The notes beneath the pieces are model-generated. The model worked only from the letters and a program-made list of their open reading frames with translations. It had not been told where the DNA came from and made no database searches. Both the position numbers and the translations under genes were made by a program. From NCBI GenBank assembly GCA_030704615.1, contig CM060732.1, positions 11,408,001-11,472,000 on the forward strand: a DNA stretch of 64,000 nucleotides. Direction: 5' to 3'. Origin of the DNA: Takakia lepidozioides. Taxonomy: Eukaryota; Plantae; Bryophyta. Shown here one piece after another: positions 1 to 64,000 of the stretch (the first letter of the stretch is position 1; every line of letters starts with the position of its first letter).

Positions 1-309
1 TCCAAATGGTTGTTGTCCATGTTCACATGATCTGTCTTATCTCTGCTTAATAGCCCCAGTGCCAATGCTTTCGACCTTGCCCTTGTTGTAATTGTTTGCT
101 GTTAATTCTGTAGTCACTGTATCCACTCACACACTCCCCATAAGACTTACGTCACTAAAGTTCACATAGGCTATCAAGTAGATGAACCAAATGTACTTTG
201 AAACAACAACTACTCTATCCTAAAATGTATTAGCAAACCACAGTACACAGTGTGGGCAGGTTGAAGACAAACCATGTGATCAAGCTCTTTCTTTCAGTGT
301 GTGTGTTGA

Positions 310-500
310 GGAGCGTTTGGTACAACCTGGATGCATTCAAGGGACTTGGCATGGTTGGAGTTGTCAACTCGCACGACTGATGCATACTCCAAAGCAGGCC
401 TTATCACATTGTGAAGCATGGTCCTTTTGACGTAAGAAGGGAGGGAGAGTGTAGGAAGGGAGCACTGGCCCGCCCCTGTTTCCATTTGAGATCCCCACCT
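310..500 (-). mobile_element. Old LINE reverse-transcriptase 3' remnant downstream of fusion copy A
   Basis: Minus-strand translation [27 protein letters not shown] matches [27 protein letters not shown] of the LINE at about 23235. The same remnant lies downstream of copies B and C. Confidence 0.7.
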
Positions 501-608
501 CCCTCCCCATGGTCGTTGAATGCCACCAGAGTGCAAAGAGATCATTTTAGAGGTGATTACCCACTCAAGGCAGAGTTTTGAAAAACATTCTTGACTATAA
601 AAGCTCAA

Positions 609-3600
609 CTAACTCATAGGCAAGTGTGCCTTCAAAGTGGCTAACAGGGCTAACACCTGCTCTTGGTTCTTGCTCTCTGGTAGAACAATAGACAACACCT
701 CAAGAGTAAGCTGCTTCCTGTATTCTGGATACTCTGGGTGCATAACCTTTTTCCACGGGTCAGGATCCATGCGCTCCACCACATACCTAAGAAGCGCCAA
801 CAAGATGTACTCAAGTAATTTCTTTATCATTTCTATGACATCATGCAAAACACAAGACAGAATCACAAATGACGGAAAATAGAGTTGGGATGTACCTGGC
901 CTGAACCTTGAAGAGCTTGTGCTTGTTTGTGACATCAACAAGCTCCGCATCACATTGACCACGTCTATATGCAATTACTTCAAGTGTGTAATCTTCTGTC
1001 TCACAATATTTACCAATGACCTTAGAGTCATAGTAGCGGTTTCTGGTCAGAAAGAGCTCTGGATCTTTGTTTGTATCAACGATGATCTTCCCCAGTGCAT
1101 TATGTGCATGCACTTCTTCGCTCCCTTCACTCACAAGATGCTCTAAGAACTGAGTCAGCAATCCCAACTGGTTCCTGTCCAACCCATCAAACCGTTAGTT
1201 TGATTCATCCTGAGACAACAGACAGCTTCCACATGGAATTAAAAAGTCAGTAATGTGCCCTCTTTCCTTACATTTTCATCTTGTGCATAACCTGAGAATT
1301 GACTGTGACATAGACATCATGTGGGGAGAAAACAAACAGATTAATAATGACATAAAGATCGGGACAATTTATTACCTCTTCTCGCACTCGTCAACCAGTG
1401 CCTCCACTGGCAGTAGAGAGTGGACAGACAAGATAAAGTCCTTGATGAAATCCTCGGGGCGGCCATCATCCAGCAATTGCCCAACCACCAAAGGCGCATT
1501 TTTTGGGTTCAACTGCACAAGAAAGGATCATTAGAAACTTTATTTGCATGGACATAAAAGTGACTGTTTGACCTCCAGGGCAAGGATAAAGTATACATCC
1601 AGACATACTGCAAAAATTAATCTGGAGACAAAACTAGATTAAAAAGAACACAAATAAGAGGGGACGAAATATTCACTCAGGCCTAATGGAAAGTATATTC
1701 CAGCTCTGAGTCAAGACACACCAGTGTAGATCGACAAAATTAAAAGATTGAAGTATGATGAGCAGAGAACTGCAAGAGTGCAAAAGCAGAAATAGACCTG
1801 AAGGGCATGCATGTAAAGACCAGCTTTCCGACAGAGCTCAGCAATTTGAGGACGGTCATAATGGCTGAACATGCCAGTTGCCAAAATTGAATCCGCTATG
1901 CTGGGGGACGCGACCAGACTGATCTTCAAGACCTGCATGACCAACAACATTCATTTACACATGTCACCCCCATTATCCAGTGGATTAACATGACCTTGTC
2001 GATCATATCTACAGGTAAGTACTAAGTACGTGCAAGGTAGCTATGTAAAGTGGGGGGGGACTAGTAACAAGGTCATAGAAGGATAATCAAGATGCACACC
2101 ATAGCAAGGGGAAAGAACAGGAAACCAACAGACAAGTTACAGGAGGGCACAGACCATGCAAGTCCATCTGCACTGCACATTGTAAGAGTCAGAGCTGCTT
2201 CTACCTTAGTTTGAAGCATGGCATGCTTTGGAAGGTTAGGCTTCAAAACATCCAGAAGAAAAGCAATTGCCTCCCTGATCATGTTGCGCTGCAAGACACA
2301 AACTCATGATTAATAGGTTCCACTTTTAAGCCTCAAGTTCAGGTGAAGATTAGTGAATAGGATACACTTATGGTAGTCATCCATTGATTCATACCTCGAG
2401 GAACAACTCAGTTATGGTGACATATGCACACTAGGCAAATATGCTAAGAACGCAATCTACAAGAAACCATGGGCACTAAAACTGAGAAGAGACGTTGTAG
2501 GACACATATCACAGGGTCGGATTGCAAGATTGACCGCAGCAGGATAGCCTGTAGCATAAGGAAGATATTGCTCACCTAGAGCTCAGTGGAAGGTGTTGCG
2601 CATTAGTCATCACTATGCTGCAAAATCCAGATTACATCAGTGGGATACATGGACACATTAATGATAAGACAAGTGAGGGACAAATATGGCGAGGAGATAA
2701 AATATCCACTACTGACATGAGGACGTACCGGTGGCGTTTGGCAAATCTTCAACAGCATCAACAATTTGTCATATATGATATGTTCTCTGGAAGGAGGTCG
2801 CGTGATATCCAGATGATCCGACTCCTCCACTTTGTAGTTGTTACAGCCAGATAATCTTATGGCAGACTCATACGGCACAATCCAACCCTACGAGATAGAA
2901 AATTCATCTTTTCAACCACTGGAGTAGTAACACTTTCTTGAACCTCAAATAGTTGTTATATAAAGGAAGCCTTCAAGATATCTAAACCACTTGGACCATA
3001 GATGACACAATTCAGCTTCTGATTCATCTGCACAGCATCGTTGCTTGTGCGGGGAGGTTTACCATAGGTCTGTGTTCTCCACATGTGATGGAAAGTAAGC
3101 AATTCAACCTCGCAGAGGGGAAAAATTCTCCAGTCTTAGTTAAAGTTGAAGCAGCACGTACACCTAGCTAACCCTAAAATACTGCACTACTTGACACCTA
3201 GCATAAAATGCCTTGCATCATGTTCCTATCCAATTAGTAAATTTTATTAATACCAATACTCCGCAGCATTTCTTGGTTTGTCATTATGAAAAACTCCAGA
3301 GAACGTACCCAATTTTGTGTTGGTTTGCCCTCTCCAAAAGCCAAGACGTGGATTTGAAGTCTACAAATAACTCCCTCAAATTCTGTTGATAAACGCTCAA
3401 TCAGGTCGTGTTGTATATTTCTTGAGGGCTCCAATTTACCAAAACTTCCCAAGTTCATTGCGGAATGGGGAACAGCATAGTATGCAATGCCTCGGAGATT
3501 TGATAAGAACGCTTTTGCATTCTCAGCAGCCTCCTTGTCCAGTTCGTTCGCACATGGCATGGTTTCAGTCCTTGCAGTATGTACCACTAAGCTCTTCACA

Positions 3601-3669
3601 GCCAAACCTCCGTAGCCATGGCCAACAAGCACAATTGGTTTTTGCCATCCAAAACTGGAACAAGATGAA
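609..3669 (-). pseudogene. Copy A (5'-truncated) of the hydrolase-clathrin heavy chain chimeric gene
   Basis: Inferred exons: 3669-3309 ([11 protein letters not shown]), 2887-2729, [2548-2513], 2288-2205, 1932-1798, 1512-1376, 1174-896, 786-609. Homology to B/C stops near 3790, so the LRR exon and first hydrolase exon are absent. The acceptor and most of the GDVNFAL exon are deleted near 2430. A 1-bp deletion changes the C-terminus to LPMS*. Confidence 0.8.
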
Positions 3670-3789
3670 CTGCACATGAACAGGATCAAGTAATATCAGA
3701 TTTTGAGCTTGGACGCCAAAATGTGCATGACATTTCCAGATTCTGTTGTGAACAGCTAACCCTCACCATTTCCTTTCAACATCGAGGTG

Positions 3790-4616
3790 GTCGGTTATGG
3801 GTATTGCGGTATTGCAGGGGTATTGCCTTGGCAATACCAGCCGGTCCGGTTATCAACCATAGTATTGGAATTGCCAATACCAGCCGATTCGGACTAGATA
3901 GTGGCTGCGAGGAGCCTTGCTATTGTTAATAGTAGGGGCTCCGTATATACCGAGCTACGGCAGCAGCGAGGTATATCCAGAGCCCCTACTATTAACGGTG
4001 GTAGGGTGACATGCAGGCACTATCTAACGTAGCAGTACAGGGCAGCTTGCAAGCCGCTTCCGACCTACCCTTTTTCAACTACCTGATAAACTTTTAGGGT
4101 TTCTTACCATTCATTTGCACTAGTTTTGTGTTTCGCTTGTCTATTTGTGGCTGTACACATATGCGATGGATTCATGCAAGGTATCTCGTTTTAATACCAC
4201 CTAGAAGGTTGGTATAAGTAATAGTAGGTAGGTCGTAAATCATAATCGGATTGGTCCTATATCGATTGCCTGTAGTCGACATTGCAAATGTATTACGCTG
4301 AGGTTGTACTCAAAAGACAAATGGATTGGAGCGAAAGAAGAACATTTTGTGAAATAACCGGTGGTCGCTGCGGGGTCTATTGGAGGTGGCCAGGTTGGTG
4401 GAGGCCTGTAGTAGGGCTCCATATGCATACGGAGCCACGCTACCATGTCATAGCCGTCCTCCTCAGGGCCAATCAGATGGTGGCTATGCGGCAAGCAAGC
4501 AGCTCACGAATGCTACGATTATTAACCATAGTATTACAACAGCCAATACCAGCTGTGTCGGTTATTCAATACCTTGGTTGATACCCAACCAGACCCTATA
4601 TACCAGTCCAACACTC
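3790..4616. mobile_element. Probable non-autonomous DNA-transposon fragment at the 5' breakpoint of copy A
   Basis: Repeated motifs ggtattg/caatacc and aaccatagtatt...gccaataccagc occur near both ends (about 3800-3885 and 4520-4600), with internal palindromes. It starts where homology to copies B/C ends. Confidence 0.4.
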
Positions 4617-4654
4617 GTCCGAATGGGTGCGGAGTGTTAATAAGTGAACGTGTA

Positions 4655-5677
4655 GGGAATTCCAAAAAGGCCTTGATGTGAAATGCATCGCAATTCACTT
4701 GATCACCCCCCTAAAAGTGCGCAATTCACTTGAACTACTAAAACTAGCTTGAAAACAACCCTAATTTGCAATTCAATTGAATTGTCGGCACACGATTCAA
4801 TTGAATTGTAATATGTAATTTTTAATTTATTTCTGTATATAATATATAATATATATATGTATATATATATTCAAATTATACTTATACACATCTAAGAGTA
4901 TAAGCTAAAAATATATGTTGCCCGTCTATTCTTGCTGGCCCTCTTTCTTGTGCCCTTGAGGAAATTGTGGAGTTGTGAAGCCACCCTCAGCCTCAGCGAG
5001 AAAGGGAGAGCCAGAGACGGAGAGAGATCAGCAGCTTCCTGTGATTCATTGGCAAAAAGAAACATGGCTGGCTCCGAAAGAAATAGACAAAATCAAACTT
5101 GACAATTGATGAAAGGCTTCCGTTGCATCATCTTGAGAATTATCAAAAATAATATTGTTTGGATACCCTTATGTAAGGTATCATGTTGAAGTTGGGATAT
5201 GTGTTCCATATAAGTTTAATATATCAAACTCTCACACGTTGATACTCTTACATTGGTATCATGTTTGGTATATGTACATAGCCATATATTGGCACCAACA
5301 TCCACAAAGAGAGACAATCCCTCTTTTACAAGTGCTTCCTAACTTCCTCTCTCTCTCTCCCTAGGCTTATCTCGGGCTCAAGCCTTACCACAGGCACAGG
5401 ATTGACACACGGACAGCAAGAATAGACGGGCAATATGTATTTTTAGCTTATACTTTTGTATGCATATATGTATAATTTTAATATGTACATATATATATAA
5501 TATATACAGAAATAAGTTAAAAATTATAGATTACAATTCAATTGAATTGCCAACTAGCAATTCAATTAAATTGCTGTTTTCAAGCTAGTTTTAGCAGTTG
5601 AATTGAATTGCGCACTTTTAGGGGGGTGATCAAGTGAATTGCGATGCATTTCACATCAAGGCCTTTTTGGAATTCCC
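4655..5677. mobile_element. Foldback/MITE with long TIRs (MULE-like)
   Basis: Perfect terminal inverted repeat gggaattccaaaaaggccttgatgtgaaatgcatcgcaattcacttgatcacccccctaaaagtgcgcaattca, continuing imperfectly for about 280 bp (ttgcccgtctattcttgctg vs cagcaagaatagacgggcaa). Flanks tgaacgtgta / taagcgtgta match 8 of 10, like a decayed 10-bp TSD. No coding capacity. Confidence 0.85.
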
Positions 5678-5890
5678 TAAGCGTGTACATTTACCACCTG
5701 GTGTGAACGGGTATTGGGTTGAGTAGTAGAGGGTTGGGTAATATTTTTGACCCAGGGCTAGAGGGAGGGGTAAAGGTGACAACGGTAAACCATATTACCC
5801 CTGGTGCGAATGAAAAGCGATATCCATGGGATGCCACAGAAGACCCGCTCGCCTTCAAGGTCCAGCTCACTTCACTTGAGAGCAGAAGCC

Positions 5891-7495
5891 ATGGCGGAAA
5901 ATGCCCTGACTTTATGCAAAGAGACTATCGATTTGGTCCAGTGCCTCACGTCCACCAGCCAAGATTTGCAGATCAACAAGCAACAGTGTAAGCTTCTGGC
6001 AAAGAAACTCTCAGGAATCCAAGTGACACTGGACAAGATCCGAGAAATCTCATCTGAAGATGGAAGTGCCAATCGTTTTCATGCTGCAGATAATTGGAAG
6101 CAGGCCATCGAGGAGCTTTGTCGCGTACTGAATGAGGCCAAGGTTCTGATCAAGGACTGTTGCTGCAAGGATCAGTGGCTGAATGCAGCGATCAGGCATG
6201 GCGATAAGAAGGAAGATTTTGCGGGATTCCTCTACGACGTGGATTGGCACACTTGGGTTCTGTGCGACATTTTCTCCCTGGGGATCAGTCAAGCGACGCT
6301 CTACCTTTACGCAGAAGCTTGCGACGGTAAACTTAGCATCACAGACTCCGACGCTCTGGAGGCGGCGGCAAAGGAGGACCTAGACAGCCTCGAGACTTCC
6401 TTGAAGGTCCTCACGGACCATCATGTTTGTGTGGAGAGCTGCAAGCAAGGGTATCAAACTGAGCAATGTCTTGCAGCGCAGCTGTTGAGGAGATTGCAAT
6501 CCCCGGCCTCGGCCTCGCCAGTCACCCCAGATGTCGTCCGGAAATCGCCACTTATTTTGTGGGCGAATGCTGGAGAACTTGTTGACGGAAGGATGTTAGG
6601 GAACGGTGGCTTTGGGATGGTCTATGAAGTTACGTGGCAAGGCGAAAAGTACGCAAGGAAGGTATTCTTTGGAACGAAGACCTCTGGAGGTGCGGGGTTG
6701 GGACGAAAGTCCACAAAGAAGAAATCCTCCTCGGCAAGGGGGAACTCATTCTTCGAGGAAGAGGTGGCTGCTCTAGCGGGACTCAATCATCCCCACATCA
6801 TGCGGCTAGTTTTCTGCTCTCAGAGCAAGGAGGACAGCCTTCTGATGGAATTGATGACCACTGACCTCTATGACCTCTTAGAAGGCAGACCCACTCCATT
6901 TTCGAATCTTCGAGCCGTTGACCTCATGCTGCAAATCGCCGAGGGGATGAAATATTTGCATGCCCAACAAAGAGTTCACCGTGATCTTAAGTCTCTGAAC
7001 ATTCTGGTCAGATTCGCAGATCTTCCACCTTCCCTAGGAGAAGACGCACGCGTGTATGCAAAGGTGGGTGATTTGGGCGCATCAAAGATCAAGAATAACA
7101 GTACTAGGTACACAAATCAGACTCTCGAGATTGGTTCCAGATTGTGGAAGGCGCCGGAGGTTTTCAGTTTGGAGGATGAAGAAGAGCGTCCTAGCAGGTC
7201 TCACCCTTGGACAGCAGATGTTTACAGTTTTGGGATTGTCTGCGCTGAGATACTGACAGGAGAGGAGCCATTTGGGCAGGATTTAACCGGGCTTCGGAAG
7301 AGGGTGAAGGGGGGTGAGAGGCCATGGCTGCCGGTTAGTTGTCCAGCCAGGTTGGCTTTCTTGATTGGAAAATGTTGGAGTGGTCACCCTCTCGAGAGAC
7401 CTAATTTCTCACAGATTTGCAGAGAGCTGAGATACATCAAAGGGCTCCTTCTGAAAGGTTCGGATTGGCTCTTGGATTTTCGAAGAATGCGGTAA
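5891..7495 (+). CDS. Protein kinase with MLKL-type N-terminal four-helix-bundle domain
   Basis: Likely start MAENAL at 5891. Helical N-terminus INKQQCKLLAKKL...AIEELCRVLNEAKVLIKDC...WLNAAI. Kinase motifs GNGGFG, YARK, HPHI, HRDLKSLNIL, DLG, WKAPE, DVYSFG, CW..RP.F. An alternative spliced end is possible (intron 7458-7534, last exon DVDLGP* to 7554). Confidence 0.88.
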   Translation: MAENALTLCKETIDLVQCLTSTSQDLQINKQQCKLLAKKLSGIQVTLDKIREISSEDGSANRFHAADNWKQAIEELCRVLNEAKVLIKDCCCKDQWLNAAIRHGDKKEDFAGFLYDVDWHTWVLCDIFSLGISQATLYLYAEACDGKLSITDSDALEAAAKEDLDSLETSLKVLTDHHVCVESCKQGYQTEQCLAAQLLRRLQSPASASPVTPDVVRKSPLILWANAGELVDGRMLGNGGFGMVYEVTWQGEKYARKVFFGTKTSGGAGLGRKSTKKKSSSARGNSFFEEEVAALAGLNHPHIMRLVFCSQSKEDSLLMELMTTDLYDLLEGRPTPFSNLRAVDLMLQIAEGMKYLHAQQRVHRDLKSLNILVRFADLPPSLGEDARVYAKVGDLGASKIKNNSTRYTNQTLEIGSRLWKAPEVFSLEDEEERPSRSHPWTADVYSFGIVCAEILTGEEPFGQDLTGLRKRVKGGERPWLPVSCPARLAFLIGKCWSGHPLERPNFSQICRELRYIKGLLLKGSDWLLDFRRMR

Positions 7496-10400
7496 TTCTG
7501 GTCTGTTTGTATCCTTCGGTAGGCATTTGTGCAGATGTAGACCTGGGGCCTTGATGTGGAGTCGAGCATTTGCCCGATCCCGCAGTCCACAGGGCACTTG
7601 AAGTGAGTTACCAAGAAGACCAGATTCGGCTTGAGGAATGTAAGCCTTTACAAATGTCATCTGGGAAAAGTCAGGGTACAGTGGGGTGTAGTAGTTCCTC
7701 TGGATGGTGACCGTTGTTTGTCGTATAATCTCGATATGTGGATTCTATTAAGTAGGATTTGGAGCAGTACTTCCGCCATGTGTCGGTCTTGGAAGGATGA
7801 CTGGTCCAGGTCGTCCGTAGTGGACAGGACCTCTCGGTTGTGTCGGGCCAAAGTGGGCGTGGTTGGGAGCTGTTAAGAGTCCTCGGTAGAGGTACTTAGC
7901 GCACCCCTGCCCGTTGAATGATGCCACCATTATCATTGCTCATACTTGTCTTCCGACCACCCTTCTAGGGTGAGGATGCTTTTGGTGGATGTTTCGGTGG
8001 GGGGCCCTCGCTTGTTGCAATCTCCTGTAAAAGAAGAGAAAAAGAATGCTAACAGGCCTTGCAATGTGAGGACCCTGAAGACTGGAGGTGACCAACTACC
8101 ACTGGCTTGTTTAATAATCATCTTTAGAAAGGCCAGTCCACGGCTCTCAAAGTTATTTGCTTTTTCAGTCTGAAATTGAGCGTTCCATAGCACCCATGTG
8201 AATTGTACCGCTTGGCTTAAGCAAAGTGTGTCAATATGGTTTTATATTGTGGCATGTTATGCTATAGCTTATTCACAGATGAATTTTAATTTCATGATAT
8301 TGTGTCAGTTCGAGTCAAGTCATTCTGAATGTAGTACATGATAGGGAGCGGGAAAAAAGACATTCCATCGGAGGGCCAAACATTTCCTTAGCATGTTGAC
8401 GTGGTAGAAGAATGATCTTTCTGTACACGTGTTGCTTATCCCACATTTTATGGTAATTACAGTGTGGTGAAAACATGGTGTTGACTTCCAATTAGTGTTG
8501 ATGTAAAAGTGTCATGTTCAAATATGACCACGTTGTGGATACATAGCAATTGTTGTTGTGCATGGGGTGCACGGACCTGTGCATGATAAGGGAAGAGGAT
8601 CTTACTTGATGACTGAAGATGTCCATTAATTTGTTTCAGTTTATAGGGGAGTGCCAGTGCACGTTGCAAACTGATCCTCAACTGATATGAAATCTGGTCG
8701 AATGTGAAACAAAGGCTTACTTGGTGACTGAAATTGTACATTATAATGTAGTTCTTGGTTGTTCCGAGAGACGAGGAGAGCGGTGTGTGATGTGGTCCAC
8801 AACGAGAATACACAATTACCCTTTCAACTCGAAGTCTTCAGAAGGGGGGTTGGTATCCAATGAGCACAGCATGAGCAGAAAAGGCATGTGCAGGAAAAAA
8901 TACAAGCATAAGCACGATCCACACTTATAAGGATAATATGTTTGTAAATGAAAATACAAATCATAGGCAAACATAGGTATTGCTACGTTAATAGGGTCCA
9001 TGACATGGTCTATGAGTATATTAGCTAAAACCCTCTGTATAACACAAATATTTAATAGTTTATTATAATATTATACACAGATCTATGTCCGCTAGTGGAA
9101 CTAGTTCAAAATTTCTGCTCATAAAATCAAGCCACATAGATACTGGGACCGGGCAGCAACCGGCTCCGGAGCTTGTAAAGTGGGGCCGGTGCTACAAGTT
9201 GTATAATAATCGTATGGCATTCCAGTCTTTGATTATGGGGGAATGCAGCCGCCCAATTTGAAGAATTTTTTTAGCTTCGATATCCTTCTCACTTTCCCAA
9301 ATGCTTACATTTACGGCTGCAATTACTTAGAGCATTTTGTTGTAGGGGAGCTCTAGCTCCACATGAAAGTCAAAAGCTGGCTTTGAGAAGACAATGTTGA
9401 GTCTCGTTTAGGCACTCGAAGGCAGTGTGAATGTGAACCAACTTGTATTTGGCAGAACAGTGGAGAGTTGTCTGCACATGCCACTGCGGAATGCAGGGGG
9501 CCAGCCAGCACCCCAGGGCTTTGAGATCTAGCCCTCTGTTGAGACGCCAATAACTTGTCATATTTGTGGTAGCAGTCAACACTACTGTCACCACTAGGGT
9601 AGAGAGCCCAACTACCTGCATGTTATTGAATCGTGCAACCAAAGACCCCGCACCTCAAAACCATTTCTTATGCAAACATGACCAGCTTCTTACGCGGAGT
9701 AGGCCCTATGGATACGCTTGATCCACGTATGCTCACTCAAGAAATTTCACAGACCCTGTGACATATCAATGCCTCCATAATCTTTCATTGGCTATTACAA
9801 ATGTACATGGATCACAATCCCCAACCGAAGATTTTGGTATTCATTATACCTAGACCAAATGTTGCCCACATGGTAAATGATTTCTCCAGACCTGTATGTT
9901 TACATCTTAGTTTTCAGGTGACGGTGCACACAATTATGTAGTTCGTTGAAGTACTCCAGTGTTGTTGCTTTGCACTGTTCACTAGCAAAAAAGTGAACGA
10001 CGAGGACTATATTCCTGTAGATCCGGTCTTGTGTGGGGAGATTTGAGCTTCTGCTGCTAGTGGATCAGTTAAGCTACACTCTCCTGCGAGGACCCTACAA
10101 TTGCGTTATGCTCTTGCACTTACATATTCAAGGCACCTCACATGTTGCTGGCCAACATTGCAGCGTACACATGTGCATTATGAAGTCATGATTCCAGTCA
10201 GTTCCAACTTCTCGAGTCGAAATTGGGTGCGAACTTAAATTCGAGCGAACTGGACTGAATGATTCTGCCCGATTCACCTCTCCTATATCCACAATTTGCA
10301 TGTGTGGTTTTATTCCTCATTCATGGGCGATGTTTGTTACCACACAGGTCTAGCTTGCTGATGAGTCGCATACATGAACCTTAGCGAGATCAGAATTGCA

Positions 10401-10575
10401 AGATCCTCTAGAGCTGCATGGGAGTGAATGTACTATGTGGCTCCAGTACATTGAGGTTTCAGACGAAGGATTCTTAATACTAGAATAGACATGATCTATG
10501 TGACATAAAGGGGGCAGTAGTCGTGAGACAAAGTGCCTCTTAGTTACGCCAGCTTCGGCCGGAGTCATTCCCTTG

Positions 10576-10609
10576 TCTCTCTCTGTCTCTCTCTGTCTCT
10601 CTCTCTCTC
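10576..10609. repeat. CT-rich microsatellite
   Basis: Interrupted (tc)n run. Confidence 0.8.
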
Positions 10610-13049
10610 CCTCTTTGTTGTTTAGGGTTTCAGTTGAGAGCTCTTCAAACCTTGAAGAGCTCTTTTCTGTTTATACTTTGATGTATTGCTATGCAAGGAC
10701 ATTCACAAAGTATATCCTTGGTGAGCTGTCCTAGTTTGTTTTTCTTTAAGAAAAGAACAATGTATCTGCTTTATCTCTTTGAAAATAAGGATTGCAAATA
10801 CGTTGACAACCTGAATGAAACCCTTTCATTCAGGTGACCATTTATGATGTCCTCATTGTCTAACTACCCCGTTTGTGCAATGAGGTATTTCCAAACAGGT
10901 GACATTCTAAAGGTTAGCCTCAAACACCATAGACGGCTCTTTATAACTGTCCATCGAGTTGGCAGCTCCTCCACTAGGTGATGCTAATCTCATCATAATG
11001 GCAAAGTGGCTGCCCCACTTTTGCAATTATATGTGCCTTCCCACTTGGCCCTTCCTAAGTGACACCTACATGTCAAACAAGAGGGATATGCTACTCCTTC
11101 CCTCTAGACTGAAGATGGCTTCAGTCTCAGCCATGTTCCTCTGGTTCTAGCCTGGTGACTGTGCTGCAAGTAAGGAGGTTGTTCTTCTGACATCATGACA
11201 CACTTCAAGGTTCCCCTCTATTTTCCAGTTTAGTTTGTGGTGAAATGCATTGCCTCAACAATTTCTTTCATCTTTTCAAGAACATAGTTTGAAGGTTATG
11301 ACTGTTTATATGTGTGGGAAGCTCAGTGTTAGCTTCCTAATTTCTCTCATTAAATGGCTATCACATTCTCTTCTAAACCTATAGATGAACTGTCTTAAGA
11401 GTGGACATCGATAACAAGTGGGTTGGGCTTAGAAAGCCTGGTATTCCACAATAGTGATTAACCTGTTGGTTGTGTGGGTGCTTGTGATGGGACCAAGTGA
11501 GGTTCCAGCCCTTACTTTTAGGCTTGTTTCTTTTACATGGAACTTGCGGAAGAGACAACATGAAGGCTAAGTTTTTTCCTTTTTGTTTTGTTTCCTAGTA
11601 TTCTTCTTTGTTGGCTGCCTTTTGAAGGTATTAGAGTGTGTAGAAGACCTCCCTCCCAAAATCACCCCTCATTGGCTGATTTGTGGTGGTTTTCTTCTTG
11701 GTACATCTAGTATGTGCTTAAGAAGATACAAGAAATGTCTTCTTGATCATTCGACTCTAGTCCTGTTTTTTACTATTGTGTCTACTTCTGCATAGGTTGA
11801 GCCTAAGGCTTTAGGCTACCCATTGTTCTTTTCCTTAAGCTTGAGACTTACTCCTGAGGTGAGAAATACCCATCCTCCCACCTACTTTGAGTCTGGACTT
11901 TTGAGTTGGAATCTGTGACATAACAAATTCTAGTCGAATAATTTGAGCATGGCTTCTAATACTTGCAGTAAAAGAATAATCGTAGACACCACTACACTAG
12001 GCATAACAATTCCATACGCAGCTCGTAGTACTATGAGAGTATTGGGCCTAGAGCAGGAGTACAAAGAATTGGTGAAGAACCTATCAATACGGGCAATTGT
12101 GCACAGACAGGGAAAGCTTGTAGAAAACGTGTTGCAACCAAGAACACATCAGCTACGGGTCTTTGGACAGCGGAGTGTATGCAGGTTGCCATAGTACTTA
12201 TTCGTGAACCAAAGATTGGTAACAAGCAACGTGTAATGGTTGCAATGCATGAGAGGTATGCGGGGGTATCACTGCAATAAGATCAAGACCCATAGCAACA
12301 GCTTCTGTGATTGCATCTAGACTGACCCATGACGTCAAGGAACAAAAGACGGCCGCGATTATCAAGACTTACACCTCTTGGAACAAATCGTTTGAAATGT
12401 GCAACCGCCGAGAGAAAAGCAACCGTCATCCATGTTTTTTTCGCGTCGTCATGCCTACATTCAACTCACAAAATGCACCATAGTCTTCCATGAAACATTC
12501 TCCTTTGAAAATATAGTTCAGTTTGGAATATGAGTGCCGATTGCACTCACACATGCTAAGCACGTTAACCAATCACGGTTCTTTGGAAGTGTAGTATAGA
12601 GTACTCATGAGATCCTCGCAATGCTAAAACTTTTATCTCGCTTGTCTTCCTTGCCATGCACCTAGTCTCATCACAATTGTGATATGTTGAGGTGGATATG
12701 CGTGCTCTGTATATGTACTTGCCAGCAATTTGTAAAAGTTATTGATTTTTGCTCTCACGACATTTGTAGATCGACTTCTCTCCAAACCTTGGCCTGCTCA
12801 AAAAACAACTTGTGGATGTCTTTTGTGGAAGTCCCTCCACCAATGTTTACCCGCGCAACCATTTAGGAATGGAATTCCTCTTATTCGAGCAGTTCCTACA
12901 ACCTTTGATCAAGCTTTGATCACAATATATCAAATGTAATACATTGACCGAGCCTCTGCATCTAAGAACCCATGAAACTAGCTGTGCATTTTCATCTCTC
13001 ACACCCAATTGAGGATTAGCTCATTTTTTCTTGCTACTAGTTTTTTTTA

Positions 13050-13290
13050 TCCAACCAACCTCTTACATTACATTCAGGTATACCGTGTTTTCTGCTTGCT
13101 TTTCAAAAAGCTGGGACTTAGATAGGAACATAATGCCATGACAATCGGCTCCTACTAGGAATTTGGAGAAAGTTGCGTGGCTGGAATAGTAAGTCAAGCA
13201 ATGACTCGTGCCCTTACTCCTAACAATATTATGAGTGGCTTTTGAGCACAGGGATCATGGCCATTGAACCATATGCATGTGCAAGCAAAT
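13050..13290 (+). mobile_element. Pogo/DDE_1-type transposase C-terminal remnant
   Basis: AGIVSQAMTRALTPNNIMSGF*A.G.WPLN resembles the conserved 'NI.SGFR.TGIWP.N' end of pogo-like transposases. Contains a stop and a frameshift. Confidence 0.5.
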
Positions 13291-13750
13291 TTGGACCAAG
13301 TGAACTATATGAGACTACATCATGCAGTGAAGAGGACGAGCTTAATTAACACTATCTAGAGCCTCTAGAGATTCATGTGAATGAAGTTGAAGTCGAAGTC
13401 GACGAGGAAAATGGAATGAACGTCACTCTGTTGTAGCTTAGAAGCGGTATACTTGAGATGGATGAAGAGGTTGTGGAGCCCTATATTCTAGAACCATACA
13501 AACCAATGCAGGAGGAAATCCACTTGATCCACTGACTACATGCGTAGATCAAGAACGCAGGTTTCAATTACATAGCACCATATGTACCTCTCTGTGAGGC
13601 CATACACGATCTAAACATAGCTATATGGGATCAAAGACATAAATTGCTATGGAATATACCCTTTGGTGGGGGGGGGGGCACTTCCAAATACTCCGACTCG
13701 ACATGCAAAAGAATATAGGGTACAATACATTCTTGGCAAAGAAAATTTAG

Positions 13751-14250
13751 NNNNNNNNNNNNNNNNNNNNNNNNNNNNNNNNNNNNNNNNNNNNNNNNNN
13801 NNNNNNNNNNNNNNNNNNNNNNNNNNNNNNNNNNNNNNNNNNNNNNNNNNNNNNNNNNNNNNNNNNNNNNNNNNNNNNNNNNNNNNNNNNNNNNNNNNNN
13901 NNNNNNNNNNNNNNNNNNNNNNNNNNNNNNNNNNNNNNNNNNNNNNNNNNNNNNNNNNNNNNNNNNNNNNNNNNNNNNNNNNNNNNNNNNNNNNNNNNNN
14001 NNNNNNNNNNNNNNNNNNNNNNNNNNNNNNNNNNNNNNNNNNNNNNNNNNNNNNNNNNNNNNNNNNNNNNNNNNNNNNNNNNNNNNNNNNNNNNNNNNNN
14101 NNNNNNNNNNNNNNNNNNNNNNNNNNNNNNNNNNNNNNNNNNNNNNNNNNNNNNNNNNNNNNNNNNNNNNNNNNNNNNNNNNNNNNNNNNNNNNNNNNNN
14201 NNNNNNNNNNNNNNNNNNNNNNNNNNNNNNNNNNNNNNNNNNNNNNNNNN
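13751..14250. other. Assembly gap (500 N) flanked by an identical 128-bp duplicate
   Basis: 13623-13750 equals 14254-14381. Confidence 0.95.
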
Positions 14251-16129
14251 TACATATGGGATCAAAGACATAAATTGCTATGGAATATACCCTTTGGTGG
14301 GGGGGGGGGCACTTCCAAATACTCCGACTCGACATGCAAAAGAATATAGGGTACAATACATTCTTGGCAAAGAAAATTTAGAAAACAATTAAAAAAAATC
14401 CGTGCTTTCAGAATTTAAATGAAGATAGGGTCTGGAATATACACTACCAATTCTTGTTTTTTTTCAACTACCAATATTATGGTCCCGATAAAGACCGGGG
14501 ACGTCTGGTTACTGGTTTATTTGCAATAGGTACTTCAAACTCAGGCAGGCTAGACTTGGATTTGGGGACTTAAACTGTTGATGGCACTTGGTTTGCACTT
14601 GGTTCGCATCTTAAATTCAAGTATGATATGACTAATAGTAAATGGATAGACATAGATTCAATCATTAGTTTAGTTACAATGACTTTTGACAAAGTTTAGA
14701 ATGATAATAGATTGAATGCTACGTCTGATGCCCAAGCTTTGGATGAGCTGTTTCTTTCAACCAAGTAATGAATTATTTTTACTGTAATTTTTTTTAATTC
14801 ATGTATTGTTTTTCTTTTTGTATTGTTATTATAGCGTGCCTGAAATTTACTAGCAGCAGCAAAATATAATTAACATAGCCTGTAAGAAAATCCAGCATTT
14901 TACAAATTTTTGTAAGTATAAGGTGGCCGTTGAAGATCAGGAAAAAAAAAAAAAAAAAAAAAAAAAAACCCTATCCAAATTACCTTTTTTTTGCAGGTGA
15001 TATTTAAAATATATTAGGAGAGGCCCCCGGGGAACATATGTGACAGTGCCAGAGCATGAACAAGTTGATGGGAAACAGGTGCATGCACATTTGCAAGAAA
15101 AAGAGAATGTCGAGACTGAGGTTTCTGTTGTGGACGCAAATTCATGCAATGACAGACAAACCCTGGATGCATTTCATCTTATTTCACCCTAGTAGGAAAT
15201 AACTCTAATAAGGTACTAATTGCGCGACTATTGGGCTCTCTACCCTAGTCATAACGACTGAAGCAAAAGGTTGCAAGACATTAATGAGACGAAGACTGCA
15301 AACAAGGATGTCGATGGTTGTGCTGCTCAATTTGACGTCATTGCCATTTGATCGCTCCCGATGTAATCACTCAAATGGTTGTGGCTGTTTAAGTTGGAAA
15401 CTCTTGATTATATCTTTAAATCATTCCCTGCTTCAACTGTACCCAATCGGTGCCCAGGTTGAGCATCTCTCTATACCACCAAACGGAGACTTCCCTATCT
15501 CTTTTCTTCTCCTATACTAAGATCAAGGAGGATCAACGGAGTCTACCCTCCAAAACTTTAGTAGTGATTGAGGAACGCAAGGTGAAAAGAGCCTTAATCC
15601 TACCTTGCTAATAATTTCAGACGACTACTTTGAGCAGACGGTCCACAATACAGTATTATTCTATTTATTATTCTATTCTATATATAATGATGATAACTGG
15701 ATGACGTTGGGTCCCTCTACATCTTAGGATTTTTAGTGATCTTATGATATTTTAGATGCATAAAAAAATTATCCTATTATTTTTTGGAAAGAACTGCCCT
15801 CAAAATTCACTATTAAACAGAGGGAAAAATGACCTTCACATATGTTATATTGTCTCCAGGTACCAACATGACCCTAAGTTTGGAGACAAACTTTGGAACC
15901 TTTTTTTTTTTAGGAAGCGGAGCCTCATAACTTTAATTATTTGAAGGGAAAAAAATTAAAACCCTTTGATGCCCGAAGGCTGTCATAAGGCTTAACACAC
16001 GGCAAGGCGTGACGGATATCCCAATGAACTATGACTATGCTGCAGAAAGACAACAAAGGGTTGCAATGTGTGTATGTCACCATATCACATATTGGAATCC
16101 ACTCATATAAACAAATGTTTATATCAAAC

Positions 16130-16560
16130 AGGAGCTTGTCCCTTTGACAATACCTCTGTTGAGGTATTACCATATGTGAACCCTAATGTGAGACTATACC
16201 TCTGTTAGTATACCAAACATGAGCTTGTCCCTTTTACTATACCTCTGTTGAGGTATCACCATATGTGAACCCTAATCAGCTCAGACTATACCACTGTTAG
16301 TATACCAAACAGAACCCTCATTTTCAGATTATATCTCTGTAAAGGTATTATCAACATAAGGGACCTAGCAACTTCAGACTATACCTCTGTTAAGGTATCA
16401 ACATTGAAAAGACTTAGTGAAATTTAAGGGCATTTGGAGGATTGTTTGGAAGATATTTGAGGGCCCTTGGAGGATTGTTTGGAAGATCTTTGGGGTCCTT
16501 GGAGGATTGTTTGGATGATCTTTGGGGTCCTTGGAGGAGTATTGGAGGACACTTCGAGGA
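16130..16560. repeat. Two adjacent short tandem arrays
   Basis: Units of about 89 bp containing atacctctgttgaggtat (16130-16410), then about four 32-33-bp units of ttggaggattgtttggaagat (16434-16560). Confidence 0.7.
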
Positions 16561-16682
16561 GCTTTGATGGACAAATTGAATTCTGCAAGTTAGCTGGTTG
16601 AGTGAATCTTTGATAGTTTGGAGTGACTTTGACATGATACTCCCAACTGACAACATGAAAGTATCCTAAAAGAGGTAACAGA

Positions 16683-17250
16683 GATGAGGAGAAGCTATGG
16701 AATGAATATTTTTTTGACCCCAGTCAATGGTGGGACAACCGAGGCAAAAATGTGAATGCAAAAAGGTGAATGCCTGTCAGATTACCTGTCATTCTGAACA
16801 CTATGGCTGAACGAGATGTGGTGTCGTGGATTGTGATGTTTGCAGGGTATGCACAGCAGGGGTGCAAGATGGAGGCTTTGGAGACCTATGAACAAATGAT
16901 GGGGGAAGGGGTGAAACCGCCCACATAACGTTTGTGTGCGTTTGCAGTGCATCTGGCAGCCTTGGAAAAGGGCAAAGAGATCCCTGGTGACATCATCAAA
17001 TCTGTAATTGTACCAGATGTCATCCTGAACATTGCTCTGGTGGCCATGTATGCCAAATGTGGGAGCATTGAGGATGCCAAGGGAGTATTCAACACTATGG
17101 CTGAATGAGATGTGGTGTCATGGAACGCGATGCTTGCAGGGTGTGCAGAGCAGGAGCGCGAGATGGGGCTTTGGAGACCTGAAAGCAGATGATGGGGGAA
17201 GGGGTGAAGCTCGACCACATCATGTTTGTGTGCTTTGCAGTGCGTGTGCA
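16683..17250 (+). pseudogene. PLS-class PPR pseudogene preceded by an OSB-type WWDNR/PDF-motif segment
   Basis: EKLWNEYFFDPSQWWDNRGKN at 16683-16769. Then RDVVSW..MFAGYAQQG..EAL..YEQM..EGVKP and ALVAMYAKCGSIEDAKGVFNTM.*DVVSWNAM, with stops and frameshifts. Confidence 0.8.
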
Positions 17251-17429
17251 AGTTTAATGTATACTTGACCGGTCAGGAGACCAAAATTGGCTATCTCAAA
17301 ACAAGAGGTTATCATTCCTATCTACCAATGCGGTTAAGGGAGAACATCATTGTTCTCTACTAAGGAGGCTGGCTACCTCCCCCGTACTGAGTGTTGGGTA
17401 ATGCATCAAAGGGGTATATTTGGTTTCAC

Positions 17430-17745
17430 CACCCAAGACTACAAGCGTGACAAAGAAAATGTGTTTGCAAGGAAGATATCCTTATCTAGCTTTCCTTCTA
17501 TGCTGATCAAAGGCCTCGCAAGTACAAGACGGTTCCAAACCAATCCTGACATCATATGTCACGCCTCGCTTTGTAGATTCTGCGGTCCTGATGGTATAAA
17601 CTCGACCCAATCCCTTTCCAATGTCAATCTTGTTCAGGACAACTGCTCGACAGGATGCAACTTTTGCCATGTTGTCTCGAGCCTTCTTGGAGATAGTTTC
17701 ACATTTTCACACTCTCCGCCCATCACGTTCTTTGCATGCCTTAGA
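17430..17745 (-). mobile_element. SWIM zinc-finger remnant (probably MULE-derived) abutting the 5' breakpoint of copy B
   Basis: YDVRIGLEPSCTCEAFDQHRRKAR*GYLPCKHIFFV is a CxCxnCxH SWIM signature with an internal stop. Confidence 0.65.
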
Positions 17746-17747
17746 TG

Positions 17748-20700
17748 TCCTTTGGTTGCCACAGATCCCTTAGGCTCCAACTCTGTGCTGCAGACGTTAC
17801 GGATGGGGTTCAGTTTCGAACACGGTAGCGTCGGTTATGACGAGGCAGCCAAGCACGTGGCAGCGATGTTGTGTGGCAATTCTTCCTTGTTGGAGCTTGA
17901 GATATTGTATTGGAATATGACGTCGGAGGGCGGTGCTGCTATTGGCAGGGCTTTGGCCACCAACACCACCCTTACAACTCTAAGCGTGCATAGCTGCACG
18001 ATTGGGGCGGATGGTGTGGAGGCGATAGCACAACATCTTGCACACCACAATTCTTCTCTCACACGCCTTAACGTTGGCGACACTTGGAGTACAGAGATAG
18101 AAGGAAGCAAGGCAGCCAACGCATTGGCCAACATGTTTCGATCCAACTCCACGTTGACCCATGTGGGCCTGTCACACAGTCGGTTTAACGAAGAAGGTAT
18201 TGTGGAACTCTTCAAATCACTGGCCACCAACACGTCTTTGACAGACCTTGATCTTACTAGTTGCGAGGTTGTCGCCGGGGACAGGGTGTTGGCAGCAATC
18301 GGGGATTCACTACGAGCCAATCTGTGTCTACGAAGACTCAGTACAGATCAATCTTCCTTGAGCCTTGTAGATTGGAGTGGTGTAGAGAGAAGGGAGCAGC
18401 AATCGGTGTTACAAGGAATGATGAGGTCCGTGAGTCCGGAGGCAGCGAGCGTGTTGACTTTTGGCGCCGCTGGTACTCAACCATACTTCCACTTTCTCAT
18501 ATTACATTCTTCCTGTTTTGCTTTGCACCTCTTGAGGACGCCGAATGTAATGTAACAAGTAACTCCGCAACACCGTGCGAGAATTCCGAATTCAGAACTA
18601 ATCATTGGATGGTGTGGATCGTAAGTCGATCAATGTAATAATTTGATCCTGTCGCTGAAGTGGATTACGCAGTGGAACCCCTCGGCCAGCGGGGATTGCA
18701 GCCTGTTAGACTCCCATCAAAGTTCACCTCATCCTCCCAGTGGCAGAGGGGTTCCACATCACCTAACCTACCGTTAAGAGGCGCAGTAGAACTGGCAAAC
18801 ATTCTCAGTGTATACAATTTATCCCAATCTTAACATGAGATAAATGAAAAAATCCCAAAGTTCAAACTGAGGCTGTATCAATTTACTATGATTCATTTAC
18901 TTTTACTCTCCCCTTGAAGAGATGGGCTCAAACCTTCCAAAATAAAAGTAGAATAAAAGACGCATTTCTTGGAACAAAATACACATACGGTATCCGTATA
19001 TTGCTGCGGTGCATCTAGTTCTGCTGTACTGGTCCCGTCTCGCGAAAGCTTACTCAATCCCTCCACCAACTTAGTCAAGCCAGTCACAAGCTGCATGGAA
19101 GACCCACCTCTGTCTGACACGCTGTCGGGTCCTCCACATGCTGCGTCAGGATGTGCTCACTAAATGTTTCCATAGGATTCCATGCCATTGCGCAATTGCA
19201 TTCTTAGGTTTGTTCTTGTATCATCAGCCCCCACTTCTGTTTTTTGCATTTAGCAGTCAACCATAATCAACCACGAGTACTGTAGAGCGAGAGATCACGG
19301 AGAATCATCAAGAGTTGATTTCACATGCGATTGTGGTGATGGGTGGTGTGCGGTCTCAAGGCTCGTATTCCAGGAACAGCTGCTCCGGTTGAGAGTAACA
19401 AGTGGTGTGTATCCGTGCAAGGGTTAATGACTATGGTGGAGAAAAGGTCAAAAGCAGCAACAGGAACCAAAACCATGTGGTATGAGGTCTCCTCGTCACT
19501 CCTTGGGGGTACCAAATGGTATTGTCTACGATCGGTGTATGTTAGGCTAGGTCATAGGTGCAAGTGAGTGTGTCTGGAAGAGGTCATCGTCTCAAAGTTC
19601 CTTCCTTTTGTCATGGTAACAAGCGGACCCTTACCGCTTGGGGGCAGCCCTCCCCCCAAATTGGGCAGTCGTATGCTCTGTCTAGCATACTCGGCACTTG
19701 GGCTCGGGTTGGTTCCTGTGCTTAAACTTATAGCCTGCGACTACAATCAAAATTTTAGCTCCTATGAACATCCTCAGGGTGATTCCTGGGAATTGGTTAC
19801 TTATGCCAAATCTAGGGCTTCATGTGTAGTTTTTGGGGTGAATCCCAGGATGGACGATGTGTCCTTTAAAACTACATGCTCTAGCTTAGGCTTGGATTTC
19901 ATGGCTAATGGTTCCATCTCGAGACTTGATAACAGGGGTACGTTGAAGGTTGCAATGACCAAAAGTGCTTCTAATAGAGTCCCACACCAATTCAATCTCA
20001 AAGAAGTTCGTCCCTTGATTGGCTGGAGAGCGGTCTTAGACATTGGTGATTCAATGGGGCGCTCTAGGAAGACAACCAAGGGCAAGGACAGTTTCTAATC
20101 GGTTTGATGCTCTGGATGAGGTTGAATCCAAACAGCCAGAAGGACAAGATCCCCCTATGTGTACGGAACCTGAACGTCCTGAATCTGAAGGATTTGGTAC
20201 TCTGAATGGTTTACCAATCCTCAAGGTTTACACAAGACGAACAAATTCTATACACGGGGTAATTGTCCCCAAGCCGTCAGATGGACAATCTGTCCCTAAG
20301 TGTGCAGAGCCTGAACGTCGTGTAACTGAAGGATTTGGTACTCTAAATGGTTTACCAATCCTCAAAGTCTACACAAGATGAGCAAAATCTATACACGGGG
20401 TAATTGTCCCCAAGCAGTCTGACGGACAATTTGTCCCTATGTGTGCAGAGCTTGTGCGTCGTGTAACTGAAGGATTTGGTACCCTGAATGGTTTACCAAT
20501 TCTCAAAGTTTACACAAGACGAGCAAAATCTACACATGGGGTAACTGTCCTCCCTTTGCAGAACGGTTGGCCGTCCAGGAGCAATCACAAGCTACCTAGA
20601 CGACAAACAATTCACATGCAAAGGGCTGGCTTGCGGCTGGCCACTTTCAACTTCTCAGGGTTGACCAACCAAAGGAAACAACTTGAAGTGGGACAAGTTC

Positions 20701-23700
20701 TTCGGACTAATGATATTCATATCTGTGTTGGGCAAGAAACATGGGAAACGTCGGATAAACTGGTTGGAGATGTCAATGGTTATAAATGGGCAGGTAAGAT
20801 GTGTACTCTCAAGGCAGCCTCTGCCAAACGCGGTAAAAAAGGGGTTGGATTCTTTGTCCGTGATTTCTTGTTTGACAATTGTGAAATTATCAACAAGGGT
20901 TTGAGGTACGAGCATAGTATCTGGCTAAAACTGAATCTGAAGGCATGAGTACGAAGGACCTCTTTGTGGGTTGTGTTTACATGCCCACAGAGGGACCCTC
21001 AGTGCTGACGCAGACAAAGCCTTCGAAGATGTAAAGCTGGACTGTGCTTCATTCCTTGCCAAAGGTCAGGTGGTGCTATTGGGTGACTTCAATGCCTGGG
21101 TGGGCAAAGGGCTCCATCAGGACGATATCATTGGGCCTTTTGGTAAGGACGAGCTGAATTCTAATGGCAGACGGTTAATTAACTGCCTGGAAGAGCTTCA
21201 GCTTTTCACCTTGAATAACAGGACAAGAGGTGACCAAGTGCAGTGGACTCGTGAGAAATCCCAAACTGGGGAACGTTCCGTTGTGGACTATATCATAATG
21301 GACAAAAACTTGTTCCCCCAGTGTGCCAATGTGTTGATCGACAGAACTGATATTGGTACCTCTGACCACTTCCTGGTTTGGACTGAGATCAAAAGGTGTT
21401 TTCCCAACACCAAGAGATCTGTGAAACGTTCGATTCGGAAGTGGCGCATAGAAGAATTCCATAATGAGGAGGTCAAGGCTGAGTACGTCCAGGCCTTGCA
21501 AGAGGCTCTCCCTCATTTTGTCCAATCGCTCCAAGAACTTCAGTCTCGCTCTGACAACGCAAGAAATGAAGTCGAAAGAGCAGTGGACTCTTGGGAGAGT
21601 TTCGTTTCCTCCGTGGCTGACAAGATCATCGGGAGGAAACAAATTGTCTGCGGTAGAGCTGTTAATTGGTGGACCAATGAGATTAAATTCAAGATAGCTG
21701 AGAGACGAGCCCTCTATAAAGAGTGCTGCAATTTGAAAACCAACAGAGAATTGTGGGCGAGGTACTACCAGCTCCGTAAAGATATCAATCAGCTTGTTAG
21801 GTCTCAGAAGAAATTATACTGGGACAAGTTATACAGTGAAATAAACTCAAACCACCATGGTGGTAATGACAAGAAATTCTGCTTGGCCCTTCAATGTTTG
21901 TACAAGCTGAAAAACGGTCAGCAAGTACCAGCGCTGAAGACTACTAAAGGTGCAGTGGTGACTTCATCGGTTGACATTGTCAAAACCTTTGAAACTCACT
22001 ACAGTATCCTTGGCAGAACTTCTAGGTCTAACAGTGAGGGGTCTTTTGCTGAATGGAGGGACACAGTTGGAAAAACTGTTCCTATGATTCAAAACAGCCC
22101 TGATGAACTGGAGTATATTTCAATGGCTTATAACGCTCCCATTAGTTCTTCTGAGATTGTGGAAGCAATTGAACATTTAAATGGATATAAAGCTGGTGGA
22201 CCTGATGGTATTGTCAACGAGCTTATCAAGCACGGTGGCGATCCCATGATAGAGGCCCTAGTTCTCCTCTTTAACCTTATCTGGAAGACTGAAATGATCC
22301 CCTTTCGCTGGCGACAGGGGGTCATTGTCAATCTATACAAGAAGGGTGACAGAGAAGAACCGGGGAACTACCGTGGCATCACGCTCCTCAATGCTGTTGG
22401 CAAGACATTCTGCAGAGTTATAAGTACTCGTCTCAAGGTTGATCTGGAGTCTAGAGGTTGTTTCCACGAAGGCCAAGCTGGCTTTCGGCGAAACAGGGGC
22501 TGTGTGGATCATATCTTCACTCTAAGCCAGATTATCCAGGGAAGGAAAAAAGAAAGGAAACCCACTTATGTTTTTTTCCTGGATGTCAAAAAGGCTTATG
22601 ACACAGTGTGGAGAGATGGCCTATGGTTCCGCCTCTAGTCTTGTGGGATCAAGGGAAAGATGTGGAGAGTTGTCCACAACTTGTATGCTCACACCAAAAG
22701 CTGTGTCACTGTTAACGGACAGAAGTCCAACTTCTTTGACATAGACCAAGGTGTAGCTCAAGGATGTACTCTCTCCCCTCTGCTCTTCAATGTTTTCATC
22801 AATCAACTCCTCGAGGATGTGGAAAGTGAGGGATTTGGGTTAAGGGTGGGTGATACCACCATACCAGCCCTTATGTTTGCGGATGACTTCGCAGGCATAG
22901 GGGAGACTCCAACCAATCTCCAGGAGTTGATTGATTGCGCGAAGAGATACTTTGATCTTTGGGGGCTAGAGGCTAATGTCAACAAATGTGCAGTGGTAGC
23001 ATTCAACGATAGAGGAGAGGGAGGAAGTGATCTTAAGTGGCAGTGGGGTAGCCAAGAGATCCCGGTCCTCCCTTCCTACACTTACCTGGGTGTTGAGTTT
23101 TCCTCCAATTGTAATTGGGATGCACATATCCGGAAAGTTGTTCAAACTGACAAGGGCAAAGCTCTGGGGCTCACTAAATTTTTCCACTGCAGAGGAGTCA
23201 ACTCTGAGGTTAAGAAAACCATGCTTTGTCGTGTTATTAGACCTGCCTTGGAGTACGGATCTGCAATATGGGTTGATAACTCCAACCAGGCTAAGTCTCT
23301 AGAATCCATTCAAGTGGGGGTGCTTAAGGAGTGTACCTTAAGCTCCCGACGAGATGAATTCAAGGTCAGATGGTGGGGTCAGCTGCAACATATGCCCAAC
23401 ACCAGATATCCTAAGTTAGTCGACTCTATATCTTGGAAACAGGACCGCCCTGTCAAACAGGCTAAGTCCTGGCAGAAGAGAGTAGAAGAGATTCTCAAGG
23501 ACCTGGACCTGGATCCGCAAGTCTTGACCCTGCTGGATAAATCTGACTTAGAGGCTGTAGTGTCCAAAGCCATGTCTGTTGCCATGAGATTGTCTGATGA
23601 AAATGAAGTTAGGCAGAAAACTTCCCTGAACTTGTTTCCAGTCAGTGACATGGGGGAGGACATCTTGGATGACCTCAAGGGTCTACCCACTCTCGGCACT

Positions 23701-26700
23701 AGACTGAAGACAGTATTCATTTTCTGATACACTGTCCGGGGTTCTCTCACCAAAGAGACGCTCTCTTCAAATCTATCAAGGGAATTGTGCCTGTACCCCT
23801 GTTTACCAACTTTGTACCAACATCAGCCCCTGACAGAGGTAGGTTCTGTCCCTTTTATTCCCGCTCAAACTGGGCGCGGGGTCAATGGCCACAAGGCTAC
23901 GGCAAACAACGTCTTATGAGTACAATCTTTTGTCATGAGGTACCCCTACCTTGTCCACAGGCATCTCTAACTGATGGGTCAGAGGTATTCAGTTCTCAAA
24001 TATGTTATGAGCACCTTTTACTGAATCATGAGAACACTCAGGATCCTGTCACAGCTTATGAATGCGCCTAGTGCAAAACGCGTTCATTCTAAAGTTGCAA
24101 ACCTTGTGAAAGATCACGAAGTGACTCCTGTTCCAGAATTACTAAAGTACATCATACGACATAAGTAGCTTTTATGAGAAGTTAATTCTTTTCACTCTAG
24201 ACTCACAAGCAAGCTCATCAGATCTCTGCAACTGTGCTTACCACATCTCTAGTTTTGTTCTGAAACAACTCATTTGTTTTTTGCAACATGGTTTTAGACT
24301 CTGGATATGGTAACATATGTATGCATTGCTTCAAACAATATTGTGGACACAAGTTGTCAAAGAAGCATTGCAAGCTCACTCGAGAAGCGTTTGGCACTTC
24401 AAGAGAACTCTTGAAGCTTTGAATCAATGTTCTGGAAACTATACAACACTTCTGACTCAAGATCTCTTTAACTTTGCCCAGGTTTACCTTGTTCAACAAG
24501 TGTGGCCACCCCCTAACAATGATCGGGAAACCACCCTGGATGTCATCTTTTTCCATGGATTCCAGTTTGGAAAGGAAAGCAGTGTTTCACAGCACACATG
24601 GGTGCATTGTGACAATCATGAACTCTCCTGGCCAGTGAAGTGGCTGCCAGAAGACCTGGAAGGAACAGTGCGTGTTCTACTCGTATCTCATAGTGCAGAT
24701 GTTAGATATTCCAACATCCAAGCTGTTGACGACTTTGGCAGGAGGTTGCAGCAAAGCTTAGTAAGGTACATTGCTTCTCACTTGAATACTATGGTTTGCT
24801 AGCCTGTTCATTGAACAAGAAGTTTAGGCAGTCAAAAGAGATTCTCACTTTCGCTGGAATGTGAAGGCAGATTCGGAGCCTAGCTCCTAGTCCTCGATCT
24901 TATCCACCTAGATGTTGAAAGGAAATGGTGAGGGTTAGCTGTTCAGAACAGGATCTGGAAATGTCTATGCACATTTTGGCGTCCAAGATCAAAATCTGAT
25001 ATTGCTTGATCCTGTTCATGTGCAGTTCATCTCGTTCCAGTTTCGGATGGCAAAAACCAATTGTGCTTGTTGGCCATGGCTACGGAGGTTTGGCTGTGAA
25101 GAGCTTAGTGGTACATACTGCAAGGACTGAAACCATGCCATGTGCGAACGAACTGGACAAGGAGGCTGCTGAGAATGCAAAAGCGTTCTTATCAAATCTC
25201 CGAGGCATTGCACACTATGCTGTTCCCCATTCCGCAATGAACTTGGGAAGTTTTGGTAAATTGGAGCCCTCAGGAAATATACAACACGACCTGATTGAGC
25301 GTTTATCAACAGAATTTGAGGGAGTTATTTGTAGACTTCAAATCCACATCTTTGCTTTCGGAGAGGGCAAACCAACACAAAATTGGGTACGTTCTCTGGA
25401 GTTTTTCATAATGACAAACCAAGAAATGCTGCGGAGTATTGGTACTAATAAAATTTACTAATTGGATAGGAACATGATGCAAGGCATTTTATGCTAGGTG
25501 TCAAGTAGTGCAGTATTTTAGGGTTAGCTAGGTGTACGTGCTGCTTCAACATTAACTAAGACTGGAGAATTTTTCCCCTCTGAGAGGTTGAATTGCTTAC
25601 TTTCCATCACATGTGGAGAACACAGACCTATGGTAAACCTCCCTGCACAAGCAACGATGCACAGTGCAACAATGCCGTGCAGATGAATCAGAAGCTGAAT
25701 TGTGTCATCTATGGTCTAAGTGGTTTAGATATCTTGAAGGCTGCCTTTTATATAACAACTCTTTGAGGTTCAAGAAAGTGTTACTACTCCAGTGGTTGAA
25801 AAGATGAATTTTCTATCTCGTAGGGTTGGATTGTGCCGTATGAGTCTGCCATAAGATTATCTGGCTCTAACAACTACAAAGTGGAGGAGTCGGATCATCT
25901 GGATATCACGCGACCTCCTTCCAGAGAACATATCATATATGACAAATTGTTGATGCTGCTGAAGATTTGCCAAAAACCACCGGTACGTCCTCATGTCAGT
26001 AGTGGACATTTTATCTCCTCGCCATAATTGTCCCTCACTTGTGTTATCATTAATGTGTCCCTGTATTCCGCCGATGTAATCTGGATTTTGCAGCATAGTG
26101 ATGACTAATGCGCAACACCTTCCACTGAGCTCTAGGTGAGCAATATCTTCCTTATGCTACAGGCTATCCTGCTGCAATCAATCTTGCAATCTGACCCTGT
26201 GAAATGTGTCCTACAACGTCTCTTCTCAGCTTTAGTGCCCATGGTTTTTTGTAGATTGTGTTCTTAGCATATTGTGCATATGTTCCAAGTTTTATCTGGT
26301 CACTGGAGTGCAGGGTGATGTGAACTTTGCTCTAATGATCTCTCAACTTGAAGGAGGGTGCCCAGACGACTACAACACCATAACTGAGTTGTTCCTCGAG
26401 GTATGAATCAATGGATGATGACCATAAGTGTATTCTATTCACTAATCTTCACCGGAACTTGAGGCTTAAAAGCGGAACCTATTGATCCGGAGTTTGTGTT
26501 TTGCAGCGCAACATGATCAGGGAGGCAATTGCTTTTCTTCTGGATGTTTTGAAGCCTAACCTTCCAGAGCATGCCATGCTTCAAACTAAGGTAGAGTCAG
26601 CTCTGACTCTTACAGTGTGCAGTGCAGATGGACTTGCATGGTCTGTGCCCTCCCGTAACTTGTCTGTTGGTTTCCTGTTCTTTCCCCTTGCTATGGTGTG

Positions 26701-28270
26701 CATCTTGATTATCCTTCTATGACCTTGTCACTTTACATAGCTACCTTGCACGTACTTAGTACTTACCTGTAGATATGATCGACAAGGTCATGTCAATCCA
26801 CTGGATAATGCGGCTGACATGTGTAAATGAATGTTGTTGGTTATGCAGGTCTTGAAGATCAGTCTGGTCGCGTCCCCCAGCATAGCTGATTCAATTTTGG
26901 CAAAGGGCATGTTCAGCCATTATGACCGTCCTCAAATTGCTGAGCTCTGTTGGAAAGCTGGTCTTTACATGCATGCCCTTCAGGTCCTATTTCTGCTTTT
27001 GCACTCTTGCACTTTGTTCTCTGCTCATCATACTTCAATCTGTTAATTTTGTTGATCTACACTGGTGCGTCTTGACTCAGGGCCGGAATATACTTTCCAT
27101 TAGGCCTGAGTGCACCTGCTCTTGGAGGAACAGGAAATATCCTGAATACACTGACTGAAAGCAGAGACCTGTTATCGGGAGTGATAATTTTGTCCCCTCT
27201 TATTTGTGTTCTTTTTAATCTAGTTTTGTCTCTACATTAATTGTTGCAGTGTGTCTGGATGTATACATCATTCTTGCCCTGGAGGTCAAACAGTCACTTT
27301 TATGTCCATGCAAATAAAGTTTCTAATGATCCTTCCTTGTGCAGGTGAACCCAGAAAATGCGCCTCTGGTGGTTCGGCAATTGCTGGATGATGGCCACCC
27401 CAAGGATTTCATCGAGGACCCTATCTTGTCTGTCTGCTCTTTACTGCCAGTGGAGGCAGTGGTTGATGAGTGGGAGAAGAGGTAATAAATTGTTCCAGGG
27501 TGGCTTTATGTCATTTTTAATCTGTTTGTTTGCTCCTAGCATGATGTCTATGTCACAGTCAATTCTCAGGTTATGCGCAAAATGAAAATGTATTGAAAGA
27601 GGGTACATTACTGACTTTTTAATTCCATGTGGAAGCTGTCTGTTGTCTCAGGATGAATCAAACTAACAGTTTGATGGGTTGGACAGGAACCAGTTGGGAT
27701 TGCTGACTCAGTTCTTAGAGCATCTTGTGAGTGAAGGGAGCGAAGAAGTGCATGCACATAATGCATTGGGGAAGATCATCGTTGATACAAACAAAGATCC
27801 AGAGCTCTTTCTGACCAGAAACCGCTACTATGACTCTAAGGTCATTGGTAAATATTGTGAGACAAAGGAGGATTACACACTTGAAGTAATTGCATATAGA
27901 CATGGTCAATGTGATGCTGAGCTTGTTGATGTCACAAACAAGCACAAGCTCTTCAAGATTCAGGCCAGGTACATCCCAACTCTATCTCCCGTCATTTGTG
28001 ATTTTGTCTTGTGTTTTGCGTGATGTCTTAGAAAAGATAAAGAAATTACCTGACTACATCTTGTTGGCGCTTCTTAGGTATGTGGTGGAGCGCATGGATC
28101 CTGACCTGTGGAAAAAGGTTATGCACCCAGAGTATCCAGAATACAGGAAGCAGCTTACTCTTGAGGTGTTGTCTATTGTTCTACCAGAGAGCAAGAACCG
28201 AGAGCAGGTGTTAGCCCTGTTAGCCACTTTGAAGGCACACTTGCCCCATGAGTTAGTTGAGCTTTTATAG
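17748..28270 (+). CDS. Copy B of the LRR / pseudo-alpha-beta-hydrolase / clathrin heavy chain chimeric gene (5'-truncated LRR, LINE in intron 1; may be a pseudogene)
   Basis: Inferred exons: ...17748-18429, 24482-24765, 25026-25386, 25824-25982, [26163-26198], 26314-26400, 26507-26590, 26849-26983, 27345-27481, 27687-27968, 28078-28270. All introns GT-AG and phase-compatible, no internal stop. Similarity to copy C begins abruptly at 17748 (= 56990). Confidence 0.7.
19616..23926 (+). mobile_element. LINE retrotransposon (APE endonuclease + RT), degenerate, with 11-bp TSD
   Basis: APE motifs ATFN, QETW, GDFNA, DYI, SDH. RT motifs [44 protein letters not shown]. Stop at 22636 and frameshifts near 20950. 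TSD cttttgtcatg at 19605-19615 and 23927-23937; single empty site at 58871-58881. Confidence 0.93.
20125..20555 (+). repeat. 141-bp tandem repeat (x3) in the LINE 5' region
   Basis: gaaggatttggtac at 20187, 20328 and 20469; encodes [17 protein letters not shown] repeats. Confidence 0.9.
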
Positions 28271-28399
28271 TCAAGAATGTTTTTCAAAACTCTGCCTTGA
28301 GTGGGTAATCATCTCTAAAATGATCTCTTTGCACTCTGGTGGCATTCAACGACCATGGGGAGGGAGGTGGGGATCTCAAATGGAAACGGGGGCGAAGAG

Positions 28400-29230
28400 G
28401 GCCAGTGCTCCCTTCCTACAATGTCCGTCCCTTCTGAAGTCAAAAGGACCATGCTTCGAAATGTGATAAGGCCGGCATTGGAGTACGCATCTTCCATGTG
28501 AGTTGACAACTCCAACCTTGCCAAGTCCCTTGAATGCATCCAGGCTGGGATGCTCTAACAGTGTATGTTAGCGTGCTCCAGAACAGCTATGTGGCTGTTC
28601 AGGTGCAGTTTTGCATACCTTCTTTGAGCTCTCCAGGGGGGTGAGTTCAAGGTCAGATGGTGGGGTCAGTCAGATACCCTAAGATAATCAACACTATTCC
28701 TTGGATACAAGACTACTGTTAAACAGTCCAAGTCCTGGCGGAAATAGGTAGAGAAGAGATTTCTAAGGAACTGGATTATCAGCACTCTAGACTTCACTCT
28801 GCTAGATGACGGTGAGTTGGCAACTGTTAGTATCCAAAGCCTTGTGGGTTTCCCACTGTCGGATGAAAAAGAAGTTAGGGATAAGACATCCCTGAACTTG
28901 TTTCCAGTCTGTGACATGGGTAATGATGTCCTTAAGGATGACCTGAAGGGCCTTCCTACTCTTTGCATTAGCCGGAATTCTAAATTAAGGACAGGGGGCC
29001 TACCTTTGAACAGCAAACAGATTCAGAGATGCAAGGGAAGTTGTAAATGCCCAACGCGTGGGCAACCTGAAGACAATATCCACTTCCTCTTTCACTGTCC
29101 ACGGTACTCTAGCCAAAAAGGAACCCTCTTCAATTGCATCAAAAACATTGAACTGGTTCACCCTAACTTCACCCTTTCTGTTCCCATGCATATGTTCCCA
29201 CGAACTGTGTTCCCAATAATGTGGTCCTGA
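28400..29230 (+). mobile_element. Old LINE 3' remnant with CCHC zinc-finger-like tail
   Basis: Homologous to 23210-23700 ([22 protein letters not shown]). Ends with CKCPTRGQPEDNIHFLFHCPRY. Confidence 0.75.
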
Positions 29231-32229
29231 TTATGCGCTGTGTGTGTAGGTACTAGGAGCAGGGGAACGTAGGGAGTTAAGAGTTTTCGGATGCAGCGCT
29301 GATCGGCCTCTGGTTATTGGTGAACTAGGCCCTCCCCACCAAACCATGATCTAAGCCTTCCCCTATCAAAAATAGTGCAGCTAAAAATATTTACACATAG
29401 TGTAGTGTGAAAAGGAAGGGGGGCATATATCCCCTTCTGTCTAATCCTAATCTAGTTCTTAGTGCAAGGTCTTGTTGTTATCCTGGTTCTCCCACACAGG
29501 TTGGCTACATCCATGTTGTTTATGATCAGAGTTCATGAAGCCCTCATCCACGCCGCAGCGGAAGAGAAGACATGGATGGGACAAGTGAAGGTGTTTCCTG
29601 CATAGTGCAACAGGCCTGACTAGGGTTCTGTCTTGCACCAGCTTAGTTTTCATGCTGATATAGTCACTCAAACAGCTTACCAGTGGGTTAATGACAGCCT
29701 ATGAGTTCACCATTTGCATGTAGCATCTACATTGAACCCCCTTTGTTGTCATGCAATCACCGAAAGTGCAAGGCAACATGTATCTACCATACAGTGCAGG
29801 TCTGATATTTCTATCCAACTCATGGTCTTTCCTTTATCTCTCAACTGACCCTCCTCTCATCATTCTTTTGCTGAGCGGATCTCTCTTCCCAATGTTTTAT
29901 CTCCCTTTTCTGATGCAAGTGCCCATATTGGACCAGACAGCCCTTCTATCACCATTCCCAATTGACATGCATCATCTCTTATCCTCTCTACACCATTCTG
30001 GTTTGAAGCCCAGACCACCACTCCATTCCATTTTCAAAAACCCTTTTTCCTCTATCACATGTCTCTATCCTTTTCCCTTCTATCAAGAGCAAGTCCTAAA
30101 TCTGCCCAAAACGATTTCTAAGTCACACCCAAAAAGGAAGCATCCTATGTTTGAGAGCTGACAGCACTCCACACAACTTCCACCCTACCTCACTTTCTCT
30201 CTACCACCAGGACTCGTATGAATTCCAGAAGTCTCCATTCCATTTGCCAAAATCTTTTTGTATCTCCCTCATTTCTATTGAGAGTCTCTCTAGCAAAATT
30301 CCATAGCAACTATCCCTAAGTCAGAGAGGCCTTGCATCTATGAACTTAGCTCTCTTATACTCCAGCTGAAGCGGTGGGATTGCCTGCCTGAAATGGCACC
30401 TCACCATCTCTGTCAGCAGCTCCCCTAACTCCTCTTGTCGTTTGAATGCCACGTTGTAAAAACAAAGATCTATGCATGTCAGATCCTGTCATTGCTCTGC
30501 CACTCCACCTTCAGATATTTCGTCGATTCAAGCGTTCCGTGAGTCTTGACAGCTCTGTTTCAAACCATGGCAGTAACCTTGTTGCTTGCCAACTCACTAC
30601 CCTATCCTACCATCTCTGCTAATCTACCCTAAGATCTGATGTGATAACAAGAAGACAGTCATTATCTGAAAGCTTCATGCTCTACATATTTCACCTTTGC
30701 TTCTTTATTTACAGATAACCTGTATCACTGTCCACAAGCCAATGCCCTCATTCTGGCAATTGCACCATTTCACAAGTGGTCAAGTCAGTAATCCCATCTC
30801 TGCCCTTGATCTGGCAGCAATTGCTTCTCCACAAGTGCAGCTTTCTATAATTGCACATGAATGCAATGGCGGCGGTATCAGTTTGCACACCCTACCTCTG
30901 GCAGATGCCCGTCATGATGGAGCTGCTCCATCATCTTAACTAGCCTTTGATCAAGTCGGCAACCCCACCTTCCTATTCCCTGGCAGCAGGCTGTTTCCCT
31001 TGCAAGTTCATCCTCCTTGTCATCGTGGTTATGAGAGTAACGACGGCACTGCCGCCCCTCCACCGAGCTGCTTTCCCCGCAACTCCTACACCTTCAGCGG
31101 TCAAATCACAGGAAGCACCGCCTCTATGCCTTCATTACTTCTGTCAGTAGTACATGATATTACTTCCCTTGCCCTTGATGAATCGTCCTGCAGCACTCCC
31201 TCTCTTCAAAGCCATGAAACGATTACTGCACCGCCTCCCTTCTCCTGGCTTGAGCAAAATTACCTAGCTGTTCCCTGCACGATTACCCTCCAGCAAGCCC
31301 TAAGCTTCCTCGACCCGCGTTTCTAAGGTAATCACCAGCGATGAAAGCCATTCATCCTATGGATGAAAAGGCGTATTTCATGACTTAGCCACATTTTGTC
31401 CTGGCAGAGCAATAGCATAGTGTGCCCATGGAATTACCTGTAGGCATGGATAGTTCCCTCCCGTTATTAGTACCAGGGCACTCCCTTTGTAGTAATGCCG
31501 GATCCAGATGCCAAGCAAAATTTCACTATTACTCCCCTGCATTCACACTACATATGTAGTGTGTCTCCCCTTTTAAGTGTCAGGGTCCTCACTGACCACC
31601 TTTACCGGCTGAACACCTACTGGTGGTATGAAAGGTTTCAAGTCGTGCCTTCTTCTCATCCATTCCCTGCCTGCTTTATCTTTCAGCCTACACCATCGGC
31701 CAGCTTCCCTTCCAGGATCATAAGGTACTCCCAACAGGTACATTGTGTTGATTCCCTTTCTTTTTCTGCTCCAGCTATCTTGGAGAGGTCCGTCTGTGAT
31801 ATTGTTTCTGATTGGCTTGCCTTGGCCTTCAGCAAAGGAAAGCCCCTCTCTGCTCATAGTCTTCAAGGCCACTTCTGTCTGGCTGGTGCAAGCAGTGTTG
31901 TTCTCAAGCTGACACCACCATCTGGTTTCCATGTAGCTTATCATGCCAATTTCATGGCCTTCCTCCTTGGCCATAATTTTTGTGCTCCATCCCTGAGCTT
32001 GCATCGTCATCCAGCCCTTCCTGTTCAAGTGACAGCGTCCCGACGGTCCATCTTTTCCGCCGGCCAGAGCAATTCCAATTTGTGACAATACCTTCTTCCT
32101 CTTCTTGTAGTTCATGCCAGGCAGGTCCTGATCTCCTTCCCCTACAAACCAACGTTTCCCAATTTTGTTGTTGCTCCCTGGCTCCTTGTTTTGAATCTCA
32201 GCTATCACTTGTGCTCCCATCGACATTCG

Positions 32230-32613
32230 CACCTTTCGTGCTGCCTCATTTCCTTCCTGCTCCATTTGTTGAAACAGTTGTGGGGTCTGTCCTTCAGAGC
32301 CATGTTGTGCATAACCTGCAATCATTTCTCTCCATGACCCCACTTTTCTGTGAGACATATTGTCCCACATGTGTTGTGCACCCTTCATGCTTCCACGTTT
32401 GGCATACCTGTCAACAATGGCAGTATCCATGATGATATCTGGTGCAATACCAGATTTGATACTGTCATCATGGACCTCTTCGCCTTTTACCAGGTCTGTC
32501 AGGTTCGCACATGCATTCAACACACACAGGAACGTCACCTGTTTGGGCTTCTCTCCTTCATCTCCAGCATCTGTAGAAAGCTCATTGCCTCTCTGAATTG
32601 CATCTGCTGGCAT
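32230..32613 (-). pseudogene. Degenerate PLS-class PPR gene fragment
   Basis: KPKQVTFLCVLNACANL..L.KG.EVH...IKSG...D....TAIVDRYAKRGSM..A..MWD.M....V.SW..MIAGYAQHG. The downstream part of ORF 31573-32613 loses PPR character. Confidence 0.75.
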
Positions 32614-32749
32614 AGCCTTAGCTCCTTCAGTTAGTGTGACGAGATGGACAAAGACTTGGTCAGATGGCCAAAGAAATAAATAGCGTCTCTTGATGCATTT
32701 TTTGCTTCTATGTGGTTTGTTCGTAACACTTCACAGTTTGGGTTTCATG

Positions 32750-33970
32750 CAATGGGCTTATATGGGGTTACACCTTATAAGGTTACATGAAGTGGAGTCA
32801 TAGACAAGTACTTGGGTACACCTTGGGGCCCTGGGGCACTGGGCTTACACTCTGTGGGTTCACACATAAGTGATGGGTTACACCGTGCCGGGTCTCACAA
32901 CGTGGGGTTACACTTATGGGTTACATGCAATGGGCCTCTTAGGGTTACATGGTTGGGCCTTCCTGGCTATGTCAGGGTCATGTTGCTGAAACAGTATAGT
33001 TTTGTGGCATGTAACCCCACCTCAACTATGCGTTTTTTTTTTTTTTTTTTTTCCGCACTGAAGTTTTTGTGCACTGAAGCTCTCAGAGTTATACTACATG
33101 GGGTTACATACATGAGGGCTATGTACAATGGGTTACATACGATGGGGTCACAATAGTGGGGGTAACATCTGGTCGAGCTACATACTTCTTGGAGTTACAA
33201 CACTCTGGGATACACTCACTCAAGAGGATTACACAGTTCTAAGTTACACTGTGCACAGTGAAAGTGGGCAGGGTTGCCTATACAAGGGCTACGTGTCATG
33301 GGGATACATAATATGGGGTGATGTAGCATTGGGGTTTATAGCATGCACCCCAAATTGTACAATGGGTTACATGCGATGGGGTGACAACAGTGGGGGTTAC
33401 ATGTGGTCGGGATACATACTTCTTGGGGTTACACAACAACAAGTTACACTCCGGAGGGCTACACTGGTCCATAACATAGGTTGAACGGAATGATTATCTA
33501 TCTCATGGATTACACGTCCATGGGTTACATATACAGGGTGGGTTACACACAAAATGGGTTACACATAGTGGGGTTACACATACAGGGGCTAGTGTTGGCG
33601 ACTAAAGTTGCTCGACTTCAGCGTCTTCCCACTCTGTATTGAAGGGTCATGTAACCCCGGCAGACTAACCCGGACCTTGTAGTCACATTGTAGTCATCGA
33701 CTTATAATTCTCAGAGTTACACCACTGACAACAACATTCTATGGGGTTACATACTAGGTTACACTATTGATAGTTACATTGCAGTTACATTTGGAGTTAC
33801 ACCACAATGAGTTACACTGAAGAGGTTTATACTCGTCTGTGTTCACTGTGTGGAGTACCATAGATGCGAGTTACACTAAGTAGAGCTATGTTACGTTATG
33901 AAACCCCAGATGGTGTAACCCAGCGTTGTGTCACCCCGGCCCATGGGTGTCCCATTGAGTGGGTTACATA
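32750..33970 (+). repeat. Degenerate GGGTTACA(C) motif array (left)
   Basis: Dozens of gggttaca/gagttaca/ggttacac motifs separated by short variable spacers. Confidence 0.8.
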
Positions 33971-36900
33971 GGTTGAATGTGGATGGAATGGCAAAGTGAA
34001 TAACAACCCATGAACAGACATGTACTTCACTCTCCTAGCAAGGGACATGTTGTTTCCATCATCATTTTTTATGAATGGAACTGCTTGAAGAGGGTGCAAC
34101 AAACCTTTGTCGATTCTGACTTGTAAAGTGGACAGCCTCCCACCAACACAACAAAGCTCGACAAGTAGATGTTTGCGCATTGTTTCACTCTCATTGCCAA
34201 GAAGCGACAGGGACTTCATCTCAGATTCAATTGATGAAACATCCGATGGCTCCTGCCGACCACGCTGGGATGATGCTGAGCACTCCGTAGGCTTTGCTAG
34301 ATTCACAACTTCCTCCTCTGCATCAATATCTGGAAGTTCCGATTGCATCAACATGTCAAGACCTCCATGAATGGTCCCGAGCTTTGTGCCACAGAGCTTC
34401 ACAATAAGCCCTTCCTTCAGATTTGGCTTAATCAATTGAAGAACGCGGATTTGATGTTTGCACAAGTTACCCCTCAAAGCCCATGGACAATCGCAACAAG
34501 CCCATGTGGTTGCGGGTGCATAGATTGTATAGCTTCAACCGGCCGTTTGAACACTATCCACAATCGCCGGATAACTAGAAACAGTGGGCAAATGAATATT
34601 GACATCAGGGATCTCCTTCGCAGTCCAAACAACATTGTTGATAAATTCCTCCTATCGTACATTCCTTTTGAAGCCTTTCGATTTCAAGTTATCTCTATAC
34701 CAATAGTGGGTTAGAATAGGACCACGAGTTCGCTGATCAGCCAATCAATTCTCCTGCCAACAAGCTTTTGCTTTCCCGAGCATAAACGAGCCTTCAAATT
34801 TCCGTGCCAAGATTCAATTGTGGCATTAGTATCTTGACTTGCATGGGGAATATTACGAGCCCCCGTGATCCACATGCTTAGTTTTGGGACCCATTCCATT
34901 CTGATGTAATGTAGGAAGTCACGCGCAAGCTCATAGGAATAATGCAAATCTTCCAGTCGCTCCAGCGCCCACTCTTCTGGGGTGACTCCCACACAGGCGT
35001 TAATGCCGTACATTACGTCGCCAAGCTGTTTCAAAACAACATTGCGAGTGTATGTATCGGGCATCTTATGCCACGAATGTTTCAGCCAAGCGCGGCGAAC
35101 ATGCCAAAGGCATAGAAATATCGCTACGTCCCCAAATGATTCCCTGCATGCACACACATCAAATGCCACCCAATCCATCAGTGTAACTCCTTGTCAGTGT
35201 AACTCTTATCAGAGGAACTCTTAGCAGTGTAACTCTTCGCAGTGTAACTCTTCAAAATGTCACTCTTAGTAGTGTGACTCATGTAACCCCTTGTGCATCT
35301 GGCCATGTAACTATCAGAGTAACTCACATCAGTGTAACCCAATGCATATAACCCCTCACAGCGCTGTAACGCAATCCATGTTACACCGTCTGCGATGCTC
35401 CCAGTGTAACTCATATGCTATAGCAGTGCAACCTAATCCATGCATGACTGCAGATGACACGCCGTGTAACTCCCACTGTAACTCGCAGTGTAACCCCTCC
35501 GTCCAACTCAAGGCAGTATAACCATCTGTCTAACTGATAGTGTAACCCTCAGTGTAACAGACAGCACTGCAACCCAATCTATGTAACCCCTCAAACAACT
35601 GACAGTGTAACTCCAACTGTTACAGGCAGCAATGCACCCCCTCGTGTAACTGGTAGTTTAACTCTTACTGTGATTCTCAATGTAACTAGCAGCAGTGTAG
35701 CCCGATCCATGAAACCCCTCATGCATGCAACTTGTAGTGTAAATTATTGTGTGACTCAGAACATTGTAACTTCTAGCCGTGTACCTGATAACATTGATTT
35801 CTGCGTCTGCATCGTCGACAACAAAAGCATTTGGCCTCCAATCTGGTTTGTTATGAAGAAGTTGGTCTCGAAGACGTTTCATCCAAGGGCTCAGGTCAGT
35901 CGTTTTGTTTCTCGCTAATATAATATAAGCAACAGGTATGTCGTTGAGCCATTCGTCGAACACCATCATAGTATACATTGGGAACTGCAATGTCGCAAAT
36001 GGTACAAAAATGAATAAGGTGAGTGTTGTAATATTGGCAACAGTTGCATGGCACTCACATTTCAGAATGCAATGAAAGGTAAAGCGTGATACAAATACCT
36101 TATTTTCGTTGGTCCCAAATGTTGCATCGCAGGATACCACACGGTTGTGTCCCAGGTCAATTATTTTCTGTTTTTGCCACTCCGTTTGTATTCCAATCAC
36201 GAACTTCAAATCACCCACATTGGCGCTGTCTCTTCATGGTAGAAGAAGACGCTTTCAGGATTGCTATTGACCCACATATGTACACTTTGTGCATCATTTG
36301 GATGTTTTTTGTAACTCTCAATCGCAAGCTTGTCGGCAATGTTTCTCACGTCGTACTCGAACAAGAAACAATCGCGACTCCACTCCGTGCCTGGCTGAGA
36401 CGTACAAGCTTCCTGGAGCTGTTGAGTATGTTGTGTCATAATCATAGCTGGAGATAGGCCACTGCGAAGACTATCGACGATCCACTGTTTCATATCTTGG
36501 CTGAGACGAGGGGCATGCACGAATCGCGAGAAATGGGAAGAGGGGTCAGCTGAACCATGACATGGCTTTCCTTTTGCATCCACATGCTGTTTCTGGAAGT
36601 ATGTGATGATTGCCAACTCTGGATCTAGAAAACACTGGCCAACTTTGAAGCTACACGTACACCCACGTTTGTATGACTCTCCAAAATCCGTTGCCTTACG
36701 TCTGATTCGCTTGACTGGTTTTTGATTATCGGAGGCTGCTATCGGTTTTTCTTTCTTCTTCATAATCGGCGGGTCCGTGCGCCTATCTACCGACCCGTAG
36801 CAGTAGTGGTACCTACAAAGAAAGCATACAAAGCGAGGAGAGTTATCGCCATATACGACTTTGCTAGGCCAGCAGAAAGAAGTGGGGCTGGGAATGTTAT

Positions 36901-37295
36901 ACAACCCTCGTAAGTGACTTACTTATGCCACTGACAATAACTGTTTGCACACGGTGTTGTCAGATCTGACAACTCACGGTACCTTGATCTTGAACATAAA
37001 ATTGGGTTTTCCCATCCACTCTACTCTTTTCTCCCTCCAGAAAATCAGGAATGCGAGACCATGGAACGACAGCTACTTCGATGGATATCTGTTTCCCTTT
37101 TCCCTGGGAAACCTGGCATATCCAACAGAGGTTTGTGTGATTGAAAAGCCCATCTATGGGCAGCTGTAGGATGCATTTCAAATGAGATACCAAATGTTGC
37201 AAATGACAGAGGTCTCCCGCCTCATCTTTCAAACCATTTGATTCCAATGTTGTTTTGCGTTCCTCGTCTAGCACCTTCGCGGCAGCACACGCCAT
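33896..37295 (-). mobile_element. Intron-containing MULE-type transposase with C-terminal SWIM finger, frameshifted
   Basis: KRGCTCSF...HVD..G.PCHG, DATFGTN, MVFDEW...IPVAYII, FVVDDADAE, LCLWHVRRAW, TNATIESWHGNLK, GNLCKHQ. Frameshifts near 36210 and 34710. Confidence 0.85.
35178..35710 (-). repeat. GTTAC motif array filling a transposase intron, in opposite orientation to the flanking arrays
   Basis: Repeated gtgtaactc/tgtaaccc on the plus strand between transposase exons. Confidence 0.75.
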
Positions 37296-37509
37296 TAGCG
37301 GCAACAGTACCACCAGTACAGTACAAATCGCAGAACACACATGGGCAACGCAGCGGGCCCTCGAGACCGCACGACGTCTACACACCTGGTGAAAATGACA
37401 CGCGATGATGAAGTTACACGTGGGTTTTGATGTCACCGAATCGTGTAACCCAGGTTTGAATTCAAAATATCTGACACCTCTTGGAGCCCGCCAATTTTTG
37501 CCGAGCACC

Positions 37510-38185
37510 AAGGGGCTACACGAACAGGGGTGACATGCGTTGGGGATAAAGGATCCGGGGTGACACGAGCTAGGAGTGACACGATCGGGGGTTACACAGA
37601 GGGGATTGATACAGTTCGGGGTTACATGGTGGGGTTACAATGTGAGAGTTACACAATGAGGGTTACACGAGGCGGAGCTACAAGGGTTGACGTGCAGAGG
37701 GTTACATGGATGATGGGGTTACACAAGGAACTGGAGTTACACGGAGAGGGGTACATGGGATAACATGATACAAGCTTGCATTGGGGTTACACGATGCGGG
37801 TTACATATGATAGGGATTACATGGGATCACATAATGGGAGGGTTACACGATGCAGGATAACATGGAGTGAGGGTTATACCCCACGGAATAACAGAGGGTT
37901 ACATGGGTTACAAAGGGTTGCAGAGGGTCATGGGGTTACATGGGTTACAGAGGGTGACAGAGGGTTATATGGGAGGGTTACATGGACACTCAACGGTGTT
38001 ACAGAGGGTTACATTGTGGTGAGGGTTACAAAGGGTCATGGGGTTACATAGGTCACAGAGGGTTACATGGGTTACAAAGGGTTACAGAGGGTTACATGGA
38101 GTGAGGGTTACATAGGGTGGGGGTGACACTTTGCGGTGTTACATAGGGTTACATGGTGATGAGGGTTACAAAGGGTCATGGGTTG
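37510..38185 (+). repeat. Degenerate GGGTTACA motif array (right)
   Basis: Dense agggttaca/gggttacat motifs. Confidence 0.85.
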
Positions 38186-39280
38186 CTAGAAGCGGCGGAC
38201 TGGTGTCGCAGAACGATGACACCGTGCCTGGGGCGATGATGCCGATGGGGGGTGGGGAGGGATTGACCGAGCCTAGCCGGCTGCCTTTGGATGTCTGCCG
38301 GAGGTAGAGAACCGGCGGTTGGGTGTCAGGGCTGGACCGTCCTGACGCGCTCGCATTAAGTTCTTACATTATTCCTATTATCCTCCATTTTGGGCCGTCA
38401 GGACCTAGTCGGGGGCGGGGGCGAGCTTTAGGGGACCCTACCTCAATGGCTGTCCCATAGTGTTACAGTACTAGACTAGGTGGAGCTCCCAGCCTCCAGG
38501 AGAGTTTAGGGTTTTGAGTATTTGACAAGCTACCCTGCCTGCCGTACTACAGGTACAGTAAAGCTGGACGTTCGAGTTGAGAAATCCGAGCTACTGAAGC
38601 TGCCACGGTGCGTAATGCTCTACAACTAGAAAGGAGATTCTTATAGGAGTGCAGTAGAAGCTAACGTCCCAAGGTAGAGCTCTAATTGATGTTGGAATCA
38701 GGTTCCAGCGGTTTCGCACCAGGACAAAGAGAAATAGGCTCTCAGTGACAACGTGAGTATGAAATTTATCAGGTGAGAGGGGTTCTATGTGTGTTTCAAG
38801 GAGTTGTGTTCATCGCTCTCGCGCAAGCAAGCACTCTTTTGGTGGGTCCTTCATACTTTCTCACTTGGCCTTCATTGTGACCATCGATGACATCGTTCTA
38901 AATATCTTGGATTGCATCAGATGGAAGAACGGCGTTAAGAGTGACCGACAAGCTTCGAAGGTGCACTCTCCTGTTTCAAGGTAAAAAGGATTCAAGTTTA
39001 TTCCGGTTTCGAACGTTAATTCGCTGGACTCCTTGTTAAGCTATGTAAATGGTCATCGGTTGTCAGGGAGAAACGTAGAAAGCCAGTTTTCTGACCATCC
39101 TTGGACACTCGAGTATGAGAACCGACTGTAGAACTCACATGTGCAATGTCCACGCCCGTCGCTTTCATGACTGAGAAAGTGGATTGTGAAGCGGTTATAC
39201 TGTCTCCAATGGCTCCCTAGAGCCCACCCCCGAAAGGAAGGCGTATCCGCAAGGGAAGGAGGGCTCTAACTTCGGTTGGC

Positions 39281-39284
<4 letters not shown>

Positions 39285-39318
<34 letters not shown>
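39285..39318. repeat. (TC)17 microsatellite
   Basis: Perfect TC run upstream of the small gene. Confidence 0.9.
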
Positions 39319-39320
<2 letters not shown>

Positions 39321-39898
39321 ATGGCTACTTGTGTGGAGCTTTGCTATTCGTTGCACTGTCTGCCAGTAGAATTGCCTGGCACGTACATTCACTAACTTTC
39401 AGATTTTTAGTCATGAATTGTGGAAGGTAAACACGATACTGGATTCTCATATAAATCTCTGATCTGAAAGTATTTGTTATTTGTGGGTCTTAATCGTGCT
39501 GGCCACTATACTTCCGAATTGTGTGTAACGGGAGAAGAAAAGTGTGTAGGCTCTCTTTCAGGTGTTGAAGAAACGCATTGAGGTGCTGAAGAGTTGACGG
39601 AATTTCGCTGAACAAGGATAAACCCAAGTGAGCGTAAGGACACGTTTTCCCAACTCATGCAGAAGAGAGCACAAGTATTCAACTACTGTATTTATCTCTC
39701 CACGCGCTTCATTACATTGACAATCTTGCTCTTCACATTTTGAGAAAATGTCTGCCAAGGTGCTTTTCTATAACATTTCCACAAGATGCACACCATAAGT
39801 ACATTTGTTTGGTCCAGAATACTGAGTGTCGAGTTCCTATTTACGACCTCCGCAGTATCTTTCCTGTGGTGAAGAGAAGAAAGAGGGGATATTGAGGT

Positions 39899-40845
39899 AT
39901 GGAAGGGACCAAAATTATCAACAAGACTGGCCGTCCTATGGCGTTGATAGAATCCTCTGACGGCGTACTTCCTCCAGTTTTGGAAGAATCCTCAGATGGT
40001 TTAGACAAGGCAAAAGGGGAGGCAGCAACTTCATGCTTGACCACACTGAAAGATGGTGATACCTATGACATCTGCTACAACAAGGACTACAAGTATGGTC
40101 TATACGACAATTTACATCTTGTTCTTGAATTTGATGGTGATGACATAGCCGGGAATGAAAGTGTCACCATAAAAGGTTACTCAAAATCATATGACCCGCG
40201 GCCTTCCCGCAAAAGTCGGTAAGCTGGTCTATTCACCACTATTGCTGGCACTCGCACTTCGAGGTTGTTTTACTGATTGATTGGTTCTTGTGCCGATATT
40301 TGAAGACATCTAAGTGACTTTCTTTATGAGCTAACATGTTTATATGGATGGGCTTCAGTTACAGCCTCGGTCGAGTATTCGCGAGTGTGGAGTCAACAGA
40401 CATTATCAACAAGACTGGCCATCCCTTTACTGTGAAACGAGGCCTCTCTGGCGTGATAGAGAAAACGGTAGGTTCTGGCGAGCAATATACTATCACCAGA
40501 AACAAACATGACACCTTCATGAAGTATTTTTTATATTCGAATGCAGATCCTATCGTACAAGTTACTGGTGATGAGATGTCGGATTATGAAAAAATCACCA
40601 TCAATGCGTACTCGAAAGTGAAAGTGCCTCGGAGGAACTCTAAACAGTGAGTTACTCTATTCTCCAATTCTTCTGGCACCTATGGAGATAGGTGTGCGAG
40701 TAGAGCTGATATTATGACGCATGGAATTCACTTTTATGCCATGTGGATGGATTGTGATTGTAGGTTGGATAATGCCTCAGGGAGCTCTTCAGATCATCCA
40801 AGAAATCTTCCAACTGCTAAGACCCGAATTGCCGGTGGGCCGTGA
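39899..40845 (+). CDS. Small spliced protein with two tandem ~100-aa domains (resembles the bryophyte/fern DUF7748-like family), about 229 aa
   Basis: Two paralogous ORFs (TKIINKTG...Y.I...K...Y...GD........TI..YSK). Exons 39899-40218, 40359(or 40365)-40646 and 40764-40845 join in frame via phase-2 introns with GTAAGC and GTGAGT donors and a ctaac branch point. The family name is from recall only. Confidence 0.7.
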
Positions 40846-41920
40846 ATGTGGGAGTAGAGGCAAGCTCACTTACTGAGCAAGCGCTTGGAGAATGGGGCCT
40901 GAGGTGTGGGGTTCGCTGCAGGTGACCCGACCAGGGCTGCTGTAGTGGTCTAGCCCTTCTTGGAACTGGGTGTGTGGTAATTTATGTATCTCATATACAA
41001 TTAGACATTCATAAGTAAAATTTATGCAGCGGAAAAGCTGTGTTCTATACACTGTTTCGAGTTGACGATGCCCGAGGACGGAACCTCCCAAGCAAATAAC
41101 GCCGCAAAGACTAGTACAGTGAGCAGATTATGTTGTTACTACGCTCGTTGGGTGGTTCTCACTTTCGCAATTTCCAGTGAGTAGCTTCACGGCGCTTGCA
41201 AGGTTAATTCTTCCTCGCTCAGCACTAGATAATAAATCGATTGACGATTCGTAGAACACATGGAGCATCCGGCACTTCATTACTGCCATTGCACAGTGTC
41301 CTCTCGGAAATCTTTCGGTCCCGGTCTTTATGTGTAAAGAAGATTCGGGAAAGAGCCTTGTATAATCGGCAAAGTAATGCATGTGGCCCACGAGGATAGC
41401 GTTGCATGCCGCGGCAGACCGGGTGAGGCCCACCCTCACAACCAGAGCGGCCGATACAAACTTCCAGACATGACTGCTGCGTGGGATCCACAGGCTACGT
41501 ATTGGGCAGTGGGGAGGCCGCTCCCTTAGCTAAATTAGCAACAAAGGGGTTGCGGCCCGTCGGGACAAGAAAAATGTAATTAGGAGAGAGCAACAGAACG
41601 GCAAGAGACAGGAGCAGTCCGGGGCCCCGTGGGATATGATCATTGATGTGCCCCCTCGCTTATATGTGTTGCCGCGCCGCACTTATCAGGTCAGTTGCTT
41701 CAACTGCTCTGTGTGGGTACATCTTCACTCGATGATGATCTGCAAGACTTACTGTTTTAAACTCACCACTTTTGAGACATTGTGTGCGGAGAATTGAGGC
41801 AGTTTGTGTAAAATTCTGTAAACAGAAAGCTACTAACAGCTGTTTGTCTGTCAGGAGACAGACAAACAGCTTACACAAGACGGCTTGTTGATGGGCGGTT
41901 GGTTCAATACACATGGAAAG

Positions 41921-44900
41921 TGAGATACGGGAACACGCCGAAGCCGCACTACGACTTCGTCCCGAGGCTACACGATTATAGTACGTGAACGGAAGCACGT
42001 AGCTTCCGCGTTAGCCCGCACTACAAGGCAACCCCCTCGGTAGCGCGGTTATAGTACGCGCACGCGCCAGGTGCGCACTAGCACGTGAACTCCCAAAGAA
42101 GGCGCAAGTTTCATTGCCCCTTGGATGGGGGTCACCCAATTTCGGCACTACGCAAACACACGATTAACCCAATTTACCTCTCCCACTTTTATAAGCTAGC
42201 ATGCATTCTACACACTAGCCAACCATACCATGCATCACCATTCCAAAAATAGGACGCACAACATTTGGAACCCATTTCCTTTATAACAAATTTTTGTACG
42301 ATACAAGTTTTTGTAATCGGATTCCTAAGCTAGCTAAGCCGGGCTAAGCATGCATTTCCTTCCCCACGCTCCAAGGTTGATGTCCCCATCAACGCTTCTT
42401 CCGCTTTTGAGGTCGCCCTTCGAAAGCTGCAACCGTCTCGGATGCGTTTCCCATTTCTGAGGCACGCACCCAAGATGCCTCCACATGATGATAGCCCTTC
42501 CATTTGACGAGATACTCCGTTTCTCGGTTCCTGAACCTCCTCGACTTAAGTATTTCCTCCACCTCGTACTCAGGTTCATTTTCATGATCCAACAGCATAG
42601 GTGGCGGACGCAACACTTGATGCCGATTCGGACGCGCTTCATCTTTGAAGTAAGGCTTCAAAAGGGAGACATGGAATACTGGGTGCACCTTGCTGTTTGC
42701 CGGCAGCTCCAATTCATACACATCCTCATTCATAACCTTCCGAATGCGAAAGGGTCCCGCATACGGAGGTACGAACTTCGGACTCACTTCCGGAGGTAGT
42801 CGGAAATTCTTGATGTTCAACCAGACCTCTGTGCCTGCCTCGAACTTCACTTCCCTTCGCTTCCGATTCGCCTGCCTTTCATACCGTTTCCTAGCTTTGG
42901 CAATATTGTACTTTGCGAGCTTCAACAAACGCTCGCGTTCTTCCAGTATCGCCGCTATTGCCGGTTCCTCAACGTCCTGGGCGGCCCAACTTGTCGGCAC
43001 CAGAGGTGCTTTTCCATAGACCAATACGAAAGGGGAAACTCCCGTTGCGGAGTGTTCTGTGTTATTATAACAGAACTCTGCCGCGTCTAAGTGTTCCATC
43101 CAGTCTGATTGGTCTGCCGACACGTAATTCCGCAAGAATTGCTTCACTACGGAATTCACTCTTTCCGTTTGGCCGTCCGTCGTAGGTCGGAAGGCGGTGC
43201 TCATCTTCAGCCTTGTCCCCATCTTCTTCCAAAGTGCTCTCCAGAATTTACTCGTAAACTTTGGATCGCGGTCCGAGACAATATCCTTCGGGACTCCATG
43301 ATGCTTTAAGACGTGGGCGAAGTAAAGTCGCCCTGTCTCCTGCGCCGTTGCCATCTCCTTGGTGGGGATGAAATGGCCCATTTTACTGAACCTATCTACC
43401 ACCACCATGATTGCATCGAATCCTTTTGACAGCGGCATAGCAGTCATGAAATCCATCGAGACGCTTTCCCAAGTCCCCTCTGGAATCGGCAAGGGTTGTA
43501 ACAGCCCCGCTTGCTTTTTGTACTCGCTCCGGTTTTGTTGGCATGTGGTGCATGTCTTGACATACTCCTCTGCCTCCTCCCTCAGTTTGGGCCAGAAATA
43601 CTCTTTCTTCAAGAGTGCCGCAGTGCGCTTGGCTCCGCCGTGGCCCGCAAGCGGGCTATCATGGCATTCTCTCAAGAGGCTATCTCTGATCCCTCCCTTC
43701 GGCACGTAAAGACGTTTTTGCTTATACCGGAGCAGTCCATTTTGCAAGTGGAACTGCGATTTAACCCCCATCCTCAAGTCCTGCATCACGAACTTCGCCA
43801 GCTCATCCTTCCGGCAAGCCTTCCGGATCTTCCTTTGGAGCGTCGTCTCGCCCTTGTACACCAACAAGAGCTGTTGCTTTCTACTTAAAGCATCGGCCAC
43901 CACATTGTCTCGTCCCGGTTTGTACTGGATATCCACGTCGAACACCGCCAAAGTATCTTGCCACCTAAGTTGTTTTGGGGACAACTTGGGCTGTGTGGCA
44001 AAATACTTCACCGTGACATTGTCCGTGAACACCTTCACTGGGTTGGAACCAACATAGTGGCGCCAGAGCTCAAGACAGTGCACCACCGCCTTCATCTCTT
44101 TCTCGTGCGTCAGCCACCGTCGCTCCACTTCGTTCAGTTTCTTACTTTCGTAAGCCACTGCACGTCCATCTTGCATCAGCACACCACCAATCGCGAAGTC
44201 CGACGCATCTGTATGTATCTCAAACGGACGATCGAACTCCGGGATTTTCAAGACTGGAGCTTCCGTCATCCGCTGCTTCAATTCAGCAAAAGCTTGGCCA
44301 CAAAAAATGTTCCATGCCCAGACCTTAGATTTACACAGAAGGTCTGACAGCGGCCCCGCAATCTTGGCAAAATTTCTCACATACTTCCGGTAATAGGAGG
44401 CGAGTCCTAGGAAGGATCGCACTCCCGGGACCGAAGTCGGAGGCTCCCAGTCCAAGATCACCCTCACCTTTCTGTCATCCATTTTGATCCCATCCTGTGT
44501 AATCACATGCCCCAAGAACTCCACTTTCGTGACCCCGAATTCGCACTTTGAAGCTTTGGCGTACAGCTTCCCTTCCCGCAACTTTTGGAACACCCTTTTG
44601 AGGTACTCCAGGTGCTCCTCCTTTGTTTTCAAGTACACCAAGATGTCGTCGATGTACACGATCACAAAGTCATCCAACCACTCCTGGAAAAGGCTGTTCA
44701 TCAGCGTGCTAAAGGTCGCAGGTGCATTGGTGAGCCCAAAAGGCATCACCAAGAACTCATATGAACCATACCTTGTCCTGCACGCGGTCTTCTCCTCATC
44801 TCCTTCTGCCACCCGAATCTGGTGATAGCCGGAGCGCAAGTCGATCTGGCTGAAATACTTTGCTCCTGCCAACCGATCGAAGAGGTCGTCGATTCTTGGC

Positions 44901-47730
44901 AAAGGGTACCGGTTTTTGATAGTTACCTTATTCAAAGCCCTGTAATCGACACACATCCGCAGCGTCCCATCCTTTTTATCTGCAAATAGCACCGGGGCTA
45001 CGTAAGGTGACTTACTCGGCTGGATGTACCCCTTTGACATTAGATCTTTGAGCTGAGTCTTCAACTCGACCAACTCTCTGTGACTCAACCGGTAGGGCGC
45101 CTTGGCAGGCGGTTCCGATCCCGGTATCACCTCAATCTTGTGGTCAACTCCTCATCGCGGTGGCAAGCCGCTTGGTAAATCCTCCGGCATCACATCCTGG
45201 TATTTCTCCAAGATCCCCTTGATCCAATCTGGGCTCGGCTCCCCATCGCCTTCTCCCTTCACTTCTCTAATGTAAAGCAAAAACTGGGGCTCGTGTGCCT
45301 CCTCCACGGCCCACTCCTTTGCTGACAAAAGGTTTATTCGCCCTCCCACGGATTTGGGCGTTTCCGACACTCGTAAAACCTCGCCACCATTCCCACATGG
45401 CAGCGTGACCACTCTCTTGCGGCCATCTATGACCGCTCCGGATTTGCTCAAAAAGGTCATCCCCAAAATGAGATCCACTCCATCGATCTCGCAAATGGTG
45501 AAGTTCTCACATCCCTCCCAACTTCCCAGTTGAAGAGGAACATCAAACGCCAACCTTGTCGCCAACTGTGGTTCTCCTTTGGCAGAACGCACCTCAATAG
45601 AGGCCCCCACGTCACTTGTCGGGAGTCCCAGCTTTTGTGTCGTTGCCGGTGTCATGAAGGAGTGCGACACTCCTGTGTCCACCAACAACGACACATTAGT
45701 TCCGGATATTATCCCATCCACGAACAATAACTGACTCCCTTTTCGTAAGGCGCCAGTTTCCTGATACAACTCACAAGAAAATTTGCCTACCTTGCAAGTC
45801 CTGGCGACCACCGCTTCCACCAAGCGACTGATGGTATCTTCCGACAGCTCCGTGGTCGCCCGAGTCATGTTCAATTGCCGGGGCTTCGTGCACTTCTTGG
45901 CCATGTGCCCGGGCTCCCCGCAATCGAAACACACTCCATCAAAGGTCGCCTTCTGTCCGCCATAAGCCGCTCCACCCGCTTTTCCTTTCGAAGCACCGGG
46001 TGCCGCCTTGACATGTGAAGGCCCTCCCTTCGATTTCCACGTGTCATTGTTGCCGCGTGGCCTATCCCACTTCTTTTCCGGTCGGAAGGAGTCACCTTCC
46101 CGCCGGGTCTTCTTGTGGTTCAGCTCCGTACGGCCTTGTCTCTCACCCCTAGGGACATCCGAGAAACATTCAGCCCTCTCAATTGCCTCGTTCAAAGTCT
46201 TGGGTGGCTTCTCCTCCAACTTCCGCCTGGCCCATGGGGCCAGTCCCGCCACAAAGTTGAAGACCATTTCTGGTTCTGCCATGTCCGCGACTTCGAGCAA
46301 CAACACATTGAAAGCCTGTACATACCCCCGAATGTCATCTGTTTGCTTCAAATTCCTCATCTTGTCCCGGGCAAGCCAAGACGCGTTGAGGGGCACAAAC
46401 TGTCTCTTCATCAATTCCTTGAACCCACTCCAGTTCAAGGTTTCTGGGCTTGGACCTCGGTCGTGAAGACGTTTCTGCCACCATTGTTGAGCATAGCCCC
46501 TCAAATAGGTGGCAGCCACTTCCACCCGATCCTCGTCACTCAACTTGGCCGCCCGGAAGTACTGCTCTAGCTCCAGGAGCCAGGTGTTGAGTGCCTTCCG
46601 ATTTCGGACGCCCTCGAAGGTGCCGGGTTCTTTAGGCTTCACCTTAAACTTTGCCTTAGTGGAAGTGGCATTAGCCGCCTTCAACACGTCTTTCAACGTC
46701 CCGCCAAACTGCGCCAACAACCCTTTCCTTAAAGGCAGCCGGCACGGGAGGCATCTCTTGGTTTGTCGGAGCTCTCAAGGATTCCTTAGGCTCCGACTCC
46801 TCGGATTCCTCCCGCTCTTGAGCGGCCTCGTTTTCAGAAACATGCATCGCTTCCTCAAACGGCCGCCTCGGTGACACGTCGCTCCCATCGGGCTCACCGG
46901 GATCATCATCTTTTGGGCCGTTCCGCTTTCGCTTCGGCTTGCCCGACCCCATAGTGAGGCCAATCCCAAGGACGATCGCGTACTGAACTCTAAGCTCTGA
47001 TACCAAGTGTCGTGCACCTCCCTTCGGTAAGCTCCTCTTCAAGTCATAGTTACTCGCTTTGATGCGCGCGCCTGACTCCCAACCTGGCCGCCGGGCCAAC
47101 TTGGAGCTTCGGCTGCTCACCGGGACATAACGGTCCCCCCCTTTGCTTCCCACTAAACCCTCCACCTAATTGGGACTAGTGGAATTCCCTTTGGTAGATG
47201 GCAGTCCGGAACAGCTCCCCACTCTTTGGTCGCTTTCCGGCTCGCTCGCTTACTCACTAGTTTTTGGTCACCAACGGGCTTGCACCGTTCTCGGGGTTAC
47301 TACTCCCTATATATACTTCTGTAGCTGTCCGCGGGGGTTTCACAACCAGCCATGCCATTTTATGGCGAACCACCACGAAAACCCTCGACTCCCGGTGATG
47401 AGTCGCGATGAGTCTTGGCCCGCTCATCACGGCCCCTATGGACCGTGATGAGTCCCAAGACTCCCCACGACTCCCACCACGAGGTCTCCGCCCCCATGGT
47501 GAGTCCTATGCCACCCCCACTAAGTCCCGCTAAGCTACCACCACCCCTTGTGGAGCCACCCCCATCGCAACCCGGTGTGCGGGGCTCCACCTAGTGAGCG
47601 CCTCCGCCTCCTTGAGTGCCTTGGGCACTCAAGGGTGCTTCAGCCCCCAATAACTATCGTTGCCGATGCCCCCATCACAGGGGCAGCCCCTCATGTGTCC
47701 CGACCCCCTGCCCTCAAGGCAAAGGGCCGC
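41921..47730 (-). mobile_element. Ty3/gypsy chromovirus, copy 1 (gag-PR-RT-RH-INT-chromodomain), nearly intact
   Basis: Gag starts at 46952 with a frameshift near 46722. Zinc knuckle CFDCGEPGHMAKKC, protease LVDTG, RT YIDD, RNase H TDASD, integrase H-x6-H...C-x2-C and DGQTER, GPF module, chromodomain YEVEEIL...YLVKWKGY. In-frame TGA at 45152-45154. PPT about 42355-42368; 3' LTR part 42354-41921; 5' LTR part from 47008. Confidence 0.95.
46994..47005 (-). promoter_or_regulatory. Primer-binding site (initiator tRNA-Met)
   Basis: Minus strand reads TGGTATCAGAGC, 2 bp after the LTR end ...CACGACA. Confidence 0.9.
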
Positions 47731-47732
47731 GA

Positions 47733-50700
47733 CAGCTCCGCTAGACCAATAGATGTCTCCCATGCCAGCAGCCTTTTGGGAAGGGTTGTTGGCGCAATTT
47801 GGCGGGATGTTGAAAGATGTGTTGAAGACAGCTAATGCCACTTCCACTAAGGCAAAGTTTAAGGTGAAGCTTAAGGAACCCGACACCTTCGAGGGCATCC
47901 GAAATTGGAAGACACTCAACACCTGGCTCTTGGAGCTAAAGCAATACTTCCGAGCGGCCAGGTTGAGTGAAGAGGATCGGGTGGAAGTGGCTCCCACCTA
48001 TTTGAGGGGCTATGCCCAACAATGGTGGCAAAAACGCCTTCATGACCAAGGTCCAAACCCGGAAACCTTGAGCTGGAGTGGGTTCAAGGAACTTATGAAG
48101 AGACAGTTTGTGCCCCTCAACACGTCCTGGCTCGCCCGAGACAAGATGATGAACAAACGGATGACATTCAGGGATATGTTCAGGCTTTCAATGTGTTATT
48201 GATCGAAATCGCGGACATGACAGAACCAAAAATGGTCTTCAAATTTATGGCGGGACTGGTGGCCTCATGGGCCAAGCGGAAATTGGAGGAGAAGCCACCT
48301 AAAACTTTGAACGAGGCAATTGAAAGGGCTGAATATTTCTCGGATGTCCTTAGGGGCGAAAGACAAGGCCGTACGGAGCTGAACCACAAGAAGAATCGGC
48401 GGGAGTGTGACTCCTTCCGACTGGAAAAGAAGTGGGATAGGCCACGTGGCGACAATGGCACATGGAAATTGAAGGAAGGGCCTTCGCACGTTAAGGCGGC
48501 ACCAGGTGCTCCAAAAGGAAAAGCAGGTGCAACGACCTATGGTGGACAGAAGGCAACCTTTGATGGAGTGTGTTTTAATTGCGGGGAGCTCGGGCACATG
48601 GCTAAGAAGTGCACGAAGCCCCGTCAATTGAACATGACTCGGGCAACCACGGAGCTATCCTAAGATACCATCAGCCGCTTGGTGGAAGCGGTGGTTGCCA
48701 ATCCTCTTAGGTTTACATCCGTTAGGGTAACGTCCAGGATGGGTCTTGGGAAAGTGTCTCGATGGATTTCATGACTGCTATGCTGTTGTCAAAAGGATTC
48801 AGTAAAATGGGCCATTTCATTCCCACCAAGGAGACGGCAACGGCACAGGAGACGGGACGACTTTACTTCGCCCACGTCTTCAAGCATCATGGACTCCCGA
48901 AGGATATTGTCTCGGACCGCGATCCAAAGTTCACAAGTAAATTTTGCAGGGCACTCTGGAGGAAAATGGGGACGAGGCTCAAGATGAGCACCGCTTTCCG
49001 ACCTACGACGGACGGCCAAACGGAAAGGATGAATTTCGTGGTGAAACAGATCTTGTGGAATTACGTATCGGCAGACCAATCGGACTGGGTGGAGCACTTG
49101 GACGCGGCAGAGTTCTGTTATAATAACACAAAACACTCCGTGTCAAGTTAAATAAACACAGTATGAAACTAACTAGAATAAATCTAGTTATTTGTATTTG
49201 ACACTTGGATTTAGTTCAAGTGTTAAGTCAGGTGTCAAGTTTAGTTTGACACCTGAACCGTCTTATCTTCACGAGAGCGTCAGTCATGCGGCTCATCTCT
49301 CTTGAGTTGAGCCTACACGACCGAGCTCCCTCACTGCTTAGAATCTGAGTGTGCTTATGAAGGGAGGATATGATGTTGTGGGGTGGAGTCCCCATAGCTT
49401 GGGGTGCCCTTGGCTCGACTCTTAGTTTTAACGAGTGATTGTGTTGTATTGAGTGTTTCTGTGTCAACAGTGTGAATCTAGTTATTTATCTGGAGACGTA
49501 GTCAGGTGACCAATACATCCTCCACTCCTCAATCTCCGCTTCATGTCATCGCCTGAACTCGTGGTAATCATCCATAGGCGGGCCTTCCAAATGCTGGAAC
49601 AATCCCTTCCACGCCATGAATGGGGTGAACAGCTGTGGATTGTGCATCTGCTGCAAATCACACCAGCTGTCGAACTCCTGGATAAAGTCATCCAGCTTGA
49701 TTGTGCCCACAGCTCCAGAGTACCTACGAGGCTCCTTAGTAGCTCCATACATCTCCTCCATGTCGTCCCACAACAATGGCAAGGAAACAACTTGCACCGC
49801 CGGTGTAAGTCCTCTTGATTCACAATCCGAATCAAAACCTTCCGTAGAAGACACAAGAGGTGAAGGTGGCCTAAACCACACACATCGTCTCGTGTACCCA
49901 CTAGTATCGCTAGTGCTCAAACCGGCACTCTCCCCAGCAACTAGTGGCACCTCCGTGTTGACAAACTGTCACTCAACCGGTCATGAATATGTCTCTAACC
50001 CCCTCTCCACAAGGTTACCGGGTAGAGAACCTGTTGCGGCTTATGGTTTGGAATACAAGGTTCCTAACATAGCCTACACTTGCACCTGCATCCACCGCAA
50101 GCACTCATATGGTTGGCTGGTCATCACCTCCAACCTCACCACAGGAGAAACAATGATGGTCTGACTAGTCATCACCCCAGCCTCACCATTGACAACATGC
50201 TCTAGGACTGGCCGGTGATCAAATCCGGACCAATCACCTATAAAAACAAGCGCCCACACAAAACTAACATGGTGCACAGTCAAGCATGCAGGTATGGAGG
50301 GGATCCAAACACAAGAAATCAGAACGACAACTCCCCCACACAAAAAACAATTCCACAGTGTTGCTCCTGCAAGGATACCCTAGCCCAAACCCGGACTGAC
50401 TCTTGCCTCCACCTACGGAAAGGTCTTGGCCTAGTGAGATGGTGGAAAACTACGAGGAAGAGAAGCTAAAGCAATGCCTAACCCCAACATGCCCTCATTC
50501 CAACACTCTTTCTCTCCTCTCTTCCCTCACTTGCATGACCATGGGAATATCATGAAGATATTCCTCGAACCGCCTTCCACAAGCCACATGCCAGTACTCA
50601 AGCAGTCCACCAGTGCCTCCACGAGTCAGCAAAGGCCGTCCATAGGTCAACACGGGCCACCACAGACCAGCACAGGCCCAAACAGATCACTGGTCACAGC

Positions 50701-53700
50701 CGTCATAACCCCACATAGGCCACAGTCCCACAGCCCGTCACAGCCTGTCACAGCCCCACAAGCCATAGGTCACAGCCCATCACAGCCCATCACAGCCTAT
50801 CACAGCCCCACAAGCCATAGGCCACAGCCCGTCACAACCCCATCCATGGCCACTTACGGCAGTTTAGCCATTTCTCCAAAGGGGTTTAGCCACGCCAAGC
50901 TAGGGTTTGTGTCTCTTGGACTCTAAGCTTCTTTGCACCGAGCTATGGTGGCTGTGAGGAAATCAGCAAGGTATTCTTGCTCTTTCGGCTCCCACACACC
51001 ACCAATAGTAGCCCTAAGCCATGAGGTGGTTGCCACAACCCAAGCCTTCTTTCTCACTAAGACTCCCCAAACACGCCACTAAACTCAAATGGCAAACAAC
51101 CAAGCCTTGCTGGTTTCCAGCCCTTGTGAGCACTCATTCAAGCGCTCTCCTTGGCCATAACATCTGTCTTAGAGCTTATTCCAGCCCCCTACACCTGCCA
51201 CTTCAAGAGCCATGCTCTATCTAGGCTCGAGGTTGAAACCCCAACTCACATATGCCCTACAAGGGAGCCGAGCCCAGATTGGATCAAGGGGATCTTGGAG
51301 AAATACCAAGATGTAATGCCGGAGGATTTACTAAGCGGCTTGTCACCATAAAGAGGAGTTGACCACAAAATTGAGGTGATACCAGGATCGGAGCTGCCTG
51401 CCAAGGCGCCCTACCGGTTGAGCCACAGAGAGTTGGTCGAGTTGAAGACTCAGCTCAAGGATCTAATGTCAAAGGGGTACATCCGGCCGAGTAAGTCACC
51501 TTATGGAGCCCTGGTGCTATTCGCAGACAAGAAGGATGAGACGCTGCGGATGTGTGTCGATTACAAGGCTTTGACTATAAAAAACCGGTACCCTTTGCTA
51601 AGGATCGACGACCTTTTCGATCATTTGGCTGGAGCGAAGTATTTCAGCCGGATCGATTTACGCTCCGACTACCATCAAATTCGAGTGGCGGAAGGAGATG
51701 AGGAGAAGACCGCGTGCAAGACAAAGTATGGTTCATATGAGTTATTGGTGATGCCTTTTAGGCTCACCAACACTCCCGCAACCTTTAACACGCTAATGAA
51801 CAGCCTTTTCCAGGAGTGGTTGGATGACTTTGTGATCGTGTACATCGACGACATCTTGGTGTACTCGAAAACAAATGAAGAGCACCTGGAGCACTTCAAA
51901 AGGGTGTTCCAGAAATTGTGGGAAGGGAAGTTGTATGCCAAAGCTTCAAAGTGTGAATTTAGGCTTACAAAAGTGGAGTTCCTGGGGCATGTGATTACAC
52001 AGGGATGGGATCAAAATGGATGACAGAAAAGTGAGGGCGATCTTGGACAGGGAGCCTCCGACTTCAGTCCCGGGAGTGCGATCCTTCCTAGGACTCGCCT
52101 CATATTACCGAAAGTATGTGAGAAATTTCGCCGAGATCGCGGGGCCGCTGTCAAACCTTCTGTGTAAATCCAAGGTATGGGTATGGAAAACCTTTTGTGG
52201 CCAAGCTTTTGCCGAGTTGAAGCAGCGGATGGCGGAAGCTCCAGTCTTGAAAATCCCGGAGTTCGACCGTCCGTTTGAGATTCATACAGATGCATCAGAC
52301 TTCGCGATTGGAGGTGTACTCATGCAAGATGAACGTCAAGTGGCTTATGAAAGTAAGAAACTGAATGAAGTGGAGCAACGATGGCCAACGCACGAGAAAG
52401 AGATGAAGGCGGTGGTGCATTGCCTTGAGCTTTGGCGTCACTATGTTGGTTTCAACCCGGTGAAAGTATTCACGGACAATGTCACAGTGAAGTATTTTGC
52501 CACGCAGCCTAAGTTGTCCCCAAAATATCTTAGGTGGCAAGACACTTTAGCGGTGTTGGACGTGGATATCTAGTAAAAACCGGGATGGGACAATGTGGTG
52601 GCCGATGCCTTAAGTAGAAAGCAGCAGCTCATGCTGATATACAGGGGCGAGACAACACTCCAAAGGAAGATCCGGAAGGCTTACCGAAAGGATGAGATGG
52701 CGAAGTCTGTGATGTGGGACTTAAGGATGGGGTGAAATCGCAGTTCCACATGCAAAATGGACTGCTCTGGTACAAGCAAAAGCGTCTCTATGTGCCGAAG
52801 GAAGGGATCAGAGATAGTCTCTTAAGATAATGCCATGATGGCCCGCTTGCGGGCCACGGTGGAACCAAGTGCACCGCGGCACTCCTGAAGAAAGAGTATT
52901 TTTGGTCCAAACTGAGGGAGGAAGCCGTGGAGTATGTCAAGACATGCACCACATGCCAATAAAATCGGAGCGAATACAAAAAGCAAGCGGGGCTGTTACA
53001 ACCCTTGCCGATTCCAGAGGGGTCTTAGGAAAGTGTCTCAATGGATTTCATGACTGCTATGCCGCTGTCAAAAGGATTCAGTAAAATGGGTCATTTTATT
53101 TCCACCAAAGAGACGGCAATGGCACAGGAGACGAGACAACTTTACTTCGCCCACGTCTTCAAACATCATGGACTCCCGAAGGATATTGTCTCGGACCGCG
53201 ATCCAAAGTTCACAAGTAAATTTTGGAAGGCACTCTGGAAGAAAATGGGGACGAGGCTCAAGATGAGCGTCGCCTTCCGCCCTACGACGGACGGCCAAAC
53301 GGAAAGGGTGAATTTCGTGGTGAAGCAGATCTTGCCGAATTACGTGTCGGCAAATCAATCGGACTGGGTGGAGCACTTTGACGCGGCAGAGTTCTGTTAT
53401 AATAACACAAAACACTCCGCAACGGGAGTTTCTTCTTTCGTATTGGTCTATGGAAAAGCACCTTTGGTGCCGACAAGTTGGACCGCCCAATACATTGAAG
53501 AACCGGCAGCAGCAGCGGTGTTGGAAGAACGCGAACATTTGTTGAAGCTCACAAAGTACAATATTGTCCAAGCTAGGAAACGGTATGAACGGCAGGCGAA
53601 TCGGAAGCAGAGGGAAGTTAAGTTTGAGGCAGGCACGGAGGTCTGGTTGAACATCAAGAATTTCCGACTACCTCCGGAAGTGAGTCCGAAGTTCGTACCT

Positions 53701-54546
53701 CCGTATGCGGGACCCTTTCGCATCCGAAAGGTTATGAATGAGGATATGTATGAATTGGAGCTGCCGGCAAACAACAAGGTGCATCCGGTATTCCACGTCT
53801 CCCTTTTGAAGCATTACTTCAAAGATGAAGCGCGTCCGAATCGGCATCAAGTGTTGCGTCCGCCACCCGTGCTGTTGGATCATGAAAATGAACTTGAGTA
53901 TGAGGTGGAGGTAGTGCTTAAGTCGATGAGGTTCAAGAATCGAGAAACGGAGTATCTCGTGAAATTGAAGGGCTATCATCATGTGGAGGCATCTTGGGTG
54001 CGTCCCTCAGAAATGGGAAACGCATCCAAGGCGGTTGCAGCTTTCGAAGGACGACCTCAAAAGCGGAAGAAGCGTTGATGGAGACATCAACCTTGGATCG
54101 TGGGGGAGGAAATGCATGCTTAGCCCGGCTTAGCTAGCTCAGGAATCCGTTTGCAAAAACTTGTATTGTACAAATTTTGTTGTAAATGAAATGGTTTCCA
54201 AATATTGTGTTTCATATCTTATTGGAATGGTGATGCATGGTATGGTTGGCTAGTGTGTAGAATGCATGCTAGCTTACAAAGTGAGAGAGGTAAATTGGAT
54301 TAGTCGTGTGTTTGTGTAGTGCCGAAATCAGGTGACTCCCATCCAAGGGGCAAGGAAACTTGCACCTTCGTTGGGAGTTCACGTGCTAGTGCGCACCTGG
54401 TGCGTGTGCGTACTATAACTGTGCTACCGAGGGGGTTGCCTTGTAGTGCGGGCTAACGTGGAAGCTACGTGCTTCTGTTCACGTACTATAATCGTGTAGC
54501 CTCGGGATGAAGTCGTAGTGCGGCTTCGGCGTGTTCCCGTACCTCA
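47733..54546 (+). mobile_element. Ty3/gypsy chromovirus, copy 2 (inverted relative to copy 1; rearranged, many stops)
   Basis: Gag 47753-48700, duplicated integrase piece 48740-49141, foreign insert 49141-51260, pol 51264-54078, PPT, LTR part 54113-54546. Protease region is missing. Confidence 0.92.
49490..51260 (-). mobile_element. 5' fragment (leader + gag start) of an unrelated LTR retrotransposon inside copy 2
   Basis: Gag-like EPRRYSGAVGTIKLDDFIQEFDSWCD...AWKGLFQHLEGPPMDDY (49546-49950); 10-bp cacagccc(a/g)t repeats at 50690-50850. Confidence 0.5.
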
Positions 54547-54999
54547 GGCCAGCATTCCAAGGCGGACCCAATTGTAGTGATTGGGGTGCACAGTTGGTTC
54601 CAGGTTATCTTTCTAGTCAAAAAACGGTTCAAGACGAACCCTTGCTCAAGGTGATGCCAAAAACGACATCACGAGCGGTTACAAGCAAATGTTGTTGCAG
54701 TAAGGCGATTCAATCCTCGGGGAGGATCGTTCCTTGGCCCTGAAGTGGGCCAAGAAGAGTGCACTGCAAGGGCCTGCACCGTTTGTTTGCACCACCTCGC
54801 GAAAGTTTAGGATCCGTCTAGCTTTAGTGAGCAAATTGTCAGTGAGATTGAACTTGAGAGACATGTAGATGTTGTTGCACCATCTGAGGGTATCAATGTT
54901 GCAAAGGTGTTTTACAAGTCCAACTAAATAGTTTTCATGCCCAATCACGTTTCTGGAAACCTTATGCGCGCTCTTCCCTTTGCTGGACATTCTTCACAG

Positions 55000-56290
55000 T
55001 CAATGATGGCGGAGTTATTGACGTTGACAAACCGCAAGTGATGAGGTGTATAATCTGTCATGGTGCATATGGATCTTTTAGCTCTTCGCACTCGTAGCAA
55101 AAAAAACTTGATTACTTACTTGAAGTCAAATGGTATTAGTGCCATGAGAAAACATGTTGAGACTGAGCACTCACACTTAGGTAGTAGATACGATGAAGAT
55201 GTGAGCAGCAGGGCAAATGATCTTTTGGAACGGCAACCTGCAAAGAAACGCCCAAAAGTCACACCTGGTACAATCTTCAAGTTCTTTTCTTCAATAGACC
55301 TTTTCAAAAATGATGCACCCACACAGAAGTCTTTCCTTCATAATCTTCTTCTGTTTGTGATTAAGCAATACTTGCCGTTGAGGACAGTATAATCAGTGTG
55401 GCTGCAAAGGTTGGCATTAGGCTTGTGTCCAAGCGTTGTGTTTCCAAGATGATCAGTGTTGTTGACAAAACTAGAGAGAAGTATGTCATTCCAGTATTGC
55501 CGTCGTGTATCACAACAACAGTTACCTTCAACTTATGGATGTCCAAAGGTGCATATGATATTTTCACTGTTGTCGTTAATTTTCTATCCTCCGAATGGGA
55601 ACCTAGGCATGTGACAATTGGTTTATTTGAAGTAAATCACACTGCTGGACAGGCCATGGCGATGCAGCTGCAAAATCTGCTCATTAAGAAATTGCTTCGC
55701 ACATGCCATGTCTAAGGTTTGTCAGTATGCAAGCACCGATGAGAAAGTCTGTCGACGGTTCTCTTATGTGTCCATCAAAGTTGCTCAAAGTGACATACAA
55801 AAATGTATCACCTGGCCTAAGAAATCCGGAAAAGACCTACAAGCATGGGATGCTGCTTGTATTACTAAGGGACTCCGTCCAAGAAAGCTCAACACTCCTG
55901 CGAAAATCGGGTAATCAGTTGTTTCATAGAATTTCGAAAATTTCTAGATTGCATCATTTTTGTGTTGATGGGGCTAAATAATTCAAATGTGGCTTTGTGT
56001 TGCCTTATGTATGTAAATGTGATTGTGCAACAAAGTTGTATTAATTTCTAATTGGTGTCAACATTTTGGTGGGATGCTTAGATTTTTAAGTCGTATTTTA
56101 TTTCAAGATGCTCTTCGGTTTCGAGCAACCATCAATCACTGCTACAGCCATGCAGACAATTATAATCACAAATTGTGTCCTCAACCAAAGTAAAGGACGT
56201 TGGTTATTATTAGATGTTTTGAATTCAACCAAGCCTTGGTTGTTAAATATCAGAGTGACATTGATGCAAGAATTGTAGATGACAACTTGG
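55000..56290 (+). mobile_element. hAT transposase remnant
   Basis: BED-like MRCIICH...GISAMRKHVETEH; TVTFNLWMSKG..DIF..VVNFL..WEPRHVTIGLFE (catalytic D replaced by N); CITWPKKSGK...GLRPRKLNTP. Stops and frameshifts present. Confidence 0.75.
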
Positions 56291-56744
56291 GTATATGGAA
56301 GGAAGCTACGCCACGAGCCTGCTCACGTGAGCCTATGAGCCCAGGCACTTAGTCGGAGCTTGGGCGTCACGCTTAGTGGTCGTGAGCGCAGAGTGGTGCG
56401 GTATTAGAAAGAGGGTATATACCCAAGGATAAAGGCAGACCTATTCCCGCGAGAATTCCAGCAACGTCATTTGAAGAATTGGAATCGTATTGATGCATTC
56501 ATTATGTGCTTGTAATCAGGTGTGATAACTTATGTGGGTGTGTGGCAGCAGCACAATTGATAGAACAAGGCACTGCTAATCAAGGTAACTTCTTCAACGC
56601 ATTTCAGCCTGTTTTTCCATGGCTGTCATTGGGATTGCAGCCCTATCAGCTGATTCTGTGTCTAAGTAGCATGGACATGGTAGTCAAATAGACTCTTGCC
56701 AATGTGGATAGTGGGAGGGCAGAGGAGGTAGACCTAGTTATCAG

Positions 56745-59700
56745 GTGCTATGTTGTCGACGCAGACGGACAATTGAGTATGGTACATCACGTCTTGAGAT
56801 GCTTCGCGTGAACAACTTTCTAAAACGTCTTGAGATTGATGGGATAGCCATCAACACAGATTTAGCCAAGCTCTTGGCTGTCGCTTTGCGTGAAAATCGT
56901 GCCCTGCAAAATTTGCATTTGTCTCAGTCCTCCTTTATGCCTGTGTCTACATCCCGCGGGTCGGTAGAGGGAGTGCAAATGTTGGTGACTCCTTTGGTTG
57001 CCACAAATCCCTTAGGCTCCAACTCTGTGCTGCAGACGTTACGGATGGGGTGCTGTCTCGGATACGATAGTGTCGTTAATGACGAGGCAGCCAAGCACGT
57101 GGCAGCGATGCTGTGTGGCAATTTTTCCTTGTTGGAGTTTGAGTTATTGTATTGGAAGATGACGTCGGAGGGCAGTGTTGCTTTCGGCAGGGCTTTGGCC
57201 ACCAACACCACCCTTACAACTCTAAGCGTGCAAGGCTGCACGATTGGGGCGGATGGTGTGGAGGCGATAGCACAACATCTCGCACACCACAATTCTTCTC
57301 TCACACGCCTTAATGTTGGCCACACTTGGAGTACAGAGATAGAGGGAAGCAAGGCAACCAACGCATTGGCCAACATGTTTCGATCCAACTCCACGTTGAC
57401 CTATGTGGACGTGTCATACAATCGGTTTACCGAAGAAGGTATTGTGGAACTCTTCAAATCACTGACCACCAACACGTCTTTGACAGACCTTGATCTTACT
57501 AGTTGCAAGGTTGTCGCCGGGGACAAGGTGTTGGCAGCAATGGGGGATTCACTGCGAGCCAATCTGTGTCTACAAAGACTCCGTACAGATCAATCTTCCT
57601 TGAGCCTTGTAGATTGGAGTGGTGTAGAGAGAAGGGAGCAGCAATCGGTGTTACGAGGAATGATGAGGTCCGTGAGTCCGGAGGCAGCGAGCGTGCTGAC
57701 TTACGGCGCCACTGGTACTCAACCATACTTCCACTTTCTCATATTACATTCTTCCTGTTTTGCTTTGCACCTCTTGAGGACGCCGAATGTAATGTAACAA
57801 GTAACTCCGCAACACCGTGCAAGAATTCCGAATTCAGAACTAATCATTGGATGGTGTGGATCGTAAGTCGATCAATGTAATAATTTGATCCTGTCGCTGA
57901 CGTGGATTACGCAGTGGAACCCCTCGGCCAGTGGGGATTGCAGCCTGTCAGACTCCCATCAAAGTTCACCTCATCCTCCCAGTGGCAGAGGGGTTCCACA
58001 TCACCTAACCTGCCGTTAAGAGACGCTATAGAACCGGCAAACATTCTCGGTGTATACAATTTATCCCAATCCTAACATGAGATAAATGAATGAATACCAA
58101 AGTTCAAACTGAGGCTGTATCAATTCACTATGATTCATTTACTTTTACTCTCCCCTTGAAGAGATGGGCTCAAACCTTCCAAAATAAAAGTAGAATAAAA
58201 GACGCATTTCTTGGAACAAAAACACACATACGGTATCCGTATATTGCTGCGGTGCATCTAGTTCTGCTGTACTGGTCCCGTCTCGCGAAAGCTTACTCAA
58301 TCCCTCCACCAACTTAGTCAAGCTAGTCACAAGCTAGCTGCATGGAAGACCCACCTGTCTGACATGCTGTCAGGTCCTCCACATGCTGTGTCAGGATGTG
58401 CTCACCAAATGTTTCCATAGGATTCCATGCCATTGCGCAATTGCATTCTTAGGTTTGTTCTTGTATCATCAGCCCCCACTTCTGCTTTTTGCATTTAGCA
58501 GTCAACCATAATCAACCACGAGTACTGTAGAGCGAAAGATCACGGAGCATCATCAAGAGTTGGTGAAAAGTCGAAATCTGATGATTTCACATGCGATTGT
58601 GGTGATGGGTGGTGTGCGGTCTCAAGGCTCGTATTCCAGGAACAACTGCTCCGGTTGAGAGTAACAAGTGGTGTGTATCCGTGCAGGGGTTAATGACTAT
58701 GGTGGAGAAAAGGTCAAAAGCAGCAACAGGAACCAAAACCATGTGGTATGAGGTCTCCTCGTCACTCCTTGGGGGTACCAAATGGTATTGTCTACGATCG
58801 GTGTATGTTAGCCTAGGTCATAAGTGCAAGTGAGTGTGTCTGGAAGAGGTCATCGTCTCAAAGTTCCTTCCTTTTGTCATGAGGTACCCCTACCTTGTCC
58901 ACAGGCATCTCTAACTGATGGGTCAGAGGTATTCAGTTCTCAAATATGTTAAGAGCACCTTTTACTGAATCATGAGAACACTCAGGATCCTGTCACAACT
59001 TATGAATGCGCCTAGTGCAAAACGCGCTTCATTCTAAAGTTGCAAACCTTGCGAAAGATCACGAAGTGACTCCTGTTCCAAAATTACTAAAGTACATCAT
59101 ACGACATAAGTAGCTTTTATGAAAAGTTAATTCTTTTCACTCTAGACTCACAAGCGAGCTCATCAGATCTCTGCAACTGTGCTTACCACATCTCTAGTTT
59201 TGTTCTGAAACAACTCATTTGTTTTTTGCAACATGGTTTTAGACTCTGGATACGGTAACAAATGTATGCATTGCTTCAAACAATATTGTGGACACAAGTT
59301 GACAAAGAAGCATTGCAAGATCACTCGAGAAGCGTTTGGCACTTCAAGAGAACTCTTAAAGCTTTGAATCAATGTTCTGGAAACTATACAACACTTCTGA
59401 CTCAAGATCTCTTGAATTCTACCCAGGTTTACCTTGTTCAACAAGTGTGGCCACCCCCTAACGATGATCGGGAAACCACCCTGGATGTCATCTTTTTCCA
59501 TGGATTCCAGTTTGGAAAGGAAAGCAGTGTTTCACAGCACACATGGGTGCATCGTGACAATCATGAACTCTCCTGGCCAGTGAAGTGGCTGCCAGAAGAC
59601 CTGGAAGGAACTGTGCGCGTTCTACTCGTATCTCATAGTGCAGATGTTACATATTCCAACATCCAAGCTGTTGACGACTTTGGCAGGAGGTTGCAGCAAA

Positions 59701-62700
59701 GCTTAGTCAGGTACCTTGCTGGAATGTGAAGGCAGATTCGGAGCCTAGCTCCTAGTCCTCGATCTTATCCACCTAGATGTTGAAAGGAATTGGTGAGGGT
59801 TAGCTGTTCAGAACAGGATCTGGAAATGTCTATGCACATTTGGTGTCCAAGATCAAAATCTGATATTGCTTGATCCTGTTCATGTGCAGTTCATCTCGTT
59901 CCAGTTTGGGATGGAAAAAACCAATTGTGCTTGTTGGCCATGGCTACGGAGGTTTGGCTGTGAAGAGCTTAGTGGTACATACTGCAAGGACTGAAACCAT
60001 GCCATGTGCGAAAGAACTGGACAAGGAGGCTGCTGAGAATGCAAAAGCGTTCTTATCAAATCTCCGAGGCATTGCATACTATGCTGTTCCCCATTCCGCA
60101 ATGAACTTGGGAAGTTTTGGTAAATTGGAGCCCTCAGGAAATATACAACACGACCTGATTGAGCGTTTATCAACAGAATTTGAGGGAGTTATTTGTAGAC
60201 TTCAAATCCACATCTTTGCTTTCGGAGAGGGCAAACCAACACAAAATTGGGTACGTTCTGTGGAGTTTTTCATAATGACAAACCAAGAAATGCTGCGGAG
60301 TATTGGTACTAATAAAATTTACTAATTGGATAGGAACATGATGCAAGGCATTTTATGCTAGGTGTCAAGTAGTGCAGTATTTTAGGGTTAGCTAGGTGTA
60401 CATGCTGCTTCAACATTAACTAAGACTGGAGAATTTTTCCCCTCTGAGAGGTTGAATTGCTTACTTTCCATCACATGTGGAGAACACAGACCTATGGTAA
60501 ACCTCCCTGCACAAGCAACGATGCACAGTGCAACAATGCCGTGCAGATGAATCAGAAGCTGAATTGTGTTATGTATTGTCTAAGTGGTTTAGATATCTTG
60601 AAGGCTGCCTTTTATATAACAACGCTTTGAGGTTCAAGAAAGTGTTACTACTCCAGTGGATGAAAAGATGAATTTTCTATCTCTTAGGGTTGGATTGTGC
60701 CGTATGAGTCTGCCATAAGATTATCTGGCTGTAACAACTACAAAGTGGAGGAGTCGGATCATCTGGATATCACGCGACCTCCTTCCAGAGAACATATCAT
60801 ATATGACAAATTGTTGATGCTGCTGAAGATTTGCCAAAAACCACCGGTACGTCCTCATGTCAGTAGTGGACATTTTATCTCCTCGCCATAATTGTCCCTC
60901 ACTTGTGTTATCATTAATGTGTCCCTGTGTTCCGCCGATGTAATCTGGATTTTGTAGCATAGTGATGACTAATGCGCAACACCTTCCACTGAGCTCTAGG
61001 TGAGCAATATCTTCCTTATGCTACAGGCTATCCTGCTGCAATCAATCTTGCAATCTGACCCTGTGAAATGTGTCCTACAACGTCTCTTCTCAGCTTTAGT
61101 GCCCATGGTTTTTTGTAGATTGTGTTCTTAGCATATTTGCATATTGTGCATATGTTCTAATTTTTATCTGGTCACTGGAGTGCAGGGTGATGTGAACTTT
61201 GCTCTAATGATCTCTCAACTTGAAGGAGGGTGCCCAGAGGGCTACAACAACATAACTGAGTTGTTCCTCGAGGTATGAATCAATGGATGATGACCATAAG
61301 TGTATTCTATTTACTGATCTTCACCGGAACTTGAGGCTTAAAAGCGGAACCTATTGATCCGGAGTTTGTGTTTTGCAGCGCAACATGATCAGGGAGGCAA
61401 TTGCTTTTCTTCTGGATGTTTTGAAGCCTAACCTTCCAGAGCATGCCATGCTTCAAACTAAGGTAGAGTCAGCTCTGACTCTTACAATGTGCAGTGCAGA
61501 TGGACTTGCATGGTCTGTGCCCTCCTGTAACTTGTCTGTTGGTTTCCTGTTCTTTCCCCTTGCTATGGTGTGCATCTTGATTATCCTTCTATGACCTTGT
61601 TACTAGTCCCCCCCCCCACTTTACATAGCTACCTTGCACGTACTTAGTACTTACCTGTAGATATGATCGACAAGGTCATGTCAATCCACTGGATAATGCG
61701 GCTGACATGTGTAAATGAATGTTGTTGGTTATGCAGGTCTTGAAGATCAGTCTGGTCGCGTCCCCCAGCATAGCTGATTCAATTTTGGCAAAGGGCATGT
61801 TCAGCCATTATGACCGTCCTCAAATTGCTGAGCTCTGTCGGAAAGCTGGTCTTTACATGCATGCCCTTCAGGTCCTATTCTGCCTTTGCACTCTTGCACT
61901 TTGTTCTCTGCTCATCATACTTCAATCTGTTAGTTTTGTTGATCTACACTGGTGCGTCTTGACTCAGGGCCGCAATATACTTTCCATTAGGCCTGATTGC
62001 ACCTGCTCTTGGAGGAACAGGAAATATCCTGAATACACTGACTGAAAGCGGAGACCTGTTATCGGGAGTGAATATTTTGTCCCCTCTTATTTGTGTTCTT
62101 TTTAATCTGGTTTTGTCTCCACATTAATTTTTGCAGTGTGTCTGGATGTATACATCATCCTTGCCCTGGAGGTCAAACAGTCACTTTTATGTCCATGCAA
62201 ATAAAGTTTCTAATGATCCTTCCTTGTGCAGGTGAACCCAGAAAATGCGCCTCTGGTAGTTGGGCAATTGCTGGATGATGGCCACCCCAAGGATTTCATC
62301 AAGGACCTTATCTTGTCTGTCTGCTCTTTACTGCCAGTGGAGGCACTGGTTGATGAGTGTGAGAAGAGGTAATAAATTGTTCCAGGGTGGCTTTATGTCA
62401 TTTTTAATCTGTTTGTTTGCTCCTAGCATGATATCTATGTCACAGTCAACTCTCGGGTTATGTGAAAGATGAAAATGTATGGAAAGAGGGCACATTACCG
62501 ACTTTTTATTCCATGTGGAAGCTGTCTGTTGTCTCAGGTATGAATCAAACTAACAGTTTGATGGGTTGGACAGGAACCAGTTGGGATTGCTGACTCAGTT
62601 CTTAGAGCATCTTGTGAGTGAAGGGACCGAAGAAGTGCATGCACATAATGCATTGCGGAAGATCATCGTAGATACAAACGAAGATCCAGAGCTCTTTCTG

Positions 62701-63157
62701 ACCAGAAACCGCTACTATGACTCTAAGGTCATTGGTAAATATTGTGAGACAAAGGAGGATCACACACTTGAAGTAATTGCATATAGACGTGGTCAATGTG
62801 ATGCTGAGCTCGTTGATGTCACAAACAAGCACAAGCTCTTCAAGATTCAGGCCAGGTACATCCCAACTCTATCTCCCGTCATTTGTGATTTTGTCTTGTG
62901 TTTTGCGTGATGTCTTAGAAAAGATAAAGAAATTACCTGACTACATCTTGTTGGTGCTTCTTAGGTATGTGGTGGAGCGCATGGATCCGGACCTGTGGAA
63001 AAAGGTTATGCACTCAGAGTATCCAGAATACAGGAAGCAGCTTACTCTTGAGGTGTTGTCTATTGTTCTACCAGAGAGCAAGAACCGAGAGCAGGTGTTA
63101 GCCCTGTTAGCCACTTTGAAGGCACACTTGCCCCATGAGTTAGTTGAGCTTTTATAG
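56745..63157 (+). CDS. Copy C (most complete) of the LRR / pseudo-alpha-beta-hydrolase / clathrin heavy chain chimeric gene, about 894 aa (876 aa from ATG 56799)
   Basis: Inferred exons: 56745-57671, 59427-59710, 59890-60250, 60688-60846, [61027-61062], 61186-61272, 61379-61462, 61737-61871, 62232-62368, 62574-62855, 62965-63157. Total 2685 nt, open to TAG. RI-type LRRs, DVIFFHG...WLPEDL...GHGYGG...DH, then clathrin peptides [74 protein letters not shown]. Confidence 0.78.
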
Positions 63158-63219
63158 TCAAGAATGTTTTTCAAAACTCTGCCTTGAGTGGTAATCACCT
63201 CTAAAATATACTCACCATC

Positions 63220-63292
63220 TTTCCGCACAAACTGGGCGCGGGGTCAATGGCCACAAGGCTACGGCAAATAACATCTTATGAGTACATTCTTT
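63220..63292 (+). mobile_element. 73-bp 5'-truncated insertion of the LINE 3' tail
   Basis: caaactgggcgcggggtcaatggccacaaggctacggcaaa...cttatgagtaca matches 23866-23925. Flanked by 9-bp direct repeat ctcaccatc (63211-63219, 63293-63301). Confidence 0.85.
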
Positions 63293-63379
63293 CTCACCAT
63301 CAATTACAGTGGTGGCATTGAACGACCATGGGGAGGGAGGTGGGGATCTCAAATGGAAACGGGGGAAGGAAGAGAGGCC

Positions 63380-63745
63380 CTGTGTCCCTTTCTACACTGT
63401 CCCTCCCTTCTGAAGTCAAAAGGACCATTTTTTGCTATGTGATTAGGCCTGCTTGGAGTACGCATCAGCCGTTCGAGTTGACAACTCCAACCATGCCAAG
63501 TCTAGGAATGCATCCAGATTGGGGCGCTCTAAGAGTATATGTTAGCATGCTCCAGAACAGCTATGTGGCTGTTCCGGTGTAGTTTGGCATACCTCCTTTG
63601 AGCTCTCCACGGGATGGTTTCAAGGTCAGATGGTGGGGTTGGTGGAACAGAATGTCTAACACCAGACACCTAAGATAATCAACTCTCTTTCTCGGATACC
63701 AGACTACTATTGAACAGGTAGAAGCGGTTTTTAAGGGTCTGGATA
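63380..63745 (+). mobile_element. Old LINE RT remnant downstream of copy C
   Basis: Homologous to 28410-28790 and 310-500. Confidence 0.7.
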
Positions 63746-64000
63746 TCAGCTAAAGCTACACCACCGTCACAAAGGTAGTTTCTGTTCCCTTTTGTTGCGC
63801 CAACCAGGGCTTTCGTAAATTTGACCTGATCCCAGAGTTCTTCATTCTCCGAAAATCGAGGATAGAAGTAATCTGGAAGTCCGGGGCCCAAGGGTGCCCT
63901 CGCAATGGAGGCTAATGGGCTCTCAAGTCACCTTCATAGAGTCTTGCTGGGAGTAAAAATAACTGGCCTTGCAGAGCACATATGTACATGTGGTGTTGAC

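Follow-up and report, generated by a model that had tools for sequence, protein, structure and literature searches.

On balance, and with some reserve, we interpret the locus as one member of a transcribed, multi-copy chimeric gene family that arose by intron-level exon shuffling, and whose weakly constrained product is probably a non-catalytic binding or scaffold protein. The family is lineage-specific and combines exons of an NLR-type alpha/beta-hydrolase with exons derived from the clathrin heavy chain. All positions refer to the window, i.e., the whole 64-kb stretch of DNA that was analysed, and the features are collected in Table 1.

A transcribed hydrolase-clathrin exon chain

The core of the locus is a chain of nine exons (59427-63157), and all eight of its introns were recovered in spliced contigs of two RNA runs from two different studies. 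Every intron is of the GT-AG type and the exon phases are compatible, so that the exon chain with matching phases proposed in a preliminary description of this DNA holds for its hydrolase-clathrin part; the open reading frames themselves were confirmed in the sequence. The same description had predicted a phase-0 join between hydrolase and clathrin, and the spliced contigs indeed contain the joint 60846 to 61186 (H3 to C1). Neither this joint nor that between C3 and C4, likewise present in RNA, can be yielded by native genes. The fusion is in frame, located at a phase-0 intron and transcribed.

H1 does not contain any ATG, and a candidate start is an in-frame ATG upstream of its acceptor, within an open reading frame that has a counterpart in copy B at 24317. 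As an unspliced RNA contig spans 59207-59454 with one difference, it is possible that the gene uses its own start at 59262 when 59262-59426 stays in the RNA. In one expressed paralogue, a foreign 5' exon, which was not found within the 64-kb window, is spliced to 59427 and carries an in-frame TGA four codons upstream. Expressed paralogues furthermore feature frame-breaking exon deletions of 22 bases at 61773, two bases at 60808 and one base at 62327.

Table 1. Features of the locus and of its further copies (positions within the window).
Feature	Position	Strand	Remarks
RNI-type LRR exon, copy C	56745-57714	+	Pfam LRR_6, 2e-16; first ATG 56799
119-base exon between LRR and hydrolase	58627-58745	+	RNA joints 57714 to 58627 and 58745 to 59890
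Candidate start, in-frame ATG and 55 codons upstream of H1 acceptor	59262-59426	+	ORF 59262-59729
H1, hydrolase exon	59427-59710	+	Phase 0 start, phase 2 end; joint to 59890 in both RNA runs
H2, hydrolase exon	59890-60250	+	Nucleophile motif GHGYGG
H3, hydrolase exon, domain end	60688-60846	+	Ends in phase 0
C1, clathrin-derived exon	61186-61272	+	RNA joints; native plant boundaries
C2, clathrin-derived exon	61379-61462	+	RNA joints; native plant boundaries
C3, clathrin-derived exon	61737-61871	+	RNA joints; native plant boundaries
C4, clathrin-derived exon	62232-62368	+	PDB alignments
C5, clathrin-derived exon	62574-62855	+	PDB alignments
C6, clathrin-derived exon	62965-63157	+	PDB alignments; stop at 63155-63157
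Insertion of about 100 bases with LINE 3' tail, copy C only	63208-63309	+	Absent from copies A and B
LINE-like sequence immediately behind the unit, from the 3' part of ORF2	63310-63717	+	Also in copies A and B
Copy B, with LRR exon, 119-base exon and the hydrolase-clathrin exons	17748-28321	+	94.7-97.3% identical to copy C
LINE inside copy B	19616-23926		4.3 kb; Exo_endo_phos and RVT_1 domains
Copy A: decayed partial copy, H1/H2 intron to 3' end	544-3790	-	Self-comparison, exon translations

Origin of the hydrolase and clathrin parts

A search with H2 gave 101 homologues at E<=1e-3 (best E-value 1.6e-17), including NB-ARC proteins of Sphagnum jensenii, Riccia sorocarpa and Marchantia polymorpha, while no homologue exceeded 53% identity to H2 in 1.84 billion representative proteins. 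H1 and H3 are 39% and 35% identical to residues 27-127 and 263-311, respectively, of the Sphagnum hydrolase-NB-ARC protein P0006. With hydrolase-NB-ARC(-LRR) proteins of Sphagnum, Marchantia and Riccia among the homologues, the domain belongs with the N-terminal hydrolases of bryophyte hydrolase-NLRs, as had been suggested. Single hydrolase exons gave no Pfam match at E<=0.1 and a PDB search with H1 returned chance matches only; the homologues P0007, P0021, P0024 and P0067 do match DUF676 in Pfam.

The gene structure points to the same source. Exons 2-4 of the hydrolase-NB-ARC gene of S. jensenii comprise 299, 391 and 153 bases with phases 0|2|0|0, and H1-H3, with 284, 361 and 159 bases, agree with them in phases and intron positions. 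The end of H3 corresponds to the end of Sphagnum exon 4, immediately before the NB-ARC exon, and the clathrin exons occupy the place where a Sphagnum-type gene goes on into that exon; the HNLs were also described to have a phase-0 intron separating hydrolase and NBS (PMC3352924). Compared to the bryophyte HNL/Hyd-NLR proteins (Xue et al., 2012, PMC3352924; Chia et al., 2024, PMC11218826), the unit thus shares the alpha/beta-hydrolase family (39-47% identity to Sphagnum), the three-exon layout with identical intron phases and the phase-0 intron at the domain end, but clathrin-derived exons stand in for the NB-ARC and the C-terminal plant-type LRR. No Pfam match to NB-ARC was obtained among the open reading frames of the hydrolase-clathrin unit, in agreement with the earlier view of an NB-ARC-less protein, and a Clathrin domain was found in none of the 20 longer hydrolase homologues that were scanned.

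A further difference from the HNL/Hyd-NLR proteins is Gly in place of the nucleophile Ser. In place of GHSxGG, the motif reads GHGYGG in copies A, B and C, with the Gly codon 59942-59944 at the expected Ser position; aligned homologues mostly show GHSFGG, and a few also lack the Ser (N, C or D instead). The presumed catalytic His is retained at codon 60760-60762 in H3. Because of the exchange of Ser for Gly in the nucleophile elbow, common to all three copies, the product would be non-catalytic, and the proposed dead hydrolase is in line with this motif.

For the clathrin part, Pfam detected Clathrin repeats within 61373-62910 (6.6e-19). The preliminary description had assumed an integrated clathrin heavy chain; what is present are two non-adjacent internal pieces, corresponding to about bovine residues 528-628 (C1-C3, with C3 aligning to 585-628) and 807-1008 (C4-C6), with 305 of about 1675 heavy-chain residues present, with residues 629-806 or so deleted and without the terminal domain, the light-chain region and the trimerisation hub. 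In comparison to the clathrin heavy chain (PDB 1xi4, 6sct), the six exons keep native exon boundaries, but the full architecture of N-terminal propeller, seven CHCR repeats, light-chain-binding and trimerisation regions is missing. C1 gave no clathrin match in the PDB search, since plant and animal sequences diverge in this part, and was identified instead by comparison with a native plant clathrin gene. The boundaries of C1-C3 are those of native plant clathrin exons and include the native C1 acceptor, which rules out a cryptic C1 acceptor inside the clathrin exon. No further clathrin-like DNA was found within the window with the flanking native sequence as query.

Where plant heavy chains are nearly invariant, the clathrin part is only 73% identical to them, and for C5 this is also the best identity to any heavy-chain fragment, the plant sequences being nearly identical among themselves. 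The substitutions hit deeply conserved positions about as often as others (manual count on alignments). Despite a divergence of 27% of the residues, the frame contains no stop and no frameshift, and 12 splice sites are intact. It ends at a TAG located at the position of a native GAG, i.e., at a nonsense codon inside clathrin-derived DNA, which continues out of frame to about 63210 and features a 2-base insertion and a 3-base deletion within the roughly 50 clathrin-derived bases beyond the stop.

Taken together, the retained ancestral intron phases of the hydrolase exons and the native boundaries and acceptor of the clathrin exons speak for the suggested exon-shuffled origin. Three exons from an alpha/beta-hydrolase gene of the NLR type (DUF676/SERAC1-like), with their ancestral intron positions and phases, are joined at the phase-0 intron before the NB-ARC to six exons from two clathrin heavy chain stretches; the native clathrin acceptor serves the hydrolase-to-clathrin splice, and the frame terminates at the nonsense codon within the clathrin-derived DNA. 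The predicted product of about 574-629 residues would combine a pseudo-hydrolase head with a clathrin-like helical-solenoid tail, and may function in binding or scaffolding and not as an enzyme or a coat subunit.

The LRR frame upstream of the chain

An alternative, which we consider very unlikely, is the originally proposed immune receptor of about 890 residues without NB-ARC, in which an LRR (donor at 57671) is spliced to the hydrolase (acceptor at 59427) and the clathrin part serves as decoy or targeting module. Donor GTGAGT behind 57671 and the H1 acceptor at 59427 do agree in being phase 0, and both are kept in copies B and C, the H1 acceptor belongs to an ancestral phase-0 intron that requires an upstream coding exon, and LRR and hydrolase occur on one transcript in copy-B-type RNA. 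Moreover, an MLKL-like kinase adjoins copy A, and hydrolase domains of Marchantia NLRs by themselves caused cell death in Nicotiana benthamiana (PMC11218826). The proposed join 57671 to 59427, however, appeared in no RNA contig. The three LRR-bearing contigs used either the donor following 57714 or an odd joint, and in both RNA runs contigs of the copy-B type linked 57713/4 to 58626/7. The next joint led from 58745 to 59890, so that the copy-B-type transcript skips H1. Along this route the LRR frame hits a TGA ten codons into the 119-base exon, in copies B and C alike, so that a single LRR-hydrolase-clathrin protein of about 894 residues does not result. The LRR is hence sometimes part of the hydrolase-clathrin transcript, but does not run in frame into the hydrolase in the available RNA.

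The history of the LRR likewise argues against the receptor. Homology between copies C and B begins only at 56990, inside the LRR exon, the LRR of copy B being cut at its 5' end, and dS between B and C is 0.064 for the LRR versus 0.019, which reflects a different divergence history. Copy A is devoid of an LRR, and none of the interaction regions mapped on the heavy chain is contained in the clathrin pieces. The upstream frame represents a truncated fragment of an RNI-type LRR, which was duplicated along with the hydrolase-clathrin unit. Its LRR_6 repeats lie within 56745-57797, its best homologues are generic RanGAP/RNI-like LRR proteins with 26-31% identity, and its Atlas neighbours are generic LRR_6 clusters. 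TORNADO1-type proteins combine an RNI-type LRR with a following Roc-COR GTPase; no Roc-COR follows the LRR at this locus, and the generic RNI-type matches of about 30% identity do not support the suggested specific link to TORNADO1. A hAT transposase upstream of the LRR was a guess without Pfam support and was dropped.

Copies, selection and the integrated-decoy comparison

Three copies had been reported, and hydrolase-clathrin parts are indeed present in A, B and C, but an LRR exists in B and C only, and A is partial. Copies B and C have an open chain and do not differ by any exon indel, but copy A has lost H1 and C1 and carries a frameshifting 1-base indel in C6. An MLKL-like kinase is the neighbour of copy A. 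The LINE within copy B is flanked by an 11-base target-site duplication (CTTTTGTCATG), and the insertion specific for copy C is 93% identical to the 3' end of this LINE at 23858-23930. In the self-comparison, B 28337-29142 matched LINE positions 22994-23779 with 70-75% identity, and C 63310-63717 matched B 28337-28726. LINE-driven retro-copying of the whole unit was rejected as an explanation, since introns are retained and no 3' end is common to the copies.

Counting against the shuffled gene family, the hydrolase, LRR and clathrin parts are all internal pieces of genes that lack the native starts and ends, and LINE sequence abuts the unit. The lack of any homologue above 53% identity and the clathrin substitutions at deeply conserved positions likewise count against it. 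The locus could therefore also represent a transcribed but functionless mosaic, its fragments stitched together by illegitimate or transposon-associated recombination, spread by segmental duplication and now decaying, a reading that we regard as doubtful though worth serious consideration. The LINE sequence directly after the unit in all copies, the LINE in B and the LINE tail in C, all in a transposon-rich region, fit such an origin, as do the decay of copy A, the frameshifting deletions in expressed paralogues and the 5' exon with its in-frame stop. The unit also resembles mosaics of the Pack-MULE or Helitron type, which share unrelated internal fragments with introns, chimeric spliced transcripts, multiple copies and transposon-rich DNA. 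In contrast to these, the self-comparison revealed no element termini, terminal repeats or target-site duplication at the borders of the unit, the 5' and 3' homology ends differ among the copies, and the frame bears signs of purifying selection.

The comparison of dN/dS among the copies, which the preliminary description had called for, gave values below 1 against copy A (0.49-0.67) and near 1 between B and C (about 0.9-1.4). For A versus C, dN/dS was 0.49 and dS (0.053) equalled the intron divergence of 0.0535; exon divergence (3.1%, 42/1344) was significantly lower than that of the introns (5.35%, 91/1701), and gap columns were far fewer, with 4 in exons versus 99 in introns. For B versus C, recent evolution looks neutral because dN/dS reached 0.93 (hydrolase and clathrin) and 1.18 (LRR), and exons had diverged about as much as introns, as a functionless mosaic would lead one to expect; on the other hand, no exon indel faced 28 intron gap columns. 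The clathrin frame and its 12 of 12 intact splice sites at 27% residue divergence also oppose the mosaic, and so do the indels that occur directly after the stop codon but nowhere before it. In a neutral simulation of the clathrin frame, the probability of finding no stop was 0.028 before counting indels, so that such an open frame would be improbable under neutral drift. The hydrolase-clathrin unit is probably under weak purifying selection, while some copies are decaying.

In an NLR with an integrated decoy, the decoy domain is attached to an NB-ARC sensor and is the part to which an effector binds. The chimeric family shares with such proteins the fusion of a conserved host-protein fragment to a domain of the immune-receptor repertoire as well as multiple, fast-evolving copies, but the sensor chassis is absent because the gene has no NB-ARC switch; clathrin as NLR integrated domain was not found in the literature searched. 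An NB-ARC-less immune family, in which a dead NLR-type hydrolase "executioner" head would carry a fast-evolving mimic of the clathrin leg baiting effectors aimed at clathrin-mediated endocytosis, and in which some copies would add an N-terminal LRR via 57671 to 59427, is in our view unlikely. Should the protein be produced and maintained by selection, the locus would show the reuse of an NLR-type hydrolase in a non-NLR context, with part of a core trafficking protein replacing the NB-ARC, and would provide a clean and datable example of exons shuffled between introns that are both of phase 0. If it is only a transcribed mosaic, it would illustrate how readily such fragments can pass for new receptor architectures where a genome is rich in transposons, a point of relevance to the annotation of fern and lycophyte immune repertoires.

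One further candidate, P0176/L001, was rejected as a member of the same unit, being a diverged clathrin fragment from another organism without hydrolase; it adjoins an acetolactate-synthase small-subunit gene.

RNA support for a hydrolase-clathrin chimera

The chimera of hydrolase and clathrin exons is genuine: a transcribed gene family assembled by exon shuffling. The ORFs of the preliminary description are present in the window, and a Pfam scan of ORFs placed RNI-type LRR_6 repeats at 56745-57797 and Clathrin repeats at 61373-62910; the hydrolase pieces, scanned as single exons, gave no Pfam match. Two public RNA runs from two studies, which contain roughly one fifth of the words sampled, were each compared as contigs over 57300-63200. 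These contigs are spliced, most introns having little or no depth, and all eight hydrolase-clathrin introns of copy C, the copy first described, were recovered with GT-AG ends and with phases fitting a single frame that ends at 63155-63157. The hydrolase-to-clathrin join proposed earlier is thereby confirmed by RNA, in phase 0. Two of the joints, from the last hydrolase exon (H3) to the first clathrin-derived exon (C1) and from C3 to C4, are impossible products of native genes.

Several paralogues contribute contigs: some are identical to copy C, those bearing the LRR equal copy B at all eight differences compared (the stretch holds 18 B/C differences), and others carry variants absent from both. 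Frame-breaking exon deletions occur in some (22 bases at 61773, 2 at 60808 and 1 at 62327), and a joint 60844->61378 omitting C1 would be the product expected of a copy-A-type locus. Native-type clathrin transcripts with consensus residues were also found in the same runs, as loose contig ends.

Features of the window and of the compared gene
Feature	Position	Strand	Remarks
Copy A	544-3790	-	Begins in H1/H2 intron; lacks C1; 1-base indel near end
Kinase ORF	5804-7495	+	MLKL_N/DUF1221-like plus protein kinase; intact, 563 residues; adjoins decayed copy A
Copy B	17748-19615 plus 23927-28321	+	94.7-97.3% identity to copy C
LINE within copy B	19616-23926	+	4.3 kb, nearly full-length, in intron; endonuclease and reverse-transcriptase domains
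LTR retrotransposon	42389-46720	-	Ty3/chromovirus type; gag, protease, RT, RNase H, integrase, chromodomain
Fragments of similar LTR elements	51376-52023, 53041-54078	+
Copy C	56990-63207	+	Self-comparison
Hydrolase exons H1-H3	59427-59710, 59890-60250, 60688-60846	+	284, 361, 159 bases; phases 0/2/0/0; next exon clathrin-derived C1
Sphagnum jensenii gene			Short exon 1 (30 residues); exons 2-4 of 299, 391, 153 bases; phases 0/2/0/0; next exon NB-ARC
Hydrolase introns	59710/59890, 60250/60688	+	Spliced contigs
Joint H3 to C1	60846/61186	+	Spliced contigs
Clathrin introns	61272/61379, 61462/61737, 61871/62232, 62368/62574, 62855/62965	+	Spliced contigs
Exon C3	61737-61871	+	Bovine heavy chain 585-628 (alignment)
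Exon C4	62232-62368	+	Bovine heavy chain 807-851 (alignment)
Exon C5	62574-62855	+	Bovine heavy chain 852-948 (alignment)
Exon C6	62965-63157	+	Bovine heavy chain 946-1008 (alignment)

Origin of the two parts

With exons searched one by one, exon H2 yielded 101 relatives in an exhaustive search, none above 53% identity. The longer of these comprise hydrolase-NB-ARC(-LRR) proteins from Sphagnum, Riccia and Marchantia, hydrolase-caspase proteins and one protein with a kinase domain and no Pfam hydrolase family match, which bears out the proposed assignment to the Hyd-NLR/HNL class (Xue et al. 2012, PMC3352924; Chia et al. 2024, PMC11218826). None of 20 longer H2 homologues has a Clathrin domain in a Pfam scan, and the hydrolase-clathrin architecture is likewise absent from the literature searched. 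We rebuilt the exon structure of a Sphagnum jensenii gene for a hydrolase-NB-ARC protein (P0006); its hydrolase domain ends agree with those of the unit to one or two residues. Because phases and domain ends agree, the unit corresponds to exons 2-4 of a P0006-like gene, from which it differs in lacking the first exon and the NB-ARC.

Judged by its residues, the hydrolase would be dead, as suggested before: glycine (GHGYGG) takes the nucleophile position in copies A, B and C, while most relatives have serine and a few N, C or D. The presumed catalytic His is kept in H3. For two Marchantia hydrolase domains on their own, Chia et al. 2024 (PMC11218826) reported responses resembling cell death in Nicotiana benthamiana.

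In a native plant clathrin gene, C1 and C2 lie ahead of C3 with identical exon boundaries. C1 uses the native acceptor, and homology reaches beyond it, by a few bases, into the intron of the native gene; the fusion therefore joined two phase-0 introns. Between C3 and C4 some 178 residues are missing, here too between introns of phase 0. A TAG stop replaces a native GAG, and the roughly 50 bases of clathrin-derived DNA that follow carry an insertion of 2 bases and a deletion of 3. The earlier claim of an integrated clathrin heavy chain is not supported: the in-frame clathrin-derived exons are internal fragments without propeller, light-chain region or trimerisation hub. Elsewhere, a Logan contig of another organism (L001, SRR36092047) holds at 5812-7650 a clathrin heavy chain fragment that is diverged, frameshifted and in part duplicated, next to an acetolactate-synthase small-subunit gene; it has a few derived residues in common with the fragment of the unit, and no hydrolase.

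The LRR and its link to the hydrolase

The proposed LRR-to-hydrolase join 57671/59427 is phase-compatible, with both sites kept in copies B and C; it occurs in no RNA contig of the two runs. The joints seen run 57714->58627, through a 119-base exon (58627-58745), and 58745->59890, skipping H1, and in this splice form of either copy (B or C) a TGA closes the LRR frame after ten codons. A receptor uniting LRR, hydrolase and clathrin therefore finds no support in the RNA at hand, and any function of the chimera is putative. The 119-base exon is also open in another frame (ATGs at 58693, 58699 and 58741), which continues in the hydrolase frame across 58745->59890; a copy-B-type transcript could encode an H1-less form downstream of the LRR ORF, and this frame match may be chance (one in three).

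One expressed paralogue uses acceptor 59427; its 5' exon was not found within the window and carries an in-frame TGA four codons ahead of the joint. H1 itself holds no ATG. An unspliced contig spanning 59207-59454, together with an in-frame ATG at 59262 that B and C share, makes a gene start inside the old intron upstream of H1 possible.

The LRR has a history separate from the rest of the unit, since B/C homology starts at 56990, inside the LRR exon, and the B/C comparison gives a dS of 0.064 in the LRR (dN 0.076) against 0.019 elsewhere. Over the coding part (56990-57590 vs 17748-18348) divergence is 3.5-9.5% per 200 bases, three times that of the flanking non-coding DNA (~2%); the pattern points to patchy gene conversion with other LRR paralogues as donors, or to a history of its own. 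Its relatives are generic RNI/RanGAP-like LRR proteins only, and neither Roc-COR nor NB-ARC was found in the unit. PPR-repeat ORFs lie at 31573-32613 (-) and 16932-17108 (+), the latter a PPR-like fragment immediately 5' of the truncated copy-B LRR.

Selection, copies and neighbourhood

Between B and C, dN/dS for hydrolase plus clathrin is 0.93 (23 nonsynonymous, 7 synonymous), exons (1.75%) diverge about as much as introns (1.97%), and gaps amount to none in exons and 28 columns in introns. Against copy A, taken as the older copy, dN/dS is 0.49-0.67 and dS, at 0.053, is the same as the divergence of introns (0.0535); exons diverge less than introns (42/1344 vs 91/1701; chi-square p about 0.004) and hold 4 gap columns against 99. 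The clathrin part has ~73% identity to plant heavy chains, themselves nearly invariant in these exons, yet it is free of stops and frameshifts and keeps twelve splice sites intact; neutral simulation to the observed clathrin divergence stayed stop-free in only 2.8% of runs, indels not counted. We conclude that selection held the frame over most of its history, constraint being weak or recently relaxed. Alternatively, a diverged, functional clathrin paralogue could be the recent source of the clathrin pieces.

Self-comparison found the three copies described earlier, but the LRR is present in only two, as is the open hydrolase-clathrin frame. The LINE in copy B is flanked by an 11-base target-site duplication, CTTTTGTCATG, and lacks a poly(A) tail; copy C contains, at about 63220-63292, a ~75-base tail fragment from this LINE family. 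In all three copies the clathrin-derived DNA is directly followed by the 3' part of a LINE. The kinase ORF is closest to two Diphasiastrum complanatum proteins (63% identity), followed by many Sphagnum proteins; these matches would make the host probably a lycophyte related to Diphasiastrum, and the ORF possibly marks an immune-gene neighbourhood.
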